Positions 1 to 64,000 of a DNA stretch of 64,000 bases are shown piece after piece (within the stretch, counting starts at the first letter, position 1; the number at the start of each line of letters is the position of its first letter). Under the pieces are notes generated by a model. The model searched no databases. It saw only the letters and a program-made list of their open reading frames with translations, and was not told where the DNA came from. A program made the position numbers and the translations under genes. The stretch is from contig DAISIL010000002.1 in the NCBI GenBank assembly GCA_036822015.1, positions 11,268 to 75,267 on the forward strand, written 5' to 3'. This DNA is from Bernardetiaceae bacterium. GTDB taxonomy: Bacteria; Bacteroidota; Bacteroidia; Cytophagales; Bernardetiaceae.

Positions 1-404
1 TGGAACAAGACATTCGATGGAAGCAAAGATTTGATAGTTTTGAGCGTGCCTTAGTTCAATTAGAAAAAGGTATTGCGTACTACCAAACCAACCCCATAGA
101 CCTGGTTAAAGAAGGCATTATACAACGATTTGAGTTTACACATGAGTTGTCCTGGAAAGTGATGAAAGATTTTTTAGAGTACGAAGGTGTAACGGGAATC
201 ATCGCCTCCCGAAGTGCTACCAAAGAAGCCTTTAACAAAAACCTAATCACTGACGGGCAAGGGTGGATGAATATGATTGATAGCAGAAACAATACCGTAC
301 ATACCTACAATCCTGATATTTTGGAAAGGGAGTTTTTGAAAATCATTACCACCTACTTTGATTTACTAAAAGAATTTCATCAAAAAATGAAAAGCTACTT
401 ATGA
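1..404 (+). CDS. HEPN-domain nucleotidyltransferase substrate-binding protein (HI0074 family, toxin-like); 5' end lies outside the window (reading frame begins at nt 3)
   Basis: Translation EQDIRWKQRFDSFERALVQLEKGIAYYQ...GIIQRFEFTHELSWKVMKDFLEYEG...DSRNNTVHTYNP matches the HI0074/TIGR01987 HEPN pattern (QRFEFTxELxWK...RNxxxHTY). The ORF runs to the window edge with no upstream stop. Confidence 0.75.
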   Translation, partial: EQDIRWKQRFDSFERALVQLEKGIAYYQTNPIDLVKEGIIQRFEFTHELSWKVMKDFLEYEGVTGIIASRSATKEAFNKNLITDGQGWMNMIDSRNNTVHTYNPDILEREFLKIITTYFDLLKEFHQKMKSYL

Positions 405-706
405 TGGACTTCGGACTAGACCCCACCACGGTTGCCAACATCCGGTCGGTATTTGCCAAATATCCCGAGATCGAACAAGTGTGGATATACGGATCCAGAG
501 CCAAAGGTAATTACAGGGCAGGCAGCGATATAGACCTCACCCTAAAAGGCGATCAACTCACGGATAACATTCGTTCAAAAGTTTGGTTGGATATAGATGC
601 CCTCCATACGCCATATCTATTCGACATCTCTGTTTTCAAAGACATCAACTCCCTTAGCTTAATCGAGCACATCAACCGCGTGGGTAAGGTGTTTTATGAA
701 AAATGA
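401..706 (+). CDS. Minimal nucleotidyltransferase (MNT, HI0073 family; antitoxin-like partner of HEPN)
   Basis: YGSRAKGNYRAGSDIDL is the GS-x10-DxD minimal nucleotidyltransferase signature. The gene overlaps the HEPN gene by 4 nt (ATGA). Confidence 0.8.
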   Translation: MMDFGLDPTTVANIRSVFAKYPEIEQVWIYGSRAKGNYRAGSDIDLTLKGDQLTDNIRSKVWLDIDALHTPYLFDISVFKDINSLSLIEHINRVGKVFYEK

Positions 707-1682
707 TTTTGTTATGCTCCTTGAGATGGAGAAATACAAAAAACAGTTATCAAAACTCCGCAGAGATAACAAGTTTGGGGGCGCGCCTCATAAGCCCATC
801 CTGCTTATCAGTATTATTGATGCTTTTGATAGCGGCTTCCTTGATTCTCAAATTATCCCCATTAGTCCAGAGCTATTATCGCTTTTCAGAAGTAACTGGA
901 AAAACTACGTTGAGACACCGCATGATTGCCGTTTTGCGCTGCCATTTTATCACATGAAATCAGAACCCTTCTGGAGGCTAGTTCCGAATGAGGGATGCAA
1001 AATTTGGGTTGAGTCTAAATCTTCGATGCAAAGTTTCAATAATCTTATTACGGCAGTAGCATACGCTGAAATTGAGAAAGGTTTGGCTAACCTTTTTTTA
1101 GAGACAAAAACACGTCAGGATTTGAGAGATTTTTTAGTAGCTCTTTACTTTGGTAAAACATCTTCTAATTACCCTGATCTATATGCGCTTGAAAATGTCA
1201 GAAAAGATATTCTGAAAGAGACCTCGGAGGCATATGCCTCTAAGTTGAAATATCTGAAAGAGACCTTATCTCCCGAAGATTACGAAGAGGAGCTATTCGT
1301 GAGAGGAAGTTTATTTAAACGAGAGGTTCCCAAAATCTATAATTTTACTTGTGCCGTTTCTGGGTTGAGGGTGGATACGACTTTTAGTATTTCCATGTTG
1401 GATGCCTGCCACATTGTTCCGTTTAGTGTGAGGGGAGATGATACCATCGGAAACGGTATAGCTCTTTGCCCAAACCTTCACCGAGCGTTTGATAGAGGGA
1501 TCATAACGCTGGATTTCAGTGATTTGCGTGTGAGAACCTCCAAAAGGTTTTCAGAACCACAGGCCGTAAGCTACTCAATCAAACAATTTGAAGGAAAAGA
1601 GATAAAATCTCCCGAGCAGATCAACCTTGAAGTTTTTAGAGCGAATCTGGCATGGCACAACGAAAATGTCTTTATCGGTTGA
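696..1682 (+). CDS. HNH endonuclease-family protein with an uncharacterised ~200-aa N-terminal domain (restriction-like nuclease)
   Basis: C-terminal HNH motif CHIVPFSVRGDDTIGNGIALCPNLHRAFDRG. N-terminal segment GAPHKPILLISIIDAFDSG resembles HNH_2-type restriction proteins. Overlaps the MNT gene by 11 nt. Low GC. Confidence 0.65.
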   Translation: MKNDFVMLLEMEKYKKQLSKLRRDNKFGGAPHKPILLISIIDAFDSGFLDSQIIPISPELLSLFRSNWKNYVETPHDCRFALPFYHMKSEPFWRLVPNEGCKIWVESKSSMQSFNNLITAVAYAEIEKGLANLFLETKTRQDLRDFLVALYFGKTSSNYPDLYALENVRKDILKETSEAYASKLKYLKETLSPEDYEEELFVRGSLFKREVPKIYNFTCAVSGLRVDTTFSISMLDACHIVPFSVRGDDTIGNGIALCPNLHRAFDRGIITLDFSDLRVRTSKRFSEPQAVSYSIKQFEGKEIKSPEQINLEVFRANLAWHNENVFIG

Positions 1683-1714
1683 GATGTCCGTTTAGATGCC
1701 ATCGTAAAGCCAAT

Positions 1715-2794
1715 CTAGTCCCCTAACACCACCCGCCACATATCCTCCTCGCTGTTGTAGAGGTGGGGGGAGATGCGCAGGCAGTCGCCGCGTAGGGAGA
1801 CATGCACACCTGCAGCGGTAAGGGCTTCGTAGGTGCGGGCGGCGCGGGTGGGGTCGCTGGGGTCATGGATGCCAAAGAGGTGGTAGGCGTGCTGCTCTGG
1901 CAAGTGCCAGCCCTGGGCTTGTAGGGCAGCCAGGGGGGCTTCACTGATGCGGCGGCAGTGGGACTGGATGGCAGCCGGCGTAACGGACTGGATCAGATCG
2001 AGGGAGGTGCGTAGCATCGGGACAAGCTGGAAGTTGCTCTGCTCCCCGACATCATAACGCCGAGCCAGGGGTTCGTACGCCGAGACGTACTGGCTCAAAC
2101 CCGCAAACTGACTCGCGCCCAGGCGGTTCATCCAACTCTCTTCGATGGGACGGCCCCCATCAAAAGCCGGACCGTAGTAGGCCAGCCCCAGGGAGTAGGG
2201 CCCCAGCAACCACTTATAGCCCGCCACCACCAGGGCATCCGGCTCCAGGGCAGCTACTGAAAGGGGTAAAGCCCCCACCGACTGCGTCCCGTCCAGAACG
2301 AGCAAAGCACCCACGGCGCGGCTACGCGCCCGCAAGGCCACCAGATCGGGGCAGTAGCCATCCGACCAATGCACCGTCCCGAGGGCGACAACTTTTGTCC
2401 GAGCGTCGATGGACTCGAGGAGCTGTGCCGCCGGCACCCGACGTATGGCAGCATAGACCGCCCAAGGATAAACATTGCTCGGAAACTGCTCATCAGCGAT
2501 CAAGACCTCATCGCCAGGTGCCCAGGGAACGTTTTGGGCGGCATTGGCGATGCCATAAGAGACCGAAGGAATAAGGGCAATACGTTGCCAATCAGGGGTA
2601 TCAATGAGACGGGCAAAACTTTTTTTGAGGGCCTCTACCCCTGCAAAAAAATCATCGCCCGTGATCTGTTGTGGCTGGCTGCGGGCCAGAAGTGCTTGCT
2701 GCCCAGCTTCGAGGGTGGCTTTGGGGAGCAGTCCCATGCGGGCGGCATTGAGATAAATCCCCGTTTGGGGCAAGACAAAATCGACTTTGGTCAT
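1715..2794 (-). CDS. Class V aminotransferase-fold PLP-dependent enzyme (cysteine desulfurase/aminotransferase-like)
   Basis: Length and architecture fit the family. GYKWLLGP contains the PLP-lysine context. GC rises sharply relative to the upstream island. Confidence 0.7.
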   Translation of the reverse strand: MTKVDFVLPQTGIYLNAARMGLLPKATLEAGQQALLARSQPQQITGDDFFAGVEALKKSFARLIDTPDWQRIALIPSVSYGIANAAQNVPWAPGDEVLIADEQFPSNVYPWAVYAAIRRVPAAQLLESIDARTKVVALGTVHWSDGYCPDLVALRARSRAVGALLVLDGTQSVGALPLSVAALEPDALVVAGYKWLLGPYSLGLAYYGPAFDGGRPIEESWMNRLGASQFAGLSQYVSAYEPLARRYDVGEQSNFQLVPMLRTSLDLIQSVTPAAIQSHCRRISEAPLAALQAQGWHLPEQHAYHLFGIHDPSDPTRAARTYEALTAAGVHVSLRGDCLRISPHLYNSEEDMWRVVLGD

Positions 2795-2797
2795 CGT

Positions 2798-4000
2798 TTA
2801 TCCTCTGTAACGGGTGGTTTGTTCATAGACAGCCGTCAGGATACGGCGTGTATTACCCGTCAGGGGTTGCCCTCGGCGTTGCATCATCCGGGCCGCCATC
2901 TCAAAAAACTTATCCAAATCGAAAGCCTGCAAGCCGTGTGAGCCGCCCCAGCTGAACGACGGGATAAACTTGGGCGGAAATCCTCCACCAAAGACATTGG
3001 CCCCTACCCCGACCATCGTGCCGGTATTGAACATCGTATTGATGCCGCACTTGGCATGATCGCCCATCACGAGGCCATGAAATGTCAATCCTGTGGGTGC
3101 AAAATCTTCACGGACATAATCCCAGACCTTGATGGCGGAGTAGTTGTTTTTGAGGTTGGAGGTATTGGTGTCGGCACCCAGGTTGCACCACTCGCCCAGG
3201 ACGGAGTTGCCCAGGAAGCCCTCGTGTCCCTTGTTGGAGTAGCGCATCAAGACGGAGTTGCTGACCTCCCCGCCTACCTTGCAATAGGGCCCAATCGTAG
3301 TATCGCCCCGTAGCTTGCTACCCATATTCAATACCGCCCCTTCGCCCATCGCAAAAGCTCCTCGGATGACACTTCCCTCCTGGATTTCGGCGTTTTTTCC
3401 GATGTAGATGGGCCCCGTTTGGGCATTCAGGACGGCGGCATATATCCTGGCTCCCTCCTCCACAAAGACCTGCTCGGGGGCATAGATGGCCGTGTGGGGG
3501 TCTTCGATGGGCGTGCTTTTTCGTCCGTGGGTGAGTTGCTGAAAGTCTCGGATGAGTTCGGCTCGGTTGTGGAGAAAAATATCCGCCGGCCGTTCGAGTT
3601 TGGTGTAGGGTGGCTCAAAGAGATGTACCTGGGCGCGTTCGAGTACCCAATCGCAGAGGTCGAGGGGATCATCGAAGGTGGCTTTTTCGTGGAGGGCCAG
3701 GATGTTTTGGGCATCGTCGATCAGGGCATGACCCAAGGGGAGGCCTTGGATGGCTTGTAGGAGTTCGGGGTTGGGGCAGATGGCACCGTTGATGTACAGG
3801 AGCGGGGTCTTATCCTCGGGTTTGGGATAGGCATGGGCGAGCCAGGTTTTGGTCAGATAGGCGGTTTGGGATAAACGAAGGTGCGCTTGCCACTTCTCGG
3901 CGATGGTCAGGATGCCTACCCGCAACTCGGCCAGGGGGCGCGTGAAGGTCAGGGGTAGGAGTGCCTGGTGGGCGTTGGGTAGATCAAAAAATACGAGCAT
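2798..4000 (-). CDS. GlmU-like sugar-phosphate nucleotidyltransferase with left-handed beta-helix (Bacteroidetes 'putative sugar nucleotidyl transferase' family)
   Basis: N-terminus MLVFFD...LLPLTFTRPLAELRVGILTIAEKW is typical of the family. Hexapeptide-repeat C-terminus (GANVFGGGF, IGKNAEIQEGSVI). The tracked ORF extends 24 aa further upstream through a (CA)n repeat (HTHTHT); ATG at 4000 preferred. Confidence 0.7.
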   Translation of the reverse strand: MLVFFDLPNAHQALLPLTFTRPLAELRVGILTIAEKWQAHLRLSQTAYLTKTWLAHAYPKPEDKTPLLYINGAICPNPELLQAIQGLPLGHALIDDAQNILALHEKATFDDPLDLCDWVLERAQVHLFEPPYTKLERPADIFLHNRAELIRDFQQLTHGRKSTPIEDPHTAIYAPEQVFVEEGARIYAAVLNAQTGPIYIGKNAEIQEGSVIRGAFAMGEGAVLNMGSKLRGDTTIGPYCKVGGEVSNSVLMRYSNKGHEGFLGNSVLGEWCNLGADTNTSNLKNNYSAIKVWDYVREDFAPTGLTFHGLVMGDHAKCGINTMFNTGTMVGVGANVFGGGFPPKFIPSFSWGGSHGLQAFDLDKFFEMAARMMQRRGQPLTGNTRRILTAVYEQTTRYRG

Positions 4001-4013
4001 AGTTTTCGGTGTA

Positions 4014-4027
4014 TGTGTGTGTGTGTG
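4014..4027. repeat. (TG)7 dinucleotide microsatellite in the 5' leader/promoter of the GlmU-like gene
   Basis: tgtgtgtgtgtgtg read directly at 4014-4027, located 14-27 nt upstream of the preferred ATG at 4000. Confidence 0.9.
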
Positions 4028-4037
4028 GTGATGGCGT

Positions 4038-6200
4038 TTAGGGGAGACGCAGCCCCATCCAGAGGATGTCATCTCGGAGGGGTTCTCCTTGCCGGAAGGC
4101 GTTGATGGTTTGTCGGATTTTTTCTTTTTGTTCCGATAGCGGTAGATGCGCTATGGCTTGGGTGAGTTCGAGTAGGCGCAATGTCCCGAACCGCTCTCGG
4201 GCATAGTTGTTTTGGTCGGCAAGTCCGTCGCTTCCCAGGTAGATTACGTCGCTGCTTTGCATCTGTAGTTGTATTTCCTGAAAGTCTATCTTGTTATTGG
4301 TCTGCTTGCGGAGCCGTTGCCCTACGCTGACGTGATCGCAGCGGACACGTGTTACTTCTTTGATAGCAGGGTTGTAATACAGCACGGGGCTTTTGGCCGA
4401 AGCCAGGGCTACGGCGTAGGTGCTGCCTTCTTGTCGCTCAATGCGGATAATGGATACATCCATACCCGTAACACTGCCCGTTGTATTGTGGGGGAGCAGG
4501 TGGCGTACCTCATGGTCGAGTTGGGTCAGGATCCTGCCCGGCGTAAAGATGCGTTCCTCCACCGTGATCTTATCGAGGAGCGTATGCCCAATCAAAGACA
4601 TAAACGCGCCCGGCACACCGTGGCCCGTACAATCGACGGCAGCCACCAAAATACCATCGCCCTCGAGTAGGGGAGTTGCCCAATAAAAATCACCACTGAC
4701 GACATCTTTGGGGGCATAGAGCAGGGCGTAGTCCTCAAAAAAATCAGAGAGGTGTTTGCTCGGTTCTTGCAAGATAGCTTCCTGGATGACCTTAGCGGCT
4801 CGGATGCTGTTATGGATTTGTCGGTTGTTTTCTTCTAAAATACGATGCTGCTCCTGGATGGCATCGCGGTGGGTGCGGATTTCCTCGGCTTGCTGTTGGA
4901 GTTCTTCGTTTTGGGCGAGGACTTCTTGCTGCTTTTGGCGCAACTCGTGGGTGCGTTCGGTTACTTTTTGTTCCAATATGGCGTTTTGGTTGCGTACCAG
5001 TTGCTCGTTTTGGTTGCGGTAAATATTGATGCGATCGGCCAGGGCAAAGGAAAGCAGAACGACTTCGGCCAGCAGCCCAAACTGTACCGCGTTCATGGTA
5101 AAGAAGTTATTCGGAATCTTGCCAATAAACACCATGGACAAAATCAAGACCCCGATCAGGTATAGGAGCCACCCCAACACAAAAAAACGCGCGGCCTTAT
5201 TGCCGCTTCGCCAGGCCACCCAACCATTGATAAGCAGCACCAGCGGCATGACCAAGCCCATCAGCGCGCTCACCTTAGCCGTGTGCGCATAAGAGACCAA
5301 CAAACTCATCACGGCTCCCAAAGCCAATACCCCGCAGACAGCCACCGACAAGCGGTGCATAAAAGGGTAGTTTTTGGAGGTCTTCAAAAAAAGTATCGAA
5401 AACAAAACATTACAACCAAAAACAGCAAAAGTACTAAAGCCAATCACAGGATTGGAGAGCTGGGGCATTCCGGGCCAGAGGTACTGCTGGGCATGACCAC
5501 GCAGGGTAGCCAAAAACAGCAGTGCCAAAAACACCGATAAGCCATAAGCCAGATAGCTACGGTCTCGGAGCGCGTAGCCGAGGCTCAAATTATAGACCGC
5601 CATAATCAGGATGATCCCATAAAAAATCCCGTAAAAAACCTCATTGCCTACCTCCCGCTCATAAAACGAGAGCTTCTCGTGAACGACCAGCGGCACTTGT
5701 ACCGAGCCTGTTGTCTGGATGCGCAGATAAAACACATGCGGATCAGAAGAGGTGAAGCGTAGGGGAAGCACAAACGTTCGGGTAGGTAAGGGACGTGAGG
5801 TAAAGGGCAGCAACTCCCCCGTCTGTACCACCGACCAACTTCCGTCCGAAGTTCGGGCATAAAATGTGAGCGAATCCAGGGGGGGATAGTCAATTTCGAG
5901 GAGCCATTCCATCTCCGAGCGTGCGCGGTTGGTCAAGGGAATGCGCACCCAAAAGGCACTGCTGGGGTTATAGCCGAAATTGAGCTTGTCGGCATCCGAA
6001 GGCACAAAAAGCGACTGAATATCAGGGGAGAGTATCTCCTCAATCCCCGCCTGACGGCCCGTATCCTCCCATACCGATACGTGCCTGCCGATGGACAAAT
6101 ATGGGGTAGATGCGTCCAGGTGCAGATATGGCTGTGCCATCAAAGACGGCCACCAACACAGCAGCAGCATTGCCCACCAAAGTCTATCTCGCTTGCCCAT
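4038..6200 (-). CDS. Membrane sensor serine phosphatase: signal peptide + 7TMR-DISMED2 extracellular domain + 7TM (7TMR-DISM) + coiled coil + PP2C/SpoIIE phosphatase
   Basis: N-terminal secreted domain, seven hydrophobic helices, an NEQL/EELQ coiled coil, and the C-terminal motif YAPKDVVSGDFYW...VDCTGHGVPGAFMS typical of RsbU/SpoIIE PP2C phosphatases. Confidence 0.8.
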   Translation of the reverse strand: MGKRDRLWWAMLLLCWWPSLMAQPYLHLDASTPYLSIGRHVSVWEDTGRQAGIEEILSPDIQSLFVPSDADKLNFGYNPSSAFWVRIPLTNRARSEMEWLLEIDYPPLDSLTFYARTSDGSWSVVQTGELLPFTSRPLPTRTFVLPLRFTSSDPHVFYLRIQTTGSVQVPLVVHEKLSFYEREVGNEVFYGIFYGIILIMAVYNLSLGYALRDRSYLAYGLSVFLALLFLATLRGHAQQYLWPGMPQLSNPVIGFSTFAVFGCNVLFSILFLKTSKNYPFMHRLSVAVCGVLALGAVMSLLVSYAHTAKVSALMGLVMPLVLLINGWVAWRSGNKAARFFVLGWLLYLIGVLILSMVFIGKIPNNFFTMNAVQFGLLAEVVLLSFALADRINIYRNQNEQLVRNQNAILEQKVTERTHELRQKQQEVLAQNEELQQQAEEIRTHRDAIQEQHRILEENNRQIHNSIRAAKVIQEAILQEPSKHLSDFFEDYALLYAPKDVVSGDFYWATPLLEGDGILVAAVDCTGHGVPGAFMSLIGHTLLDKITVEERIFTPGRILTQLDHEVRHLLPHNTTGSVTGMDVSIIRIERQEGSTYAVALASAKSPVLYYNPAIKEVTRVRCDHVSVGQRLRKQTNNKIDFQEIQLQMQSSDVIYLGSDGLADQNNYARERFGTLRLLELTQAIAHLPLSEQKEKIRQTINAFRQGEPLRDDILWMGLRLP

Positions 6201-6247
6201 TGCTTTTTTTGAGAGGCAAAAGCTACATATTTTTTGTCAAACGATCG

Positions 6248-6997
6248 TTATGCAATAGCTACTTTTTTGCCCAAAACAATTAAACGTTCCGAATGCTGGG
6301 AAGCAAACGGTTGAAGTTGGTAATCTCCCCAAAGCTCTTGTATGGCTAGCCCTGCCGCCGCAAAGTCATTCACAAAATCATCCCTGGTGATGGCGCGTAC
6401 CCGCTCCTGAAAGTTCAGGTGTTCTGCGCCATCTTCTATCGCGATGGTTTTGACGATATAGCCCTCCTCGATCTGGCGACGAATCCCGAACCGCACCCCT
6501 TCGTGTACTTGCACCTCCTCTGGCACCAGGCGACCCAGGACACGATCTGGGTTCAGGAAGTCGATCAGGAACAGCCCGCCCAGACGCAAGGCAGCGGCGG
6601 CCGCCCGAATGGCTTGTAGGTTTTCGGATGCCGAATCAAAATAACCAAAGCTCGTGAAGAGGTTCAGGATCACATCGAAGCAGCCCTCACAGTACTGCTC
6701 CCGCATATCGTGGACGGCGAATCGGAGACGGTCGTTTTCGTGTTGGCGGGCATGGGCGATATTTTGGGGGGATAAGTCCAGTCCCGTTACGGATAAGCCC
6801 TGGGCGTTGAGGTAGATGGCGTGCCTTCCTTTGCCGCAAGCCAAGTCCAGGATAGCCTGCTCGGGAGTTAAGGGCAAGGCGCGGATGAGGTTTTGCATAA
6901 AAAACTGCGCCTCGGCGTAGTCGCGGTGGCGATATAGGAGATGATAGTAGGGCGAATCAAACCATTGGGCAAACCAGGCATCGGTAGTGGTGGGCAT
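6248..6997 (-). CDS. Class I SAM-dependent methyltransferase
   Basis: ILDLACGKGRHAIYL is a glycine-rich SAM-binding motif I. Length ~250 aa. Confidence 0.7.
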   Translation of the reverse strand: MPTTTDAWFAQWFDSPYYHLLYRHRDYAEAQFFMQNLIRALPLTPEQAILDLACGKGRHAIYLNAQGLSVTGLDLSPQNIAHARQHENDRLRFAVHDMREQYCEGCFDVILNLFTSFGYFDSASENLQAIRAAAAALRLGGLFLIDFLNPDRVLGRLVPEEVQVHEGVRFGIRRQIEEGYIVKTIAIEDGAEHLNFQERVRAITRDDFVNDFAAAGLAIQELWGDYQLQPFASQHSERLIVLGKKVAIA

Positions 6998-7015
6998 ACG
7001 GGGTGTTTCTTTTGG

Positions 7016-7675
7016 TCAATCAAAAACGACGTTGAGCCAACGCCGAAAGGGCAAGGTAAGGGTGTAGGTATCAGCGATCTTTTGGGGGGCATCCGGTTGG
7101 GCAAAGAAGCCATCGGGTACGGGGCGGCTCAAAATAAAGCTCTTGTAGCGGAGTAGCTCGGCCTCGGGATGATCTTTGGGGTAGCCTCTGGGTATCGTCT
7201 TGAGTTGCTGCTCCGGAAAGATGTCGAGTTCTCCAAACTCGGCTTTGAGCCGAGGTTCATCCAGGATATGGTGTAGCTCGGCGGCGTTGTAGTCGATCTC
7301 TTCTCGGATTTTTTGGAGGATTTCTCGGGGGGGCATATACATCCCCGTCGCGATGAAGGCCGCCTCGGGTTGGATGTGAAGGTAATAAAAAGCGCGTTCA
7401 GATTTGCGTCCGTCCTGGTCTAGGCCTGCGGCAAAGTTGGTTTTGTAGGGGCTTTTGTCTTTGCTGAACCGGATGTCGCGGGCCAGGCGATAGATGCAGT
7501 CTTTGGCGGCCAGGCCGTCCAGGCTGGGGTCATGTGCAGTCAGGGCTAGGAGGAGGCGTTGTAGGAAGTCCTCAAACTCGGCTTTGGCAGCCTGGTAGCG
7601 GTCTTTGTGGGCGTGCATCCAGTCGCGGTTGTTGTTTTGGGCAAGGTCGCGGAGGAAAGAAAAAGTGGCTTGCAT
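7016..7675 (-). CDS. DUF2461 (TIGR02453) family protein
   Basis: MQATFSFLRDLAQNNNRDWMHAHKDRYQAAKAEF matches the DUF2461 N-terminus. Internal ATG start preferred over the tracked upstream start. Confidence 0.5.
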   Translation of the reverse strand: MQATFSFLRDLAQNNNRDWMHAHKDRYQAAKAEFEDFLQRLLLALTAHDPSLDGLAAKDCIYRLARDIRFSKDKSPYKTNFAAGLDQDGRKSERAFYYLHIQPEAAFIATGMYMPPREILQKIREEIDYNAAELHHILDEPRLKAEFGELDIFPEQQLKTIPRGYPKDHPEAELLRYKSFILSRPVPDGFFAQPDAPQKIADTYTLTLPFRRWLNVVFD

Positions 7676-7736
7676 GAGGGCTATAGCTTTTTGTAAAGAA
7701 TCAAGAAGTCTTGAATTTGTTTTAAAAAAGCAAGGT

Positions 7737-10700
7737 TTATCCGATGCGCAGCCCGAGTAGGGTGATGTCATCGCGCTGGGCTGTCATTCCCTGGTGTTGA
7801 TCCAGTGCTTGTTCCAGCTGTTGTGCTTGTGCGTGCATGGGCATCGTGTGGAGGTCTTGGAGCCATCTTTTGAGCGTTTGGGTGCCGATCTTTCCCCCCT
7901 CGGCGTTGGACTGATCGCTGAACCCGTCCGAAAACAGGTAAAGTGCCGTACCTGCGGGTAGCTCAAGGGTAGTTGTCTGGAAGGGATACTGCTGGCTGCG
8001 GCGCACCTTGCCACCAATCGACCGCCGAGTACCCCTTACGCTGGCTATCTCGCCCGTGGGCAGGGCATAAAAAAGCGGTCTTTTGGCCCCGCAATAATGC
8101 ACCCGCCGCCGTCCTTCTTCCGTAGCCTGGTTGTCGATGATACACAAGGCGATGTCCATGCCATCGGTGTTGGCTTCTTGCTCCTGGCGCAGGGCAAGGG
8201 CAATTTCGGTGTGGAGCCACTCGAGGATTTGATCGGGGGTGGCGAGTTGTTGTTGGTTGATGGCTTCGGTTAGGAAGGCGTGTCCGAGCATGGACATAAA
8301 CGCGCCAGGTACGCCGTGTCCGGTGCAGTCAGCGACGGCGAAAAAGTTACGGCTTTCTGTTTGGGCAGCCCAATAAAAATCGCCCGAGACGATGTCCTTA
8401 GGACGAAAGAGGACAAAATACTCCTGACAGTACTGCCGGAGTTCTTCGTCTGGTGGTAGGATGGCTTGCTGAATCGTTTGGGCATAACGAATCGAATCTG
8501 TGATGTGGGTGTTTTTGTTGGCGATCAAGCGGTAGGCTCGGATGTTATCCAGGGCAATGGCCGTATAGGCGGCCAGGGTATCGAGCATATCCAGTTGTAG
8601 TTCGGTGTAACTGTGCTGGTGCATACTCTGGACGGTCATTACACCTATGGGCTTGCCTTCCATACACAAGGGCAAGTAAACCAATGACTTGGGAAGAAAT
8701 CCTACCGTAACGGATGCCTGGTGTTCCTGGGGGAGGTCATGGAGAATGATTTTTTGGTTGTCGAGCCAGCAACGAACGGACAACTTATCAGTCTGGTCGA
8801 GCAGATCAAAGTGTTCGGGTAGCTCTTCGCCGTTTTCGATGTACCCCACAAACCTCAAGCGGTCGTTATCGGGTTCGTGTATGCCGATGCCAAACCCGTC
8901 GGCGGGCATGAGGGTATTGACGTGCTGATAGACCGTCTGGATCAGTCGCGTACTATCAAGGATGTTGGTGATCTCTTGCCCGATGTAGCTCAAAATTCGG
9001 ACGTTTCGATAAGACTGCTCAAGGGCTTGCTTCTGGGCTTGTACGGAGGCATTGGCGCGTAGGAGGCTTTCGGCCTGCACTTGTAGCTCTTCTTTTTGGT
9101 GGGTGATTTCGGCGTTGGCTTGTGCCAACTGGTTGGCTTGCGATTGGAGTTCTTCTTTTTGTTGCTGGATTTCGGAGGTACGGGCTTGTACAAGGGCTTC
9201 GAGTTGGTTTTTGTCGCGCTCCAGCCGCTTGATGTTGATTTTGATGACTGCCCATACGCCCAAGCCTGCCAATAAGGCATACATCACATACGCCCAGGGG
9301 GTGGCATACCAGGGTGGCAAAATTTGAAAACTGAAACGTGCCGTTTGTCCTTCTAGCCCGGCGATGTTTTGGGCTTGTACCTCAAAGGTATAGTCGCCCG
9401 CCGACAGGTTGGTATATTCTTTTTGGGTTTTGTCGTCCCAACTTGACCAGTCTTTTTCTAATCCTTGCAGCCGATAGCGGTAGCGGGTTTGTTGGCTGAA
9501 ACGCATCTCGGGGGCCGCAAATGAAAAGCGCAAGGCATTCCGATCCGGGGGTAGGACGAGCTTTGCCCGACCTGGGGCATCCACGCCCCCAAACAGCAAG
9601 CTATCTTCGGTGGTCATCCATTCTACCCGCCGGATATGTGGCATGGGTGGGCGCAAGTCCGGAAACTTGCGTTTGGTATCCAGTACCAGGAAGCCCTCTT
9701 CTACGCCCCAAACCATCTGCCCGTTGGAGAGCATCTTGGTCGTATTGAAACTTTTGATGGTGTGCAGGGGATGAACGATGTCGGTTTGTTTGGCATAACT
9801 TTCGCCTTGCCTGGCGATCACCCCTTTTTCTCCCTCCACGCGATACCAAAGTTTGCCCTCTGGGTCTTGGTAGAGATCGAACACCTTAGCCGTTCCTAGC
9901 AGGCTTTGCAACAAAGAATCGGGCAGAAAGCGGTCTTGCTCGGGGCTGTAGGCATACACGCCGGCGTTGGTGGTGGCCAGCAGGCGATCCCCAAAAACGC
10001 AGATGTTGTTGTCGAGGCTGTCGGGTAGTCCTTCGGATACGCTGTAGTTTTTCACTTCCAGGAGGCTATCGTAGGCATCATCGAAGCGCAAGCGAAACAA
10101 ACCCTTATCGCGGTGCCGGGCCCAGAGGTAGCCCTTCCAGGCGGTGAGGTTGTAGGCCAGGTAAGGATAGGCGGGGTAGCTTTTTTCAGACCACTGCTCG
10201 CTGTTGGCTTGTCGTTGGATGCGGGATAACTCGCGGGATCGTGCCACCAAAAAGTTCATGCCGTCGGGCTGCTGGGGTGGCAGGGGGAGGACATTCCAGG
10301 CGACGATCTGTTGGGGGGTCTTGAGTTTTTCTGCTCGGCTTTGCTGTACGGCAAAGATGCCCAGGTTGTGTCCGTAGTAGATCGTATCTCGGAGTTGGCT
10401 CGAGGAGAGGGCGTAGCCTTTGGTCTCATCCAGGCGGGTGAAAGTAGGGATTTGCCCTTCCTTGCCCGGGTAGTCGGCTTGATAGATACCAAAGGTAGTG
10501 CCGAGGTAGAGTTTGTTTTGCTCGGGCAGATAATCGACCGTTAGGCCGCGGCCCTCGATGCCCTGGGCTTCGTAGATGGTGAAGTAGGGCAGGGAGAGAT
10601 ACACACAACTGATGCCCTTATCGGTGGCTAACCAGAGGTTTTGGTCGCGATCCAGGGCAAGCCCGTAGATGACGCTGCTGGGCAGTCCGTTGTTTTTGTG

Positions 10701-11618
10701 GAAATGCTGCTGGATGTTTCCGCTTTCGTCGAGGATGAACAAGCCGTTGGTCAGCGTCGCGACAGCAATGCGCCCTTCGGGTAAGGGCAAAGCATAATAG
10801 GCGCGGCTGTCGTACATCTGCTTCTGGGCCGCAAAAGCCAGGGTGTCTATCGCTTGGGTTCGGGGATCCAGGCGCAGTAGTCCTTCTCTGTTAAGTAAGG
10901 CGAGAAGGCGACCTTGGGCATCCAGAAAAAGCCCATAAGCGGCATTAAAACCAAAGATGCCCTCCGGTACGAGCGGTTGGAGTTGGTTGGTCTCGGGATG
11001 AAAGCGAAGCAGCCCCAGGTCAGTATCTCGGACATAAAACACCCCCTCCACCATAAAAGCCATGTGAAAACGGCGGGTTTTGCCCGGTGGTCGAAAGACC
11101 GTAAACTGCCCATCCTGGTAGATCAGTACCGCTTCGTTGAGCCGAAAATAGGCCCGCTCCCGATCCGTGAAAATCTGCCATACATCACCGAAGTTGCGCA
11201 GCGAGTCGGGCAAGAGTGGCAGCAGCGAGACATACCGTAGGGTGTGTGTGCTGTCGGGGCGCAAGAGACCCAATTCACCCTTTGCCCCCACAAAAACCTC
11301 CCCTTGTGGGGATACGGCCACGGACTTGACGACGCTCTTGTTGGTCGTTGGGTAGCGTCGCCAACGCTGTCCATCAAACTCCAAGACCCCCGCGTTGTTG
11401 CCCACATACAAAAAACCGTTGTTGCTCTGGGCGATGCACCAGTTTTGAGAATCTCCGCCGTAGTCGTTGGCTAAGAAATTCTGTATCAGAGGTATTCCAG
11501 CTTGTTGGGCAAAAGCCCCACATCCAATCCCCCACACCAAATATCCAAAGAGTAGTAGTCGTTGTCCCATGCACGATTTTGCTAGCCCGAAATATAACAA
11601 AGTCGTTCGGTTTGGCAA
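7737..11618 (-). CDS. Giant sensor serine phosphatase: signal peptide + two-component-regulator beta-propeller repeats + Y_Y_Y domain + TM helix + coiled coil + GAF-like domain + PP2C/SpoIIE
   Basis: Repeated propeller blocks, the YRYRLQGLEKDWSSW...YTFEVQAQN Y_Y_Y motif, one TM helix (YVMYALLAGLGVWAVI), a coiled coil, and the PP2C motif KDIVSGDFYW...DCTGHGVPGAFMS. An alternative start is possible at nt 11570. Confidence 0.8.
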   Translation of the reverse strand: MPNRTTLLYFGLAKSCMGQRLLLFGYLVWGIGCGAFAQQAGIPLIQNFLANDYGGDSQNWCIAQSNNGFLYVGNNAGVLEFDGQRWRRYPTTNKSVVKSVAVSPQGEVFVGAKGELGLLRPDSTHTLRYVSLLPLLPDSLRNFGDVWQIFTDRERAYFRLNEAVLIYQDGQFTVFRPPGKTRRFHMAFMVEGVFYVRDTDLGLLRFHPETNQLQPLVPEGIFGFNAAYGLFLDAQGRLLALLNREGLLRLDPRTQAIDTLAFAAQKQMYDSRAYYALPLPEGRIAVATLTNGLFILDESGNIQQHFHKNNGLPSSVIYGLALDRDQNLWLATDKGISCVYLSLPYFTIYEAQGIEGRGLTVDYLPEQNKLYLGTTFGIYQADYPGKEGQIPTFTRLDETKGYALSSSQLRDTIYYGHNLGIFAVQQSRAEKLKTPQQIVAWNVLPLPPQQPDGMNFLVARSRELSRIQRQANSEQWSEKSYPAYPYLAYNLTAWKGYLWARHRDKGLFRLRFDDAYDSLLEVKNYSVSEGLPDSLDNNICVFGDRLLATTNAGVYAYSPEQDRFLPDSLLQSLLGTAKVFDLYQDPEGKLWYRVEGEKGVIARQGESYAKQTDIVHPLHTIKSFNTTKMLSNGQMVWGVEEGFLVLDTKRKFPDLRPPMPHIRRVEWMTTEDSLLFGGVDAPGRAKLVLPPDRNALRFSFAAPEMRFSQQTRYRYRLQGLEKDWSSWDDKTQKEYTNLSAGDYTFEVQAQNIAGLEGQTARFSFQILPPWYATPWAYVMYALLAGLGVWAVIKINIKRLERDKNQLEALVQARTSEIQQQKEELQSQANQLAQANAEITHQKEELQVQAESLLRANASVQAQKQALEQSYRNVRILSYIGQEITNILDSTRLIQTVYQHVNTLMPADGFGIGIHEPDNDRLRFVGYIENGEELPEHFDLLDQTDKLSVRCWLDNQKIILHDLPQEHQASVTVGFLPKSLVYLPLCMEGKPIGVMTVQSMHQHSYTELQLDMLDTLAAYTAIALDNIRAYRLIANKNTHITDSIRYAQTIQQAILPPDEELRQYCQEYFVLFRPKDIVSGDFYWAAQTESRNFFAVADCTGHGVPGAFMSMLGHAFLTEAINQQQLATPDQILEWLHTEIALALRQEQEANTDGMDIALCIIDNQATEEGRRRVHYCGAKRPLFYALPTGEIASVRGTRRSIGGKVRRSQQYPFQTTTLELPAGTALYLFSDGFSDQSNAEGGKIGTQTLKRWLQDLHTMPMHAQAQQLEQALDQHQGMTAQRDDITLLGLRIG

Positions 11619-11700
11619 AACGCCGCTCCCTGCGTCTGCTTTTGGTCTTCTGTACAGTTTTGGGTATCTTTATGTTTGTTGAACCAAAATACGTCCTCCC

Positions 11701-12390
11701 ATGCTGCGCCTGCTCTTATTGTTGCTCTTGTGTTTGCCTGTTTTATCGCTTGTCGCCCAGGAGGATGACCCTTATCGGATGCAATCGCGCACCAACACCA
11801 CCCTTCCGGCTTTCTTGTACACCTACGACGAGGGCAAAAACGAGATTCAGGGCAGCCCGTACCGCCACGAGGAGTGGCTCGAAGGAAAGGTCTTTTTTGA
11901 GGATGACACGGTAGCTACCCGGATGCGCTACCACGTCATGAATGATGATTTGATTGTGGTACATCCCCAGCTTCGGCAGCATTACCTCGTCGATAACTCG
12001 GCCGTGATGGGTTTTCTCTGGTACTATCAGGGGCTGGAGCAGCCCTTTGTTCGCCTCGAAAATGTCCTACCCGAGCTGGGTATGAGTGGGTTTTGGGAGG
12101 TCTTGCATCAGGGGGAGGTTTGGCTCCTGGCCAAATACCGAAAACAATTCTTGAAAGCCGACTACAAAGACCCCTTTGGGGCCGGACGCACCGGAGACCG
12201 CATCACCGATAGCCCGACACAGTTTATGCTTTATGACGAAGAAAACAAGCAGCTTTTCAAAAAATGGAAGGGATCCGATAGCGACTGGAAAAAACTGCTC
12301 GGCAAAGCCTCCTTTGAGCGCATCAAAGACATCCCCGACCGAAACACCCCCCTGGGGATGCAAGCTGCGCTGCGGCGGGCAAAAAAATAG
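11701..12390 (+). CDS. Secreted hypothetical protein (signal peptide, no recognised domain)
   Basis: MLRLLLLLLLCLPVLSLVAQ signal peptide. Divergent from the upstream sensor gene. Followed by a hairpin terminator. Confidence 0.45.
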   Translation: MLRLLLLLLLCLPVLSLVAQEDDPYRMQSRTNTTLPAFLYTYDEGKNEIQGSPYRHEEWLEGKVFFEDDTVATRMRYHVMNDDLIVVHPQLRQHYLVDNSAVMGFLWYYQGLEQPFVRLENVLPELGMSGFWEVLHQGEVWLLAKYRKQFLKADYKDPFGAGRTGDRITDSPTQFMLYDEENKQLFKKWKGSDSDWKKLLGKASFERIKDIPDRNTPLGMQAALRRAKK

Positions 12391-12420
12391 GGCATCAAAA
12401 AGATTTGATGCCTATTTCTC
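12391..12420 (+). terminator. Putative intrinsic terminator (9-bp stem GGCATCAAA/TTTGATGCC, 4-nt loop, T-rich tail)
   Basis: ggcatcaaa-aaga-tttgatgcc followed by tatttctcttc, immediately after the stop at 12390. Confidence 0.4.
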
Positions 12421-12539
12421 TTCTCCTATCCTAAAAACTATTTTTCTTCAAAGGAAAGGAAAATACCTATTGCCACCTAGCCCAAGTCGATCAAGGGCAA
12501 TAAAGCCTCGGCTAATCGGTCTTTTTGCTCGACAAAAAA

Positions 12540-15500
12540 TCAGAAGCGCATCCCGATTACCAGTACGTCGTCTGTTTGTGGGCGGCTGCCTTTCCATTGC
12601 TTGAAGGCTTTTTCTAGGATTTCTTTCTGCTCGGCCATGCTTAGGTAGCTGAACTCCTCCAGCAGACCACGGAAGCGATGGGAGAGAAACTTACTGCCAT
12701 CGTCGCCCCCAAACTGATCGGGTAGCCCGTCGGTGAAGATATAAAATTGATCGCCTGGCACAATGGCTATCGTGTGGGTATCAAACTGCTTGTCTTTGTA
12801 GCGATCAGCATTACCGATCGGGAACTTACTTCCCTTGATTCGATTGATTTTCTGATCGCGGATGTAATACAAGGGGTTTTTGGCACCCGCAAACTGCATC
12901 TGCTCTTTTTCTTTGTCAATGACGACCAGAGACATATCCATGCCGTCGCTGCGCTTGGCACTTCCGGCAGAGGCCGAAAAGACATAGGCCAGTTCTTCAT
13001 CCAGGGCGGAGAGAATCTCGCCGGGGTTTTCTAGTCCCTTGCGCTCCACGACGTTGTTGATGATCGTGTTGGCCATGACGGTCATGAAGGCCCCCGGTAC
13101 GCCGTGTCCGGTACAGTCGATGGCCGCCAAAAAGAGCAGATTGTTTTTTTGGTACGACCAATAAAAATCACCGCTCACCACATCCTTGGGGTAGTACATC
13201 ACAAAAGCATCCTCAAAATAGCTGATGATCTTTTGGGGCGGGGGCATGATGGCATACTGAATCCGCTTAGCATACTGGATGCTATCCGAGAGCCGCTGAA
13301 AGGAATCTTCTAGCTTGGTGTTTTTTTCTTCGATCTCTTTGAGGTGCCGCGATTTTTCAAAAGCCGTGATGGCATACTCCCGAAATCGCAAGATTTTTCT
13401 CAAGCCATGGGCATCAAAGTCGGGGGTGCTGTCGTACTCAAAAAATATCAGGGCTTCCAGGACACCCTCGGAAAGCAACGAAATGACCAGCGAAGTCTTG
13501 CCTGCCGGCAACCCAAAAAGGGCAACCGGCGGGGTGTTGTCCACCAAGAAGAGATGCTCCTTAGGATAAGACTCCTCCCCTCGGTGGCAGTAGTTCATCA
13601 TCGCGCCAAAGTTTACTGTTTCCTCCGGCACAAGGTCAGGATCGAAGCCATAATGGCGAATCAGTTCAAAATGAAAGTTCTTTTCATCGAATGTCGTAAA
13701 GAAACCGCGTTTGGCTCCCTCAAACAACCCTGTTCCCTGCTCGAGCAAGACCTGAAATAAGGTCTCGAAGGATACCTCTTGATTGATGATGTGGGCGATG
13801 CGATCTACCTGGGCCAGCTCACGATCCTGCGCACGCAGCAGTTGCTCACGTTGGATGGCATCCCTGATTTGTCCTTCTACTTGTTGGGTCAGTCTTTGCT
13901 CTTTGCGTTTCAATCGCTGGATGTCGAAGCGATAAATACCCAGGGCTAGGGCAATGATAGAGAGCAGAATCACCGACCAGAACAGTTTGGTCTCATAAAA
14001 AAACGGGACAATTTCGAGGGAGATACTGGCCTCATTGAGGTTCCAGATGCCGTCGGCGTTGGCTGCCGTAAAGCGAAAAGTATAAGTGCCGACGGGTAAG
14101 TTGGTGTAGATTGCCTGGGGTTCGCCTACGGTCTGGTGCCAGTCTTCTTCAAAACCCTCGAGGCGATAGCGGGTCTTGATGCGGTGTACGGCCTCAAAAC
14201 TAATGGCATCAAACTGAAAGACAAAACGCCTGCGATCGGTCTTGAAGCGCAGTTTTTGTTGGCTCCTCCAGCGCACGTCGTTGCCTACACCATCGACGAT
14301 GAGCGTATGAATTTTGAGTGAAGGCGGCACTTGATTGATCGGTATTTCGCGTAGATTGAAGCTACTCAACCCTTTATTGGTGGGTATCCAGAGCTTGTCG
14401 TCCTGGTCGATGACCAGGTTGGGCTGCATCCCGAAGGCGCAATCACTGCTGCGCATTCCATCGCCTTCGTCATAGATCACCCATCCCGCTTGCTCCTCCC
14501 GAAGGAGTTCGTCATAAGCCACGCCAACGATTCCTCGGTTGGTGCTCATCCAAAGTTGGGACTTCTCGTCGGCGATCATGCCGTAGATGCTCCGGCTCAA
14601 GAGCGGATCGCTCCCGCTCAAATCTATGATCTGCTCCTCCCTGACCAAAGCCAACCCAGACTCTGTCCCCACAAAAATCTGGTCTGTTTCCTCCCCTGGA
14701 ATTGACCAAAGACAGAGCGCGACATTGCTCGGCAAGCCATCTTCGGTACTGAAAGACAATAAGTTGCCGTTGGCGCGATAGGCATGAACGCCCCCGCCGC
14801 TGGTGGCTATCCAGAGCGTACCATCCTGGGTCTGGTGCAGGTCGTTTACTTCTGTGTTGTAGAGTTCGGTGGTCGGGATCAGGAGCGTAAACTGCTGCTC
14901 GGCGTAGTAACCCACGCCTTGCTGGCCGGCAAGCCAGATGCCTCCCGCCTGCCGTTTATCCAGTGCTGTAACCTCTTGTCCTACCCAGGCTGGGGCAGGA
15001 ATGGGTATTAAGTCGTCCCTTGTCGTTGCCCCAAACAAACCTTCCGTAGCCGTTCCTATCCAGATGCTGCCCGCTGCATCGCGGGTCATGGATCGGATTT
15101 TATCTGAGAGTAGAGGAACAAACGCGCCTTCGCGGAGCGCAAAAAGCCCTTCGGTGGTACCGGCCCAGATGTCGCCTTGGGGCGTTTGGATGACCAGGCT
15201 TGCTCCCGTGGGGGGAAGTCCTTCGGTGGTGTCGTAGTTATCAAATTTGCCATCGCGGAGGCGAGCCAGTCCGGCGCGTTCAAAGCCCAGCCAAAGCCCG
15301 CCCTCGCGGTCTTCGAAGATCGCCCGAACGTGATTGGCGGGTAGCCCCTGGTCAATGTCTAAGCGATCAAAGTTTTGTTTATCTGCATTGTACCGGAGCA
15401 AGCCCTCGCCTTGCGTCCCGACCCAGCACGTCCCGTAGCTATCTCGGTAGAGGCTTGTAACGAAGGTATTGCGTAGCTGCGTGGTGGTGTTTTGCCGATG

Positions 15501-16217
15501 GTTCCAGGCGATAAGCCCCTTGCGTGTTCCGATCCAAAGGACAGAATCACTGACCGGCAGGAGTTGGGTAATGGTGGGATGGGGTAAGTCGAGTTTGATT
15601 TTTTGGAGGCGGCCATCACGATATTGGCACAAGCCCGCCTCGGTGCCAACCCAGATGCCGTCTTTGGTAACGCTAAGGGATTCAATGCGATCAGAGGGCA
15701 GCCCATCGCTGCGCTTGAACGTCTTCCAGGCCAGCCCATCCCAGAGGGAAAGTCCGAAGGTAGTGCCTACCCAGAGGTCTTTTTCGTGGTAAGCCAGGCA
15801 CAAAACGGCGTTATCGGCCAGCCCGTCCTGGGTGGTCAGGGAACGAAAAAAACCTTGTTGGACTCGGGTAAGACCCCCGCCGAGCGTCCCGACCCACAGC
15901 CCGCCCTCCTGCCGTGGCAAGAGCCGCTGGATGCGACTTGATCGGAGGGTGCTTTGCTTGTTTTGGTCTTTGTAAAAAACTTCAAAGAGGTGGTTATCAA
16001 AACGCACCAGCCCGTTATTTGTGCCGATCCAAAGGTAACCTTCGCTGTCCTGGAGAATATCGGTGATGGTGCTATGAGGTAGCCCGTTGGTTTGTGTCCA
16101 GGTCTGGATCAAGAACTGGGAGAGGGGCTTATCCGGAGGCAGGGCTTGGGCCCACGTCCAGGGGGCGATCCAGGCGAGCCAGCATACATACCACCAAAGA
16201 TTTTTTTTTCCTTTCAC
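12540..16217 (-). CDS. Giant sensor serine phosphatase (paralog of 7737-11618): signal peptide + beta-propeller repeats + Y_Y_Y + TM + coiled coil + PP2C/SpoIIE
   Basis: WIGT/WVGT propeller repeats, the Y_Y_Y block YRLEGFEEDWHQ...YTFRFTAANADG, one TM helix, and the PP2C motif KDVVSGDFYW...DCTGHGVPGAFMT. Confidence 0.8.
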   Translation of the reverse strand: MKGKKNLWWYVCWLAWIAPWTWAQALPPDKPLSQFLIQTWTQTNGLPHSTITDILQDSEGYLWIGTNNGLVRFDNHLFEVFYKDQNKQSTLRSSRIQRLLPRQEGGLWVGTLGGGLTRVQQGFFRSLTTQDGLADNAVLCLAYHEKDLWVGTTFGLSLWDGLAWKTFKRSDGLPSDRIESLSVTKDGIWVGTEAGLCQYRDGRLQKIKLDLPHPTITQLLPVSDSVLWIGTRKGLIAWNHRQNTTTQLRNTFVTSLYRDSYGTCWVGTQGEGLLRYNADKQNFDRLDIDQGLPANHVRAIFEDREGGLWLGFERAGLARLRDGKFDNYDTTEGLPPTGASLVIQTPQGDIWAGTTEGLFALREGAFVPLLSDKIRSMTRDAAGSIWIGTATEGLFGATTRDDLIPIPAPAWVGQEVTALDKRQAGGIWLAGQQGVGYYAEQQFTLLIPTTELYNTEVNDLHQTQDGTLWIATSGGGVHAYRANGNLLSFSTEDGLPSNVALCLWSIPGEETDQIFVGTESGLALVREEQIIDLSGSDPLLSRSIYGMIADEKSQLWMSTNRGIVGVAYDELLREEQAGWVIYDEGDGMRSSDCAFGMQPNLVIDQDDKLWIPTNKGLSSFNLREIPINQVPPSLKIHTLIVDGVGNDVRWRSQQKLRFKTDRRRFVFQFDAISFEAVHRIKTRYRLEGFEEDWHQTVGEPQAIYTNLPVGTYTFRFTAANADGIWNLNEASISLEIVPFFYETKLFWSVILLSIIALALGIYRFDIQRLKRKEQRLTQQVEGQIRDAIQREQLLRAQDRELAQVDRIAHIINQEVSFETLFQVLLEQGTGLFEGAKRGFFTTFDEKNFHFELIRHYGFDPDLVPEETVNFGAMMNYCHRGEESYPKEHLFLVDNTPPVALFGLPAGKTSLVISLLSEGVLEALIFFEYDSTPDFDAHGLRKILRFREYAITAFEKSRHLKEIEEKNTKLEDSFQRLSDSIQYAKRIQYAIMPPPQKIISYFEDAFVMYYPKDVVSGDFYWSYQKNNLLFLAAIDCTGHGVPGAFMTVMANTIINNVVERKGLENPGEILSALDEELAYVFSASAGSAKRSDGMDMSLVVIDKEKEQMQFAGAKNPLYYIRDQKINRIKGSKFPIGNADRYKDKQFDTHTIAIVPGDQFYIFTDGLPDQFGGDDGSKFLSHRFRGLLEEFSYLSMAEQKEILEKAFKQWKGSRPQTDDVLVIGMRF

Positions 16218-16269
16218 AAAAGCGCGTTCAAGACCAGATAAAACCCTCCAAAAGCCGTGCTAAAAAGTA

Positions 16270-17235
16270 TCAGTTTTTTGATTTGTTGGGGTCGGGTCGT
16301 GAAATAACAATGGGGAATTTTTCGTTGATGATGCCCAAATCACGGCAGGCAGCCTCGGAGATTTTGATGAGTAGATTTTGGTTGTCGTTGATGTCGGGGA
16401 AATGCCCAATCACTCGGACGGTGCAGTAGCGGCCGTTGCTTTCGTTGTGTACCCGAATAAAACTCCCCACGGCCGCCGATCGGTGTAGGGCAATGCGCTG
16501 ATCGCTTTCGCGTTGCTGCCGGATACGCATACCCACCCCGGACTCGTACATCAAATCCTGGGGATCATCTTTGAGCGGTTGGTGTGCCATCAGGGGGGCT
16601 GATACGCGCTCGGATGGCTCTGCGACCCGTAAGATGATCTTGAGGACTTGCCCTTGATGGATGGACATATCGCCTAAGTTGTTGTCCTTCTGGATGTCCT
16701 GCCACTGTACGCCATATGTCCGAGCGATGCCATAAAGGGTCTCTCCGGCCGCAACGGTATGCCAGCTGGTGTGGGTAAGGGGGCTGACAGGCTGGGCTGG
16801 GCGGAGCATCCAATCCGGTACATCGAAGAAGTCCTTGTGTATCACGTCGGTCATCACGAGGAGCGGCTGCCCCACGCGGAGCGTATCGCTGCTCAGTTGA
16901 TTGAGGGCAATGATCTGGGCCATATCCATCCGATACTTTTGGCAGAGATAAGTAAGGGTTTCGCCTGCCTTGACGCGGTAGCCCTTGATTTGTGCTTGTC
17001 CGTCGTTGAGGCTGGGCGTGGTATTCGACTTGGGGACGTAGATGATCTCTCCGCGCACCAGTCCATGTTCGAGCGTGCCAGGGTTGGCGCGCATCAGTTG
17101 CGCCACATTGACGCTGTACGTGCGGGCGATGGTCAGGAGGTCTTCCCCTGATTGGACACGATGCTGGTGATAGCTGGTCTGTGCGGTCGCGATGGACACC
17201 CAAAGGAATAAAGCCCAACAGATTCTCATATCCAT
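16270..17235 (-). CDS. LysM-repeat peptidoglycan-binding protein with C-terminal RlpA-like double-psi beta-barrel domain
   Basis: Three LysM-like blocks (GEDLLTIARTYSVNVAQL, KAGETLTYLCQKYRMDMAQI, AAGETLYGIARTYGVQWQDI), then GSFIRVHNESNGRYCTVRVIGHFPD...LIKISEAACRDLGI, which matches the RlpA DPBB domain. Confidence 0.7.
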   Translation of the reverse strand: MDMRICWALFLWVSIATAQTSYHQHRVQSGEDLLTIARTYSVNVAQLMRANPGTLEHGLVRGEIIYVPKSNTTPSLNDGQAQIKGYRVKAGETLTYLCQKYRMDMAQIIALNQLSSDTLRVGQPLLVMTDVIHKDFFDVPDWMLRPAQPVSPLTHTSWHTVAAGETLYGIARTYGVQWQDIQKDNNLGDMSIHQGQVLKIILRVAEPSERVSAPLMAHQPLKDDPQDLMYESGVGMRIRQQRESDQRIALHRSAAVGSFIRVHNESNGRYCTVRVIGHFPDINDNQNLLIKISEAACRDLGIINEKFPIVISRPDPNKSKN

Positions 17236-17242
17236 AATTTGT

Positions 17243-18139
17243 TTAGCTCGTTTGGCTGATGTGGAGGGCGTGCTGATCGGGGTAGGGCTGGTAAGGCAAA
17301 ATCAAGACCTCACCCACGCGCCCAAAACTCCCCTGCCCTAGTCCTGGGCAGTTGTGCCGCAAGACACAGGACAAAATTACAGATTTTTGATCGTTTATGC
17401 ACCAAAAATGATGCGTGGCCGTCTTGCCTTCGGCGATATAAAACGAAACGCCCAGATGTCCTGGCCACTCCATATACTCGACACCCCAGCAGATCGTCTT
17501 TTGGTACGCCGCAAAAAAGCCCTCAAAGTCAGCAAAATACTGGTCTTTGGGTTGGTAAAGTGTTGGGAGTTCAAGGGTTCTTGCGTGATGAAGCGTTTGT
17601 GGGGGAGCGTTGTGGGGTTCTCCATCCGAAAGCCTGATGTGCTGGATGAGCGTGCGCCCTTCGATCGCCAGGGCCACCTGGATACTGTCTGCGTGCAGGG
17701 CTTGGAGTTGTGCCGAAGGAAGCCTCCAGGCTTTTTCCTGTGTGGGGATATCGTAGGCAATCAGGCCATCGGGTATTGGCAGAGATGCACCGGACTTGTA
17801 GCCATAAAGCAAGAGACGATCTCCGACAAAGGCCACCAACTCGTAATGCAATCCTTGATCCTGGGGTTGTATCCAGATCACTTCCTGGGGGGGCGTTAAG
17901 GCAAAAACACCCACTTGATCGCCTACACAAGCGGCAAGCCTTTGCCCAAAGGGATCGGGCAAGAACTGATGGGCGGCCGTGGGTAGGGGATAGATCAGCG
18001 AACGCGGGTCAGTCAAACTTCTTTTCGATAAGGCTATAAAACTCCTGGACTTCGCTGTTGCCCAAATCCCAGTCGTATTTGTAGAAATACTTTTCTCGGA
18101 TGTACATAATGGCATCGTGGTAGTTGGCGCAGTGGTCAA
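17243..18139 (-). CDS. Hypothetical protein (start uncertain; overlaps the upstream gene by >100 nt as tracked)
   Basis: Long ORF with plausible globular composition. The tracked start lies 130 nt inside the previous gene in another frame, so the true start is probably a downstream non-ATG codon. Confidence 0.35.
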   Translation of the reverse strand: MTTAPTTTMPLCTSEKSISTNTTGIWATAKSRSFIALSKRSLTDPRSLIYPLPTAAHQFLPDPFGQRLAACVGDQVGVFALTPPQEVIWIQPQDQGLHYELVAFVGDRLLLYGYKSGASLPIPDGLIAYDIPTQEKAWRLPSAQLQALHADSIQVALAIEGRTLIQHIRLSDGEPHNAPPQTLHHARTLELPTLYQPKDQYFADFEGFFAAYQKTICWGVEYMEWPGHLGVSFYIAEGKTATHHFWCINDQKSVILSCVLRHNCPGLGQGSFGRVGEVLILPYQPYPDQHALHISQTS

Positions 18140-19073
18140 TTTTATCTACGACTTCATCGAACACGTGTTGCTCCCCCTTGAAGAGTTCTTGAATGAAGGC
18201 CATCTTCCGCCCTACGGGGATGAGTTCTTCGATGCTCTTGCCCGGATGGCGTTGTTGGCGTTCGAGAACGGTAGGCTGAGGAGGGGTCTGCTCGAGGATG
18301 CGCTCATGCACCGTTTTGGTTTCTGGGGGAGGGCTTACCGTTTCGAGTACCGATGTAGGCTCGGGTTCAGGTGCAGGTGGGGGTGCGGGCGGGGTAGCCG
18401 CTCGGGGTCGCTCGCGTTCGGTGTTTGGCTCTTCGGGTTTGGCCACGAGGTCTTGGAGGCGAAGGGCGTGTACCTGATGGAGTTGGCGCAAGGCGGGTTT
18501 GGGGTCATCGTACTCGAGGTTTTCTTTGATGATATCCTGCACGGCTTGCATTGCCTGGCTAACTTCTACGGTTTGGTCAGCATCGGCCAGGATGGTAAAG
18601 CGTTCGGTGAGCTTGGTCAGGAGCTTTTGGTGGGTTTTGAGGTATCTGGAAAGGGGCTTAAAGTCCTCTTCGAGGCGGAAGCGCGTACCTAATTTTTCTA
18701 TTTCTTGCTCATAAAAAACGGCCGGGGCCAGGAGTAGGCGCAGGGTATCTTCGGTGGAGGCAATCAAGAGCGGCTCAAAATATACCCGCTTGATGCTGAT
18801 GTTGCGGGAGAGCAGGTTCATCAGTTTTTCGAGGGCCTCCTTGATGGCGGGTTCTTCGTAACTGAAATAAGGGCTTTTGATGGCCTCAGTCTCCTCCTGC
18901 CATCGCTCAAAGAGATTCTTAATAATCAGTAAGTTGAGTTGTTTGTTGGGCGTGATTTGCATGATCTGCTCGCCTTTTACTTCGCTGTGTTGGGCATAAT
19001 GCGCATCACAAATCGTTTGGGCAAACTGCTCGGCATAATCTGTTACCGCGATCTGATTGAGTTTTCCGGCCAT
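18009..19073 (-). CDS. Hypothetical protein with a central Pro-rich linker (PPAPPPAPEPEP)
   Basis: 354-aa ORF with no recognisable catalytic motif. First gene of a co-directional run ending in the Y_Y_Y sensor. Confidence 0.45.
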   Translation of the reverse strand: MAGKLNQIAVTDYAEQFAQTICDAHYAQHSEVKGEQIMQITPNKQLNLLIIKNLFERWQEETEAIKSPYFSYEEPAIKEALEKLMNLLSRNISIKRVYFEPLLIASTEDTLRLLLAPAVFYEQEIEKLGTRFRLEEDFKPLSRYLKTHQKLLTKLTERFTILADADQTVEVSQAMQAVQDIIKENLEYDDPKPALRQLHQVHALRLQDLVAKPEEPNTERERPRAATPPAPPPAPEPEPTSVLETVSPPPETKTVHERILEQTPPQPTVLERQQRHPGKSIEELIPVGRKMAFIQELFKGEQHVFDEVVDKIDHCANYHDAIMYIREKYFYKYDWDLGNSEVQEFYSLIEKKFD

Positions 19074-19181
19074 GGGTCAGGAGAAGTTATTTTTTTATTT
19101 GACGTAAAATACAAACATTTTTGCGTTCTATACAACAAAACAAAAGGTTTTCTTTACACCTAATCAAAATATTTGCCAGAT

Positions 19182-19526
19182 ATGCCTACTTTATGCCTCA
19201 AGAACTGGTCCGGGCGATGTATTTCCTTGCCCGACACCCGCGAAACCCTCCTGGCGGCCATCCACCGCGAACGCCTCGACTGGATGCACCTCTGCGGTGG
19301 GCGCGGACGCTGTGTAACCTGCCGCATCCAGATTATCGAAGGGATGGAGCACCTAAGCCCCCTAACGGCTCCCGAAGAGCGATTCCGCAAACTCGATGCC
19401 TTGCGTCCCGACGAACGCCTGACCTGCCAGGCCACCTGCCTCAACAAAGACCTCCAGGCACGCATCGAAGCCCGTACTCCCAAAGCTACCCAGCTTCCGC
19501 ACATGACTTACCCCGAGGTAGATTAA
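19182..19526 (+). CDS. 2Fe-2S ferredoxin-like iron-sulfur cluster-binding domain protein
   Basis: Cys pattern CGGRGRCVTCRIQII...C fits plant-type [2Fe-2S] binding. ATG at 19182 preferred over the tracked TTG at 19173. Confidence 0.55.
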   Translation: MPTLCLKNWSGRCISLPDTRETLLAAIHRERLDWMHLCGGRGRCVTCRIQIIEGMEHLSPLTAPEERFRKLDALRPDERLTCQATCLNKDLQARIEARTPKATQLPHMTYPEVD

Positions 19527-19610
19527 AGAAGTTTAAAAAACTCCAATCATCAAGAATATGACCGACTTTTGATGTTATCTGATGAATCACAAAACAAAGT
19601 AACATCTACC

Positions 19611-20285
19611 ATGCACTCATCCAAACTTTTTGTGTATTTTCTTTTGATAAGCCTGGCGCTCAACTTTTTATCCTCTTGTAAGTCCGTCAATAACACCACT
19701 AAGGGAGCAGTCATTGGCGGATCGGCCGGAGGTGTCCTCGGAGGAGTAATCGCCCGAAAAAATCCCGCCGTAGGGGTCATTGTGGGGGCAGCCGTAGGAG
19801 GAACAGCCGGCGCGGTCATTGGGCGTTACATGGATAAGCAAGCCAAAAAAATTGAAGACGAAGTAGAAGGCGTGGAGGTCAAGCGCGTAGAAGAAGGCAT
19901 CGACCTTACCTTTGATTCGGGCATCCTTTTCGGATTCGATTCCTTTGCCCTGCAAGGCGAAGCCCAAAAAAACGTCGTCAAGCTCGCCCAAATCCTTAAC
20001 GAGTACGCTGATACCCAAATCACCATTCAGGGACACACCGACGATGTGGGATCGGATAAGTACAACCGCACCCTCTCCGAAAAACGCGCCAATGCCGTCC
20101 GTCAGTACCTCCTCAACAATGGCGTAGCTAGCAGCCGGATCCGCACCGAAGGCTACGGCCCCAGCGCACCCATTGCCGACAACGCCACCCCCGAAGGCCG
20201 ACAAAAAAACCGACGGGTAGAGATCGTCATCGTCGCTAACGAAGAACTCAAACGCAAAGCCGAAAGCGGCCAAATCAAAGAGTAA
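19611..20285 (+). CDS. OmpA-family lipoprotein with N-terminal glycine-zipper segment
   Basis: Lipobox LSSC. Gly-zipper GAVIGGSAGGVLGGVIA...GAAVGGTAGAVIG. OmpA C-domain motifs TIQGHTDDVGSDKYNRTLSEKRANAV...NRRVEI. Confidence 0.75.
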   Translation: MHSSKLFVYFLLISLALNFLSSCKSVNNTTKGAVIGGSAGGVLGGVIARKNPAVGVIVGAAVGGTAGAVIGRYMDKQAKKIEDEVEGVEVKRVEEGIDLTFDSGILFGFDSFALQGEAQKNVVKLAQILNEYADTQITIQGHTDDVGSDKYNRTLSEKRANAVRQYLLNNGVASSRIRTEGYGPSAPIADNATPEGRQKNRRVEIVIVANEELKRKAESGQIKE

Positions 20286-22043
20286 ATGTTTGCCGATATT
20301 CGGACGGTATTCTCGGAGCGGGAGCGACGCTTACTACTCTTTTTACTTTTTGGTATCACTGGGCTGGGTATCCTGGAGTCCCTGAGCGTGGGCTTACTGA
20401 TTCCCCTCATTGATACCTTTGTCTCGCCCCAAAAGATCGAGACCAGCTCTCTGCTCCACGGCCTCTATTTGCGCCTGGATGCCCAAAGTCCTGCCCAGTT
20501 TATGGGACGGCTCTCCCTGGCTGTCATCGTTTTTTTTGTACTAAAACTCGTCTATGCTCTATGGATGGTGCGCCTTCGGGCCAGGATTATCTCCGATATG
20601 GAAATACGCCTAAGCCATACGTTGCTTTCGGCATATTTGCACAAGCCCTACGTGTATCATTTGAGCCATAACTCTTCGATCTTATTTAAGAACGTCAGCA
20701 CGGAGGTCATCATCGTCTGCCAAAACTTCCTCAACAGCGGGATCAAGTTGCTCTCCGAAGCCGTGATTATTGCTTGTATGTTGCTGTTTCTGTTGGTGTA
20801 TCAGCCGTGGGTTACGCTGGTGATCGGTGTTGCTTTGGGCGGGATCGGTGGGTTGCTTTACCTGACGGTTCAGGTACAGATCAAACGCCTAAGTGCCGAG
20901 CGGGTCGCTCACCAGGGTGAGTTTTACAAAGCCGGACTGGAGGCCCTTGAAGGCGTAAAGGACGTACAGGTTTTTGCGGCTACGGATTATTTTCTGGGTC
21001 GCTACGACGATGCTTTTTCGCGTTGGTCAAAGATCGGGATCAGTTTTGCGCTCGGCAACCACCTGCCCCGTTATCTACTCGAGACGGTGCTTTTTGGGGC
21101 TTTTGTGGGCGTGATGGCCTGGAGCGTAACAGTCGGACAGCCCTCCGAATCCCTGATCGGGATCATGGCCATTATCGGGGCGGCAGCCGTTAAGATATTT
21201 CCTTCGATTGTCAATATCAGTCAGGGCATCTCTAATGTTCGCTTTTATATCAAAAACTTGTCGGTAGTAGCACAGGTGATTGAAGAACTGAAAGACAAGC
21301 CATCGCAAGGCATCTTATTTGTGCCGCTGTCTGTGGCTTCGGAGGCTGAGCTACGCCTGGAGGGGGTGAGTTTTACGTATCCCTCGGCCCACCGAAAAGC
21401 CCTGGATGGGATTTCGTTGGTGATTCCGTCTCGGCAGACGACGGCTTTTGTGGGCGAATCAGGGGCGGGCAAAAGCACGCTCATAGACCTCCTGACGGGC
21501 TTACTGCTGCCCCAGGAGGGCCGGCTTTATTGCGGCGATCAAGAGATTACGCCCCAAAATATCCATGACTATCGCCGCCGTGTGGGTTATGTTCCACAAC
21601 AGATTTTCTTGTACGACGAAACCCTGCTGCGCAATGTCGCCTTTGGTGTCCCGGAGGCAGAGATAGACACCCAGCGCGCCCTGGATGCCTTGCAGCAAGC
21701 ACAGCTCGGCCCCTGGCTCAAAGGCCTTCCCGAAGGACTACAAACACCCATCGGAGAAAAGGGCGTGCGCCTCTCGGGGGGGCAACGCCAGCGCGTAGGT
21801 ATCGCACGCGCACTCTATCGCCAACCCCAGATTTTGATTTTTGATGAGGCCACCTCTGCCCTGGACATCCAGACCGAAGCCGAGGTCAATCAAGCCATCA
21901 GTGCTTTGACCGGACACCTGACCGTGATCCTGGTGGCGCATCGTCCCGATACCATTCGTCAGGCCGAACTGATCTACAAACTCGCCGAAGGCAAGCTGGC
22001 GGGTGTAGGCAGCTATGCCGAAGTCATGGAAGGAAAGGCTTGA
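20286..22043 (+). CDS. ABC transporter permease/ATP-binding protein (type I exporter, MsbA-like)
   Basis: Six N-terminal TM helices. Walker A GESGAGKST, signature LSGGQRQRVGIARAL, Walker B ILIFDEATSALD. Confidence 0.85.
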   Translation: MFADIRTVFSERERRLLLFLLFGITGLGILESLSVGLLIPLIDTFVSPQKIETSSLLHGLYLRLDAQSPAQFMGRLSLAVIVFFVLKLVYALWMVRLRARIISDMEIRLSHTLLSAYLHKPYVYHLSHNSSILFKNVSTEVIIVCQNFLNSGIKLLSEAVIIACMLLFLLVYQPWVTLVIGVALGGIGGLLYLTVQVQIKRLSAERVAHQGEFYKAGLEALEGVKDVQVFAATDYFLGRYDDAFSRWSKIGISFALGNHLPRYLLETVLFGAFVGVMAWSVTVGQPSESLIGIMAIIGAAAVKIFPSIVNISQGISNVRFYIKNLSVVAQVIEELKDKPSQGILFVPLSVASEAELRLEGVSFTYPSAHRKALDGISLVIPSRQTTAFVGESGAGKSTLIDLLTGLLLPQEGRLYCGDQEITPQNIHDYRRRVGYVPQQIFLYDETLLRNVAFGVPEAEIDTQRALDALQQAQLGPWLKGLPEGLQTPIGEKGVRLSGGQRQRVGIARALYRQPQILIFDEATSALDIQTEAEVNQAISALTGHLTVILVAHRPDTIRQAELIYKLAEGKLAGVGSYAEVMEGKA

Positions 22044-22071
22044 CTTTCTGATGTTTAAAAACTTGAAAGGA

Positions 22072-23013
22072 CTAATGCACGCCAATATCGGCTAGGTAGC
22101 GTTCGGCATCCAGGGCGGCCATGCAGCCCGTACCGGCAGCCGTAACGGCCTGGCGATAGATTTTGTCCTGGGAGTCGCCTGCCGCAAAGACACCCTTGAT
22201 GTTGGTGTAAGTGCTGTCGGGTTTGGTGATCAGGTAGCCTTGCTCGTCCATATCCAGGATGCCTTTGAAGATACCCGTGTTGGGCTGATGCCCGATGGCA
22301 ACGAAGAAACCCTGGATGGGGATTTGGCGGGTGCTTCCGTTTTGGGTATCTCGGATGCGCATACCCTCGACTTCGTTTTCGCCCAGGATTTCATCGGTTT
22401 CGGTGTTCCAGAGGATTTCGATGTTGGCGGCCTTCTTGACGCGATCTTGCATGATCTGTGAGGCCCGCATTTGATCGCGGCGCACGAGCAGATAGACTTT
22501 TTTGCACATCTTGGAGAGATAGCTAGCCTCCTCACAGGCCGTATCGCCCCCCCCCACGACGGCGACTTCTTGTCCGCGAAAGAAAAATCCATCACAGACG
22601 GCACAAGCCGATACACCTTTGCCGTTCAGGCGTTGCTCCGATTCTAGCCCGAGCCACTTGGCCGATGCGCCAGTGGAGATGATGATGGCGTTGGCTGCCA
22701 GGGTGTGTGCGCCGTCGTCAATGACGGCCTGGTGTAGGTCTCCCGAAAAATCGACGGAGGTAATCATGCCATCGCGGATGTCTGTCCCGAATCGGGCGGC
22801 TTGTTTTTCAAAGTCGATCATCATCTGGGGGCCCATCACGCCATCGGGGTAGCCTGGGTAGTTTTCTACGTCGGAGGTGATGGTGAGTTGTCCGCCTGGT
22901 TGGTGGCCTTTGTAGAGAATGGGTTGAAGTCCGGCTCGGGCAGCATAGACGGCGGCGGTGTAGCCGGCGGGGCCGGATCCGATGATGAGACACTTGGTTG
23001 TTTCGGTAGCCAT
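22072..23013 (-). CDS. trxB: Thioredoxin-disulfide reductase
   Basis: FAD motif GSGPAGYTAAVYAAR, redox-active CAVC, NADPH motif VAVVGGGDTA, C-terminal GVFAAGD. Confidence 0.9.
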   Translation of the reverse strand: MATETTKCLIIGSGPAGYTAAVYAARAGLQPILYKGHQPGGQLTITSDVENYPGYPDGVMGPQMMIDFEKQAARFGTDIRDGMITSVDFSGDLHQAVIDDGAHTLAANAIIISTGASAKWLGLESEQRLNGKGVSACAVCDGFFFRGQEVAVVGGGDTACEEASYLSKMCKKVYLLVRRDQMRASQIMQDRVKKAANIEILWNTETDEILGENEVEGMRIRDTQNGSTRQIPIQGFFVAIGHQPNTGIFKGILDMDEQGYLITKPDSTYTNIKGVFAAGDSQDKIYRQAVTAAGTGCMAALDAERYLADIGVH

Positions 23014-23088
23014 AAAAAAGAAGGAAATGGGTTCAAATAAAAAAACGCTTGCTATGGACTAGGGTTTGGTACTTAACGTTTGTCTAAC

Positions 23089-23117
23089 AAAAAAAAGCCG
23101 CTTGGTAGGAGCGGCTT
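23089..23117 (-). terminator. Intrinsic terminator of the usp gene (8-bp stem AAGCCGCT/AGCGGCTT, 7-nt loop, followed on the minus strand by a T8 run)
   Basis: aaaaaaaa-gccgcttggtaggagcggctt read directly. On the minus strand the hairpin precedes TTTTTTTT. Confidence 0.5.
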
Positions 23118-23124
23118 CGATGGG

Positions 23125-23979
23125 CTAGTCTTCTTTGAGCTTGAAGGTCAGGATGGGTATTTCGGATTGATTGGTAACGTTTTCGGTGATGCTACCCATC
23201 AAGACGTGCATGAAACCCTTGCGTCCGTGGGTACTCATGGCGATCAAATCGGCTTTGTTCTCTTCGGCAAAGGTGAGGATGCCTTCTTCTTCGTTGTAGC
23301 TGTTGTAGGTATTGACGGTGAAGTCGGGCAGGTCGTGCTTTTCTGCAAAACGCTCCATGAGGGCGTAAGAAGTCGAGGAAATCTCGAAGTTGTTGGGGGT
23401 GATGATCTTGAGCAGATGCGCCGTAGAGCCAAACCAGACGTTCATTTGTTTGAGAAAGTTGGCGGCCTGCGTGTATTGGGCGGGCTTCTCGAAGTCGGCG
23501 GGAAAAATGACGTTGCGCGGCATAAAATCGGCATCGGTGCTTTTGATGACCAGGACAGGAACCGTTGCATTGCGGACGACTTTCTGGGTATTGGAGCCTA
23601 CGGTAACTTCTTTGATGCCCTTAGCTCCGTGAGACCCCATGACGATCATGTCCACGTCTTTATCGGCGATAAACTCAAAAATTTGTCGGCTCACCAGATC
23701 GAAGCATATCCCACCGTCGATTTCTACGGGGGCGTACTGCTCCATGCGATCTTTGATGTGTTGGCGGGCTTGGGCAAGCTGTTCCGTGGCTTGGATATGG
23801 TGAGGAGCTTCGCCATCAATGGCAATCACCTGTGTTTTCTCCGTATCGCTGGCCGGGGTCAGGATGTGCAGCAGATAGATGGCAGCGTCGCTTTGCTTGG
23901 CAATGGAAACGGCAGCGGCCAGGGCATTATCGGCACAATCGGAAAAATCAGTAGGGACAAGAATTTTTTTGATCTCCAT
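23125..23979 (-). CDS. Universal stress protein (tandem UspA domains)
   Basis: ILVPTDFSDCADNAL N-terminus. Two UspA-like halves each ending in a G-x2-G-x9-GS-like motif (MGSHGAKGIKEVTVGS, STHGRKGFMHVLMGS). Confidence 0.8.
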   Translation of the reverse strand: MEIKKILVPTDFSDCADNALAAAVSIAKQSDAAIYLLHILTPASDTEKTQVIAIDGEAPHHIQATEQLAQARQHIKDRMEQYAPVEIDGGICFDLVSRQIFEFIADKDVDMIVMGSHGAKGIKEVTVGSNTQKVVRNATVPVLVIKSTDADFMPRNVIFPADFEKPAQYTQAANFLKQMNVWFGSTAHLLKIITPNNFEISSTSYALMERFAEKHDLPDFTVNTYNSYNEEEGILTFAEENKADLIAMSTHGRKGFMHVLMGSITENVTNQSEIPILTFKLKED

Positions 23980-24097
23980 GATTTTGTTGGTGTTTGGGTG
24001 GTAATATTAGGTACAAATGTAACACAAAAAAGGGGATTTGTGGGATGATGAAAGGCACTTTGTTGGCTGACAAAAGTTACTTTTGAGACAAAATACC

Positions 24098-24105
24098 TAT
24101 TTTTG
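24098..24105 (+). promoter_or_regulatory. Candidate Bacteroidetes -7 promoter element (TAnnTTTG) upstream of the transketolase-subunit gene
   Basis: tatttttg at 24098-24105, about 45 nt upstream of the ATG at 24150. Confidence 0.25.
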
Positions 24106-24149
24106 TTTATCTTCTCATTCCATTCATCCCATATCTCTTCCCCTTGCTT

Positions 24150-25100
24150 ATGCGCACGTCTTATACGTTCACCGAAAAAAAAGATACCCGTTCTGGCTTT
24201 GGTGCCGGCCTGCTCGCCCTCGGTGAGCAAAATCCCGATGTGGTGGCCCTCTGTGCCGACCTGACGGGATCGCTCAAAATGGATGCCTTCCAAAAGGCAT
24301 TCCCCGAGCGGTTTTTTCAGGTGGGTATCGCCGAAGCCAACATGATGGGGCTGGCAGCGGGTATGGCCGTGGGGGGCAAGATTCCTTTCACGGGTACTTT
24401 TGCCAATTTCTCAACGGGGCGTGTCTATGACCAAATCCGTCAGTCCATCGCTTACTCGGGTACGAACGTCAAGATTTGTGCCTCTCATGCCGGACTTACC
24501 CTGGGTGAGGACGGCGCCACCCATCAAATCCTCGAGGATGTGGGCATGATGAGTATGCTTCCCCACATGCGCGTCATTTGCCCCTGCGACTACAACCAAA
24601 CCAAAGCCGCTACGCTGGCCATTGCGGCGCTAGACGGGCCGGTATATCTGCGTTTTGGCCGCCCGAAGGTTCCCAACTTCACGGCCCCTGACGCGCCTTT
24701 TGAGGTCGGTAAGGCACAATTATTGATCGAAGGAAGCGATCTAAGCATCTTTGCCACAGGGCATCTGGTCTGGGAAGCCCTAGAAGCCGCCGAAGAGTTG
24801 GCGCGTTTGGGTATCTCGGCAGAGGTCATCAACATTCATACGATCAAGCCCCTGGATGAAGCAGCCGTTTTGGCATCGGTGCAAAAGACCTCCCGCGCCC
24901 TGGTGGCCGAGGAGCATCAGATTCGCGGTGGACTCGGGAGCTATATCGCCCAGCTACTGGCTCAAAAGCATCCCGCTCCGATGGCTTTTGTGGGGGTCAA
25001 TGATTCCTTCGGTGAAAGCGGACAGCCCCACGAGCTGATGGCCAAATACGGACTTGATACAGCACACATCGTAGCAGCGGCACAACGGCTGCTCCATTAA
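24150..25100 (+). CDS. Transketolase family protein, C-terminal (pyrimidine-binding + C-terminal domain) subunit only
   Basis: FQVGIAEANMMGLAAGMAVGGKIPF, HAGLTLGEDGATHQ and CPCDYNQ are characteristic of the second subunit of split transketolases. No N-terminal subunit gene is adjacent. Confidence 0.8.
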   Translation: MRTSYTFTEKKDTRSGFGAGLLALGEQNPDVVALCADLTGSLKMDAFQKAFPERFFQVGIAEANMMGLAAGMAVGGKIPFTGTFANFSTGRVYDQIRQSIAYSGTNVKICASHAGLTLGEDGATHQILEDVGMMSMLPHMRVICPCDYNQTKAATLAIAALDGPVYLRFGRPKVPNFTAPDAPFEVGKAQLLIEGSDLSIFATGHLVWEALEAAEELARLGISAEVINIHTIKPLDEAAVLASVQKTSRALVAEEHQIRGGLGSYIAQLLAQKHPAPMAFVGVNDSFGESGQPHELMAKYGLDTAHIVAAAQRLLH

Positions 25101-25121
25101 GTAAGAAAAACAAAAACTGCT

Positions 25122-27545
25122 ATGGATCACCTGACCAAAGACTGCTTCATCTCCTATGGCCGCCGCGAAAGCCTTAGTTTTGTGGCGCATCTGCACCGAG
25201 CGTTGGTCTTATCCGGGCATACGGCCTGGTTTGATAAGGTGAACATCCCCGACGGCGAAGCCTATGACCGTCGGATCACGAACGGCATCGAGTCGGCGGA
25301 TAACTTCGTCTCCGTGATGGCTCCCCGCTGCCTGACCTCGCCTTATTGTTTGGTCGAACTCGAGTATGCCCGTGTGCTGGGCAAGCGCATCATCCCCATC
25401 AACCAGATGGTCATCTTCAAGACCGATGCCCAGGAGCTATCCAAAGGCGATCAGGCGGTGCTTGCCAACTTTTATGCCACCCACGGAATGCCCGACGCGG
25501 GTATTCGTACCACCCAGGATGTGCTTGACCGAACGCTTGCCTTGATCGGAACAACGGACTGGCTCGATGGCAAACAAATCCTATCCGACAACGACTGCTT
25601 ACGCCTCCAAGAGTGGGCCCAGAGCTACGAAAACCAATGGCATCGCCACGAAGATACCGCCTATCTAAGCGATCTCCGAATGCCTACCTTTGGGCAAATC
25701 ACGGACCAGATACCCGAAATCCTGGAGCGGATGCTGCTTGTCATTGAACGGCAAAAGACTTACGTACAAGAGCATACACGTATCACCCTCGATGCCCTCC
25801 ACTGGGCAAGCAACCAAAAATCAACCAATTATCTCGCCGTGGGCAAGGAGCGCAAGCAAGCCGAAGACTGGCTCCTGACCGAGTTTACGCCTCCTAAGCA
25901 GCCGCCCTGTACGCCCAGCGACATCTTGTGTGATTTTGTGGTAGAATCCCGAAAGAACGCCGAGAACCGCCACACCGATATTTTTATTTGCTATGCCGCC
26001 GAGGATAAAGCGATCCGAGATCAGGTCATCCGCGCCCTCTCGCGGCACGCCCTGACGACCTGGATACACGATAAGGACATCCAAAAAGGAGCCGAGTATG
26101 GCCGAGCCATTGAGCAGGGCATCGAAGGGGCAGATAACTTTTTCTTCTTCGTCTCGCCCCAGTCGGTCAAGTCCGAGTATTGCCTCAAAGAGCTCAACCA
26201 CGCCATCCTGTACCACAAACGCCTGGTGCCGCTCCTGATTCATTCCACGCCTGAGGCGGATATTCCCGAAGCCTTGCGCGGCTTACAGTACATTGACTTC
26301 ACCGACAACACCACGGAGAGTGATTTTGCCGCCGATCTCGACGACATCCTGAACCTGCTACACCAGGATCACGAGTACTACGAAGAACACAAAATCCTCC
26401 TCAACCGCGCCTTGCGCTGGCAGGAGTCGGGCCGCAAAAATGCGTTTTTGTTGCGCGGCTTTAACCTCGAAAATGCCAAAACCTGGCTACGCCTCCACGA
26501 AAAACGCCAGCAAAATCCGCCCCTGGATATTCATCGCCAACTCATCGAGACCAGCGAAGCCCTCAAAGGACAACTCGGAACGGATGTCTTTGTCTCCTAC
26601 TCCCGCAAAGACGGTGATTTTGCCCGTAAGCTCAACACCCGTCTCCAGGAAGCCGGCAAGACGACCTGGTTCGATCAGGAGAGCATCAGCTCGGGAGTCG
26701 ATTTTGAAAAAGAGATTTACAAAGGTATCGACGGGGCGGATAACATCGTCTTTTTGATCTCCCCAGATTCGATTGCCTCCGAGTACTGCGAACGGGAGGT
26801 AGCCTATGCCGCCCAACTCGGCAAACGCTTCATTACCCTCCTCTGCCGCCCCACCGATCCCCAGATGATGCCCGAAGTCTTGAGGGTCATCAACTGGATC
26901 GACTTTCACAGCAAGGCTTTCGATAAAGTCTTCCCCGAACTCATCCAGGAACTCGACTTAGATCGTGAACACGTTCAGCAGCACACCAAGCTCCAACAAC
27001 GCGCCCTCGAGTGGGCCGAAAACGACCACAGCCCCGATTTCTTGCTCAACGACATGGCCTGCCAGAAAGCCCAGCTTTGGCGCACGGCCGCCACGGAGGG
27101 CAAACCCAAAAACCCACCCCCAACAGCTTTGCAGCAACAGTACATCCAGCAAAGCCTAGAAGCCATTGAGCAAGCCAAAGCACAAGAACGCGCCGTTGCC
27201 CGCTCCCTCAAAAAACGCCTGCGCCTAGCCCGCATCGCGCTCGGCGTGGCAGCCTTGCTTTTGCTTGTGGCTGGCTTTGCGACGACACAAGCACTGATGA
27301 GCGAGAAAAAAGCAGCCTTTGCCCTACAGCAAGCCCTCGAAGCCGAGGAGAAAGCCCACCAAAACGAAATATACGCTATGGCGGCCCTGGATAGTGTCCG
27401 CCAGATTGAGATCGACAAAAAACTCAAGCTGGCCGAGAACTACATCAACTTCGGCGAAAAAGAACTAGCCCAACAGGCACTCGAAGATGTCCTGCGCCTC
27501 GACCCCAACAACACCGATGCCCAACAAAAACAGAAGAGCCTTTGA
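25122..27545 (+). CDS. Membrane-anchored protein with three tandem TIR (TIR_2-type) domains, a C-terminal TM helix and a short TPR/coiled-coil tail
   Basis: Three repeats of the TIR_2 pattern: CFISYGRRESLSFVAHLHRAL...ADNFVSVMAPRCLTSPYCLVELEYA; DIFICYAAEDKAIRDQVIRAL...ADNFFFFVSPQSVKSEYCLKELNHA; DVFVSYSRKDGDFARKLNTRL...ADNIVFLISPDSIASEYCEREVAYA. Each is followed by a conserved helical linker (RALxW...FLLxGxxLxxAxxW). TM helix LARIALGVAALLLLVAGFATTQAL near the C-terminus. Confidence 0.75.
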   Translation: MDHLTKDCFISYGRRESLSFVAHLHRALVLSGHTAWFDKVNIPDGEAYDRRITNGIESADNFVSVMAPRCLTSPYCLVELEYARVLGKRIIPINQMVIFKTDAQELSKGDQAVLANFYATHGMPDAGIRTTQDVLDRTLALIGTTDWLDGKQILSDNDCLRLQEWAQSYENQWHRHEDTAYLSDLRMPTFGQITDQIPEILERMLLVIERQKTYVQEHTRITLDALHWASNQKSTNYLAVGKERKQAEDWLLTEFTPPKQPPCTPSDILCDFVVESRKNAENRHTDIFICYAAEDKAIRDQVIRALSRHALTTWIHDKDIQKGAEYGRAIEQGIEGADNFFFFVSPQSVKSEYCLKELNHAILYHKRLVPLLIHSTPEADIPEALRGLQYIDFTDNTTESDFAADLDDILNLLHQDHEYYEEHKILLNRALRWQESGRKNAFLLRGFNLENAKTWLRLHEKRQQNPPLDIHRQLIETSEALKGQLGTDVFVSYSRKDGDFARKLNTRLQEAGKTTWFDQESISSGVDFEKEIYKGIDGADNIVFLISPDSIASEYCEREVAYAAQLGKRFITLLCRPTDPQMMPEVLRVINWIDFHSKAFDKVFPELIQELDLDREHVQQHTKLQQRALEWAENDHSPDFLLNDMACQKAQLWRTAATEGKPKNPPPTALQQQYIQQSLEAIEQAKAQERAVARSLKKRLRLARIALGVAALLLLVAGFATTQALMSEKKAAFALQQALEAEEKAHQNEIYAMAALDSVRQIEIDKKLKLAENYINFGEKELAQQALEDVLRLDPNNTDAQQKQKSL

Positions 27546-27555
27546 GTAGGCTAGC

Positions 27556-28395
27556 TTACGCGCCCGTATTCGTGTTCGTGTTGTTGCGTAGATGCACCAC
27601 ACGCTGCGGGAACGGAATCTCTACGCCGTTGGCATCTAAGGCTTTCTTAACTGCCTCCGTAACACCAAAATAAACATCCCAGTAGTTGGCTGGTGTGGCG
27701 TATGGACGTACCGCCAACGTAACGGCACTGTCATCGAGGGAGAGGACGTTCACCGATGGAGCAGGCGTTTTTTCTACTTTGGGGTCTTTCTCCATGACCT
27801 CCATCATCACCTGACGTGCCTTATCAATGCTGGCTCCGTAAGCAATGCCAATTTCGAGATCGACGCGGAGCGTACCATGCTTAGAGAAGTTGTTAATTAC
27901 GCCATTGGAGAGCGGCCCGTTCGGGATGATGACCGTCTTTTGGTCGGGGGTAAGGATCGTTGTTACAAAGATTTGAATCTCCTGTACTTCTCCGAAGTAC
28001 CCCTGAGCCTCAACCAAATCGCCGACGCGAAAAGGCTTAAAGATCATTATCAAGACCCCACCGGCGAAGTTTGAGAGGCTGCCCTGTAAAGCCAAGCCCA
28101 CGGCCAGAGATGCCGCGCCCAGTACCGCAAAAAACGAGGTCGTGTTGATGCCCAACATGCCGGCCACCGTCAGGAGTACCAACACCTTGATCGTTACGCT
28201 GGCCAGGCTCCGCAAAAAGCGGCTGATCGTCGGGTCTTTGATCGCCCGTTCGCTGGCTGCATAAACCAGGTTGGCCAACTTACCCGCAATCCAAAAGCCG
28301 ATCATAAGGGCCACCAAGCCGTAGATCAACTTAAGTCCGTACTCGGCAAACAACTTTGGCAACTCGTTTTGAAGAAATTCTAAAAGTGCTTCCAT
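27556..28395 (-). CDS. Small-conductance mechanosensitive channel (MscS family)
   Basis: Three TM helices, then the MscS pore/beta-domain motifs GVLIMIFKPFRVGDLVE...VQEIQIFVTTILTPDQKTVIIPNG. Confidence 0.8.
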   Translation of the reverse strand: MEALLEFLQNELPKLFAEYGLKLIYGLVALMIGFWIAGKLANLVYAASERAIKDPTISRFLRSLASVTIKVLVLLTVAGMLGINTTSFFAVLGAASLAVGLALQGSLSNFAGGVLIMIFKPFRVGDLVEAQGYFGEVQEIQIFVTTILTPDQKTVIIPNGPLSNGVINNFSKHGTLRVDLEIGIAYGASIDKARQVMMEVMEKDPKVEKTPAPSVNVLSLDDSAVTLAVRPYATPANYWDVYFGVTEAVKKALDANGVEIPFPQRVVHLRNNTNTNTGA

Positions 28396-28560
28396 GATTG
28401 AATGGTTGAGGAGAGAAAAAAACCAAATAGAAATCCAAATTTAAGTAAATCAACGTTAAGAAAAGTACATTACTTGCCTTTTTTTTCTCTTCAATGAACA
28501 TTTGGAAAATTGCTCGGGCTTCCGTAATTTGCTGAACAAACAAAACAACACAGACTACCC

Positions 28561-29052
28561 ATGAAAAAATTGTTGATCGCCCGCCATGCCCGCACCGAAG
28601 AGGCCGGCAAGGACGATGCCCACCGCACCCTAAGCGAAACAGGCATTACGGATACCCGTGAAATGGGACAAAAATTGAAAGCAAAGCATATCAAAGTGGA
28701 CAAAATATACAGTTCGCATTTGCGCCGGGCCGTCGCTACGGCACAAATACTAGGGCAGGTCTTGAACTTTCCACAAGAAAATATCGAAGAGATTGCCCCC
28801 GACTACCACAGCAGCCCCGAGGAGCTGTTGGCTTTTGTTCAGCAACTCGACGATGCGTTGGATACCGTCTTGATCGTCAATCACAACACCCCTGTTACGC
28901 ATCTGGTGGACTTGCTCACCAACACCACCCAAGAAATGCTCAACCCATCTTGTGTAGCCGAGGTTGATTTTGAGATTGAGCATTGGAGCGAAGTGGTAGC
29001 CGGCAAAGGCAAGCTCATCAAGATCGAACACCCCAGTTTTGACCACTACTAA
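28561..29052 (+). CDS. Histidine phosphatase superfamily protein (SixA-like phosphohistidine phosphatase)
   Basis: N-terminal LLIARHA (RHG-type catalytic His motif), ~160 aa, second conserved His region VNHN. Confidence 0.6.
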   Translation: MKKLLIARHARTEEAGKDDAHRTLSETGITDTREMGQKLKAKHIKVDKIYSSHLRRAVATAQILGQVLNFPQENIEEIAPDYHSSPEELLAFVQQLDDALDTVLIVNHNTPVTHLVDLLTNTTQEMLNPSCVAEVDFEIEHWSEVVAGKGKLIKIEHPSFDHY

Positions 29053-29055
29053 GCC

Positions 29056-29850
29056 ATGTCAGATAAGACGCTGTACGCTGCCTTCACGGATCCGCAGGCG
29101 CGTTGCCTGATCGCGGGCCCGTGCGTGATGGAAAGCCAGGAACTGCTTTTTGAGGTAGCCGAAAAAGTACAAAAGATCGCAGAAAAACAAGGGTTTACCT
29201 ATGTTTTTAAAGCCTCCTTCGACAAAGCCAACCGCACCTCGCTGGATTCCTTCCGAGGGCCAGGCCTTGAAAAAGGCCTTCGCTGGATGGAGGCGGTTAA
29301 GGAGCGGTTTGGTGTGCCGCTCACGACGGACGTACACGAGACGGCACAGGTAGCAGCCCTGGGAGAAGTCGTGGATATTATCCAGATTCCGGCCTTTCTT
29401 TGTCGCCAAACCGATCTGCTCCTGGCTGCCGGACAGACGGGCAAGATCGTCAATGTCAAGAAAGGGCAGTTCTTGACCGGAAAAGACATGCGCCATGCCT
29501 TACCCAAGATTCAAAGCACGGGCAACCACCAAATCCTGCTCACCGAGCGCGGCAATAGCTACGGAAACAATAACCTGGTTGTTGATTTTCGTAATGTTGT
29601 CGATATGTTGCAACTAGGCGTACCCGTCGTGATGGATGCCACCCACTCGGCACAGCTCCCCGGCGGGGCCGATGGAAAAAGTAGCGGCAATCGGGACTAT
29701 GCTTTGCCGCTGGCCAGGGCGGCCGCTTCCCTGGGGGTGCGGGCCTTCTTCATCGAAACCCACCCCAAACCAGAACTGGCCCTCTCTGACGGACCAAACA
29801 TGATTCCGTTGGACGAACTAGAAGAGACCTTGAAAAAGTTGAAGATTTAG
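29056..29850 (+). CDS. kdsA: 3-deoxy-8-phosphooctulonate (KDO-8-P) synthase
   Basis: Full-length match to the KdsA pattern (LIAGPCVMES..., FKASFDKANRTS, VMDATHS, FIETHP). Confidence 0.9.
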   Translation: MSDKTLYAAFTDPQARCLIAGPCVMESQELLFEVAEKVQKIAEKQGFTYVFKASFDKANRTSLDSFRGPGLEKGLRWMEAVKERFGVPLTTDVHETAQVAALGEVVDIIQIPAFLCRQTDLLLAAGQTGKIVNVKKGQFLTGKDMRHALPKIQSTGNHQILLTERGNSYGNNNLVVDFRNVVDMLQLGVPVVMDATHSAQLPGGADGKSSGNRDYALPLARAAASLGVRAFFIETHPKPELALSDGPNMIPLDELEETLKKLKI

Positions 29851-29858
29851 TGGGATTT

Positions 29859-29935
29859 GGTAGCGAGGGGGGGAATTGAACCCCCGACCTCCGGGTTATG
29901 AATCCGACGCTCTAACCATCTGAGCTACCTCGCCA
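29859..29935 (-). tRNA. tRNA-Met (anticodon CAU); elongator-type or lysidine tRNA-Ile2 cannot be distinguished by eye
   Basis: Reverse complement GGCGAGGTAGCTCAGATGGTTAGAGCGTCGGATTCATAACCCGGAGGTCGGGGGTTCAATTCCCCCCCTCGCTACCA folds as a cloverleaf (7-bp acceptor stem, D-arm GCTC/GAGC, anticodon loop TTCATAA, T-arm GGGGG-TTCAATT-CCCCC, encoded CCA). Confidence 0.85.
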
Positions 29936-30008
29936 GTACTTAGGGAACGCAAAAGTAACATCCCGTATCTTCAAATCCAAACCCGACCGCACAAAAAAAA
30001 TAACGCCC

Positions 30009-30743
30009 ATGGATAAGATACTGATTGTGGAGGATAACAAGCTGACCTATAACAATCTTGCGGCAGAGCTAGAAGATGCCGGCTATCAAGTCATGGACTA
30101 CACGCCCACAGGAGAACTCGCCCTCGAGCGGCTGGAGGAAAATCCCGATTTGGTGGTGTTGGATATTCAGTTGGCGGGCAAACTGAACGGTATTGCTGTT
30201 GCTCGGGCGATAGGGGAGCGTTTTTCGATACCCTTTATCTATTTGAGTTCTTACACCGAAAAGATGAACCAAGCCAAAAGCACCGCGCCCTTTGCCTTCC
30301 TGCCCAAGCCCGTTTCGGGAGAGGAACTCGAGCAAAAAATACGGGAATTACTCCTGGCTTGTAAGCAGTTACGCGGGAAAGACAAAAGGGAGGTCGCTGA
30401 TACGGCATCCGTCTTTTTCCCGAAGCGCAACGAAAAAGTACGCATTCGCCTCTCCGATATACAGTTTGTCGAGGCCGAGTCTCATCATGTGCTGCTGCAC
30501 ACCGATCAGCAGCGGCACGCGATCAGTCAGACGCTCCAAGAACTCCTCGATCACATCAGCGGATCTGTGCCGAACCATGGGCTGCTGCGCGTCCATCGCT
30601 CTTATCTGGTCAATATCAGCCGCATCGCTTCTGTGAAGGGAAGCACCCGCAATTATACGCTTTTGGTGGAGGGATGTCCCAAAGAAATCCCCGTTGGGCG
30701 TAGCTACGAAGCCCAAATGCTAATCGTGATGGGCTTGAAATAA
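30009..30743 (+). CDS. LytTR-family response regulator (REC + LytTR DNA-binding domain); orphan, with no adjacent kinase
   Basis: REC motifs ILIVEDN...VLDIQL...KP. C-terminal LytTR block VRIRLSDIQFVEAESHHVLLHT...LRVHRSYLVNISRI. Confidence 0.85.
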   Translation: MDKILIVEDNKLTYNNLAAELEDAGYQVMDYTPTGELALERLEENPDLVVLDIQLAGKLNGIAVARAIGERFSIPFIYLSSYTEKMNQAKSTAPFAFLPKPVSGEELEQKIRELLLACKQLRGKDKREVADTASVFFPKRNEKVRIRLSDIQFVEAESHHVLLHTDQQRHAISQTLQELLDHISGSVPNHGLLRVHRSYLVNISRIASVKGSTRNYTLLVEGCPKEIPVGRSYEAQMLIVMGLK

Positions 30744-30794
30744 CCTTTGGCGAAGTTCTTGCGTAAGGGAAAGTGTATCAAAAACACTAAGCCC

Positions 30795-33242
30795 ATGTCC
30801 GATTCCAACCGCGAGCGCGATCTCGTCCTGGCTCCCAACGAGTACGCCTTCATCTCTGACCAAACCAAAGGCAACATCAACGTCTATGTGGGGCCCTACA
30901 AAACCAGCCTAGCCAACACCGACAAGCCCGTTGCGTTCGATGACCAAAGCAAGCGTTTCTTGCGCTGCTCCCTCGATGAATCCACGCAGACCTTTACCGT
31001 AGCCCCCGAGGGCTGGTATATCATCCTCAAAAACCCACCCAAGCACGGCGATCAACCCAAAAACGGCACCAACAACAGCCTAGCCGAGCTCAACGTAGGC
31101 CGTAAGATCAACATCCCGGGACCGAAGCACTTTGCGCTCTGGCCAGGGCAGATGGTGCGCGTCGTGAGAGGGCATCATTTGCGCTCCAACCAATACCTGG
31201 TCGTTCGGGTCTATGACGAGGAAGAAGCCCGCCAAAACTGGGGCAAGGCCGTCATCAAGACCAAAAACGAAGAAAAAAACGATCAGCCCCTGACAGCGGA
31301 AGAAATCCCCGACTTAACCATGGGCAAGACCTTGATTATTAAAGGTGATGCTGTTTCGTTTTACATTCCCCCGACGGGTGTGGAGGTCGTCCGAGAGACC
31401 AACGGGGAGTACGTCCGGGAGGCCGTTACGCTCGAGCGGCTCGAGTACTGCATCCTTCTGGAGGAGGACGGCAACAAGCGGTTCATTCAGGGGCCGGCCG
31501 TCGTTTTTCCCAAACCCACGGAGGAGTTTGTGCAGCGCAACGGCTCCCGTAAGTTTTTGTCCATTGAGCTAAACGAGATGAGTGGCTTGTATATCAAGGT
31601 GATCGCTCCCTACACCGAGGACGGCAAGACCTACAAAGAAGGCGACGAGTTGTTTATCACCGGCAAAGAACAGATGATCTATTACCCGCGCCCCGAACAC
31701 GCAATCATCAAGTATGGCAAGCGCGAAAAACACTTTGCCGTAGCCATCCCCGACGGCGAAGGACGCTACTACCTCAATCGAAAGACGGGCAAGGTAGCCC
31801 TCCAGCGCGGCCCGGCCATGTTTCTGCCCGACCCACGGGCGTTTGTTTTGGTGAGGCGCATCCTCGAAGAGAAGCAGGTGCAGTTGTGGTTTCCGGGCAA
31901 CGAAGAAGCCCTCCGCTACAACAAAGCCCTGCAACAGATCGCCAAAAGCCCCCAAGAAAAATACGTCGCCGCACAGGAGGTCGATCAATCTCCCAAAATG
32001 GCCGTTGGGGCAGCACCCATGCCAGAGGTGCGCAAACGCGAGAAACCCTCCAAAGAGGTAGCCAGTGAGGAGTTTGAGCGCGGCGAAAGCTATACCCCTC
32101 CCCGAACGGTTACTCTGGACAACAAATACGACGGTGCCGTAACGATCAATGTCTGGACGGGATACGCCATCCTGGTCGTGAGCAAGACCGGCAAACGCAA
32201 GGTCATCACGGGGCCGCACACCTACCTGCTCGAGTACGACGAGACTCTCGAAGCCATGACGCTCTCCACGGGAACACCCAAGACAGAAGAAAACCCACTC
32301 CGAACGGTCTATTTGCGCGTTCTTCACAACCGAATTTCGGATGTCATCCTGGCCGAGTCGTCAGATTTTACGCAAGTTTCGCTGACGCTTTCGTATCGGG
32401 TCAATTTTGAGGGGGAAGCGGAGAAGTGGTTTAATGTTGAAAATTTTGTTAAATTCTTGACCGATCATCTCCGTTCCTTTGTCCGTAATGTGGTCAAGAA
32501 GCATACGATCATGGATTTTTATGCCAAAGGCGTGGATATTTTGCGGGATGCCATTTTGGGTGTTTCCGAAGGAGGCAAACGTCCCGGGCGGCTTTTTGAG
32601 GAAAACGGTATGCGCATCTACGATGTAGAGGTTTTGAATGTCCACCTGACCGACAAGAGCATTGAGCAGCTCCTGATCTCGGCCCAGCAGGAGGTCGTCA
32701 AGCAGACCTTGCGCATCGAAGCCGAAAAACGCAAGTTGGAGTTTACCCAATCGAGCGAGCAGATCGCGCAGCAGATCGCCAAAACCGAATCGGAGACCAA
32801 ACAAAACGCCTTCGGTCTCCAGATTCAGGAAGCCCAAAAGGAACTCGAACTCACCCTGGCACAACTCCAAAAGGTCATCCAGGAGGAGGAAGCCCAGCTC
32901 CAGGCACGCCTGGCCCAGCAGCAAAGCCTCAACGCCATCACGACGGCAGAGATCGAACGCCAACGCCAGCGCGAAGCCCAGACGCTCGAAACACAACAAG
33001 CCCAGCTCCAACAGCAGCTTACCTTGCTCAAAGGAGAAGTGGAGGCAACGGTCAGCAAAGCCCAGGCGATCTCCCCCGATTTGATCGCGGCCATGCAGGC
33101 TTTCTCCGACAAAGCCCTGGCCCAAAAGATGGCCGACTCGATGGCACCTTTGGCCATCCTGGGTGGGCGTAGCGTAGCCGATGTTTTTGCGCAGCTCCTC
33201 AAAGGCTCGGGCATCGAACACGTTTTGCAGCAAAACCCGTAA
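30795..33242 (+). CDS. Bacterial homolog of the major vault protein (MVP): N-terminal MVP repeat domains + SPFH-like shoulder domain + C-terminal cap-helix coiled coil
   Basis: N-terminus LVLAPNEYAFISDQTKGNINVYVGPYK parallels vertebrate MVP [27 protein letters not shown]. Shoulder region NGMRIYDVEVLNVHLTDKSIEQLLISAQQEVVKQTLRIEAE parallels [36 protein letters not shown]. Long Q/E/A-rich coiled coil follows. Length 816 aa versus ~860 aa for eukaryotic MVP. ATG at 30795 preferred; the tracked TTG is at 30747. Confidence 0.8.
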   Translation: MSDSNRERDLVLAPNEYAFISDQTKGNINVYVGPYKTSLANTDKPVAFDDQSKRFLRCSLDESTQTFTVAPEGWYIILKNPPKHGDQPKNGTNNSLAELNVGRKINIPGPKHFALWPGQMVRVVRGHHLRSNQYLVVRVYDEEEARQNWGKAVIKTKNEEKNDQPLTAEEIPDLTMGKTLIIKGDAVSFYIPPTGVEVVRETNGEYVREAVTLERLEYCILLEEDGNKRFIQGPAVVFPKPTEEFVQRNGSRKFLSIELNEMSGLYIKVIAPYTEDGKTYKEGDELFITGKEQMIYYPRPEHAIIKYGKREKHFAVAIPDGEGRYYLNRKTGKVALQRGPAMFLPDPRAFVLVRRILEEKQVQLWFPGNEEALRYNKALQQIAKSPQEKYVAAQEVDQSPKMAVGAAPMPEVRKREKPSKEVASEEFERGESYTPPRTVTLDNKYDGAVTINVWTGYAILVVSKTGKRKVITGPHTYLLEYDETLEAMTLSTGTPKTEENPLRTVYLRVLHNRISDVILAESSDFTQVSLTLSYRVNFEGEAEKWFNVENFVKFLTDHLRSFVRNVVKKHTIMDFYAKGVDILRDAILGVSEGGKRPGRLFEENGMRIYDVEVLNVHLTDKSIEQLLISAQQEVVKQTLRIEAEKRKLEFTQSSEQIAQQIAKTESETKQNAFGLQIQEAQKELELTLAQLQKVIQEEEAQLQARLAQQQSLNAITTAEIERQRQREAQTLETQQAQLQQQLTLLKGEVEATVSKAQAISPDLIAAMQAFSDKALAQKMADSMAPLAILGGRSVADVFAQLLKGSGIEHVLQQNP

Positions 33243-33246
33243 AAGT

Positions 33247-34578
33247 TTAGTTCTCTTCGATGCGCCGAATGGATGCCCCGAGGGCGTTGAGGCGTTGGTC
33301 GATGAACTGATAGCCTCTGTCGATCTGCTCGGCACTGCGGATGATGCTTGTCCCTTGAGCCGAGAGGGCAGCGATGAGCATGGCCACCCCGGCGCGGATG
33401 TCGGGGGAGGTCATGGTGATGCCGCGCAGGGGTGTTTGGCGGTTGAGACCGATGACGGTAGCTCGGTGAGGATCGCAGAGGATGATCTGTGCGCCCATCT
33501 CGATCAGTTTGTCCACAAAAAAAAGACGGCTCTCAAACATCTTTTGATGTACCAGCACCGTGCCTTTGGCTTGGGTAGCCACGACGAGGATGATACTCAG
33601 GAGGTCGGGCGTAAAGCCAGGCCAGGGCGCATCGGCTACCGTGAGGATGGAGCCATCAATGAACTTTTCGATGATGTAATGATCCTGTGCCGGTACGTGG
33701 ATGTTGTCGCCCTGGATGTCGAGTTGGATGCCGAGGCGTTCAAAGATGCGCGGAATCTGTCCGAGTTCTTGGACGGCCGCCGAGGTGATCGTGAGTGGGG
33801 ATTGGGTCATGGCGGCCAGCCCAATAAAACTACCGACTTCGATCATATCGGGCAACAAGCGGTGGGTAGCTCCGCCGAGGGCAGCTACCCCTTCGATCTG
33901 GAGCAGATTGGAACCGATGCCCGTGATGCGGGCCCCCATCGCGACAAGCAGGCGGCAGAGTTGCTGGATGTAGGGTTCGCAGGCAGCGTTGTAGATCGTC
34001 GTTTGTCCTTTGGAGAGGACGGCGGCCATCAGGATATTGGCTGTACCGGTAACGGAGGCTTCATCGAGCAGGAGGTATTTGCCCCGCAGGGCGGAGGCAT
34101 CAATGGTGTATTGACGATGCTGGGCGTTGTAATCGAACTTGGCACCGAGTTGTTGGAGACCCCAGAAGTGGGTATCGAGCCGCCGCCGCCCGATCTTATC
34201 GCCGCCCGGCTGGGGTATTTTGGCTTTGCCGAAGCGGGCCAGCAGCGGGCCCAGTACCATGACCGATCCGCGTAAGCCGCTACCTTTCTTCAAAAAATCG
34301 GGTGATTCTAGGTAGCTCAGGTCGATATGTTGGGCCGTGAAGGTATAGCTACCCGCCGTGGAGTGGGGGGTGATGTTTACGCCCAGGTCGCCCAGGAGGT
34401 CGATCAGGAGACGGACATCGCGGATGTCGGGGATGTTGTGTACCGTAACGGGCTGGTCAGTCAGGAGGGTGGCACAAAGGATTTGGAGGGCTTCGTTTTT
34501 GGCACCCTGGGGCTGTATGCTTCCGCTTAGCCGGGCCCCGCCCTGTACTTCAAAGGTAACTTTGTTGGAAGAGATCAA
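33247..34578 (-). CDS. murA: UDP-N-acetylglucosamine 1-carboxyvinyltransferase
   Basis: FEVQGGARLSGSIQPQGAKNEAL N-terminus and overall MurA pattern, including the active-site region around C...PGGDKIGRR. The start is probably a TTG near 34578; the tracked ORF is extended to 34683. Confidence 0.9.
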   Translation of the reverse strand: MISSNKVTFEVQGGARLSGSIQPQGAKNEALQILCATLLTDQPVTVHNIPDIRDVRLLIDLLGDLGVNITPHSTAGSYTFTAQHIDLSYLESPDFLKKGSGLRGSVMVLGPLLARFGKAKIPQPGGDKIGRRRLDTHFWGLQQLGAKFDYNAQHRQYTIDASALRGKYLLLDEASVTGTANILMAAVLSKGQTTIYNAACEPYIQQLCRLLVAMGARITGIGSNLLQIEGVAALGGATHRLLPDMIEVGSFIGLAAMTQSPLTITSAAVQELGQIPRIFERLGIQLDIQGDNIHVPAQDHYIIEKFIDGSILTVADAPWPGFTPDLLSIILVVATQAKGTVLVHQKMFESRLFFVDKLIEMGAQIILCDPHRATVIGLNRQTPLRGITMTSPDIRAGVAMLIAALSAQGTSIIRSAEQIDRGYQFIDQRLNALGASIRRIEEN

Positions 34579-34800
34579 AGGGAGGTTGTGTTTGTTTAGG
34601 ACAAAGGTACAAACTAAGTGCCTGACCCAAACAGTGGATGCCCTGACCAGAGACGTACAAAAAATGATAGCCAGCAATGGCAAAGATTCCGTTAAAACGC
34701 CTTACGAAAATTTTACTTTTTTTGTAAGTCTGTATGCCAAAGTTGCTTCAAATTGGACTTATGTTTGATGATTGTAAGTCCTAATCTTTCAAAAAAATCT

Positions 34801-35658
34801 ATGAAGTTGATGAGAAGTTTTTTTTCTGTGCTGGCTCTTTCTATCGTTTTGAGCCTTAGCGTATTTGCACAAAACACATCCCAAATCCTGACCAGCACCC
34901 AATGGCGCTATGATGCCGACCAACTCGCGGCGGCTTTCCAGGCGCAGTTTGGTGGGATGGATGAAGGCAGCATGAGTGCCGAGCAGCGTGCGGCCAAAGA
35001 GCAGGCAGAAAACCAGATGAACGTGATGAAAGATATTCGCCTGCATTTTCAGGCCAACAATCAACTGTCGATCAGATATTACGGCAGTGAGCAAGGCACG
35101 ATGCAATGGAGCGTCAGCGGCAATACCCTGATGATGAGCCAGCAAGGGCAGACGCAGTCGTTTGACCTCCTCAGCGTATCCGCCAACGAGCTGCACATGA
35201 GAGAGCAACAAACGGGAGAAGAATCCTATCTCCTGGCCGAAGGTTACAGCCGCCCCTCCGCCAGTGCCGGCGATCCCAAGACGGGTGGTGCTTACAAGGG
35301 CAAAACTATCAGCTACTCGGGTGCGCCCATCGTGAACGCCTTTGTAGTATATCAGGGTGATAAACTCATCATCCAAAATGGACAAAAAGCCACAATTTGT
35401 GAATGCCAGGTGCAGGAAAGGGACGGCTACGAAGCCGGAGATTGCATCGGCGAACCCTTCGAGAACAACAGACAAGGCTTTTACATCAAAGACGACAAAG
35501 GCAACATCATCATCGCTTATGCCAACCGCAGCACAACAAGCCTCAAAAAGATAGCCTTGTTTTCGGTGGACGAACACAACCTTCAGAAGCACGAAAATAG
35601 CGCAGCCTACCAGCAGATGATCCAAACCCTTGCTGAGTGGTACGGCGTAAGGCCTTGA
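34801..35658 (+). CDS. Secreted hypothetical protein
   Basis: Signal peptide MKLMRSFFSVLALSIVLSLSVFAQ. No recognisable domain. Confidence 0.45.
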   Translation: MKLMRSFFSVLALSIVLSLSVFAQNTSQILTSTQWRYDADQLAAAFQAQFGGMDEGSMSAEQRAAKEQAENQMNVMKDIRLHFQANNQLSIRYYGSEQGTMQWSVSGNTLMMSQQGQTQSFDLLSVSANELHMREQQTGEESYLLAEGYSRPSASAGDPKTGGAYKGKTISYSGAPIVNAFVVYQGDKLIIQNGQKATICECQVQERDGYEAGDCIGEPFENNRQGFYIKDDKGNIIIAYANRSTTSLKKIALFSVDEHNLQKHENSAAYQQMIQTLAEWYGVRP

Positions 35659-35697
35659 TCCTTTTTATCTTCACACCCCCAAACAAAAAAAATAACG

Positions 35698-36519
35698 ATG
35701 CAGATGTTTAAGCTAGTCAGTTTTGCTTGCTTGTTAGGACTTATGGTAGCGTGTTCCTCACCTACGGAGGAAACACAAAACGCGCCAGCAGCGGCAGAAG
35801 AAGAAGCCACCAGCAGCGAAGAGCGTACTACTCCGGCAGCAGCCGAAAAGCGCGTTGCTCCCGCGCCGGTGTTTGAGCCAGGAGCGGCCAAGCCCGCCAA
35901 CCACGAAATGAGTTTTTCGACGCATTCCGACTTTTACTACTGCTTCTGCCAGAACGGACAGGCGATGCGTAGCGTAGAAGGCTTCTTGTCTTTTGGCACC
36001 TGGGAGGATACCTCCGAGGAGTTGGTGGTGAAGTTCTCCAAAGAACTCATCAGAAACGGCAGAGGCACGTATGATAACCTCGGCGGGGCAGATGCCCCCA
36101 GCTGGGCTTATTACGACGAGCATTTTTACGCCCTCGAAAACACGCCCCAAGATGCCCGCCGCATGGAGGGTTTTATGAAAAACTACATGGAGGAAGAAGG
36201 GATGATCTTGAAGCCCATGGACAAGGATAGCTGGCAAAGCTACTGCGCCCGGCCGTTTAGCTTCCTGGGAAGCTATCCTTTCACGGCTTATGTAGCACTG
36301 GATGGCCCACTGGTCAAAGGCCTGGACAAGAAAGCCCTTACCGAAATGCGTAACGAAATCTACGCCCGACACGGATTGGACTTTCCGGACGAGGAAACGA
36401 AGACCTACTTCGCCTCCAAGGACTGGTACAAGCCACAATACGACGACGTTGAAAACCTGCTTTCGCCCATAGAAAAGTTCAACATAGGGTTTCTCAATGA
36501 CCTTTTGGGAAAACTCTAA
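35698..36519 (+). CDS. Lipoprotein with C-terminal YARHG domain
   Basis: Lipobox LMVACSS. Low-complexity Ala/Glu-rich linker. C-terminal EIYARHGLDFPDEETKTYFASKDWYKP matches the YARHG signature. Confidence 0.6.
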   Translation: MQMFKLVSFACLLGLMVACSSPTEETQNAPAAAEEEATSSEERTTPAAAEKRVAPAPVFEPGAAKPANHEMSFSTHSDFYYCFCQNGQAMRSVEGFLSFGTWEDTSEELVVKFSKELIRNGRGTYDNLGGADAPSWAYYDEHFYALENTPQDARRMEGFMKNYMEEEGMILKPMDKDSWQSYCARPFSFLGSYPFTAYVALDGPLVKGLDKKALTEMRNEIYARHGLDFPDEETKTYFASKDWYKPQYDDVENLLSPIEKFNIGFLNDLLGKL

Positions 36520-36569
36520 GCCTGAAAAGGCATCCCCCCCAAAAACATCAGATAAACCTAAACCATCGT

Positions 36570-37355
36570 ATGCAAAAAATTAAATTTTTCGTGATGCTCT
36601 TCTGGCTGGCTAGCTTTGCCTGGGTGGGGCAGGCGGCCGATTTTGGGGGGTTGTATTTCTCCCCCGAGACAAAACAAGCCATCTATCTGGACTGGAACGC
36701 AGAAAAAGGGCATGTCAATGCCGTGTATGTCTCCGAAAATGGATCGCCCCATCGGCGTTTTGAGATCATGACACAGACACCCAAAACCAGCAGCCAGTAT
36801 GCCTTCGCTTACTACATCCAGATTTGGGAGCCGAGCAAACCCAACGTGAGCTATGAACTCAACCTGGGCATAGAAGTCGTGGACGATCCGCCGCTGCTCT
36901 ACCTGAACAAAAAGCGCAGCCAGGAGCGCACACGTCTGGCTCGTTTGGGCAATACGGGCCCGCAGCGCGACCTCTCCTCCGATGAAGACGCTTACCTTCC
37001 CCTGAGCCACAGCCTGGTGCAGGCCTTATCCAACATGACCTGGTGGTACTTTGACACAGAGGACAGCCAAATACACGCAGACGTAGCCGTTGATGTGATG
37101 GCAGGGCATCAATCCAACGAACTGGCTATTTCGTTGAAAGACGGTGATATGAATCTTTCAATCAGCATCGAGATCGACGATCAGCTTGGGTTTAGTCTTA
37201 CTGTTCATGCCGACGATATGGATGCCGATGAGTTGGAGGGACTAAACTACGTCTTCAACAAGGCCAGCATTGAGTTGGGCGACGACGTACAATGGCAGAT
37301 TTATTTCTACGATAAGGGAGGGGAGCCGGTCATTATCCTGATGCAATCAATTTAG
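36570..37355 (+). CDS. Secreted hypothetical protein
   Basis: Signal peptide MQKIKFFVMLFWLASFAWVGQA. No recognisable domain. Confidence 0.4.
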   Translation: MQKIKFFVMLFWLASFAWVGQAADFGGLYFSPETKQAIYLDWNAEKGHVNAVYVSENGSPHRRFEIMTQTPKTSSQYAFAYYIQIWEPSKPNVSYELNLGIEVVDDPPLLYLNKKRSQERTRLARLGNTGPQRDLSSDEDAYLPLSHSLVQALSNMTWWYFDTEDSQIHADVAVDVMAGHQSNELAISLKDGDMNLSISIEIDDQLGFSLTVHADDMDADELEGLNYVFNKASIELGDDVQWQIYFYDKGGEPVIILMQSI

Positions 37356-37458
37356 GGGGAAGGTTTTTGGGAGAGCAACTTTAATGGCTTTTGATCGTTG
37401 TAATACAAGTTGCTCCTGTCCGTAATTCCTGATCGTGAACCCCTAACCAAACCTCCCC

Positions 37459-39597
37459 ATGAGTCGCCCCCGACGGATGAGCAAATGGCTATGGATAACG
37501 GGTTTTCTGCTCCTTTCCTGGTTTTGTGTGCAGGGGCAGATCATCGAGTTTCCGAAGAAAAAACCGCCTAAGCCCGCCGAAAATATCTTTGAAATGCGTG
37601 AGTTTCGGCCCGAAAGCAAAAGCAGTACGCTTTACGCCCCCGCCATCACGTTTCCGAACATCAACCGCCTGCCCTACTACTACGACCAAAACCAGCGCGA
37701 CTATATCAACCGCTTTTATCGCGACGGCGATTGGGCTACGCTCCTGCCTACCCTGGCCGAGTACGTGAGCCATTTTGGTGTCGAGAACTTCAACAAAGAC
37801 ATCCAACTCCTGGAACTCCTGGCGCAAACTGCCCAAGAAAACGGGCGCGACTCACTGGCCAAAGAGTGCTACCGCCTCGTCCTGAAACACCATCGCGGCA
37901 ACGGCGTACAGGCCCGAAAGATTTACGACTCCCTCACCCAAAGCGAACGCTTCGATTACGTCGAACTCCAAAAATACTACGCGCTCCTGGATCGCATCCA
38001 GCTCGTGGACAGCCTACGCCCCCCCGAGGATATGGGCGTAGCCCGCCTCGACTTTGTCAATTCGGAGTTTGAAGACTACGCGTCCATGCTCTCCGATAGC
38101 GATAGTATCCTCTACTTCACGACCAAACGCAGCATCCTGGATACGGGACGCAGGCGCGGCCTCGGCCCCAAAAACACCGAAAATATCTACTTCGCCACCC
38201 GCAACAGCTACGGCGAGTGGGACAGCCCGCAGCCCTTGCTTTCCATCAACTCGGCTTACAACGAAGGCTCTCCGGCCGTGAGCCGTGACGGAACGCTCTT
38301 TGTGTTTGCGCGTTGCAATGCCCCGGACGGCTTCGGAAACTGCGATCTCTACATGAGCTATTGGCTAGAAAACGAACGCCGCTGGAGCGATCCCGTAAAC
38401 ATGGGGCCGGGCATCAACAGCGATCAGTGGGACTCACATCCCAACTTTTCGCCGGGCGGCGATACGCTCTTTTTCTCCTCGAGTCGGCTCTCGGGTTTTG
38501 GGGGAGCAGATTTGTACTTTTCGTTCCGAGATGCGAAGGGCTACTGGCATCCGGCCCAAAACCTGGGGCCGTACATCAATACGCTCCGCAATGAGGTCAG
38601 TCCGTTTATGCACCCGATTGAGCAGACGCTGTATTTTAGTTCGGATGGACAACTGGTAAATTTTGGTAGTTTTGATATTTTCAAGACCCATCAGATTGGG
38701 CAGTACTGGCAAGAACCCAAAAACGTCGGGCCTTTCGTCAATACCGCCGGCAGTGAGTTTTATTTTACCATCGACAAGTCCGCCTCCCTGCTTTACTACG
38801 CCCGAGCCGAACACAACGAAAAGTACAGCGACATCTACCAACCCGACGGCAACTCGGATTTGTTTTCCTTTCCCCTGGCCATGGGCGCACAGCCGGCGGC
38901 CACGGTGCGCTTCTCGGGACGCTTTGAGGAACCCACCACGGGAGAGGTCTTTAAGGGCATCATCGCTTTGTTTGATGTAGAGAAAAAAGTCCCCATCGAA
39001 CCCAAATACATCCGCGAGGATGGCACGTTTGAGTTTGAACTGATCGACGACCGGACGTATGTCATGATCGTCAGCGGTGAAAACTTCTTTCGCCTAGAAG
39101 AACTTTTCCATCTCAGGGGAGATACCAAAATTGAGCGTACCTTGAAGAGTATCAAAACGATACAGTTTGAGTCTCTCGAGTTTGCCTCCGGTAGTTCGGA
39201 GATTTTGCCGACGATGGAAAACGACCTGCACCTGCTGGTATCTTTCCTGGACGAGAACCCTGATTTTTACCTTCGTATCATGGGACACACCGACGCGCTG
39301 GGCGACTCGCTGTCCAACATTCGGCTCTCCCAGTCGCGGGCCGATGCCATCCGTAACTACATTTTGAGCTATGGTGAGTTTGCCGAAGACCGCGTGGTTG
39401 CGCTTGGCTTTGGCTCGGCTTATCCACTTATCATCCCCGAAAAGACCCCCGAAGATCGCCGCATCAACCGTCGGGTAGAGTTTCGGCTTTCACCGGATGC
39501 CGGTCTGATCCATAGCGATCGCTACCTCCCCCCCGAGACCATCACTACGACAACAGAAGAAACCGAAACGACGGATTTTGATGACGGCGGCTGGTAG
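37459..39597 (+). CDS. OmpA-family protein with TolB-like (PD40/WD40) beta-propeller region
   Basis: Signal peptide. Repeated PD40-like blocks (SPAVSRDGTLFVFAR, FSPGGDTLFFSSSR, VSPFMHPIEQTLYFSSD). C-terminal OmpA motifs IMGHTDALGDSLSNIRLSQSRADAIRNY...NRRVEFRL. Confidence 0.7.
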   Translation: MSRPRRMSKWLWITGFLLLSWFCVQGQIIEFPKKKPPKPAENIFEMREFRPESKSSTLYAPAITFPNINRLPYYYDQNQRDYINRFYRDGDWATLLPTLAEYVSHFGVENFNKDIQLLELLAQTAQENGRDSLAKECYRLVLKHHRGNGVQARKIYDSLTQSERFDYVELQKYYALLDRIQLVDSLRPPEDMGVARLDFVNSEFEDYASMLSDSDSILYFTTKRSILDTGRRRGLGPKNTENIYFATRNSYGEWDSPQPLLSINSAYNEGSPAVSRDGTLFVFARCNAPDGFGNCDLYMSYWLENERRWSDPVNMGPGINSDQWDSHPNFSPGGDTLFFSSSRLSGFGGADLYFSFRDAKGYWHPAQNLGPYINTLRNEVSPFMHPIEQTLYFSSDGQLVNFGSFDIFKTHQIGQYWQEPKNVGPFVNTAGSEFYFTIDKSASLLYYARAEHNEKYSDIYQPDGNSDLFSFPLAMGAQPAATVRFSGRFEEPTTGEVFKGIIALFDVEKKVPIEPKYIREDGTFEFELIDDRTYVMIVSGENFFRLEELFHLRGDTKIERTLKSIKTIQFESLEFASGSSEILPTMENDLHLLVSFLDENPDFYLRIMGHTDALGDSLSNIRLSQSRADAIRNYILSYGEFAEDRVVALGFGSAYPLIIPEKTPEDRRINRRVEFRLSPDAGLIHSDRYLPPETITTTTEETETTDFDDGGW

Positions 39598-39599
39598 GT

Positions 39600-39968
39600 T
39601 TATCCGTGGCGGTAGATTTTAATTTTTGCATACACGAAGAAGCCAAAGCTCCCCAGGAGGCTCATCACGGCTACGTTTTCGTAACCATCCACGTAGCGGT
39701 ACAAGATCAGGCTTCCCACGACACCGGCGGCAAAGAGCGCGTTGGTGAGCAAGCCCGCCTGTGGGCTGCCCCAGCGTTTGTCGGCCATGGTGGCATTGCG
39801 TCTAAAGCCACTGCGGATATAGGCGCCGGCTTGATAGTCGGACTGGTTTTCTTCGCTTTGGATACGGGCTTTACGTGCCATGAGTTCCTCGCGGTCGGGG
39901 TCGTAGTGGCGTGGCTGATAGTGGAATCGGCGATGGCGCGGCAAACGAAAGGGAGAAAAAATAGACAT
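39600..39968 (-). CDS. Small membrane protein (two predicted TM helices), hypothetical
   Basis: Basic N-terminal segment, then two hydrophobic helices (LLTNALFAAGVVGSLILY, VAVMSLLGSFGFFVYAKI). Internal start at 39968 preferred. Confidence 0.35.
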   Translation of the reverse strand: MSIFSPFRLPRHRRFHYQPRHYDPDREELMARKARIQSEENQSDYQAGAYIRSGFRRNATMADKRWGSPQAGLLTNALFAAGVVGSLILYRYVDGYENVAVMSLLGSFGFFVYAKIKIYRHG

Positions 39969-40070
39969 GAGCAAGGGAGGATTTTGTGAAGTTTTCACCC
40001 GGGCAGTTTGTTGGTTTTGCTCTGCCCAAAGACCAACAAGAGCAAAGATACAAAAATACAAAAAGCACTT

Positions 40071-40772
40071 TTATCCCATCGCGGCCGCAATCGTGGCTAG
40101 GCTTACTTTGGCGGCCTGGGCGTTGAGGGCCGCCTGGGCGCAGCTTTCAAGGGTAGCCCCTGTTGTCAGGACATCATCCACGATCAGGAGGTGTTTATCG
40201 GCAACCAAATCTGGCTTGGGCACAACAAACAGCCCTTGTGTGGTGGCAAAGCGGTGCAGGCGATCTTTTTTGGTTTGGCTTTCGAGGTGTGCCGTACGTA
40301 GGAGCAGATCGGGCATCCAGGGGATGCCGAGCCGCTCGGATAGCCCCTGGGCGAAGCCATCGCTTTGGTTATAGCCCCTGATTTTGCGCTTGGTCGGGTG
40401 GAGTGGCACGGGAGCGATAAGGTCTATGGATTGGGGTAAATCTGTGGTAGCCAATACATTTCCATACCATTGCCCGAGTAGGAGCGCGATCTCGGGATGA
40501 TTGTTGTACTTGAGTTGGTGGAGTAAATGTTGTACATTGGTTTTGCGCCGAAAGTAGAGGTACGATTGCGCCCGCCAGATAGGAACACGCCCCACGAAAC
40601 GCTGCCAGATTTCGTTTTCGGGGTGTGTGTGGTGATCCGTAACGGGCAGAGTCAGTCGGCAGGTAGTACAGATCAGGGCTTCATTGCGCTCGATGCCTGC
40701 CTCGCAAGAGAGGCAAAAGGCAGGAAACAGCAGATGGACAAAATCGTTGAGCCAGGTTTGCGACCAGTTCAT
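40071..40772 (-). CDS. ComF-family protein (phosphoribosyltransferase-domain, ComFC-like)
   Basis: N-terminal zinc-finger-like CLSCEA...CTTC. C-terminal PRTase motif LLIVDDVLTTGATL. Confidence 0.6.
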   Translation of the reverse strand: MNWSQTWLNDFVHLLFPAFCLSCEAGIERNEALICTTCRLTLPVTDHHTHPENEIWQRFVGRVPIWRAQSYLYFRRKTNVQHLLHQLKYNNHPEIALLLGQWYGNVLATTDLPQSIDLIAPVPLHPTKRKIRGYNQSDGFAQGLSERLGIPWMPDLLLRTAHLESQTKKDRLHRFATTQGLFVVPKPDLVADKHLLIVDDVLTTGATLESCAQAALNAQAAKVSLATIAAAMG

Positions 40773-40830
40773 GGGAGAAAAGCACGTTTTGTTTAGAGAA
40801 ATATACAAAAAAAGTCTAACTTTGTCGGCA

Positions 40831-41769
40831 ATGGAGCAGATTCTGATTTCTGTGGTCAGTCCCGTGTATCGTGCCGAGCAGATCATAGATTTGCTGGTAC
40901 AGCGCATCAGCACCGAACTCGAACAGATCACGCCACACTTCGAGATCATCCTGGTAGAGGACGGCAGCCCTGACGGCTCCTGGCAAAAAATCGCCGAAAA
41001 CTGCCAACGCGATCCGCGCGTTAAGGGCATCAAGTTAAGCCGAAATTTTGGGCAGCATTATGCCATTACGGCGGGTCTGACCGCAGCCCGAGGGGAGATA
41101 ACCATCCTGATGGACTGTGATTTACAGGATGATCCGGCGCACATTCATCGCTTGCTTGCCGAGCAGCAAAAGGGCTACGAAATTGTATTTACGAAACGGA
41201 TCAAGCGTAAGCACTCTTTTTTTAAGGCAATTACGGCAAAGATATACAACGCTTTGTTTTTATTGTTTTCCGATAAGAAATATGACATTAACGTAGGTTC
41301 GCTGGTGCTATTTACCAAGAAAGTACGACAGCATTTTGTGCGCATCAAAGACAAAGATCGTTTGTACATTCAAATTTTGAAATGGTTGGGTTTTGCTCAC
41401 ACCTACATCTATGTAGAGCATCGCGAAAGAGCCGAAGGTGTATCTACCTACTCCTTTTTGAAGCTCCTAAAAATTGCCGTTCAGGGTTGGACATCTCATT
41501 CGGATAAACTGCTCCGTTTGTCCATCTATCTGGGATTTTTCTTATCCTTTCTGTCTTTTTTGGGGATATTCTTGATCGTAACGCTTTATTTTTGGCAGGG
41601 ATTTCAGTCAGGGTGGGCTAGCCTGGCAGTCCTGAACTTATTTTCTACGGGAATTATTCTGATCTGTATTGGCATTGCGGGTTTGTATATCGGTAAGACT
41701 TTTGAGCAGTCAAAGCATAAGCCTTTGTTTATCATAGATGAAGTATTAAATACAAAAATAGATGACTAA
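40831..41769 (+). CDS. GT2-family polyprenyl-phosphate sugar transferase (GtrB/ArnC/DPM1-like) with two C-terminal TM helices
   Basis: ISVVSPVYRAEQ...IILVEDGSPDGS...LMDCDLQDDP are the GT2 DXD-region motifs. C-terminal hydrophobic pair LSIYLGFFLSFLSFLGIFLIV and ILICIGIAGLYIG. Confidence 0.75.
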   Translation: MEQILISVVSPVYRAEQIIDLLVQRISTELEQITPHFEIILVEDGSPDGSWQKIAENCQRDPRVKGIKLSRNFGQHYAITAGLTAARGEITILMDCDLQDDPAHIHRLLAEQQKGYEIVFTKRIKRKHSFFKAITAKIYNALFLLFSDKKYDINVGSLVLFTKKVRQHFVRIKDKDRLYIQILKWLGFAHTYIYVEHRERAEGVSTYSFLKLLKIAVQGWTSHSDKLLRLSIYLGFFLSFLSFLGIFLIVTLYFWQGFQSGWASLAVLNLFSTGIILICIGIAGLYIGKTFEQSKHKPLFIIDEVLNTKIDD

Positions 41770-42454
41770 AAAAATAATTATTACACAGTCTAATTACATT
41801 CCTTGGAAGGGCTATTTTGATGCCATCCAGTACGTCGATGAAGTAATTCTTTATGATGATATGCAATACACCAAACGCGACTGGCGCAACCGCAACCAAA
41901 TCAAGACTCCACAAGGATTGCTTTGGTTGAGTATTCCAGTAGCGGTGAAGGGGAAATACTTTCAAGCCATCCAGGATACACAGGTGAGCGATCTCGGATG
42001 GGCCAGCAAGCACTGGAAAACGATCCAAGCCAATTACGCCAAAGCAAAATTTTTTAAAGATTATCAAGACATCTTCGAGGATTTATACTTAGATTGCCGA
42101 GAAAGCTATTTGAGCCAAGTCAATTTGCGTTTTATTCTGGGTATCAACAAGATGTTGGGCATCACAACACCGATACGCTTCTCGTCAGATTTTGTACTTG
42201 TTGAGGGCAAAACAGAACGTCTCGTAGATTTGTGCAAGCGGGTAGATGCCACCGATTACTACACCGGTAGTGCCGCCCAAAACTACATGGACGAATCCCT
42301 CTTTACGCAAGAAAACATTCGGGTACATTACTGGGACTACGCTGGCTATCCCGAGTACGAACAGCTATACCCACCTTTTGCGCATAATGTGTCTATCATT
42401 GATTTGATCTTGAACCAAGGAGAAAACAGCAGAAATTTTATGAAGTATTTGTAG
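41762..42454 (+). CDS. WbqC-family protein (LPS/O-antigen biosynthesis-associated, function unknown)
   Basis: IITQSNYIPWKGYFDAIQYVDEVILYDDMQYTKRDWRNRNQI is the characteristic WbqC N-terminus. Low GC. Overlaps the upstream gene by 8 nt. Confidence 0.6.
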   Translation: MTKKIIITQSNYIPWKGYFDAIQYVDEVILYDDMQYTKRDWRNRNQIKTPQGLLWLSIPVAVKGKYFQAIQDTQVSDLGWASKHWKTIQANYAKAKFFKDYQDIFEDLYLDCRESYLSQVNLRFILGINKMLGITTPIRFSSDFVLVEGKTERLVDLCKRVDATDYYTGSAAQNYMDESLFTQENIRVHYWDYAGYPEYEQLYPPFAHNVSIIDLILNQGENSRNFMKYL

Positions 42455-42458
42455 ATGT

Positions 42459-43091
42459 ATGGAAAAGCAACAAATCATCCGATCAGTAGCCGACTATTAC
42501 ACGGAAAAGCTCGCAGAACACGGCCCTACGCCAAGAGGGGTCGATTGGAACTCGGCAGATTCCCAGGAGCTTCGTTTTCGGCAACTCTTACAAGTGATCT
42601 CTGATGCTACTTCAACGACCTCTATCCTGGATTATGGCTGTGGCTTTGGTGCTATGTTTTCATTTATAGAGCAACACTTATCGAAAAACATACGCTTTTT
42701 TGGGTATGATATTTCCAAAAATATGATTCAGCAGGCAGAAAAACTTTATGGGGATCGGACGAATGCCATTTGGCTATCCGAGTTGAAAAATCAGGAAAAG
42801 ATGGATTATCTCGTATCGAGTGGGATTTTTAACGTTCGTCTGCAACACCAAAACACGGATTGGAAAGCCTACATTCTCGATGTTTTGCACCAATTTGACC
42901 AGTTGAGTACCAAAGGATTTGCATTTAATATGCTGACTGCCTATTCAGATAAGCCGTATATGAAGGATTATTTGTATTATGCTGATCCTATGTTTTTCTT
43001 TGATTACTGTAAGCAAAATTTTTCTCCTTATGTAGCCTTACTTCACGATTATCCACTTTATGAATTTACAATTTTAGTAAGAAAACAATAA
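42459..43091 (+). CDS. SAM-dependent methyltransferase (class I)
   Basis: ILDYGCGFGAM is the SAM-binding motif I. Low GC. Confidence 0.55.
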   Translation: MEKQQIIRSVADYYTEKLAEHGPTPRGVDWNSADSQELRFRQLLQVISDATSTTSILDYGCGFGAMFSFIEQHLSKNIRFFGYDISKNMIQQAEKLYGDRTNAIWLSELKNQEKMDYLVSSGIFNVRLQHQNTDWKAYILDVLHQFDQLSTKGFAFNMLTAYSDKPYMKDYLYYADPMFFFDYCKQNFSPYVALLHDYPLYEFTILVRKQ

Positions 43092-43858
43092 TGAATATCA
43101 TTGCTTGCATCGATCATCAGATAGGCTATAGGTTAGCCGTCCAGTTGATTCAACTACAAAAATTAGGGGAAATAACTAACTTATGGTTATACACCAACCC
43201 AAGGCCAGCAGAAGCATTCTGGGATGATTGTTTTTACTTAAAAGAAGTATATACTTTTGAAAATATATTTGCTTTTAATAACGATCAAGAAATAATAAAG
43301 CATACAAAAAATTATGTTATTGATTATATATTTTTGTTGTCATGGAAGCATTTGGTGTCAAAGGAACTTATAGAACATTCGCAAAAAGGTTGTATCAATC
43401 TTCATTACAGCCTTTTGCCAAAATTTCGCGGGGTTTATCCTGTTAATTGGGCGATTATCAACGGAGAAAAAGAGACAGGTCTTACTTTTCACTTTGTGAA
43501 TCAAGGCATAGATGCAGGTGATATTATTTTGCAAAGAAAACTAAGTATATCACTTACCGAAACAGCTAAGTGCCTACTCGAGCGATTAGATGATTTAGCT
43601 GAACAGGCATTTAGGGAGTTGTGGGATATGATAAAGTCATACCAGACCTTACCACGAAGACCACAAACCATTGTTGCGGATTACTATTCAAGAAAACGAT
43701 TCTTGCAAATCTGTCAGCTATCTTTAACAGAAACTGTTACTGGTGGGGAGTTGCTAAACCTCTTACGTGGAACAACCTTCGGTGCGCAATCAAATCTCTA
43801 TTTTCTCGACGAAAAACAGCAGAAAGTGTATATCACGATTCAATTTCACCCAGAATAA
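43091..43858 (+). CDS. Formyltransferase (sugar N-formyltransferase-like, Formyl_trans_N family)
   Basis: INLHYSLLPKFRGVYPVNWAIINGEKETGLTFHFVNQGIDAGDII contains the formyltransferase catalytic motif (H-x-SLLP-x-x-RG ... N ... D). Too short to be Fmt/PurN with their extra domains, and sits in sugar-modification context. Confidence 0.7.
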   Translation: MNIIACIDHQIGYRLAVQLIQLQKLGEITNLWLYTNPRPAEAFWDDCFYLKEVYTFENIFAFNNDQEIIKHTKNYVIDYIFLLSWKHLVSKELIEHSQKGCINLHYSLLPKFRGVYPVNWAIINGEKETGLTFHFVNQGIDAGDIILQRKLSISLTETAKCLLERLDDLAEQAFRELWDMIKSYQTLPRRPQTIVADYYSRKRFLQICQLSLTETVTGGELLNLLRGTTFGAQSNLYFLDEKQQKVYITIQFHPE

Positions 43859-44691
43859 TGGCTGATACGATGCAATACATCGACAACATCAAGTGCTACG
43901 CCCCAGAGCTAGCCCATGCCAACGCAGATTACCCTGTCGAGGCTTTTGAGGAACTGTATAAAATTGAAACAGAAAATTTCTGGTTTTTTTCCCGTAATGC
44001 CGTTTTGCAGCATCTGTTCAAAAAATATCTCGGCACAGATCAGAAACATATCCTCGAGATCGGCTGTGGGACGGGCTTTGTACTGCATGGCTTATCCCAG
44101 AAGTTTCCCAACTATGTGCTTTCAGGATCGGAGATACACGTAGCTGGGATACATTTTGCTCAAAAACGCTTGCCCGAGGTTGAGTTTGTGCAGTTGGATG
44201 CTACCCGGATGCCATTTACGGATACTTTTGATGCCGTGGGCGCTTTTGATGTATTGGAGCATATTGAAGAAGATGTTCAGGTAATGAAAGAAGTTCAGAA
44301 GTCTTTAAAAAAAGAGGGTTTATTTTTTATTTCCGTTCCTCAATATCAGTGGATGTGGAGCATCGCCGATGATGTTGCCTATCACAAACGCCGCTACACG
44401 CGCCAGATGCTCGGTACACGCCTCCGCGAAGCGGGCTTTGAGGTGCTATACATGGGGTCTTTTGTGGCCACGCTTTTCCCGCTCATGTATGCCTCACGTC
44501 TGCTCAAGCGCAGGCACACAGGTAAGCTCACCGAAGCCGAGGCAAGGGCTTTATCCATGCAAGAATTGCAACTTTCACCAACACTCAATGCTATTTTGCG
44601 CCAACTGATGCGCATAGATGAGGGGTTGATTAAGAAAAATGTATCTTTACCCTTTGGTGGCTCGTTGCTTGCCGTAGCCCGAAAAAAATAA
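43858..44691 (+). CDS. Class I SAM-dependent methyltransferase
   Basis: ILEIGCGTGF motif I, and FDAVGAFDVLEHI motif. ATG at 43858 overlaps the upstream stop (TAATG). Confidence 0.65.
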   Translation: MADTMQYIDNIKCYAPELAHANADYPVEAFEELYKIETENFWFFSRNAVLQHLFKKYLGTDQKHILEIGCGTGFVLHGLSQKFPNYVLSGSEIHVAGIHFAQKRLPEVEFVQLDATRMPFTDTFDAVGAFDVLEHIEEDVQVMKEVQKSLKKEGLFFISVPQYQWMWSIADDVAYHKRRYTRQMLGTRLREAGFEVLYMGSFVATLFPLMYASRLLKRRHTGKLTEAEARALSMQELQLSPTLNAILRQLMRIDEGLIKKNVSLPFGGSLLAVARKK

Positions 44692-44712
44692 AAAACTATT
44701 GATCGACTGCTT

Positions 44713-45846
44713 ATGAACGTTCCCTTTAATCTCCCCTACATGACCGGACGGGAGTCCGAGTATATCCAGGCGGCCGTCGCCTCCGGCAAAATTTCGGGGG
44801 ACGGGGTATTTACCCACAAGTGTCATGCGTTTTTTGAGCAGCGTTACAGTTTTCCCAAGTGCCTCCTGACGACCTCCTGCACCGATGCGCTCGAGATGTG
44901 CGCCCTGCTCCTGGATATCAAGTCCGGCGACGAGGTCATTGCCCCGAGTTATACCTTTGTCAGTACCGTTAATGCTTTCGTTCTACGGGGTGCAAAAATT
45001 GTCTTTGCTGATAGCGAAGCCAACACGCCCAATATGGATATTTCAAAAATTGAATCTTTGATTACGCCGCGTACGAAGGTAATCGTTGTTGTGCATTATG
45101 CCGGTGTGGCTTGTGATATGGATGCCGTGATGGCACTGGCTGAGCGGTATGGTTTGTTTGTGGTGGAGGATGCAGCCCAGGCAGTAGATAGTTTTTACAA
45201 GGATCGTCCGTTGGGGAGCATAGGACATCTGGCGGCTTTTTCGTTCCACGAAACCAAAAATATCATCAGCGGAGAAGGTGGAATGCTGGTCGTCAATGAT
45301 GAACAATTCGCCAAACGCGCCGAAATTATCCGCGAAAAAGGGACAAATCGCAGTGCTTTTTTTCGGGGAGAGGTGGACAAATACGGCTGGGTGGATGTAG
45401 GTTCTTCCTTTTTGCCTTCGGATATTATTGCTGCTTTTCTTTTTGCACAACTCGAAAATCTTGCTGATATTCAGGCATGTAGAAAGCAAATCTGGCAGCG
45501 TTATTACGAGGCGTTCAGACCTTTGGCAGAGCAGGGACACCTCCGTTTGCCGCACTTACCCGACTACGCCCACAACAACGGGCATCTGTTCTTTGTCCTC
45601 TGCCGAGACCTCGAAGAACGGACGGCACTCATACAGCACCTCAAGGCAGCGGGCATCTGGGCCGTTTTTCATTATCTGGCTTTGCATCAGTCGCCGTTTT
45701 ACAAAGACCAGCATGACGGCCGGACGCTGCCCTACTGTGAGCAGTACGCGGACGGATTGGTACGGCTGCCACTTTTTTATCAAATCACGGAAGCGCAGCA
45801 GTCCAGGGTCATAGATGCTGTCTATGAATTTTTTGATAAAAAATGA
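44713..45846 (+). CDS. DegT/DnrJ/EryC1-family sugar aminotransferase, WecE-like (dTDP-4-keto-6-deoxyhexose 4-aminotransferase)
   Basis: Near end-to-end motif identity with E. coli WecE: PSYTFVSTVNAFVLRGAKIVF, VHYAGVACDMD, FVVEDAAQA, FSFHETKN, REKGTNRS-FFRG-VDKY-W-D-GSS, VFHY-LH. Confidence 0.85.
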   Translation: MNVPFNLPYMTGRESEYIQAAVASGKISGDGVFTHKCHAFFEQRYSFPKCLLTTSCTDALEMCALLLDIKSGDEVIAPSYTFVSTVNAFVLRGAKIVFADSEANTPNMDISKIESLITPRTKVIVVVHYAGVACDMDAVMALAERYGLFVVEDAAQAVDSFYKDRPLGSIGHLAAFSFHETKNIISGEGGMLVVNDEQFAKRAEIIREKGTNRSAFFRGEVDKYGWVDVGSSFLPSDIIAAFLFAQLENLADIQACRKQIWQRYYEAFRPLAEQGHLRLPHLPDYAHNNGHLFFVLCRDLEERTALIQHLKAAGIWAVFHYLALHQSPFYKDQHDGRTLPYCEQYADGLVRLPLFYQITEAQQSRVIDAVYEFFDKK

Positions 45847-47777
45847 TACTCATGGCGTTTTTAGAAAATTATTTCTTTTTTGTTGTAACTTTATCTTTCT
45901 TTTATTTTATTGGAGCTTTGCCCGCCTGGCTTTACCGCCGATTTATTCCGCACCAGATGGCGGATATTTTTACGGCGCTTGTTCTGGGGCAGGGGATTTT
46001 GGTTACGGGCTATGCCTTGTTCAAGACCGAAGGACAGACGATGTTTGTGTTGGCTGTGCCGTTTTTGTGGTGGGCATATCGCGTATGGCTTCTCCAGGAA
46101 CGCCCATTTAGCGGCTCCTCTAGCCGATGGACGATTCCTTTGCTGCTTTTGTTTTCTTTGGTTGTTTATGGCTGGGAGGCTTTCTTTTTTCTTGATGAAG
46201 CAGGGGCAGGACAGATAGTTTTTACAGATTTAAATTTTTATGCGCGTGTAGCCAATGCCATGCGTCTGGTCGGCTTGGAAAGCATCAAAGCACAGTTTTA
46301 TTTCCTAGATCCGACGCTTAGCCCGGGCATTGACTTGTATCACTTTTACGAACTATGGCTAACTGCTTTATCCATAGATATTTGGAATCTGCCCCCAAAC
46401 TATGCTTATCTCTTGGTGGCCATGCCGAGCATTTATTTTATTTCGTTGCTGGGGCTTTACGCGCTCCTGGAGTGCTATGCTGCGGAGGTGAAGCCCTGGC
46501 TATTTGCTGGCTTGGCGATTTTGTTGTTGTTCGTAAAAGGTATTCATTTTGATTTTTATGAATCCAACCGATTGATGCAATATTCCACGTACCTGTTGTA
46601 CGAACAACTGCTCTGGAAAAAAGTATCCGTTTATCAGCCCTTGATACTACTGGCCATGATTTGGTTCAGCCGTCGCAATTTCAAGCAAGGGTTGATATTG
46701 CTTTTTTTATTACCGATCTATGCCATCACCACTTTTCCAGCAATTTCGGGCGCGGCCCTGATCTTGTGGTTGGCTTTGTGGTACTGGCGACGGCTATCCC
46801 TCCGGCAGATGCTCTGGGGCATAGGAGCGGTAGGTTTGTATCTGTTTGTTTTTTTGCTTTGGTATCAAGAACTAAAAACAGTATCCTCCCTTACGCCTAA
46901 AACAGCACTAGATACACTTTTCCAATTTGATTTGGGGACACTCAAAACGAAAGTTTCATTTTTTGTCGGGACGCTCATCAAAACCGTACTACTTTATCTG
47001 CCTTTTTTCCTCATTCCCTTACTTTGGGTTCGACCGTATGCACTCGTGAAGGCACATAAGGAGACTTGGCTTTGGTTGGTTGGGCTGTTTGCGAGTGGAT
47101 TGCTTACCTGGGCGATACTCTACGGTATGGATCAGGTCCGGCAGCTACATCTACACACGGCCGCCATTGCCTGGATGCTTGCTGCGGCCCTGACTGCCAT
47201 GCACGTCTGGGAAAGCCAACGTGGAAGATGGGCTTTTTTGGTAGTCTTTGTAGGTTTAGCTATGTTTAATGTTTATGATAGTTTCCAAAAACAACGTTAC
47301 TTTATTCAGTCAGAGACGCTTAGATACACTACAGATTATCTCCTACAAATCAAAACCAGCCTGCCTCAAAACCGACTTTGTTATGGGGTGTCGATCACTG
47401 CTCCGGAAGAGTATCCTCGGCTCAAGCAGGGCTATACACCACACATGATGCAGCGCGGCGAGTATCTGAGCAACTTTTACACCCAAACGATGACCTATCA
47501 GATGGATAACTTTCTGGAGGCAATGAAATATGTACCCAACTACCGCACCCAGGATTTGCTTTATTTGCCTTTTTATCGCTTCGTTGAACGCCAAAAAGCG
47601 GCTGGTACTTTTCTGGACATCCCGAGCAGCCAGGCGGACTTTTTTTTGACGCATAAGTTTGACTATCTCATTGCTTCTCCCGAGGCTGTTGTCCCGAAAG
47701 CTATCCGCCAAAGGGCTAAGCGCGTCCTGACCGATCCCAAAAGTGGTGAACGTTTTTTTATCTTTGTCCCGCTATGA
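45843..47777 (+). CDS. Large polytopic membrane protein, candidate GT-C-type glycosyltransferase (ArnT/GtrC/PMT-like) - uncharacterised
   Basis: About 12 hydrophobic helices over the first ~470 aa and a ~170-aa soluble C-terminal domain. Sits at the end of a GtrB/ArnC-like GT2 operon. No motif-level confirmation is possible by eye. Confidence 0.5.
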   Translation: MILMAFLENYFFFVVTLSFFYFIGALPAWLYRRFIPHQMADIFTALVLGQGILVTGYALFKTEGQTMFVLAVPFLWWAYRVWLLQERPFSGSSSRWTIPLLLLFSLVVYGWEAFFFLDEAGAGQIVFTDLNFYARVANAMRLVGLESIKAQFYFLDPTLSPGIDLYHFYELWLTALSIDIWNLPPNYAYLLVAMPSIYFISLLGLYALLECYAAEVKPWLFAGLAILLLFVKGIHFDFYESNRLMQYSTYLLYEQLLWKKVSVYQPLILLAMIWFSRRNFKQGLILLFLLPIYAITTFPAISGAALILWLALWYWRRLSLRQMLWGIGAVGLYLFVFLLWYQELKTVSSLTPKTALDTLFQFDLGTLKTKVSFFVGTLIKTVLLYLPFFLIPLLWVRPYALVKAHKETWLWLVGLFASGLLTWAILYGMDQVRQLHLHTAAIAWMLAAALTAMHVWESQRGRWAFLVVFVGLAMFNVYDSFQKQRYFIQSETLRYTTDYLLQIKTSLPQNRLCYGVSITAPEEYPRLKQGYTPHMMQRGEYLSNFYTQTMTYQMDNFLEAMKYVPNYRTQDLLYLPFYRFVERQKAAGTFLDIPSSQADFFLTHKFDYLIASPEAVVPKAIRQRAKRVLTDPKSGERFFIFVPL

Positions 47778-48208
47778 AATCTATCGCCATCATCAACGGG
47801 CCCAACCTCAACCTGCTGGGCATCCGCGAGCCGGAGCTATACGGCAAACGCGGTTTTTTACATTTTTTAGAAGAACTCCAAGCGGAGTTTGGACAGGTTG
47901 CCATCGACTACTTTCAGTCCAATATCGAGGGAGAACTGATCGACCATTTGCATCGGGTGGGCTTTACGGCAGATGCCATCTTGTTCAATGCCGGTGGATA
48001 TACGCATACCTCGGTTGCTTTGCGGGATGCGGTTTCGGCGATTTCGGCGCCGGTCTTGGAGGTTCACCTGACACAGATTTACGCTCGGGAAACGTTCCGC
48101 CATCGGAGCTTTCTCTCGCCCGTCTGTGTGGGAAGTATCTCTGGGCTGGGGCTAGAGGGCTATCGCCTGGGGCTCCTGTATTTCGTTCGGCAATGGGAAA
48201 CGCCTTGA
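47774..48208 (+). CDS. aroQ: Type II 3-dehydroquinate dehydratase
   Basis: IAIINGPNLNLLGIREPELYG N-terminus and HLHRVG...NAGGYTHTS motifs. Overlaps the upstream gene by 4 nt. Confidence 0.9.
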   Translation: MKSIAIINGPNLNLLGIREPELYGKRGFLHFLEELQAEFGQVAIDYFQSNIEGELIDHLHRVGFTADAILFNAGGYTHTSVALRDAVSAISAPVLEVHLTQIYARETFRHRSFLSPVCVGSISGLGLEGYRLGLLYFVRQWETP

Positions 48209-48210
48209 GC

Positions 48211-49065
48211 TTAGGGGCGCATATTTTCCTTGATCGCTTGAAGGCCGTCCACGAAAGAAACTTCGGGTTTCCATTGCAGATATTCCTCTATACGATTGAT
48301 TGATAGGATATTAGATGGTACGTCAAATTGCCTTCCAGGCTTGTAGCGCACCTCCAACGGACGGCCAACCACCTGCCCGATCATCGTGGCAACCTCCCGA
48401 AGGCTATACCCACGTCCGCTACCTACATTAAAAATCTTCTCGGGACTGTGGCGCACAATGGCCGCCCCGATGGCCCGGCAGACATCGTCCACATAGACGT
48501 AATCGCGGATCGTCTTGCCATCGCCCCATATCTCGATGGGCTGATGGTTAAGGGCTTTTTGCATCCAAATCCCGATAACACCTTGTCCTTTATGCAAATT
48601 TTGTCCGATGCCGTAGGCGTTCGAGACCCGCAAGATGACGTAATCAAGCCCGTACAGGTGGTGGTACAGGTGCAGGTATTTCTCTGCGGTGAGCTTCGAT
48701 AGTCCATAGCCGGAGATGGGAAAAGTGGGAGCTGTCTCTGAAATCGGAACTTGTCGGGGAATCCCATAAACTGTACCTCCCGAGGAGATAAAAATAACTT
48801 TTTTTAGGGTAGGGTTTTTACGGGCGGCTTCTAGTAGGTGCAGCCATCCCAGCACGTTGGTTTCCAGGTCAGCGATGGGATCGGCGGTTGCATTTTTCGG
48901 GACGGTACTCCAGGCCAGATGTACCAGCACTTCCTGATCGACTAGCTGGTCAGTCGTTGAGAGATTCTGGCGATCATAGAGGCGAATTGTATGCCCTTGC
49001 CGACGAAGCAGCCCTTGTAGATGCTGCCCAATGAAGCCCGAGCCACCCGTCAGTAGCACGCGCAT
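48211..49065 (-). CDS. NAD-dependent epimerase/dehydratase family protein (SDR)
   Basis: MRVLLTGGSGFIGQHL Rossmann motif, catalytic SGYGLSK (YxxxK). Internal ATG at 49065 preferred, sharing 1 nt with the lgt stop. Confidence 0.8.
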   Translation of the reverse strand: MRVLLTGGSGFIGQHLQGLLRRQGHTIRLYDRQNLSTTDQLVDQEVLVHLAWSTVPKNATADPIADLETNVLGWLHLLEAARKNPTLKKVIFISSGGTVYGIPRQVPISETAPTFPISGYGLSKLTAEKYLHLYHHLYGLDYVILRVSNAYGIGQNLHKGQGVIGIWMQKALNHQPIEIWGDGKTIRDYVYVDDVCRAIGAAIVRHSPEKIFNVGSGRGYSLREVATMIGQVVGRPLEVRYKPGRQFDVPSNILSINRIEEYLQWKPEVSFVDGLQAIKENMRP

Positions 49066-49865
49066 CAGTTGGGGTATTTGCTTGATAAAGCCTGACGCAG
49101 GAGCCATGCCCCTACCAGGATCATGGGAATACTCAATAGCTGGCCCATGTTGAGGGCCAGGGATTGCTCCCATGCTTCCTGATTTTCTTTGAAAAACTCT
49201 ATCAAAAATCGAAAAGAGAAGACCAGTATGAGGTACAAGCCCGTGAGCAACCCGTGTGGGGTTTTTGCGCCGTATTTGTTGTAGGTCAAGAGCAGAATAA
49301 CGAACGTAAGGAGGTTGGTCAGGGATTCATAAACTTGCGTGGGATGGCGCGGAAAATCCTCCCCCAGGCGCGTGAAGATTACGCCCCAGTCTGATCCTGT
49401 GGCTCTTCCGATGATTTCTGAGTTCATCAAGTTCCCGAAACGGATAAAAGCCCCCCCAAGGGCCGCCGTGATGGCGATGCGATCAGCTACCCAGAAATAG
49501 GGCTGATCCGGGTGCTTGCGGGCATAAATGTAAAGAGCAGTGAGCATGGCAATAGCCGCGCCGTGGCTGGCCAGACCGCCTTCCCATATTTTCAAAATTC
49601 GGATGGGATTAGAAAAATAATAGACCGGATCATAAAAAATACAATGTCCTAGCCGCGCCCCAATCACGACGGATAGCACCATAAAGAGCAGCAGCTCGTC
49701 TAAGTCCTTGAGGTTTTTGTTCTCCCGCGTGTAGATGCGCACCATGATATAGTTGCCCACGACAAAGCCCAGCGCGAAGAGCAGGCCGTACCAGCGCATG
49801 GCAAAGTTACCGATGCGAAAAATTTCGGGATCTGGCCCCCACGTGATCGCCGAGAGTAGTTCCAT
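49065..49865 (-). CDS. lgt: Prolipoprotein diacylglyceryl transferase
   Basis: FRIGNFAMRWYGLLFALGFVVG N-terminus, and the GGLASHGAAIA and FGNLMNSEI motifs typical of Lgt. Confidence 0.9.
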   Translation of the reverse strand: MELLSAITWGPDPEIFRIGNFAMRWYGLLFALGFVVGNYIMVRIYTRENKNLKDLDELLLFMVLSVVIGARLGHCIFYDPVYYFSNPIRILKIWEGGLASHGAAIAMLTALYIYARKHPDQPYFWVADRIAITAALGGAFIRFGNLMNSEIIGRATGSDWGVIFTRLGEDFPRHPTQVYESLTNLLTFVILLLTYNKYGAKTPHGLLTGLYLILVFSFRFLIEFFKENQEAWEQSLALNMGQLLSIPMILVGAWLLRQALSSKYPN

Positions 49866-49986
49866 AACTTCATTTATCGTTGTTGGTCTTCAACAAAGGT
49901 AATACAAAAAGCCCAAGCATGGATTACCTGTACCCTTAACAACGTACCTACGTATTTTTTCGTCTTTTTTCAGAAAAAACTTACCT

Positions 49987-50928
49987 TTGATGAACAAAGA
50001 CTTTGGATTGCATCCTATCGTTATGCTAGATATTTCAGAAATAAGAAAGTTTGGTAACATTGAGTTACTCGCCCGCCAGCTTGTCGAGGGTTTTATTACG
50101 GGCTTACACAAATCACCCTATCATGGTTTTTCGGTGGAGTTTGCTGAGCATCGGCTCTACAACACCGGCGAAAGTACCCGCCACCTGGATTGGAAGGTAC
50201 TTGCTCGGACGGACAAACTGTTTGTCAAACGCTACGAAGAAGAGACCAATCTCCGAGCGGCTATTCTGCTGGATGTCTCCTCGTCGATGTATTATCCCCA
50301 GCCTACGCACAACAAAATCGCCTTTGGGATCATGGCCGCAGCCACACTGGGCTATATGCTCCAGAAGCAACGCGATGCCGTGGGGCTGTTTACTTTTGCC
50401 GAAGAGCTGATGAGCCAAACGGCTGTAAAGTCTAGCCAAAGCCATCTACGTCAGCTTTTTATACAGCTTCAAGGCTTGCTTGACTCCACTCCTCCCAAGC
50501 AACAGCGCACCACGGCCACCCCTGTCATTCATCAGATGGCCGCCCGTTTGCACCGCCGCTCTTTGGTCATCTTGTTGAGCGACTTACTCGAAACGGAAAG
50601 CGATATATCCTCCTTGCTGGCGGCACTCCAACACCTCAAGCACCGTCAGCACGAAGTCCTGCTTTTTCATATCCAAGACCAAAGTACGGAGCAAGATTTT
50701 GCCTTTTCAGAACGCCCACACCGCTTTATTGATCTCGAGACAGGGCAAAGTCTCAAGCTCCGCCCTGCCGAAATACGTGCCGAGTACCAACAAAAAGTAA
50801 AAGAAAGAATGGAAGAGATAAAATTGCGTTGCGGAAACTACAAAATTGATCTTATCGAAGTGGATGCTCAAAAAGATATTCGCCAGGTATTGATGCCTTA
50901 CCTCATCAAACGCACCCGGATGCGTTAG
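49987..50928 (+). CDS. DUF58 domain protein (MoxR-associated, VWA-like fold)
   Basis: ARQLVEGFITGLHKSPYHGFSVEFAEHRLYNTGESTRHLDWKVLARTDKLFVKRYEEE is the conserved DUF58 core (GxHxSxxxGxSxEFxxxRxYxxGDDxRxIDW). Confidence 0.65.
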   Translation: MMNKDFGLHPIVMLDISEIRKFGNIELLARQLVEGFITGLHKSPYHGFSVEFAEHRLYNTGESTRHLDWKVLARTDKLFVKRYEEETNLRAAILLDVSSSMYYPQPTHNKIAFGIMAAATLGYMLQKQRDAVGLFTFAEELMSQTAVKSSQSHLRQLFIQLQGLLDSTPPKQQRTTATPVIHQMAARLHRRSLVILLSDLLETESDISSLLAALQHLKHRQHEVLLFHIQDQSTEQDFAFSERPHRFIDLETGQSLKLRPAEIRAEYQQKVKERMEEIKLRCGNYKIDLIEVDAQKDIRQVLMPYLIKRTRMR

Positions 50929-51059
50929 GTGAAGGGATATAAAAGCGTATTAAATTGCTGTTACTTTAAGGGTTTGGCCTAATTTTAGACTTTCCTTAGG
51001 TGTCATTGTACTATTTCTTGGCTCAAAATTTTTCGATCAATCCACTACTAGTTACGCCC

Positions 51060-51533
51060 ATGAAAACCACACTATTGCTCTTTCTAGCGGTACTACTGGC
51101 CGCCCTTACCATTGTCGGATGCTCTGACGGACAAGTATTCAAGGACTTTGAAGATGTCAAGCATTTCCGCTGGGAACAAAACGACGTAAAGACCTTCTCC
51201 GTTGAGGTCAAGGAAGCCGGCAGCCATCGGGTGAGCCTGGCCCTGCGCCACATCACCGAAACTCCCCTTAGCACCGTAACGATGCTGTACACGATCACGG
51301 ATCCGGCGGGTAACATCACCGAAAAGGAAGCCACCTTACGGCTGCGCGATGCCGATACAGGGCAGTTGCTGGGAGAAGTAGCCTATCAGTTTACGGATGC
51401 TGCCCAGGTCGTGGATGCCCAATGGACACCCACCAGTACGGGGGTGTATCGTTTTTCGGTTGCCCACCAGATGCCCGATAACCCCGTCCCGACGATCATG
51501 GAGGTTGGCTTGATCGTAGAAAAAAATGAATAG
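51060..51533 (+). CDS. Small lipoprotein, possibly gliding-motility lipoprotein GldH-like
   Basis: Lipobox LTIVGCS. ~155-aa mature protein with N-terminal VFKDFEDVKHFRWEQNDVKTF and C-terminal MEVGLIVEKNE resembling the GldH family. Assignment is from memory of the family. Confidence 0.4.
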   Translation: MKTTLLLFLAVLLAALTIVGCSDGQVFKDFEDVKHFRWEQNDVKTFSVEVKEAGSHRVSLALRHITETPLSTVTMLYTITDPAGNITEKEATLRLRDADTGQLLGEVAYQFTDAAQVVDAQWTPTSTGVYRFSVAHQMPDNPVPTIMEVGLIVEKNE

Positions 51534-51547
51534 CCGCTGACCTTTCC

Positions 51548-52195
51548 CTACAAGACCATCCCCGATTGTAGGGCAATCTTGACCAGATGGGCTACGTTGC
51601 GGGCATGGAGTTTGCGCAGCAGATTTTTGCGGTAGGTATGTACTGTTTCTGTGCCGATACACAAGCGGTCGGCGATCTCTTTGCTAGATAGTCCATCCAC
51701 GAGCAGACGCAGCACCTCGAGTTCACGTTCGCTGAGGGTGAGGTGCAAGCTGATCGTAGAGTGGGTGTCGGGGGGAGTATCCGTTCGCTTAATCAACGGA
51801 CTATAATACGTCTCTCCGCTCATCACCAGACGCAGCCCCTTCAATAGCTCGGCTTGGCTACCGTCCTTGACCATATACCCATCGGCACCTACTTGTTGGA
51901 GCTTGTCGATCAGGCTTGGCTCGAGGTGCATGGTCAGGAGGGTTATCTTGATGGCGGGTAGCTGGGCTTTGAGGCGGCGGGTAGTTTCGAGGCCATTTAG
52001 TCCGGGCATATCAATATCCATCACCACCAAATCGGGACACAAGATGGGTACTTTTTGGAGGGCCTCCCAGCCGCTATGTGCCGTTGCGATAACCTCAAAG
52101 TCATCCGTTTGTGCGAAGATCATCTGTAAGCCATCCAGGATCAACTGGTGATCGTCGGTAAGAAAAACTTGATGCTTTTTCACGTCAGCAAGCAT
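51548..52195 (-). CDS. LuxR/NarL-family response regulator (REC + HTH_LuxR); orphan
   Basis: REC motifs VFLTDDHQ, VVMDIDMPGLNG, K at GADGYMVK. C-terminal LTLSERELEVLRLLVDGLSSKEIADRLCIGTETVHTYRKNL. Confidence 0.8.
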   Translation of the reverse strand: MLADVKKHQVFLTDDHQLILDGLQMIFAQTDDFEVIATAHSGWEALQKVPILCPDLVVMDIDMPGLNGLETTRRLKAQLPAIKITLLTMHLEPSLIDKLQQVGADGYMVKDGSQAELLKGLRLVMSGETYYSPLIKRTDTPPDTHSTISLHLTLSERELEVLRLLVDGLSSKEIADRLCIGTETVHTYRKNLLRKLHARNVAHLVKIALQSGMVL

Positions 52196-52259
52196 TTGGC
52201 AAAAACTCAACCAAAAGCCGCCGAAAGGAAACCCTTTTTTGGCTTGGTGTGTTTAGGCT

Positions 52260-53339
52260 GTGATGAAAAGTTGTTTTTCACTGATTGTCCTTTTTTTGCT
52301 GACTGCCCTGGCTCTGGCCCAACCGCCAGCTCATCACGTGGCGTTCCAGGCACAGTACGGCTTCATCATTCCGCACTCCCAAAGCATCCGTGATGTATCG
52401 GGGAGCAACCCCTGGGGCTTGAAAGTCGATTGGAGTTGGCATTTTAGGAGTGAGGCTGCCTGGCAGTATTGCCAGTGTTTTCCTCGGCTGGGTGTGTCGT
52501 TGGAGTATATCAATTTCGGTAACCCGCAGGTGCTGGGCAATGCCTATCCGGTTTCTTTTTGGGTTGAGCCTGTCTTTGGGGCAGAGCGTCGTTTGAGTGG
52601 GGCTTTGCGTTTTGGTTTTGGCTTGGCTCCCCTTGATCGCATCTATGATCCGATCACGAATCCGGAAAATCTTTTTTATAGCGCACGGGTGAGCTTTTTG
52701 CTGTTGGTCAATGCCAACCTCCGCTACCGCCTTTCGCCGCGCTGGGCTTTGCAGTTGAGCAGCAACTACAACCACATCTCCAACGGCGGTCTCCGCGAAC
52801 CCAACAAGGGCATCAACTACCCCACCCTTAGTCTTGGGCTAGATTACAGCCTGCGTCCGCAGCCCTTTCCCACCTATCGTCCGACGGGTCGGGCTGTGGT
52901 TGCGGATTCGTTGCGGCAGCGTTGGCAGTTGAGCCTCATGGGTTCGGCACAAAATATCGGTGAACAGACGCGCTACCCGCTCCTGGGGCTGATGCTGCGT
53001 TATGGGCGGCGCGTCCGTCCGATGCACGGGCTAAGCGTAGGGGCCGAGTGGGTCTGGGATTTCTCCCTTCGGGAACGCCTGCGCCGTGATGATCCAACGA
53101 GTAGTGCAGCCTTTGCGCGGGGGGCTGTGCTGGTGGGGCATGAGTTGTGGCTCGGGCGCTTTGTCTTTACGCAAGACCTGGGCGTATATGTGTATGCCCC
53201 TACGCCGGCCCGCGATCCGGTGTATCAGCGTTTTGGATTGGATTTTTGGATCAACAGACGCTGGTCGGTGGGCATGAACCTCAAGACGCACCTCCACGTA
53301 GCTGATTTTCTGGACTTCCGCCTGGGCTTCTCCCTTTAA
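52260..53339 (+). CDS. Outer-membrane acyloxyacyl hydrolase family protein (PagL-like lipid A deacylase fold)
   Basis: Signal peptide, alternating amphipathic beta-strand pattern, and a HISNGG block reminiscent of the PagL His/Ser site. Confidence 0.45.
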   Translation: MMKSCFSLIVLFLLTALALAQPPAHHVAFQAQYGFIIPHSQSIRDVSGSNPWGLKVDWSWHFRSEAAWQYCQCFPRLGVSLEYINFGNPQVLGNAYPVSFWVEPVFGAERRLSGALRFGFGLAPLDRIYDPITNPENLFYSARVSFLLLVNANLRYRLSPRWALQLSSNYNHISNGGLREPNKGINYPTLSLGLDYSLRPQPFPTYRPTGRAVVADSLRQRWQLSLMGSAQNIGEQTRYPLLGLMLRYGRRVRPMHGLSVGAEWVWDFSLRERLRRDDPTSSAAFARGAVLVGHELWLGRFVFTQDLGVYVYAPTPARDPVYQRFGLDFWINRRWSVGMNLKTHLHVADFLDFRLGFSL

Positions 53340-53378
53340 AAAAACCGTCAAAGACGGTCGCCAGACCTCTTTGACACT

Positions 53379-55589
53379 TCAGACCCGCACGCCCAGTACC
53401 GTGATGTCGTCGCGCTGCTCGGTGTCTTGTTGGTGTTGTTTGAGGGTTTCTCGGATGATCTCTGCTTGTTTGGACAGGGGCAAGGGACAGATCAGGCGCA
53501 GGAGGTTCTCGAAGCGCATGGAGCCAAAGCGTTCTAGGTCGGGGTTACTTTGGTCGATGTATCCATCAGAAAGCAGATAGACGATACCGCCCTGGCGGAG
53601 GTCAAGTCTCTGGTTATGAAACATTTTGGTACTTCGTTTGCGCACCCGCCCACCGATGGAGTGCCGATCTCCCCGCAATTTTTTGGGGTTTTGTTGGGCT
53701 TGTCCACAATCGAGATAATAGATCGCCTGCTTGGCACCCGCAAAGACGACGCTGCGCCCCTCAAAGCGGCAGAGGCTGATGTCCATGCCGTCTCGGTTGC
53801 TGGTTGTGGTGGAGTGTAGCGTTTTTTTGATCTCTTGATCGAGGTGAGCCAGGATCATGGCCGGATCGTAGCAGCGCATCTGCTGGACGATTTCGTTGAG
53901 GAGCGTATGGGCGATCATGGACATAAACGCCCCCGGCACGCCATGCCCTGTGCAATCTACGACAGCCAAAAATCGGTAATCCTCCGTAGTATGTTCGGGA
54001 ATATCCGCTTGATCTACTTGGAGAAACCAGTAGAAATCACCCGAAACAATATCCTTCGGCAAGAAGAGCAAAAAACTTTCTGCAAAAGCCGCTTCGATGT
54101 CGGATAGGCGCGGGAGCAGCCCGTGCTGGATGTCCTGGGCATAGCGGATGCTATCGGTGATGTTGTTGTTCTGGCGGCGGTTTTCTGATAGGGTATTTTC
54201 GAGGATGACCTGCTGGGCTTGGAGGCGGTCTTTTTGGGCCTGGATTTCCTCGTTTTGTTGGTGGATGTATTGGTTCTTTTGGCGGAGCTTTTGGTTGGCT
54301 TCTTGCTTGATGTAATACCCTCGATAGATCAACCCGATCAAGACAAAGCTCATCAAAGTAGCCACGATGAGGAAGTTACGCTGGCGTTGCTGCCGCTGGA
54401 TTTCGTTTTCTTGCTGTTGGAGTTGTTGTTGCTGCCACTGGATTTGTTGTCGGTGTTCTTTGATCTGGTAGCGGCTTTCGATCTCACGGGTGTAGCGGAT
54501 TTGTTCCAGATTGAAGAGGCTGTCCTTGATCTGAACAAACTGCCGATACACGGCTAGGGCTTGTGCCGTCGCGCCTATTTTTTCGTAAGTCCTGACCATG
54601 ACTTCGAGTACGTCTTTTTGCAGATTGACATCACCGATCTGACGACTGATACGCTGGGCTTCGGTGATTTCGCGGAGGGCTTTGGTGTAGTATTCGTTGC
54701 GGAGTTTGCCCAGGCTGCCGCCCATGCTAAGGTAGGCATCGGCGCGTTTGGTTTTGGCTAGGGCGATACCGCGCGGCTGATCGAGTTGTTGGTAGATGTC
54801 GATGGCTTGTTTGAGCAAGCCGAGGCCTTGGGCGTACTGCCCCTTAGCGATGTGGATGTTGGCGATGTTGATGTAAGAGGTCGCGATGCCGGAGCGGTTG
54901 TTTAGTTTTTCTTTGATGTCCAGGGATTGGTAGTGCCAATGGAGTGCCGAGTCGAGTTGGTGCATTTTTTCGTGGATCAGACCGATGTTGTTGTACGAGC
55001 TGGCCAGGGCGCGGGTCTGTCCGGTTTGTTGGCGCAAGGCTACGGCCCGATAAAAGTAAGTCAAGGCTCTGGGGTAGTCCTCCTGGATCGCATGAATGAT
55101 CCCGATGTTGTTGATGGTCTGGGCGATGCCGGGGATATTTTGGAGGGAATCATAGATGTCAAGGGCTTGTTGGTAGTACTGGAGCGTTTGTCCGAGGTCG
55201 CCTTGAAGTTCGTAGATGATCCCGACGTTGTTGGCCCATCGGGCTTGCATCTCGGGGGTGTTGAGGTGTTGTCGGGCTTGCTCAAAGTAATCGAGGGCGG
55301 CGATATAGTCGCTTTTCCCACGAAAGATTACCCCGATTTGGAGGAGAGCTTCGGCCGTACCGTTGGTGTGTTGCAGCGACTGGGAGAGCGTCAAGGCGCT
55401 GTTGGCGTAAGCCAGGGCGGTATCGGGGGTGTTGTCGCGGAAGGCATCGGAGAGCAGCAGGAGTAATCTTACTTTGGTGGTATCTTTTTGGGGATGCTGG
55501 CTTAGGGCTACCCGCAGGCTATCGGCGTAGGGATGCGACCAAAGCCCCACGATGGGAAAAAGCCATAAAAAAACGATCCAACGGAGCAT
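53379..55589 (-). CDS. Sensor serine phosphatase: signal peptide + multiple TPR repeats + TM helix + coiled coil + PP2C/SpoIIE
   Basis: Repeated TPR units (ALxxxGxIxxxxGDLxxALxYY...). TM helix FLIVATLMSFVLIGLIY. Q-rich coiled coil. PP2C motif KDIVSGDFYW...VVDCTGHGVPGAFMS. Confidence 0.8.
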   Translation of the reverse strand: MLRWIVFLWLFPIVGLWSHPYADSLRVALSQHPQKDTTKVRLLLLLSDAFRDNTPDTALAYANSALTLSQSLQHTNGTAEALLQIGVIFRGKSDYIAALDYFEQARQHLNTPEMQARWANNVGIIYELQGDLGQTLQYYQQALDIYDSLQNIPGIAQTINNIGIIHAIQEDYPRALTYFYRAVALRQQTGQTRALASSYNNIGLIHEKMHQLDSALHWHYQSLDIKEKLNNRSGIATSYINIANIHIAKGQYAQGLGLLKQAIDIYQQLDQPRGIALAKTKRADAYLSMGGSLGKLRNEYYTKALREITEAQRISRQIGDVNLQKDVLEVMVRTYEKIGATAQALAVYRQFVQIKDSLFNLEQIRYTREIESRYQIKEHRQQIQWQQQQLQQQENEIQRQQRQRNFLIVATLMSFVLIGLIYRGYYIKQEANQKLRQKNQYIHQQNEEIQAQKDRLQAQQVILENTLSENRRQNNNITDSIRYAQDIQHGLLPRLSDIEAAFAESFLLFLPKDIVSGDFYWFLQVDQADIPEHTTEDYRFLAVVDCTGHGVPGAFMSMIAHTLLNEIVQQMRCYDPAMILAHLDQEIKKTLHSTTTSNRDGMDISLCRFEGRSVVFAGAKQAIYYLDCGQAQQNPKKLRGDRHSIGGRVRKRSTKMFHNQRLDLRQGGIVYLLSDGYIDQSNPDLERFGSMRFENLLRLICPLPLSKQAEIIRETLKQHQQDTEQRDDITVLGVRV

Positions 55590-55660
55590 ACCGCCTAGTT
55601 CTTGTTTGTTTCTTGAACAAGATACTAACTTTTTGGTATTTTCCTGATGCCGTGATACCC

Positions 55661-59491
<3,831 letters not shown>

Positions 59492-59552
59492 ACGTCTTGT
59501 GCGTTTTTGATTATCTTTGGAGATGAAGCTATCAAATATCTTGCTTAGTTGG

Positions 59553-60575
59553 ATGCCACGGCGTATTTTTTTTGTGGCAGGGCTTATAGGATGGCTCCTC
59601 GCGTGTCAGGAAAAGACCACCGAAAGGCCCGCTGAAGTTGTCCGCCCGCCGCTTTTTCGGGTGGCCAGCACCCTTCAGCTGCCTGCCCAGCCCCTCGGGC
59701 TTGCTGTCGCGGACATGAACAACGATGGCTTCCCCGAGATCATCGCCCTACACCAAAAGGGGATCAGTTATTGGACAAACAACCGCCAACTGACTTTCCA
59801 ACAAGCCTTTGGCATCCCAGAGGGTCTCCAGTCCTTTGCCCTCACGCTGGCCGATCTCGACGGCGACGGATACCTGGACATCTTCGCCCCCCCGTATCTG
59901 CTCCACAACCGCCGCGATCATACGTTTGGCCCCAACACTGATATCCAGGGGCTGCCTTCGGATGCCTGTACGGTGCCTTTCGGATTTTTTGACCTGGACA
60001 AAGACGGCGATCTGGACTTTCAATCCGGCAGCCGTACCTGGCAACGCCACCACAACCAGTTCCGAGAACAAGACCTACCCCGCCTTTCGCTGTCGCCCTA
60101 CCTCTATCTAGACGCAACTCTCAACGGATCAGGGGATGCTCTGGCTATCAAAAATAAGCAGGTTACCTCTGATTCTTATCGGTTTTTGGGAGATAATCTA
60201 GCTTTTCTGGTAGCTGCTGATCTCGACCGCGATGGAGACCCCGACCTGGTAGCCCTCGATGCCGACGGCAAGCTGCACATTCACCAAAACCGCGCCCGCG
60301 AGCAATACCCCCAACACCACTACCTGCGCCTGCGCCTGATCGGTAGCCCGAGCAACTACCACAGTATCGGGGCCCGAGTTCGGATCGGGACACAGACCTA
60401 CGAGAACCTCCCCCAAACACCCTTTGGGATGCAGCCGCCCCTCCTGCACCTCGGACTCGGCACCTCCCAGAGCATCGAACAGATTCAAGTCCAGTGGCCC
60501 GACGGGCGGACTCTCGTCCTGGAAAACATCCGAGCCAACCAAGACCTCACCCTTCACCAAAACCACGCCCAATGA
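59553..60575 (+). CDS. FG-GAP repeat / ASPIC-UnbV family lipoprotein (CRTAC1-like)
   Basis: Lipobox LLAC. FG-GAP-like repeats (DMNNDGFPEII, DLDGDGYLDIF, DLDKDGDLDF, DLDRDGDPDLV). C-terminal LRLRLIGSPSNYHSIGARVRI resembles the ASPIC/UnbV signature. Confidence 0.6.
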   Translation: MPRRIFFVAGLIGWLLACQEKTTERPAEVVRPPLFRVASTLQLPAQPLGLAVADMNNDGFPEIIALHQKGISYWTNNRQLTFQQAFGIPEGLQSFALTLADLDGDGYLDIFAPPYLLHNRRDHTFGPNTDIQGLPSDACTVPFGFFDLDKDGDLDFQSGSRTWQRHHNQFREQDLPRLSLSPYLYLDATLNGSGDALAIKNKQVTSDSYRFLGDNLAFLVAADLDRDGDPDLVALDADGKLHIHQNRAREQYPQHHYLRLRLIGSPSNYHSIGARVRIGTQTYENLPQTPFGMQPPLLHLGLGTSQSIEQIQVQWPDGRTLVLENIRANQDLTLHQNHAQ

Positions 60576-61423
60576 CCCCCACAGTCTCCCATCGTGTTGC
60601 CATTCAAGGCATCAAGTCTTCCTTCCATGAGCAAGCCGCCCAACAACTTTTTGCAGGTCATGCCCTGGAGATCATCCCTTGTTTTTCGTTTCGGCAAGTG
60701 GCCCAGACGCTCAAGGCAGATGCGGCCGACTATGCCGTTCTGGCCATCGAAAACTCTATCGCCGGAAGCATCCTGGGCAACTACCGCCTCATCCAGGATT
60801 ATCATTTCAAGATCGTAGGGGAACTTTACGTACATATCCAGATGAACCTGATGGCCTTGCCTGGTACGCCCCTGGAGGCCATCCAAAGCGTCTATTCGCA
60901 TCCCATCGCTTTGCAGCAGTGTGCCGAGTACCTCCACACCCTTCCCGATGTCCAGCTCATCGACTGGCAAGATACCGCCTCGGCTGCCCACATGATCCAT
61001 GAACGCCAACGACACGATGCCGCTGCCGTAGCCGGCAAAGCGGCCGCAGAGGAGTATGGACTGGAGATCATTGCCCCGCGTATCGAAACGAACAAACAAA
61101 ACTTCACCCGATTTTTGCTGCTCTCCAAAAGCTTATCCGATACGCCAGACTTCGACAAAGCCTCTATTTCCTTTCGCCTGGGGTCTGGCGTAGGGGAGCT
61201 AGCCGAGGTGCTGACGGCCATCGCTCGTCATGGCATCAACCTAACGAAGGTGCAATCCGTCCCCGTGATTGGTAAGCCCTCCGAGTACACCTTTTATCTT
61301 GATCTGGTTTGGGAGGAAAACACGGGCGACTATGCGGGGGCTTTGGAGGCTGTTTTGCGGCGCGTTTCGAGTTTGTCTTTGCTGGGCGAGTACAAAAAAG
61401 CACAAATGCGTTATGAAGGCTAA
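60572..61423 (+). CDS. pheA: Prephenate dehydratase
   Basis: PDT domain (VAIQGIKSSFHEQAA...YAVLAIENSIAGSI) and C-terminal ACT domain (ASISFRL...GELAEVL). Start overlaps the upstream stop (ATGA). Confidence 0.85.
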   Translation: MTPTVSHRVAIQGIKSSFHEQAAQQLFAGHALEIIPCFSFRQVAQTLKADAADYAVLAIENSIAGSILGNYRLIQDYHFKIVGELYVHIQMNLMALPGTPLEAIQSVYSHPIALQQCAEYLHTLPDVQLIDWQDTASAAHMIHERQRHDAAAVAGKAAAEEYGLEIIAPRIETNKQNFTRFLLLSKSLSDTPDFDKASISFRLGSGVGELAEVLTAIARHGINLTKVQSVPVIGKPSEYTFYLDLVWEENTGDYAGALEAVLRRVSSLSLLGEYKKAQMRYEG

Positions 61424-62102
61424 GTGCTTTGTTTTTTGTTGGTTATGGATGATCGGCTGCGGGCTGGTAGCTGCCCAGGATATTGGTATCAATGTCCATT
61501 ACGCTTACACCGATGCCCTGTACTGGCAGTCTATCGTGCGGGCCCACAACACCACCCGAGAGCAACTCCCGGACTTGCGGCACGCCTACGGTTTTGGGGT
61601 AGATATGGGTTTTGCGTTGAGTTATCGGCTGCGGCTCTTGCCTGAAATCAACTACCAACGGCTAGGCAGTTCCAATGCCCTGACGGAGCTAAGCCAGCAA
61701 TACCTCGGCGCGTTTGTGCATCTGCAACTGTACCCTTTTGGTTTCGGGACACAACTTCACTGCCCTACTTTTGGGCAAGTGCCGTATGGGCGTAGCCCGC
61801 AAAGTGGTTTTTTTCTGCGCTTTTCGGTGGGAGGGCAGACGCTGTGGGCGCGTACCCGTCGCGATGGACAGCAAACCACCTCCCCACGCACCCAAACGGC
61901 CAGCATAGGGTTGGGCATGGGCTACGACTGGATGCCCTCCGAGCGCATTTCCTTGACCCCCATCTTGCATTTGCGCTATCACCCCGACCTGCGCATCTCG
62001 GATTACGACAAGGCCATCACCGGAACGGAAGTTTTGAACCTCCGCAACAGCGATGAAGTCTTGATGTTTGGCTGTGTGTTGCGTTTGGCTTACATCCTTT
62101 AG
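61413..62102 (+). CDS. Outer-membrane beta-barrel protein (OMP_b-brl/porin-like), hypothetical
   Basis: Signal peptide MKAKCFVFCWLWMIGCGLVAAQ. Alternating beta-strand pattern. C-terminal aromatic residue pattern LRLAYIL. Confidence 0.45.
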   Translation: MKAKCFVFCWLWMIGCGLVAAQDIGINVHYAYTDALYWQSIVRAHNTTREQLPDLRHAYGFGVDMGFALSYRLRLLPEINYQRLGSSNALTELSQQYLGAFVHLQLYPFGFGTQLHCPTFGQVPYGRSPQSGFFLRFSVGGQTLWARTRRDGQQTTSPRTQTASIGLGMGYDWMPSERISLTPILHLRYHPDLRISDYDKAITGTEVLNLRNSDEVLMFGCVLRLAYIL

Positions 62103-63106
62103 AGCCGCTGGAAAGTCTGCAAGATACTGGAAAGCACCGCCTGGGCAGCCCATACGCGGTTGGCGGCCTGGGCGAGTACCAACGAGCTAGGGCCATCCAG
62201 GATGGCTTCGGATAGCTCTACGTTGCGCCGAACGGGCAGGCAGTGCATGACCTTTGCCTGGCGGGTGTGTGCCGAGAGTAGATCGGGTGTGAGCATCCAA
62301 CTTCCTTTGACGGGCGGGCATTGGCCGTAGTCCTCAAAACTTGACCAGTTCTTGATATACACAAAATCTGCTCCTGCGATGCCCGCCTCCAGGTCGTAGC
62401 TTACAGGTGTATCTCCCACAAAATCAGGATCAAGGCTATAGCCCTTCGGGTGAGCTATCGAAAAATCAAGCCATCCGCTTTGGGCAGCTACGCGCATCCA
62501 TTCGGCAAAAGAATTGGGGACGGCCTGCGGTAAGGCTTTGATGTGCGGGGCCCAGACCAGGACGACTTTGGGGCGACGCGCCCACACAAAATCAACGCGC
62601 TGGCTATCCCAGACGGCGGTGCTATGCTCGAGGATGGTCAGTAAGTCGGCCAGACTTTGGAGCGGATGCCGCGTAGCCGATTCCAGGCTCATGACGGGAC
62701 GGCGGCAGTGGGTCATAAACTGCTGAAAAATGACCTCGGCTTTGTCGGCGGCACGGTCGGTTAGGCCGGGAAATGACCGCAAGCCCACAATGTCGCAATA
62801 CGTGCCGATCACGCCGGCGGCTTCGCGGATATGCTCTACACCCTTTCCGTCCATGCGTACGCCGTCGCGGGTCTCGAGTTGCCAGCCTTCTTGCCCGATG
62901 TTGAGGACGATGGTATGTAGCCCGAGGTGCTGGGCTGCCTTTTGGGTACTCATGCGGGTACGCAAGCTGGGGTTGAGGAAGATCAAGCCGAGGGTTTTTT
63001 GTGCGCCTAGCTGGGGCTGTCCGTAGGGCCACTGTTTGGCTTCCAGGGCCAGGCGCAGGAGGGAGGGCAGATGCGGAACGTCATTGACCGAAAAAAAATG
63101 GTACAT
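62099..63106 (-). CDS. argF': N-acyl-ornithine carbamoyltransferase (Bacteroidetes/Xanthomonas ArgF'-type)
   Basis: Carbamoyl-phosphate site PSLRTR, HCLP motif, ~335 aa. Differs from the classical OTC STRTR motif, as in the acetyl/succinyl-ornithine transcarbamylases. Confidence 0.8.
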   Translation of the reverse strand: MYHFFSVNDVPHLPSLLRLALEAKQWPYGQPQLGAQKTLGLIFLNPSLRTRMSTQKAAQHLGLHTIVLNIGQEGWQLETRDGVRMDGKGVEHIREAAGVIGTYCDIVGLRSFPGLTDRAADKAEVIFQQFMTHCRRPVMSLESATRHPLQSLADLLTILEHSTAVWDSQRVDFVWARRPKVVLVWAPHIKALPQAVPNSFAEWMRVAAQSGWLDFSIAHPKGYSLDPDFVGDTPVSYDLEAGIAGADFVYIKNWSSFEDYGQCPPVKGSWMLTPDLLSAHTRQAKVMHCLPVRRNVELSEAILDGPSSLVLAQAANRVWAAQAVLSSILQTFQRL

Positions 63107-63185
63107 AAGTCGGTGTTAGAGGTAATGGATAATTGATAATGAATAAGAACCAAACTTGAGCTTGCTTGATCGCCAGCATGTGGGG

Positions 63186-64000
63186 CTACTGTGCTTGTAG
63201 TGTAGCTTTGAAGGCAGACAAAAAGCGATCAAGCTCTGCTTCTCCTATCGTGAGCGGCGGCAACAAACGAATGATATTGGGGGCTGCCGTTCCCGTAAAA
63301 ACATGTCCCTTCATCAGGAGGTCTTTGCGGATATGGGGCAGGTCTTCGGGCAACTCAATGCCGATCATCAATCCGCGCCCGCGCACCTGACGTACATGAG
63401 GTAGGTGGGTCAGTTCTTCGATCAGGACTTTACCCTGCCGCTGGGCGTTTTGGAGGAGGTTTTCTTCGACCAGGGTATCCAGGACGGCCAGCCCTGCGGC
63501 GCAAGCCAGCGGATTTCCTCCAAAGGTCGTCCCGAGCTGCCCGTACCACGGCTCAAAATGCGGGGCTACGATGATCCCACCGATGGGAAACCCATTGCCC
63601 ATGCCCTTAGCCATCGTAAAGATGTCGGCTTCCTCCTGGGAGAAAAAGCGCCCCGTGCGTCCGTAGCCCGCCTGCACCTCGTCGGCGATCATCACGGCAT
63701 CGTGTTGGCGCGTCAGGTCTCGGATGGCTTTCAAGAAGTCCGGCTCTGCTACCCGAATCCCGCCAACACCCTGGATGCCCTCCACGATGACGGAGGAGAT
63801 ATGCGGCCCTTCTCGTTCAAAGGTCTGGGTGAGGGCGGCGATGTCGTTGAGAGGCAAGCGTATGATATGTTTTGTGGCATTGACGGGCGCCAGTATTTTG
63901 GGGTTGTCCGTCGCGGCCAGGGCCAGGGAGGTACGCCCATGAAAGCCCTTTTCAAAGGTGATGACCTTGCTGCGCTGGTTGTAAAAAGAAGCCAGCTTGA
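63186..64000 (-). CDS. argD: Acetyl(succinyl)ornithine aminotransferase, class III PLP enzyme; N-terminus lies beyond the window end
   Basis: Reverse-frame translation reads KGFHGRTSLALAATDNPKILAPVNATKHIIRLPLNDIAAL...VIVEGIQGVGGIRVAEPDFLKAIRDLTRQHDAVMIADEVQAGYGRTGRFF...TMAKGMGNGFPIGG. No stop before nt 64000. Confidence 0.8.
   Translation of the reverse strand, partial: KLASFYNQRSKVITFEKGFHGRTSLALAATDNPKILAPVNATKHIIRLPLNDIAALTQTFEREGPHISSVIVEGIQGVGGIRVAEPDFLKAIRDLTRQHDAVMIADEVQAGYGRTGRFFSQEEADIFTMAKGMGNGFPIGGIIVAPHFEPWYGQLGTTFGGNPLACAAGLAVLDTLVEENLLQNAQRQGKVLIEELTHLPHVRQVRGRGLMIGIELPEDLPHIRKDLLMKGHVFTGTAAPNIIRLLPPLTIGEAELDRFLSAFKATLQAQ

What the first reader, a model, noticed from the sequence alone, without database searches (positions are those of the whole stretch)
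1..1682. Low-GC island with an overlapping HEPN(HI0074) - MNT(HI0073) - HNH nuclease three-gene cassette
The first 1.7 kb is markedly AT-richer (~40% GC by eye) than the flanking chromosome (~60% GC from nt 1715 on). It carries three genes with overlapping stop/start codons (ATGA at 401-404, and an 11-nt overlap at 696-706). HEPN/MNT pairs are known toxin-antitoxin or abortive-infection modules. Here a third gene follows, encoding an HNH nuclease whose ~200-aa N-terminal domain (GAPHKPILLISIIDAFDSG...) resembles the modification-sensing domains of type IV restriction-like enzymes. The arrangement suggests a composite anti-phage defence unit rather than a plain TA pair. The cassette continues upstream of the window, so further partners such as a methyltransferase or helicase may have been cut off.
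Basis: partly seen in the sequence, partly recalled or inferred. Interest (0 to 1): 0.6.

Follow-up and report, generated by a model that had tools for sequence, protein, structure and literature searches.

The report
Toxin-antitoxin pair beside sulfur-sensing DNA nuclease
A 1.7-kb foreign-looking DNA islet in a Bernardetiaceae genome carries two already-known bacterial defence modules side by side, an RNase toxin with its antidote and a nuclease that senses sulfur-modified DNA; they are not a new three-gene system.

Summary
Window 1-1682 has three intact same-strand genes at 40.7% GC, against 52.6% for the rest of the window (not ~60%). Gene 1 is an HI0074-family HEPN RNase with RX4HXY. Gene 2 is a minimal nucleotidyltransferase (MNT) with GSX10DXD. 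Their closest solved relative is the Legionella type VII HEPN-MNT toxin-antitoxin pair. Gene 3 is a two-domain nuclease. Its N-terminus is a sulfur-binding domain (SBD) that recognises phosphorothioate (PT) DNA: TM 0.86 to SBD-Hga, with all five sulfur-cavity residues kept. Its C-terminus is an HNH nuclease, the architecture of the SprMcrA/EcoWI type IV PT-dependent restriction enzymes.

The "composite unit" reading is not supported. No HI0074-type HEPN-MNT pair lies next to any of 80 genomic SBD-HNH homologues. None of 80 metagenomic HEPN-MNT loci, nor the closest relatives on either side, carries an SBD-HNH gene. The idea of cut-off upstream partners is refuted: an identical contig shows the window lacks only the A of the HEPN start codon, and a host gene ends 12 nt upstream.

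Side note: 34 of 80 homologues of gene 3 sit directly downstream of DndC. The verdict is an ordinary mini defence islet made of two known modules.

The parts
1..404 (+). HEPN toxin gene, HI0074 / NTase_sub_bind family, 134 aa. The A of its ATG lies one base before the window.
   Evidence: Pfam PF08780 scores 138 bits against a cutoff of 31.8. TIGR01987 scores 97 bits against 55.8. The closest PDB entry is 8xdj, the Legionella HEPN toxin, at E 4e-36. The full gene is visible in L001 at 566-970.
285..308 (+). RX4HXY motif (R96-NNTV-H101-T-Y103). Y103 is the predicted AMP-acceptor tyrosine.
   Evidence: Read directly from the sequence. It aligns with R98/H103/Y105 of the Legionella HEPN (PMC11586414). 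R96, H101 and Y103 are invariant in 30 homologues. The Q42/E45 pair matches the Legionella Mg2+ site Q44/E47.
401..706 (+). MNT antitoxin gene, a minimal Pol-beta-type nucleotidyltransferase of 101 aa. Its start overlaps the HEPN stop (ATGA).
   Evidence: Pfam Polbeta PF18765 scores 57 bits against 26.9, and NTP_transf_2 scores 29.7 against 21. PDB 8xeh, the Legionella MNT, matches at E 3e-16. An MNT gene lies directly downstream of HEPN in 75 of 80 homologous loci.
491..535 (+). GSX10DXD catalytic motif of MNT (G31-S32 ... D43-I-D45).
   Evidence: Read directly from the translation. The motif is defined in PMC11586414.
714..1682 (+). SBD-HNH nuclease gene, 322 aa from the ATG at 714. The alternative ATG at 696 gives 328 aa.
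   Evidence: NCBIfam NF045808 'phosphorothioated DNA-binding restriction endonuclease' aligns over the full length at 103 bits, below its 180-bit cutoff. PADLOC HNH matches at 8e-17 and mREase_IV at 7e-5. The AF2 model has pLDDT 82.8. There are 3233 homologues, which the sources name 'putative restriction endonuclease' or 'HNH endonuclease'.
714..1150 (+). Sulfur-binding domain (SBD, a winged-helix fold). The PT-sulfur cavity residues are H26-K27 (nt 789-794) and L76-P77-x-x-H80 (nt 939-953).
   Evidence: phmmer against PDB 8h0l (SBD-Hga) gives E 1.3e-7. Foldseek gives TM 0.86 and rmsd 1.8 A to 8h0l, and also matches SprMcrA 7ccd and ScoMcrA 5zmm. The cavity residues H25/K26/L75/P76/H79 of SBD-Hga (PMC10602919) all align with identical residues here. 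They are invariant or nearly invariant in the family.
1350..1514 (+). HNH (beta-beta-alpha-metal) nuclease core. It contains D230, H233, N247, N254 and H256, and the cysteines C213, C232 and C252.
   Evidence: Pfam HNH_2 PF13391 scores 45.9 bits against 21. It aligns with the HNH domains of ScoMcrA and E. coli McrA. The residues are conserved in 80 homologues.
1683..1714 (.). Right boundary of the islet. This is a 32-nt spacer before the convergent host gene (class V aminotransferase fold, 1715-2794, minus strand, GC 0.62).
   Evidence: GC rises from 0.45 to 0.60-0.65 across this point. No terminator-like hairpin and no flanking direct repeat were found.

Best explanation
A roughly 1.7-kb horizontally acquired low-GC islet sits between a host CHU_C (type IX secretion) protein gene and a host aminotransferase-fold gene. 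The genome is a Bernardetiaceae (Cytophagales) MAG. The islet holds two independent, already-known modules in tandem, and they are probably read as one transcript.

Module 1 is an HI0074/HI0073-class HEPN-MNT toxin-antitoxin pair (type VII), closest to the Legionella pneumophila pair. By inference from that pair, the HEPN dimer is an RNase that shuts down translation. The MNT uses ATP to AMPylate the tyrosine of RX4HXY (Y103) and also binds the toxin, which keeps it inactive until MNT is lost or inhibited.

Module 2 is a two-domain SBD-HNH nuclease. The N-terminal winged-helix sulfur-binding domain would insert the Rp sulfur of a phosphorothioate DNA linkage into a hydrophobic cavity formed by H26, K27, L76, P77 and H80. 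The C-terminal HNH domain would then cut nearby. This would restrict incoming PT-modified DNA, as SprMcrA and EcoWI do (type IV restriction).

Shown here: the domain identities, the intact catalytic and binding residues, the islet boundaries, and the lack of conserved linkage between the two modules. Inferred: all enzymatic activities, co-transcription, and the polarity of PT sensing. The toxin-antitoxin pair may incidentally stabilise the islet, but no dedicated three-component mechanism is needed.
For: -
- The sulfur-cavity and HNH residues are conserved.
- The HEPN RX4HXY motif and Q/E metal site, and the MNT GSX10DXD motif, are conserved.
- Linkage tests:
  - None of 80 SBD-HNH loci has an HI0074-type HEPN.
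  - None of 80 HEPN loci has an SBD-HNH gene, while 75 of 80 have MNT directly downstream.
  - The closest HEPN-MNT relatives (75-79% identity) are solitary pairs inserted between unrelated housekeeping genes, with the same 4-nt overlap.
  - The closest SBD-HNH relatives are solitary.
- HEPN has relatives at 79% identity, whereas SBD-HNH has none above 54%. This is consistent with separate histories.
- Other solitary SBD-HNH homologues lie among defence-type genes such as ThsB-TIR, Cap4 nuclease, SLFN-like helicases, STAND NTPases and ResIII helicases. This is the usual defence-island pattern.
- Characterised SBD-HNH enzymes cleave PT-DNA and restrict dnd+ plasmids (PMC7461809; PMC6224610).
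Against: - The three genes are packed very tightly: a 4-nt overlap, then either an 11-nt overlap or a 7-nt gap. They share low GC, and there is no internal promoter-like or terminator-like site. They therefore behave physically as one operon, which leaves room for functional coupling.
- In this particular SBD-HNH subfamily, 34 of 80 members lie directly downstream of DndC, inside PT-modification clusters. A simple 'cuts PT-DNA' role would be self-destructive there. The polarity of PT sensing in this subfamily is therefore not settled.
- ORF3 scores below the NCBIfam cutoff for the PT-restriction model (103 against 180 bits).
- Nothing here is experimental.
- Only 64 kb of the host genome could be checked for dnd genes.
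Confidence: 0.7

Rival explanations
1. One reading: HEPN, MNT and SBD-HNH form one dedicated three-component anti-phage system. For example, the nuclease senses modified phage DNA and the HEPN RNase acts as its abortive-infection effector or backup, under MNT control.
For: Gene spacing is operon-like and all three genes share low GC. There is one candidate Bacteroidota-type -7 box upstream of HEPN and none internally. The Aravind-lab survey notes HEPN and PIN RNases at the edges of Dnd/PT loci as possible backup effectors (PMC10853773).
Against: The arrangement was found only in this organism. None of 80 SBD-HNH loci has an HI0074-type HEPN, and none of 80 HEPN-MNT loci has an SBD-HNH gene. 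The nearest relatives of each module are solitary. Both modules are known to work autonomously elsewhere (PMC11586414, PMC7461809). The TAnnTTTG count in the locus is not above chance.
Confidence: 0.08
2. ORF3 is not a type IV enzyme that attacks PT-DNA. It is instead the restriction partner of a Dnd phosphorothioation system encoded elsewhere in this genome. In this view it uses PT on host DNA as a self mark, as SspE and DndI do, and attacks unmodified invaders.
For: 34 of 80 homologues lie immediately downstream of a bona fide DndC (391-402 bits against a 290-bit cutoff). They are often followed by a DndE-HerA/FtsK fusion. The DndC-linked members are scattered across the family tree. Sulfur-cavity and HNH residues are equally conserved in linked and unlinked members. 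The literature proposes that such nucleases are alternative restriction components of Dnd systems (PMC10853773) and documents PT-sensing mechanisms for SspE and DndI (PMC11662687).
Against: No dndC, dndE or associated ATPase homologue is present in the 64-kb window (best E 0.19). 46 of 80 homologues, and the nearest relatives of ORF3, have no DndC nearby. Several sit beside decayed DndC fragments, which shows the nuclease is tolerated without the modification genes. Every biochemically characterised SBD-HNH enzyme cleaves PT-modified DNA.
Confidence: 0.2
3. The islet is a decaying, non-functional remnant of a larger mobile element or defence island.
For: No mobility gene, att-like repeat or tRNA lies at the borders. 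The islet is very small. DndC remnants next to homologues show that such loci do erode.
Against: All three ORFs are intact and of family-typical length, with every catalytic and binding residue preserved. The product sequences are recorded on two or three contigs of public assemblies: a 183-kb contig, an 85.8-kb contig and the Logan contig L001.
Confidence: 0.04

Closest known systems
Legionella pneumophila HEPN-MNT type VII toxin-antitoxin module (PDB 8XDJ, 8XEH; PMC11586414)
   Same: The HEPN belongs to the HI0074/NTase_sub_bind family (E 4e-36). It carries RX4HXY and the Q/E Mg2+ site. The MNT is short, about 100 aa, with GSX10DXD (E 3e-16). The two genes are adjacent.
   Different: Identity is only moderate. 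No activity has been tested here. In this locus a nuclease gene follows directly on the same strand.
Haemophilus influenzae HI0073/HI0074 pair, and Shewanella HepT/MntA (DUF86-type, PMC7641770)
   Same: The two-gene logic is the same: an MNT nucleotidyltransferase neutralises a HEPN RNase.
   Different: The match to HI0074 itself is only E 3e-8, and to HI0073 only 0.024. The NCBIfam HepT_toxin and MntA_antitoxin equivalog cutoffs are not met (13 and 31 bits against 60). It therefore belongs to the HI0074 class, not the DUF86 HepT class. The HEPN-then-MNT gene order seen here is conserved in this subfamily (75 of 80 loci).
SBD-HNH phosphorothioate-dependent type IV restriction endonucleases SprMcrA and EcoWI (PMC7470945, PMC7461809, PMC9521924)
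   Same: It has the same two-domain architecture, an N-terminal sulfur-binding domain and a C-terminal HNH with no SRA domain. The sulfur-cavity His-Lys and Pro residues are conserved. The gene is solitary, with no adjacent dnd genes in this genome window.
   Different: Sequence similarity is low. The Foldseek match to the SprMcrA SBD is TM 0.6 at 14% identity. The SBD is closest to SBD-Hga. The subfamily is mostly from Bacteroidota and falls below the NCBIfam NF045808 cutoff. Nearly half of its members are embedded in dnd clusters, unlike the less than 3.6% reported for previously studied SBD-HNH enzymes.
Hga from Hahella ganghwensis (SBD + PD-(D/E)XK; PDB 8H0L; PMC10602919)
   Same: This is the best structural and sequence match for the N-terminal domain (TM 0.86, rmsd 1.8 A). 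All five cavity residues are identical (H, K, L, P, H), including the small Leu in place of Tyr that is linked to sequence-promiscuous PT binding.
   Different: The nuclease domain differs: HNH here, PD-(D/E)XK in Hga.
ScoMcrA (SBD-SRA-HNH) and the wHTH+SAD+HNH nucleases of Dnd loci (PMC6224610, PMC10853773)
   Same: Both share the SBD fold and an HNH nuclease. The family association with Dnd modification genes is also shared.
   Different: ORF3 has no SRA/SAD domain. An all-helical linker (residues about 131-208) joins the SBD and HNH domains.

Membership tests
HI0074/HI0073-class HEPN-MNT (type VII) toxin-antitoxin | The toxin is a HEPN domain of the NTase_sub_bind / TIGR01987 family, scoring above the curated cutoffs. 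| tested here: met
   PF08780 scores 138.1 bits against 31.8. TIGR01987 scores 97.1 against 55.8.
HI0074/HI0073-class HEPN-MNT (type VII) toxin-antitoxin | An RX4HXY motif with the acceptor tyrosine, plus the Q/E metal site of the Legionella enzyme. | tested here: met
   R96-NNTV-H101-T-Y103 and Q42/E45 align with R98/H103/Y105 and Q44/E47 of 8xdj. They are invariant in 30 homologues.
HI0074/HI0073-class HEPN-MNT (type VII) toxin-antitoxin | An adjacent minimal nucleotidyltransferase with GSX10DXD. | tested here: met
   Polbeta scores 57.4 bits against 26.9. G31-S32-X10-D43-I-D45 is present. The genes overlap by 4 nt. The pairing is conserved in 75 of 80 loci.
HI0074/HI0073-class HEPN-MNT (type VII) toxin-antitoxin | The toxin arrests growth, and MNT neutralises it by AMPylating the tyrosine. 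| not testable with these tools
   This needs expression, toxicity and mass-spectrometry assays.
HepT/MntA (DUF86-type) type VII TA, NCBIfam equivalogs | Scores above the cutoffs of NF047751 (HepT_toxin) and NF047752 (MntA_antitoxin). | tested here: not met
   The scores are 13.3 and 31.4 bits against cutoffs of 60. The pair works like HepT/MntA but is not a member of that equivalog.
SBD-HNH phosphorothioate-dependent type IV restriction endonuclease | An N-terminal sulfur-binding-domain fold. | tested here: met
   Foldseek to 8h0l gives TM 0.86 and rmsd 1.8 A, with further matches to 7ccd and 5zmm. phmmer gives E 1.3e-7.
SBD-HNH phosphorothioate-dependent type IV restriction endonuclease | The sulfur-cavity residues: His, then Lys or Arg, then a hydrophobic residue followed by Pro (H116/R117/Y164/P165 in ScoMcrA; H25/K26/L75/P76/H79 in Hga). 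| tested here: met
   H26, K27, L76, P77 and H80 are aligned and identical to Hga. H26 is kept in 79 of 80 homologues, K27 in 79 of 80, and P77 in 80 of 80.
SBD-HNH phosphorothioate-dependent type IV restriction endonuclease | A C-terminal HNH nuclease with its catalytic His and Asn residues. | tested here: met
   HNH_2 scores 45.9 bits against 21. D230, H233, N247, N254 and H256 are conserved.
SBD-HNH phosphorothioate-dependent type IV restriction endonuclease | A score above the NCBIfam NF045808 (PT-DNA_restrict) cutoff. | tested here: not met
   The score is 103.3 bits against 180, although the alignment covers the full length (16-326 of the protein, 8-283 of 284 profile positions). This is a divergent subfamily.
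SBD-HNH phosphorothioate-dependent type IV restriction endonuclease | Binds Rp-PT DNA, cleaves it, and restricts dnd+ DNA. | not testable with these tools
   This needs EMSA, cleavage assays and transformation assays.
SBD-HNH phosphorothioate-dependent type IV restriction endonuclease | The host lacks a PT-modification system of matching specificity. | tested here: inconclusive
   No DndC, DndE or ATPase homologue is in the 64-kb window (best E 0.19). The rest of the genome was not available.
   None of 80 SBD-HNH loci has an HI0074-type HEPN, by tblastn or HMM. None of 80 HEPN loci has an SBD-HNH gene, and 53 of them have at least 1 kb beyond MNT. The nearest relatives are solitary. Both modules are essentially absent from viral contigs.
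Dnd-embedded SBD-HNH nuclease (DndC / SBD-HNH / DndE-HerA/FtsK cluster) | Immediately adjacent DndC and DndE genes. | tested here: not met
   This holds for 34 of 80 homologues. In the window, the upstream genes are HEPN-MNT and the downstream gene is a host aminotransferase-fold gene.

The most novel reading that the evidence does not exclude
The juxtaposition is functional rather than accidental. In this reading the HEPN-MNT pair and the PT-sensing nuclease are co-transcribed as a self-stabilising cassette. The toxin-antitoxin pair supplies the addiction or abortive-infection function that a solitary type IV nuclease lacks, or it responds when the nuclease is inhibited by phage. This would be a recently formed two-layer defence operon. 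It would also be an example of how nucleases orphaned from dnd clusters are re-recruited.
Probability: 0.1. Interest if true: 0.45.

Novelty: new member of a known kind. Interest (0 to 1): 0.2.

Why it matters
The direct importance is low. It adds one more small defence islet, built from two well-described modules, in an uncultured Bernardetiaceae genome.

It does correct the annotation. The public records call the third gene 'HNH endonuclease'. It is better described as a divergent SBD-HNH phosphorothioate-sensing nuclease. Its SBD cavity is like that of the sequence-promiscuous SBD-Hga, which is of some interest for PT-mapping and PT-targeting tools.

The more interesting point is a by-product of the survey. 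In this mostly Bacteroidota subfamily, about 40% of members sit inside dnd clusters, directly after dndC, with their sulfur-binding and nuclease residues intact. Others sit beside decayed dndC fragments. This bears on an open question: how PT-sensing nucleases avoid cutting the cell's own PT-modified DNA.

Tried and rejected
1. **Exact-protein look-up of the 328-aa ORF.** It found nothing. The 322-aa form, P0001, did, and gave L001.
2. **Extending the locus further upstream.** Only the 3.5-kb Logan contig is served. The 183-kb and 85.8-kb NCBI contigs could not be fetched.
3. **Empty-site test.** The nearest homologue of the flanking aminotransferase-fold gene is only 60% identical, and its neighbourhood is not syntenic. 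The test is uninformative.
4. **Signs of an insertion mechanism.** There are no convincing direct or inverted repeats at the borders and no integrase or transposase. The mode of insertion remains unknown.
5. **Sigma-70 promoter and intrinsic terminator scan.** Promoter-like sites are at chance level and there are no terminators. This consensus is not appropriate for Bacteroidota. The TAnnTTTG motif lies 25 nt before the HEPN ATG, but its count in the locus is not above chance.
6. **PADLOC.** There is no hit for HEPN. MNT gives only weak hits to candidate-system models (PDC-S09, PDC-M05A). ORF3 gives HNH and type IV REase hits. No multi-gene system model fits.
7. **Viral contigs.** There is one partial SBD-HNH hit and no HEPN hit, so there is no evidence of phage carriage.
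8. **Is the adjacent class V aminotransferase-fold gene a DndA/IscS-like cysteine desulfurase?** Rejected. It scores 47 bits against cutoffs of 475-607, has host-like GC, and is convergent with the islet.
9. **Is there an SRA domain in ORF3?** Rejected. The linker is all-helical and no SRA hit was found.
Full report
**Observation**

Window 1-1682 contains three same-strand ORFs.
- The first runs in from the window edge to the TGA at 402-404.
- The second (401-706) starts inside ATGA at 401-404.
- The third runs to 1682 from the ATG at 696 (328 aa, 11-nt overlap with the MNT stop) or the ATG at 714 (322 aa, 7-nt gap).

One public gene call uses 714 (P0001), and homologues are 319-325 aa. PGAP uses 696 (P0121, identical sequence).

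GC is 0.407 for the islet. Equal-sized windows over the rest of the window average 0.524 (sd 0.036), and only the second low-GC region near 42 kb is as low. GC3 is 0.41, 0.55 and 0.41 for the three genes, against 0.67-0.69 for the host neighbours.

**Boundaries**

An identical 3549-bp contig (L001, Logan SRR3311151) extends 566 nt upstream.
- The HEPN ATG begins one base before window position 1.
- 12 nt upstream, a GC-55% gene ends. It encodes a protein with a CHU_C type IX secretion sorting domain.
- On the right, 32 nt separate the ORF3 stop from a convergent host gene. That gene has a class V aminotransferase fold and is not a DndA/IscS-type desulfurase. An alternative GlmU follows it.

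The islet therefore consists of exactly three genes, and nothing was cut off. No flanking repeats, mobility genes or terminators were found. The source annotations name the organism as a Bernardetiaceae MAG.

**Genes 1 and 2**

Gene 1 is an HI0074/NTase_sub_bind HEPN protein. PF08780 scores 138 bits and TIGR01987 scores 97 bits, both above their cutoffs. Gene 2 is a minimal Pol-beta-type nucleotidyltransferase.

Their best solved relatives are the Legionella pneumophila HEPN toxin (E 4e-36) and its MNT (E 3e-16). That pair is a type VII toxin-antitoxin system. Its HEPN is a Mg2+-dependent RNase that degrades rRNA, and its MNT poly-AMPylates and binds the toxin (PMC11586414).

The window proteins keep the key residues.
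- RX4HXY is present as R96, H101 and Y103.
- The Q/E metal site is present as Q42 and E45.
- GSX10DXD is present in MNT.

They do not reach the NCBIfam HepT/MntA equivalog cutoffs. They are therefore HI0074-class, not DUF86-class.

In 80 metagenomic loci encoding HEPN homologues (45-68% identity), MNT lies directly downstream in 75. The pair is a conserved two-gene module with HEPN-then-MNT order.

**Gene 3**

- The C-terminus is an HNH_2 nuclease.
- The whole protein aligns end to end with NCBIfam NF045808, 'phosphorothioated DNA-binding restriction endonuclease', but below its cutoff (103 against 180 bits).
- Residues 12-141 match the crystallised sulfur-binding domain of Hga (8h0l, E 1.3e-7).
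- An AlphaFold2 model (pLDDT 82.8) superposes on 8h0l with TM 0.86 and rmsd 1.8 A. It also matches the SBDs of SprMcrA and ScoMcrA. The HNH part resembles the modification-dependent enzymes VcaM4I and TagI.
- The five residues that form the sulfur cavity of SBD-Hga are H25, K26, L75, P76 and H79 (PMC10602919). They are identical in ORF3 (H26, K27, L76, P77, H80) and nearly invariant in the family.
- There is no SRA domain. The linker is helical.

More precisely, ORF3 is an SBD-HNH protein of SprMcrA/EcoWI architecture. All enzymes of this architecture characterised so far cleave PT-modified DNA and restrict dnd+ plasmids (PMC7461809, PMC6224610).

**Is it one system? Linkage tested in both directions**

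Starting from SBD-HNH:
- 80 species-representative genomes encode homologues at 43-53% identity, fetched with 6-kb flanks.
- None has an HI0074-type HEPN nearby, by tblastn or profile HMM. MNT was also absent by tblastn.
- The MNT profile found one locus (L008) with an unrelated MNT-type gene about 830 nt upstream, with no recognisable HEPN.

Starting from HEPN:
- None of the 80 loci carries an SBD-HNH gene. 53 of them have at least 1 kb of sequence beyond MNT.
- The closest HEPN relatives (75-79% identity) are solitary pairs with the same 4-nt overlap. They are inserted between unrelated housekeeping genes.

The closest SBD-HNH relatives (52% identity) are solitary or are preceded by an XRE-type HTH gene. 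Both modules are essentially absent from viral contigs.

The three-gene arrangement is therefore private to this lineage. The tight spacing, the shared low GC and the lack of internal promoter or terminator signals make a single transcript likely. That is physical linkage, not evidence of a dedicated mechanism.

**What the SBD-HNH family usually sits next to**

- In 34 of 80 loci the gene lies directly downstream of DndC or a remnant of it.
- The full-length DndC proteins that were scored pass the TIGR03183 cutoff, at 391-402 bits against 290.
- The gene is often followed by a HerA/FtsK-like ATPase, fused to DndE in some loci.
- DndC-linked members are scattered across the family tree. ORF3 sits on a long branch among solitary members.
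- The binding and catalytic residues are equally conserved in linked and unlinked members.
- The remaining loci are rich in defence-type neighbours: TIR, Cap4, SLFN-like helicases, STAND NTPases and ResIII helicases.

The literature already reports SBD(wHTH)+SAD+HNH nucleases in Dnd loci and DndE-HerA/FtsK fusions (PMC10853773). An earlier survey, however, found less than 3.6% of predicted PT-dependent SBD-HNH enzymes near dnd clusters (PMC7461809).

This leaves one real uncertainty: whether members of this subfamily attack PT-DNA or use PT as a self mark, as SspE and DndI do (PMC11662687). The window holds no dnd genes, but the rest of the genome could not be examined.

**Mechanism and verdict**

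The best-supported reading (confidence about 0.7) is a small horizontally acquired defence islet with two autonomous, known modules.
- The first is a type VII HEPN-MNT toxin-antitoxin pair. Its RNase is held in check by AMPylation of Y103.
- The second is a solitary SBD-HNH nuclease. It recognises the Rp sulfur of phosphorothioate linkages through the H26/K27/L76/P77/H80 cavity and cuts nearby DNA, which restricts PT-modified invaders.

The domain identities, the key residues, the boundaries and the non-conservation of linkage are shown here. The enzymatic activities, co-transcription and the polarity of PT sensing are inferred.

The rivals are:
- a true three-component system (about 0.08);
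- a PT self-mark-sensing partner of a distant Dnd system (about 0.2);
- a decaying remnant (about 0.04).

Novelty is 'new member of a known kind', and interest is low (0.2). The most useful by-product is the strong dndC linkage, and its decay, in this SBD-HNH subfamily.

Noticed in passing
L002-L081 (for example L002:4778-9299, L033:4629-9076, L006:3941-6236): In this SBD-HNH subfamily, 34 of 80 species-representative genomes have DndC directly upstream on the same strand. The two full-length DndC proteins scored (L002, L033) reach 391-402 bits against a 290-bit cutoff. A HerA/FtsK-like ATPase often follows, and in some loci it is fused to DndE. The sulfur-cavity and HNH residues are as conserved in these members as in solitary ones. 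An earlier survey reported less than 3.6% of SBD-HNH enzymes near dnd clusters, while the 2024 Aravind-lab paper reports related nucleases in Dnd loci.
   Followed up: partly
L010:5763-5900, L035:5874-5966, L044:5779-5907, L067:1612-1743, L005:5570-5950, L022:5574-5891, L064:5474-5977: Short DndC fragments of 31-174 aa lie immediately upstream of SBD-HNH genes. All of these genes except L067's, which has one in-frame stop, read through without a stop. This suggests repeated decay of the PT-modification gene while the nuclease is retained, and may be the route by which solitary copies like the one in the window arise.
   Followed up: partly
window 40500-48000: This is a second low-GC stretch, with a minimum of 0.38 near 42.3 kb. 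It encodes a polysaccharide or O-antigen-type biosynthesis cluster: a GT2 glycosyltransferase (40684-41769), WbqC (41762-42454), methyltransferases and a sugar N-formyltransferase (43091-43858). It is an ordinary horizontally mobile surface-glycan cluster.
   Followed up: partly
L008:1648-1938: This locus, from a Tangfeifania MAG, is the only SBD-HNH locus of 80 with any MNT-type nucleotidyltransferase nearby (96 aa, about 830 nt upstream). The small ORFs after it (1935-2280) could be a frameshifted HEPN partner, but they match no family.
   Followed up: partly
L001:534-541 (about 32 nt before window position 1): A TAACTTTG sequence matches the Bacteroidota TAnnTTTG -7 promoter box. It lies 25 nt upstream of the HEPN ATG, inside the 3' end of the host CHU_C gene, and is followed by an A-rich leader. 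There is no such motif on the plus strand before MNT or ORF3. The count in the locus is not above chance.
   Followed up: partly
window 1715-2794 (minus strand): The gene convergent with the nuclease has the class V aminotransferase (cysteine desulfurase-like) fold, the same superfamily as DndA, IscS and SspA. It scores far below every desulfurase cutoff (47 bits against 475-607) and has host-like GC. The proximity appears coincidental.
   Followed up: yes
L175:144-401: The closest SBD-HNH relative (P0002, 52% identity) is preceded, 30 nt upstream, by an 85-aa XRE-type HTH_3 gene. This may be a controller-like regulator of the nuclease.
   Followed up: no

Follow-up and report, generated by a model that had tools for sequence, protein, structure and literature searches.

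The window (the whole stretch of DNA analysed here, 64,000 nucleotides) contains a complete open reading frame of 807 aa at 25122..27545 on the plus strand, running from an ATG start to a TGA stop. It corresponds to NCBI MGF1533726.1 from the MAG Bernardetiaceae bacterium, labelled 'toll/interleukin-1 receptor domain-containing protein'; all features given below lie on the same (plus) strand. The neighbouring genes are of a housekeeping type and encode a transketolase subunit, MscS, Usp, a His phosphatase and a KdsA-type synthase. The transketolase-subunit gene ends 21 nt upstream on the same strand, and the MscS gene is convergent. A nearby MVP-like (vault) gene was considered as a possible associate of the TIR gene, but no synteny was found in related loci, and its position is regarded as coincidence.

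The protein carries three TIR domains, located at residues ~5-210 (25134..25751), ~283-414 (25968..26363) and ~485-612 (26574..26957). They rest on Pfam TIR_2 and the AF2 model (its secondary structure for TIR1), together with the repeat alignment for the first two and a PDB alignment for the third. Pfam TIR_2 (PF13676) matched the 807-aa product in three stretches with 241.6 bits (E=2.3e-72; cutoff 28), and TIR (PF01582) likewise in three stretches with 66.6 bits against 21.3. The AF2 model of the protein was confident (pLDDT 91.8, pTM 0.81), and Foldseek matched its TIR fold to Hydra TRR-2, MyD88, SARM1 and AbTir with TM-scores of 0.72-0.83, those to target for the TRR-2, MyD88 and AbTir TIRs being 0.80-0.83; full-length matches to SARM1 chains scored 0.14-0.18 and are meaningless outside the TIR. 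The top PDB sequence match was the Hydra TRR-2 TIR (3.7e-7), found for TIR2. Three bona fide TIR domains are thus supported by both profile and fold searches, in agreement with a sequence-only reading that had proposed three tandem TIR_2 domains. The motifs which that reading described are also present in each of them, namely the start motif (KDCFISY, TDIFICY and TDVFVSY in TIR1, TIR2 and TIR3, respectively), the core motif (ADNFVSVMAP, ADNFFFFVSP and ADNIVFLISP) and the Glu motif (SPYCLVE79L, SEYCLKE357L and SEYCERE559V). The repeat alignment and AF2 model further revealed a feature missed earlier, a helical insertion of ~100 aa (residues ~95-196) that splits TIR1 into a core of residues 5-94 plus the helix 197-209.

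Each TIR is followed by a helical linker: linker 1 at residues ~211-282 (25752..25967; Trp pair W228/W250), linker 2 at ~415-484 (26364..26573; RALRW433...FLLRG446...AKTW455) and linker 3 at ~613-699 (26958..27218; W631/W653). The motif A(L)xW...(F/Y)L(L/A)x(G/D)...A..W occurs three times and none of the Trp pairs (W228/W250, W433/W455, W631/W653) varies among 73 homologs, so that the conserved linker recognized in the initial reading holds for all three units. Internal repetition extends over TIR and linker together, as units 2 and 3 align over 196 aa with 32% identity (E=3e-35), while unit 1 aligns with units 2 and 3 through both its TIR part (E=3e-16 and 5e-20) and its linker part (E=6e-5 and 5e-7). 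Neither the individual window linkers nor 22 linker sequences had a Pfam match, and the best match of a linker profile against PDB (RNase H, E 1.4) is not credible. A linker HMM co-occurred with TIRs only, bar one marginal match (E=0.011). The helical linker is an uncharacterised, family-specific module.

The alignments show that all three TIRs retain the glutamate that is catalytic in TIR NAD+ hydrolases, and that TIR1 and TIR3 also retain the BB-loop Gly. E79 (25356-25358), E357 (26190-26192) and E559 (26796-26798) share one column of the repeat alignment, and E559 aligns with SARM1 E642, the catalytic glutamate of the (W/Y)xxxE motif. Similarly, G525 of TIR3 (26694-26696) aligns with SARM1 G601, the BB-loop glycine needed for assembly and activity, and G45 (25254-25256) is the BB-loop Gly of TIR1. 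Among 73 homologs the Glu is retained at E79 and E559 in 73/73 each and at E357 in 68/73, which upholds the earlier claim that the glutamate position is kept in every repeat; the BB-loop Gly is retained at G45 and G525 in 69/73 each and at TIR2 G323 in 50/73. Conservation peaks in the core of TIR1 (71% mean identity), and of the TIRs it is TIR2 that is under the weakest constraint, with the Glu lost in 5/73 and the BB-loop Gly variable. Judging from this pattern, catalysis need not be required of every TIR unit.

The relaxation of TIR2 at both positions would also fit a non-catalytic scaffold or adaptor, in which the TIRs are interaction modules, as in TLR/MyD88, that recruit TIR or other signalling proteins to the membrane. 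The PDB sequence and fold matches, which include the adaptor- or receptor-type TIRs of Hydra TRR-2, MyD88 and TLR1, point in the same direction. Nevertheless, we consider such a role very improbable, because the invariance of E79 and E559 in sequences from three phyla and the fact that relatives with 5-9 TIRs keep the Glu in nearly all their units are hard to explain without catalysis. In addition, there is no second TIR gene in the window and no conserved partner.

Downstream of the third unit, one strong hydrophobic segment (LRLARIALGVAALLLLVAGFATT, KD 2.3) forms a single TM helix at residues ~700-722 (27219..27287), where the initial reading had also placed a sole C-terminal TM helix. The final helix of linker 3 continues straight into it, and a basic cluster, KKRLRLAR, lies in the linker 3 region on the predicted cytoplasmic face. 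The remaining residues, 723-807 (27288..27542), make up a predicted extracytoplasmic tail, which in the AF2 model consists of a long helix, rich in A/E/K/Q, plus a TPR-like helical hairpin. Of the TPR/coiled-coil tail suggested earlier, the helical character is retained, but the TPR assignment is not supported at threshold (TPR_8 E=6e-4; 20.2 bits, cutoff 25.7). Conservation of this tail is confined to the closest short-tail relatives, with 59% identity to P0004. A truncation artefact was considered as the origin of the short tail and ruled out, since the TGA is separated from the convergent MscS gene by 10 nt and P0004 and P0005 have the same tail.

The combination of modules defines a family, delimited here as proteins with at least two units of TIR plus Trp-pair linker and one TM helix ~110 aa later, collinear with the homologs. 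The window protein shows all of these features and is collinear with 72 homologs at 38-73% identity. At E<=1e-30 the family falls into 1,234 clusters (50% identity), and species genomes contain at least 378 loci. The hosts are mainly Beggiatoaceae, Cytophagales and filamentous cyanobacteria, with several divergent paralogs per genome and some copies on plasmids; culturable hosts of a homolog include Bernardetia litoralis DSM 6794 (WP_014797337.1) and Flexithrix dorotheae. Thirteen of the best 80 loci belong to MAGs that bear the labels Roseobacteraceae, Thalassovita or Thalassobius, all non-filamentous taxa; these labels are doubtful because of GC contents of 0.34-0.50. The array, predicted to be cytoplasmic, contains 2-9 TIR and linker units with a mode of 3 (exactly 3 TIRs in 102/120 best matches), and a single TM helix follows ~110 aa past the last TIR in virtually all members long enough, with no TM helix inside the TIR region of the members checked. 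The architecture of the window protein, which had been thought unusual, is therefore the modal form of a very large family.

What varies is the region past the TM helix, which carries WD40, LRR, FGE-sulfatase, DM9, dCache (dCache_1) or CHASE8 domains, or a short tail. Identity of relatives to the window protein is 46-71% across the cytoplasmic module and 16-20% past the TM helix. In LRR-bearing relatives the LRR is C-terminal of the TM helix, and dCache_1 and CHASE8, where present, follow it and are then succeeded by a second TM helix. Both of these are classic periplasmic sensor domains. Pfam, NCBIfam and PADLOC scans recognized neither an NTPase domain (NB-ARC, NACHT, nSTAND) nor a sensor domain in the window protein itself; the earlier statement that none is fused is thus true of this protein, but within the family only the short-tail subgroup is sensor-less. 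On sequence grounds the window protein is a short-tail member of a large receptor-like family, itself undescribed: a full-text search found no literature description of a bacterial ectodomain-TM-poly-TIR family, and reviews give the ectodomain-TM-TIR layout for animals only. The practical gain for annotation is that a bare 'TIR domain-containing protein' is replaced by a defined architecture, a predicted topology and subfamilies with fused, split or orphan sensors.

Sensor modules may also be encoded separately. Among six short-tail relatives with enough downstream DNA, four have a split form with the sensor modules in the next gene, and in these split loci the downstream proteins share homology with the ectodomains that long members carry fused. 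In two LRR-type split loci (L001/L002 and L087) the partner begins with a signal peptide, and the L001/L087 partners have an N-terminal 'CEAF...TPR-like' module. The window locus has no adjoining sensor partner for its short-tail protein. The LRR and FGE-sulfatase proteins of split loci gave no tblastn match within the 64-kb window, and a search of the same MAG for an LRR partner returned matches dominated by generic LRR proteins. Because most relatives carry large post-TM domains, and several short-tail ones have the same modules in the next gene, the window protein is more aptly viewed as the signalling chassis within a receptor-like family than as the self-contained, membrane-anchored NADase effector first suggested.

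The family is predicted to have an N-in/C-out topology, based on a positive-inside bias, on the dCache and CHASE8 domains past the TM helix and on the signal peptides of the two LRR-type split partners. K+R is 5.4 on the N side of the TM helix vs 2.45 on the C side, and it is greater on the N side in 93/104 family members.

Gene neighbourhoods were compared for evidence of function. PADLOC returned only generic domain matches, and no defence partner, for the 47 other window ORFs. Given this and the housekeeping neighbours, the surroundings of the gene in the window lend no guilt-by-association support to an immune function. All-vs-all clustering of 724 ORFs from 80 loci yielded no conserved neighbour gene, only adjacent paralogs, and the clusters that recurred were of generic kinds (response-regulator GGDEF/EAL, ABC ATPase, SpoIIE, inositol phosphatase). 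Similarly, tblastn of nine window neighbours against 86 loci revealed no conserved partner, and the genomic context in Bernardetia litoralis is likewise housekeeping. Defence-type genes do adjoin some family copies, including AbiE in L001 and AAA_15/AAA_21 ATPases and SLATT in L005. In the Beggiatoaceae-type locus L005/L006, a single case, two family paralogs adjoin an LSDAT(SLOG)-SLATT protein, for whose class a role as a nucleotide-gated pore has been predicted (Kaur et al., 2020, PMC7159879).

This last association would suit a Thoeris-like signal maker, in which an ADP-ribose-derived messenger made by the TIRs (a cADPR isomer, His-ADPR or a similar compound) would switch on an effector whose gene lies elsewhere, and NAD+ depletion would not be the means of killing. 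The TIRs do show partial matches to ThsB-type models (PF08937, 2.6e-9; PADLOC ThsB, including ThsB1; NCBIfam ThcB4, NF058526), and the likeness to Thoeris, CBASS and STAND proteins proposed earlier stands at this domain level. It does not extend to full-length NCBIfam and PADLOC models or to partner genes: the PADLOC ThsB matches span TIR-domain stretches only, ThcB4 scored 73.9 bits, far under its cutoff of 220, and the 64-kb window contains no ThsA, SIR2, SLOG, Macro or SLATT gene. A ThsA-type partner is absent as a conserved neighbour as well, no neighbour being conserved across the 80 loci; the SLATT association is known from one locus, and the architecture is entirely different from that of Thoeris. 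We therefore regard a Thoeris-like messenger role as unlikely.

The housekeeping context in the window and in Bernardetia litoralis, with the transketolase-subunit gene close upstream, and a phyletic pattern dominated by filamentous gliding bacteria could instead indicate a developmental or physiological regulator outside immunity. On this view the protein would sense the envelope or cell-cell contact and, through local NAD+ cleavage, govern programmed cell death in filaments (sacrificial cells, filament breakage) or stress responses. However, the many divergent paralogs with hypervariable ectodomains (LRR, WD40, FGE-sulfatase, DM9 lectin) are more like a recognition repertoire, and the defence-type genes beside some copies (AbiE; AAA_15/AAA_21 ATPases and SLATT) and the plasmid location of others also count against a regulator of this kind, which we judge to be quite improbable.

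The reading that we prefer, and to which we give about even chances, is that of an N-in/C-out receptor-like NAD+-cleaving effector that is switched on by clustering from outside the cell. The window protein would be a single-pass inner-membrane protein with its N-terminus inside and its C-terminus outside, placing ~700 residues with three TIR and helical-linker units in the cytoplasm and an 85-aa helical tail outside. The family plan would be a poly-TIR array, one TM helix, a coiled-coil-like stalk and interchangeable extracytoplasmic ligand-binding domains. TIR enzymes need head-to-tail assemblies to build their composite active site. The helical linkers may hold the resting monomer inactive, and clustering or rearrangement of the TM helix and stalk could then activate the putative NAD+-cleaving array by allowing the TIRs of neighbouring chains to form such assemblies. 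Relatives suggest that the trigger is an external or envelope cue, which would be read by the fused ectodomain in long members and, in short-tail members, by an LRR/TPR or FGE-sulfatase protein that is secreted on its own and may bind to the tail. The output would be NAD+ depletion leading to growth arrest or death of the affected cell, a sacrifice that would suit the filamentous, multicellular lifestyle of most host lineages.

Among the closest known systems are SARM1/TIR-1 and the bacterial TIR NADases (AbTir, TIR-STING, TIR-SAVED/Cat1 and SPARTA TIR-APAZ). They share with the window protein the TIR fold (TM-score to target 0.72-0.80), and in SARM1 both aligned residues described above; the logic of oligomerisation-activated NAD+ cleavage would be expected to apply here too. 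Sequence identity to these TIRs is only ~23-25%, and the window protein differs in having three TIRs per chain with family-specific helical linkers, in its anchoring by a C-terminal TM helix and in its lack of an ARM/SAM, STING, SAVED or Argonaute partner. With CBASS, Pycsar and type III CRISPR TIR effectors the likeness ends at the TIR: PADLOC SAVED_TIR matches cover the TIR part only (profile positions 14-93 of 404), no SAVED, STING, cNMP-binding or CARF sensor is fused to the window protein, and no cyclase is present in the window neighbourhood. Membrane tethering has a parallel in Dictyostelium TirC (2026 preprint, PMC13142454), a TIR NADase on a single-helix tether that has been proposed to restrain its activity. 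TirC, however, is a eukaryotic protein with a single TIR and an N-terminal helix; it descends from bacterial TIRs of the TIR-STING type and belongs to no ectodomain family.

The TIR-STAND/NTPase conflict systems of multicellular bacteria (Kaur, Burroughs, Iyer & Aravind 2020, PMC7159879) resemble the family both in host range (cyanobacteria and other multicellular or filamentous bacteria) and in pairing a TIR effector with a sensor repertoire of WD40, FGS/FGE-sulfatase, TPR and LRR modules. They contain a STAND, MoxR or GTPase component, whereas the family has no NTPase in the protein or as a conserved neighbour. Further, the family iterates the TIR with a linker of its own and places a TM helix between effector and sensor modules, so that its sensors are predicted to lie outside the cytoplasm.

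This arrangement is that of Toll-like receptors, which share with the family a ligand-binding ectodomain (LRR in some family members), a single TM helix and, on the predicted topology, cytoplasmic TIRs. The polarity is reversed: Toll-like receptors are type I proteins with an N-terminal LRR, whereas family members are predicted to be type II, with N-terminal TIRs and a C-terminal ectodomain, and the window protein has three TIRs, a TM helix and a short tail without LRR. Toll-like receptors carry 1-2 TIRs, tandem TIRs being found in mollusc Tolls (PMC4929906), and the family 3-9, with the catalytic Glu strictly retained. Apart from membership in the TIR and LRR superfamilies, nothing points to a shared ancestry. 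We tentatively suggest, as a possibility somewhat short of an even prospect, that the family is a bacterial counterpart of Toll-like receptors, by convergence or module sharing, consisting of TM pattern-recognition receptors with catalytic TIR arrays. LRR, WD40, FGE-sulfatase, DM9 or Cache ectodomains would bind phage, predator, neighbour-cell or envelope-damage cues outside the cytoplasm, and receptor clustering would zip the covalently pre-linked poly-TIR chains into an active NADase filament, killing the cell to benefit the filament of cells; short-tail members would act as common signalling chains, to be joined by sensor subunits that are secreted. To our knowledge, the bacterial TIR systems described so far (Thoeris, CBASS and Pycsar effectors, SPARTA, TIR-STAND) sense intracellular events. 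The covalent 3-9-mer TIR arrays provide a natural test of TIR-TIR geometry in activation control. A widespread family with catalytic-type TIR arrays behind a membrane helix and swappable LRR, WD40, lectin or Cache domains, predicted to be external, would indicate that bacteria monitor their surroundings and respond through NAD+ chemistry, the exterior-sensing logic of animal Toll-like receptors, here mainly in filamentous, multicellular bacteria.

The 807-aa product of the ORF at 25122-27545 (+ strand, ATG to TGA) is an exact match to NCBI entry MGF1533726.1 from a Bernardetiaceae MAG, and a receptor-like, single-gene system is the best-supported reading of it. The sequence-only reading had described three TIR domains with start, core and catalytic-position motifs, a helical linker behind each and a single membrane helix, all of which are borne out. 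Pfam TIR_2 matches three stretches well above the cutoff (241.6 vs. 28 bits, E=2.3e-72), and PF01582 (TIR) also matches three. In a three-way alignment, D-x-F-[IV]-[SC]-Y, ADN[FI] and, at the catalytic position, S-x-Y-C-x-x-E-[LV] are present in every TIR. Each linker comprises ~70-85 residues with two spaced tryptophans, and the repeat extends past the TIR: units 2 and 3 (a unit being one TIR with its linker) can be aligned along 196 residues at 32% identity (E=3e-35), and the TIR and linker parts of unit 1 each align separately with both. TIR1 also carries a helical insertion of ~100 residues (residues ~95-196), which the earlier reading had missed. Hydropathy reveals one strong hydrophobic segment at ~700-722, with KKRLRLAR N-terminal to it. 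The proposed short TPR/coiled-coil tail comprises 85 residues, in which all TPR matches stay below threshold. No second TIR-coding region was found in the 64-kb window.

An AlphaFold2 model of the protein (input alignment of 72 homologs; mean pLDDT 91.8, pTM 0.81) contains three TIR folds with helical linkers. In it, a single long helix (669-721) covers the end of linker 3 and the membrane segment; behind a hinge of low confidence (717-732) come a second long helix (729-776) and, last, a hairpin of helices. Individual TIRs match Hydra TRR-2, MyD88, SARM1, AbTir and SPARTA TIR-APAZ (Foldseek against the PDB, TM-scores to target 0.72-0.83); for the whole chain, no structural counterpart was found in the PDB. 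E559 and G525 align with the catalytic E642 and BB-loop G601 of SARM1 (phmmer), and E79, E357 and E559 occupy one column of the internal repeat alignment. As had been claimed, the glutamate position is retained in all three TIRs: among 73 collinear homologs, E79, E357 and E559 are kept in 73, 68 and 73, and the BB-loop glycines G45, G323 and G525 in 69, 50 and 69, respectively. By these counts TIR1 and TIR3 look fully enzyme-like, and TIR2 is, at these residues, somewhat relaxed. A purely adaptor role of the TIRs is unlikely because the glutamate is invariant.

The protein belongs to a large family. At E<=1e-5, 251 proteins were retrieved by word-indexed search; at E<=1e-30, exhaustive searching of representatives of 50%-identity clusters gave 1,234, of which the one at rank 150 still scored 500 bits. 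Among genomes, with each species represented once, at least 378 related stretches were confirmed. Exactly three TIRs occur in 102 of the 120 best hits; the layout, which had been proposed as unusual, is the commonest one in this family. Among these 120, the TIR region lacks strongly hydrophobic segments (KD >= 2.0 over 19 residues), with the exception of the homolog P0071 at 1.96, and virtually all long-enough proteins have one strong hydrophobic helix ~105-120 residues past the last TIR. The region C-terminal of this helix is 0 to ~780 residues long and differs in kind, including WD40 beta-propellers (about 30 of the 120), FGE-sulfatase domains (10), DM9 repeats (8), LRRs with WG repeats (5), CHASE8 (2), dCache_1 (1), RDD plus pilin (1) and, in further members, short helical tails resembling that of the window protein. 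The cytoplasmic modules are 46-71% identical to that of the window protein; in the TM helix, identity drops to 20%, and C-terminal of the helix to 16%.

Arrays in related loci hold 2, 3, 4, 5, 7, 8 or 9 TIR-linker units. The giant relatives, with nine, eight and seven units (L055:6494-14407, L060:6830-14332, L015:9986-16435, L018:909-6230 and L022:893-7045), reach 2,637 aa in L055, carry one TM helix past the last unit and keep the [YWF]CxxE glutamate in nearly all units. Behind each array lies a TM helix, the only one except in the four-TIR protein of L064, which has further hydrophobic segments; as in the giants, nearly all units of the other arrays keep the glutamate. A linker HMM is specific to TIR proteins in the related loci, barring one marginal match (E=0.011), and no linker counterpart was found in Pfam or the PDB.

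An N-in/C-out topology is predicted from several sequence features. A signal peptide is absent from the TIR region, and Lys+Arg among the 15 TM-flanking residues averages 5.4 on the N side vs. 2.45 on the C side, the N side being richer in 93 of 104 proteins. Members with dCache_1 or CHASE8 have a second TM helix behind the sensor domain; a sensor domain between two TM helices is the usual periplasmic-sensor layout. Ala, Glu, Lys and Gln make up 46% of the 60 residues past the TM helix vs. 28% of the cytoplasmic part, which suggests a coiled-coil-like stalk.

The closest relatives, P0004 and P0005, are about 70-73% identical to the window protein and have the same short tail. Downstream of P0004 (L001/L002), after 4 nt, lies a gene whose 947-aa product starts with a signal peptide and also has a WG repeat, about 20 LRRs and, at the C-terminus, TPRs (L001:7544-10387); the next gene after P0005 encodes a 1,020-aa homolog (46% identity; L087:8467-11529), and in L089 (8497-10185) and L033 (3920-5107) the downstream protein has an FGE-sulfatase domain. 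All four downstream genes are co-directional, and their products match fused ectodomains of long members (BLASTP, E 1e-34 to 1e-85), so in four of the six distinct short-tail relatives with sufficient downstream DNA the sensor seems to be a polypeptide of its own; in two of these loci it begins with a signal peptide, a further pointer to the N-in/C-out topology. The short-tail loci L008 and L010 have no sensor-type downstream gene. In the window, 10 nt separate the end of the TIR gene from a convergent MscS gene, and no split-partner homolog occurs anywhere in the 64 kb, over which the locus is the sensor-less, partner-less form; in the MAG as a whole, matches to the LRR partner were dominated by generic LRR proteins.

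The neighbours of the window gene are housekeeping genes: upstream, a universal stress protein gene and, on the same strand at a distance of 21 nt, one for a transketolase C-terminal subunit, and MscS, histidine phosphatase, DAHP-synthase-family (KdsA-type), LytTR response regulator and MVP-like genes downstream. No ThsA, SIR2, SLOG or SLATT candidate was found by PADLOC among the 47 other window ORFs, whose matches appear generic and domain-level (mad3, 5e-33; mad2, 1.8e-15, two ORFs; mad8, JetC2, SduA and ShosT/PsyrT). Across 80 related loci there is no conserved neighbour, and adjacent family paralogs (17 additional copies) are the sole recurring feature. Nine window neighbours sought in related loci were absent apart from two cases: L038 has a thioredoxin-reductase-like gene, and L071 gives a weak match to an ABC transporter. 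Some relatives have defence-type genes nearby, AbiEi/AbiEii in L001 and those of L005 described next, and some are carried on plasmids of Bernardetia, Chondrinema, Kovacikia and Tolypothrix. In L005 (also L006), an LSDAT(SLOG)-SLATT protein (L005:1-1213) and a 1,774-aa 3xTIR-WD40 paralog (L005:1879-7203) lie directly upstream of the family member P0010, with AAA_15/AAA_21 ATPase genes downstream in L005; the LSDAT-SLATT protein is a possible nucleotide-gated pore partner, in this one locus type only.

Elsewhere in the window, 30747-33242 (+), ~3.2 kb downstream of the TIR gene and directly past the LytTR response regulator (30009-30743, +), encodes an 831-aa protein that is, by its domains, bacterial MVP-like (MVP_shoulder 4.6e-29, Vault_3 5e-8). 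A TIR-like NADase was reported in eukaryotic vaults in 2026; no synteny of the MVP-like gene with the TIR family was found across 86 related loci. The low-GC stretch 41762-47777 (0.39 at 42-44 kb vs. ~0.53 overall) holds genes for WbqC, three SAM methyltransferases, a DegT/DnrJ aminotransferase and a 644-aa protein lacking any Pfam match; its content suggests a cluster for surface-glycan modification, possibly acquired horizontally. An HNH_2 endonuclease-domain protein (696-1682, +) lies within the low-GC first 2 kb (GC 0.44), near a 7TMR-DISM receptor fused to a SpoIIE/PP2C phosphatase (4038-6200, -). Large ORFs occupy 7737-11618, 12540-16217 and 55661-59491 (all -).

The 80 best loci come from Cytophagales and other Bacteroidota (35), Beggiatoaceae and other Thiotrichales (22), filamentous cyanobacteria (9), an unclassified Pseudomonadota MAG (1) and MAGs labelled Roseobacteraceae, Thalassovita or Thalassobius (13: L027, L031, L033, L035, L043, L054, L056, L061, L064, L068, L077, L081, L084). 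Because GC in these 13 is 0.34-0.50, the labels are doubtful, which suggests mislabelled or mis-binned assemblies. One Parabeggiatoa MAG carries at least seven family copies, one Thioploca MAG at least six and Flexithrix dorotheae three. The Beggiatoaceae, Cytophagales and cyanobacterial host lineages are largely filamentous gliding bacteria, and the family could, less probably, serve developmental cell death in filaments instead of immunity.

In the receptor-like reading, an exchangeable extracytoplasmic domain or secreted partner would be the input, the TM helix and stalk the transmitter, and the cytoplasmic array of catalytic-type TIRs the output. In SARM1, AbTir, TIR-STING, TIR-SAVED and SPARTA, head-to-tail TIR-TIR contacts are needed to complete the active site (restated in 10.64898/2026.05.01.722283); we therefore infer that the linkers keep the three TIRs in an inactive arrangement at rest and that clustering of chains by the outside part would let arrays pair into an active assembly. 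The simplest output would be NAD+ depletion leading to cell death or arrest, since no conserved downstream effector was found; the main rival is that the array makes a signalling nucleotide for an unlinked effector.

As regards its domains, the protein is an ordinary TIR_2 member, already annotated as such. The family-level picture would be of interest to specialists and is directly testable. We found no literature description of a bacterial ectodomain-TM-poly-TIR family, in a search that covered subscription journals thinly, so that an earlier mention is possible; two reviews (PMC9153377, PMC7075850) give the ectodomain-TM-TIR layout as one found in animals only. The architecture of the window protein lacks the defining features of Thoeris, of CBASS, Pycsar and CRISPR TIR effectors, of STAND-type TIR proteins and of true TLRs. 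The family layout is like that of a TLR with reversed polarity. In its proposed working, the closest likeness would be to the oligomerisation-gated TIR NADases.

Follow-up and report, generated by a model that had tools for sequence, protein, structure and literature searches.

A gene in the window (the whole 64-kb stretch of Bernardetiaceae DNA that was analysed) is intact and encodes a full-length orthologue within the bacterial major vault protein (MVP) family. It occupies an ordinary chromosomal setting in this Cytophagales genome, between kdsA/tRNA-Met on one side and murA on the other (Table 1). By homology to eukaryotic MVP, its product is likely to assemble into a soluble homo-oligomeric shell resembling the vault, and the LytTR regulator and tRNA gene next to it appear to be incidental neighbours specific to this genome. 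We put the probability of this explanation as a whole, combining MVP orthology, the ordinary setting, the vault-like shell and the incidental neighbours, at roughly 0.6.

Table 1. Genes of the MVP locus and segments of the encoded protein, in window coordinates.
Feature	Coordinates	Residues	Strand	Basis or remark
kdsA (3-deoxy-8-phosphooctulonate synthase), housekeeping, far side of tRNA	29056..29850		+	NCBIfam NF003543, 373.5 bits (cut-off 242)
tRNA-Met(CAT)	29858..29934		-	ARAGORN; Rfam tRNA, 68.1 bits
LytR/AlgR-family response regulator (REC + LytTR)	30009..30743		+	Pfam, NCBIfam
Spacer, regulator stop codon to MVP ATG	30744..30794		+	51 nt
Bacterial MVP homolog, CDS	30795..33242		+	815 aa plus stop codon
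About seven consecutive small beta-sheet repeats, equivalent to MVP R1 to R7/R8	30807..31865	5-357	+	
Two helices (359-384), then variable K/E-rich predicted-disordered insert	31866..32129	358-445	+	
Last MVP repeat, R9 equivalent, with conserved LSTGxPK loop	32130..32324	446-510	+	
Shoulder domain, SPFH/band-7 fold	32325..32651	511-619	+	
Single long Q/E-rich cap helix	32652..33062	620-756	+	Model
C-terminal tail, motif SPDLIAALQAF..MAPLAILGG	33063..33239	757-815	+	
murA (UDP-N-acetylglucosamine 1-carboxyvinyltransferase), housekeeping	33247..34683		-	NCBIfam TIGR01072, 427 bits (cut-off 392.7)

A full-length member of a known bacterial MVP family

The open reading frame for MVP (30747-33242, plus strand) opens with TTG; the start is the ATG at 30795, which fits the N-termini of all orthologues (MSDSNRERDLVL). 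Because this ATG is taken as the start, the protein has 815 aa, as does a 100%-identical NCBI record (P0001). The preliminary description thus placed the gene correctly and erred in its length, given as 816 aa. Pfam, proposed there as a check, returned MVP_shoulder (PF11978; E 4.5e-29, 101.3 bits against a gathering score of 25 bits, profile positions 3-118 of 118) and Vault_3 (E 4.8e-8, 33.4 bits against 28.8 bits); the latter spans the last repeat only, at 464-508 in a numbering offset by +1 from the 815-aa protein. MVP_shoulder is matched in 24/24 orthologues, Vault (PF01505) and Vault_2 neither in the MVP homolog nor in these 24, and Vault_4 a single time among the 24 (E 0.39). In PDB sequence searches MVP was the sole family matched, reaching E 1e-24 with a profile.

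Similarity to eukaryotic MVP runs the length of the protein. When a 121-sequence profile was compared with human MVP by hhalign (the human sequence being identical to PDB 11dr_A), bacterial residues 5-813 paired with human 3-864 over 688-708 aligned columns (probability 99.9%, E 7.5e-32 to 2.4e-32), with thin coverage across human R2-R5 (21-37 of ~54 columns). The match takes in the repeats and the shoulder as well as the coiled-coil cap helix; this end-to-end collinearity bears out the proposal that the gene encodes a complete vault-shell subunit and not a fragment. The alignment of the first repeat that had been made by eye (8/27 identities) agrees in register with the profile-profile comparison (bacterial 9-48 versus human 7-45); the N-terminus alone, set against the single human sequence, scores weakly (E 0.0057, probability 6.5%). 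The shoulder motif quoted with it, NGMRIYDVEVLNVHL, begins at residue 604, within the shoulder, and the description of the cap helix as Q/E-rich was equally sound, with Q+E making up 36% of model residues 621-756 versus 16% of the whole protein. Eukaryotic MVPs (rat, human and rabbit; PDB 4V60, 9BW5 and 9Z4W) run collinear with the bacterial protein from R1 as far as the cap-ring region and have domain order and folds in common with it, including a long cap helix and no membrane anchor, at ~17-25% identity. They differ in having nine repeats instead of the ~8 found in bacteria (human 1-272 set against bacterial 1-209), and a cap helix of ~155 rather than ~136 residues.

The structural comparison that had been suggested points the same way. 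An AlphaFold2 monomer built from the 121-sequence alignment was confident (pLDDT 84.3, pTM 0.64), and its best matches in the PDB were whole vault chains: the top 12 Foldseek matches are complete MVP chains (E 2e-35 to 2e-26), followed by a mouse R1-R7 crystal structure (E 1.8e-15) and, after those, by SPFH cages. The MVP-type N-terminal beta-repeat array is present at the level of structure, and the repeats and shoulder are conserved among homologs (0.6-0.72). R1 (residues 5-52) aligns with the waist-forming domain of eukaryotic MVP. The segment at 358-445 maps onto the loop of human R8 (R8 380-457), varies from 47 to 108 residues across the 121 homologs with a conservation of 0.34, and in the model falls below pLDDT 50 at 398-414 and 430-441. 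The R9-equivalent repeat maps to human R9 (458-519) with 18 identities; K496 is invariant, and P495 is found in 116/121 sequences. The cap helix, aligned to human cap helix 647-802, is proline-free and unbroken at 621-756 in the model, and among the 121 homologs it is variable in sequence (0.34) and conserved in length (median 137, range 119-166). The C-terminal tail is nearly invariant among close orthologues and barely alignable with the human cap ring at 803-845 (6/40 columns identical, tail pLDDT below 55); it is a possible cap-ring equivalent.

Bacterial MVP-like proteins of Cytophagales, Saprospiraceae and Myxococcales were reported from in silico work in 2013 (Daly et al., PMC3762200) and 2019 (Sokolskyi, 10.1101/872010), the members named being Microscilla marina A1ZGE7, Flexibacter (Bernardetia) litoralis I4AHY9, Saprospira grandis H6L4P8 and a protein of Enhygromyxa salina, and the window gene is a further orthologue of this already known family. 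The M. marina and B. litoralis proteins are direct orthologues (66-68% identical over 99-100% of length), and the Enhygromyxa protein is 58% identical. The published proteins have the same Pfam matches (Vault_3, MVP_shoulder and often Band_7), are ~820 aa long and show no substantive difference at the protein level; what is particular to the window genome is the LytTR regulator/tRNA-Met/murA neighbourhood. The family is much larger and broader than the published lists, comprising 1,648 clusters when grouped at 50% identity and reaching at least 357 species genomes, with homologs 57-81% identical spread over at least 10 phyla. The earlier characterization of bacterial homologs as "sporadic and uncharacterised" consequently holds in its second half, no experimental work on any bacterial vault or MVP homolog having been found in the literature searched, and fails in its first, for a large family published since 2013. 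A rough neighbour-joining tree of the homologs largely tracks bacterial phyla and places the window gene as sister to another Cytophagales sequence. MVP homologues have also been reported from Asgard archaea (Nat Microbiol 2026, PMC12962969); like the bacterial protein, they have repeats, shoulder and cap helix, in both cases known by prediction only. For one representative Asgard protein, with five repeats, the published model is a 10-mer cup (PMC12962969); the bacterial protein, in contrast, has ~8 repeats and can be aligned with human MVP all the way from R1 through the cap-ring region.

A predicted vault-like shell

We propose that copies of the protein would pack side by side, as in eukaryotic MVP and SPFH-family proteins, with the repeats and shoulders forming the wall and the long helices bundling into a tapering cap. 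Such packing would give a hollow, soluble dome or closed cage of vault-like form in the cytoplasm, with the first repeat as candidate rim or half-to-half contact. The high identity of homologs across phyla (57-81%), the conserved repeats and shoulder, and a cap helix that is held to a similar length while its sequence drifts are the kind of constraint that an assembling protein would show. To our knowledge, SPFH-family proteins all build rings or domes. The rat vault is composed of 39-mer halves; since the bacterial protein is shorter than rat MVP by about one repeat and aligns sparsely across human R2-R5, the geometry and copy number of its shell could differ greatly.

In the strongest alternative, the protein might act as a membrane-apposed scaffold of the SPFH type (like flotillin, HflK/C, prohibitin or stomatin), a rim-down dome that fences a patch of cytoplasmic membrane instead of a free vault of two halves. 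Most structurally solved SPFH assemblies are described as abutting a membrane (PMC12624060), and a subset of eukaryotic vaults is reported to be membrane-associated in situ (PMC13100048). The SPFH (band 7) cage formers HflK/C, QmcA, flotillin, prohibitin, erlin and stomatin are, however, membrane-anchored and lack the N-terminal MVP-repeat array of ~450 residues, whereas the bacterial MVP has the array and no anchor. Neither a transmembrane nor an amphipathic anchor is present in it, and its maximum 19-residue Kyte-Doolittle hydropathy of 1.23 indicates a soluble protein without an N-terminal membrane anchor. Moreover, the repeats replace the membrane-proximal region of SPFH proteins and match the wall of the free-standing vault, in which the domain aligned with the first bacterial repeat forms the waist. 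A membrane scaffold is unlikely on this evidence, and we favour the soluble vault-like shell.

More broadly, bacteria of at least 10 phyla may build true vault-like cages from one stand-alone gene, a tentative generalization from homology and a monomer model to which we give slightly less than even odds. If it is true, prokaryotes would have invented the vault shell, whose function would not depend on vault RNA, TEP1 or PARP4, and cultured carriers such as Bernardetia litoralis, Microscilla marina, Thermoflexibacter ruber and Enhygromyxa salina could provide a possibly tractable bacterial system for studying vault function.

Partners, vault components and the shoulder pocket

In 80 species loci we found no partner or cargo gene conserved beside MVP in any lineage, and the shell protein is thus encoded alone; the commonest neighbour cluster, present at 10/80 loci, consists of generic two-component proteins. 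Orthologues outside Bacteroidota bear promoter-like and Shine-Dalgarno-like signals of their own. Eukaryotic MVP by itself suffices for a vault shell, and without a conserved neighbour the bacterial family has no genetically linked cargo or partner. The whole eukaryotic vault particle adds vault RNA, TEP1 (TROVE/NACHT/WD40) and PARP4, none of which was found in the regions searched: Rfam detected only tRNA, and no vault RNA, in the 64-kb window, and no TEP1 (TROVE) or PARP domain occurred among the Pfam-scanned genes (~11.7-47.8 kb).

A shell of this kind might serve to sequester ligands or nutrients, or act in antiviral defence, if its shoulder bound nucleotides or NAD-derived molecules and a nearby triple-TIR protein supplied the ligand. 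The shoulder pocket of human MVP binds NAD+, ADP and ADP-ribose (PMC12280208), TEP1 is a TIR-like NADase (10.64898/2026.05.01.722283), and a protein with three TIR domains is encoded 3 kb upstream. The LSTGxPK loop with its invariant lysine is conserved, and K or R is frequent at 494, 508 and 513. Against this, just one of the 13 residues named for the human pocket (R437, R504, K506, R507, P508, H509, R511, L517, D521, F522, W545, P565 and K573; PMC12280208) is kept, namely K506 (= K496); counting the adjacent P505 (= P495), also kept, the bacterial protein retains 2/14 human positions examined. Replacements include R507 to T, H509 to E/D, R511 to L, W545 to V, P565 to E and K573 to D; the bacterial protein does not preserve, residue by residue, the basic NAD+/ADP-ribose pocket of the human shoulder. 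The triple-TIR protein belongs to the TIR_2/ThsB type rather than DUF4062, and the 80 other loci have no TIR protein close to MVP. Nor are defence genes conserved near MVP in these loci, and PADLOC gave no match for the MVP homolog. We consider ligand sequestration or defence very unlikely as the main role of the bacterial shell.

Chromosomal setting of the gene

The regulator upstream of MVP (Response_reg and LytTR in Pfam) and the spacer between the two genes are as first described; no histidine kinase adjoins the regulator. Since the genes share a strand and are separated by only 51 nt, in which a terminator scan found no terminator-like hairpin, they could be co-transcribed in the window genome. 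Together with a tRNA gene 74 nt from the regulator start and a local synteny unlike that of the closest orthologue, this arrangement speaks for the earlier reading of a two-gene module, horizontally acquired at a tRNA-Met hotspot, in which the LytTR regulator would switch cage production on in response to a signal. The adjacency, however, recurs in 0/81 other loci (the 80 species loci plus the contig of an 81%-identical orthologue): none of the 80 other species' loci has a REC-LytTR gene within 8 kb of MVP, and the 81%-identical orthologue adjoins ArsC, a DNA glycosylase and rpoB, with the regulator absent. While MVP has this close orthologue, for the regulator no relative exceeds 34% identity.

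The tRNA gene adjoins the pair, as had been claimed, but the pair is downstream of it in window coordinates only, because the tRNA is divergent from the regulator. Since it lies on the minus strand, its 3' end (29858) faces kdsA and points away from the pair; islands usually insert at the 3' end of a tRNA. No integrase, transposase or other mobility gene occurs among the genes scanned (11.7-47.8 kb), and no tRNA-derived, att-like direct repeat within 24-36 kb. Local GC content is 0.52-0.56 versus 0.49-0.58 in the flanks, and GC3 is 0.70 for MVP and 0.61 for the regulator, within the 0.55-0.71 of other genes including kdsA and murA. With these two housekeeping genes flanking the pair and MVP nesting within a Cytophagales clade, neither the regulated module nor its acquisition at an integration hotspot could be upheld, and we regard that reading as barely plausible. 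The locus itself is of little weight, its regulator, tRNA and island features having failed; it is the family that remains worthwhile.

On the other side of MVP, the convergent murA does come next, its open reading frame ending 4 nt past the MVP stop codon. The NCBIfam alignment of murA starts at residue 43 of that frame, and the true start is probably near 34560.

Similarity to the major vault protein

The bacterial major vault protein (MVP) homolog analyzed here is 815 residues long, one fewer than first described; we took the ATG at 30795 as its start because all orthologues share the N-terminus M-S/A-D-S-N-R-E-R-D-L-V-L. Its sequence matches at 100% identity an NCBI entry named 'hypothetical protein', which comes from the metagenome-assembled genome of a Bernardetiaceae bacterium. 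Pfam assigns it MVP_shoulder at 101 bits (cut-off 25) and Vault_3 at 33 bits (cut-off 28.8), and the other Pfam repeat models gave no score in it or in an alignment of 24 orthologues. PDB sequence searches matched MVP as the sole family, strongly over residues ~455-770 and weakly over 213-346. With hhalign, a profile of 24 close orthologues aligned residues 212-800 to residues 274-843 of human MVP at 99.2% (the human sequence used is identical to PDB 11dr_A), and residues 1-240 alone gave no significant match to the single human sequence (E 0.0057, probability 6.5%). When 1.84 billion cluster representatives were searched exhaustively, 150 full-length relatives (40-55% identity) emerged, and the broader profile built with them aligned bacterial residues 5-813 to human residues 3-864 with 99.9% probability and an E of about 1e-32. 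Only this more diverse profile carries the N-terminal alignment, and it recovers the register that the preliminary description had proposed by eye for the first MVP repeat.

Self-comparison for internal repeats returned one weak pair (178-249 versus 284-355, E 0.01), too weak to count from, and repeats were therefore counted from the strand groups of an AlphaFold model. An AlphaFold2 run on 24 sequences (60-81% identity) reached a pLDDT of only 53 overall and fell below 50 over residues 1-449, so that Foldseek was informative for its C-terminal half alone; it was replaced by a run on 121 sequences, with a pLDDT of 84.3 and values above 90 over most of 4-390 and 445-620. The predicted chain begins with eight groups of short beta strands. 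Two helices come next and lead into a variable, disordered insert (residues 385-445); beyond it are the alpha/beta shoulder, a helix unbroken from 621 to 756, and a tail modelled with low confidence. Whole vault chains make up the 12 best Foldseek matches in the PDB (E 2e-35 to 2e-26); the mouse R1-R7 N-terminal crystal structure (E 1.8e-15, TM 0.54) ranks after them, ahead of SPFH cages. The homology claim is supported, and the protein is a full-length relative of eukaryotic MVP: Pfam, hhalign and Foldseek all recover MVP, and the similarity is not confined to the coiled coil.

The bacterial and mammalian proteins differ in several respects. Rat and human MVP have nine repeats, whereas the homolog has about eight (R1-R5 cover 272 and 209 residues, respectively); its cap helix is shorter, and its C-terminal tail barely aligns with theirs. 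Among MVP homologs, conservation is tight in the repeats and shoulder; the sequence of the cap helix drifts but its length is maintained (median 137, range 119-166). The predicted disordered insert is K/E-rich, spans between 47 and 108 residues in 121 homologs and occupies the site of the R8 loop insert in human MVP; after it comes a conserved FTPPRTITLD motif.

Proteins of this kind have been reported before. Daly et al. 2013 (PMC3762200) gave Microscilla marina A1ZGE7, Flexibacter (Bernardetia) litoralis I4AHY9 and Saprospira grandis H6L4P8 as putative bacterial MVPs, whose fold and docking were predicted to resemble those of MVP; those of M. marina and B. litoralis are 66-68% identical to the homolog. 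Sokolskyi 2019 (10.1101/872010) studied this group too and remarked on the band-7 nature of the shoulder, and ColabFold models of bacterial MVPs appeared in a 2023 preprint (10.1101/2023.11.10.566534). Given these in silico reports, and since no experiments on bacterial vaults turned up in the literature searched, the gene is a further example of a known, uncharacterized kind.

Gene neighbourhood and descent

The arrangement of homolog, LytTR response regulator, intervening spacer and convergent murA is as first described.

Features of the window discussed in the text
Feature	Positions	Strand	Remarks
Two-component-regulator propeller protein	12540-16217	-	1,225 aa; Reg_prop and Y_Y_Y repeats, C-terminal SpoIIE/PP2C phosphatase domain
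Triple-TIR protein	25122-27545	+	807 aa; three TIR_2 domains (Pfam E 2.3e-72)
SixA-like phosphohistidine phosphatase	28561-29052	+	TIGR00249 67.2 bits, just under the 74.5 cut-off
tRNA-Met(CAT)	29858-29934	-	upstream of regulator; kdsA beyond
15-mer, first copy	29991-30005		directly before regulator ATG
REC + LytTR response regulator	30009-30743	+	244 aa; 51 nt upstream of MVP homolog
MVP homolog ORF	30747-33242	+	from ORF calling
K/E-rich insert of MVP homolog	31947-32129		residues 385-445
murA, convergent	33247-34683	-	ORF end 4 nt past MVP homolog stop codon
15-mer, second copy	35683-35697		directly before YARHG-domain ATG
YARHG-domain gene	35698-36519		

The homolog had been suggested to be possibly acquired by horizontal transfer, the pair adjoining a tRNA-Met gene, a classic integration hotspot. 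That gene is indeed beside the pair; it lies on the minus strand, contrary to the proposed placement, and its 3' end points away from the regulator and the MVP homolog gene. No integrase or transposase was found between 11.7 and 47.8 kb of the window, nor any repeat of the tRNA end in 24-36 kb, and the GC and GC3 of the pair are those of the flanking genes. Nothing here fits a tRNA-borne island.

Regulation by the LytTR protein is not supported either. We clustered all-against-all the ORFs within 8 kb of MVP in 80 loci from other species and found no conserved partner or cargo gene, only lineage-specific synteny and generic genes (two-component, ABC, LepA, radical-SAM, CorA); the largest neighbour family, made up of assorted generic kinases and regulators, reaches at most 10 of the 80. 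Counterparts of the window's regulator, murA, kdsA and TIR protein are absent beside MVP in all 80. The closest orthologue (81%) has ArsC, a DNA glycosylase and rpoB to one side of it; to the other is an unknown gene, which is unrelated: it has no similarity to the unknown genes in the window, so a shared downstream gene was ruled out. The regulator itself is isolated in sequence space: among 5.8 billion proteins its best match, its own record aside, is 34% identical, only 10 proteins reach E 1e-10, and a look-up of other assemblies with it turned up no record. Since no terminator-like site was found between the two genes, they may be co-transcribed in this genome. We nevertheless conclude that the regulator is an incidental neighbour, its adjacency to MVP being absent from the 80 loci and from the closest orthologue. 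The lack of a conserved neighbour also speaks against a dedicated cargo or assembly factor being encoded next to the MVP homolog.

A Bacteroidota-type promoter (TAnnTTTG) was rejected as a shared signal, being upstream of MVP in only 12 of 64 loci and at inconsistent positions. Within 90 nt of the MVP start in the non-Bacteroidota loci (L028-L055), TATAAT-like boxes and AGGAGG ribosome-binding sites are clear directly upstream of the Riflebacteria, Sericytochromatia and Vulcanimicrobiota orthologues, a pattern consistent with independent, monocistronic expression there.

Scanning one genome for each of 185,579 species, we found at least 357 genomes with an MVP relative. The best 80 of these are 57-80% identical to the homolog and come from Bacteroidota, Sericytochromatia, Riflebacteria, Desulfobacterota, Vulcanimicrobiota, Chloroflexota, Myxococcota, Planctomycetota and others. 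A rough neighbour-joining tree of 78 bacterial homologs, drawn without support values, groups them largely by phylum and places the homolog next to another Cytophagales sequence. From the island tests, the neighbour comparison and this tree, we conclude that the MVP homolog is a vertically inherited chromosomal gene of the Cytophagales lineage. A second Bacteroidota group (L045, L061, L073, L077, L074, L068 and L080), which takes in four Cytophagales and one Saprospiraceae sequence, stands apart from the main Cytophagales clade and could represent a lineage of paralogs or an ancient transfer. Two MVP copies in Plesiocystis were noted by Daly et al. (PMC3762200).

Prospects for assembly

The predicted model of the homolog matches a vault-shell subunit in fold and in domain order, and the protein has no membrane anchor. 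Many copies would be expected to pack laterally into a hollow dome or closed cage, since eukaryotic MVP does so and every structurally solved SPFH relative returned by our fold searches forms rings or domes. Identity of ~58-60% across phyla would be expected for an 815-residue protein if interface made up most of its surface. We put the chance that these homologs build real cages in bacteria at slightly under even, roughly 45%.

Other vault components were sought as well. No vault RNA was found in the 64-kb window, the genes scanned from 11.7 to 47.8 kb include no domain like those of TEP1 or PARP, and neither PADLOC nor NCBIfam has a model matching the homolog. A pocket for NAD+/ADP-ribose was recently found in the human MVP shoulder (PMC12280208; 10.64898/2026.05.01.722283); among the positions checked, the homolog keeps only P505 and K506, both in the pocket loop.

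Other genes in the window

In light of the link between TIR-like NADases and vaults, the triple-TIR protein encoded 3 kb from the MVP homolog is suggestive; a tie to vault NADase biology was rejected, as a TIR lies near MVP in 0 of the 80 other loci and the protein is not of the DUF4062 type. It has PADLOC matches to ThsB- and Aga-type TIR models and, by eye in translation, a hydrophobic stretch in its C-terminal part. No recognizable partner gene adjoins it, with transketolase upstream and MscS downstream.

The SixA-like gene is found two genes upstream of the regulator, beside which there is no histidine kinase. The ORF given for murA starts with a TTG at 34683 (478 aa), and family models align from residue 43 onward; its real start is probably near 34560. 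The identical 15-mer ACAAAAAAAATAACG precedes the ATGs of the regulator and the YARHG-domain gene, and may be an A-rich translation-initiation or promoter-proximal element common to both, or a product of chance. The propeller protein at the left of the window combines its repeats with a C-terminal phosphatase domain.
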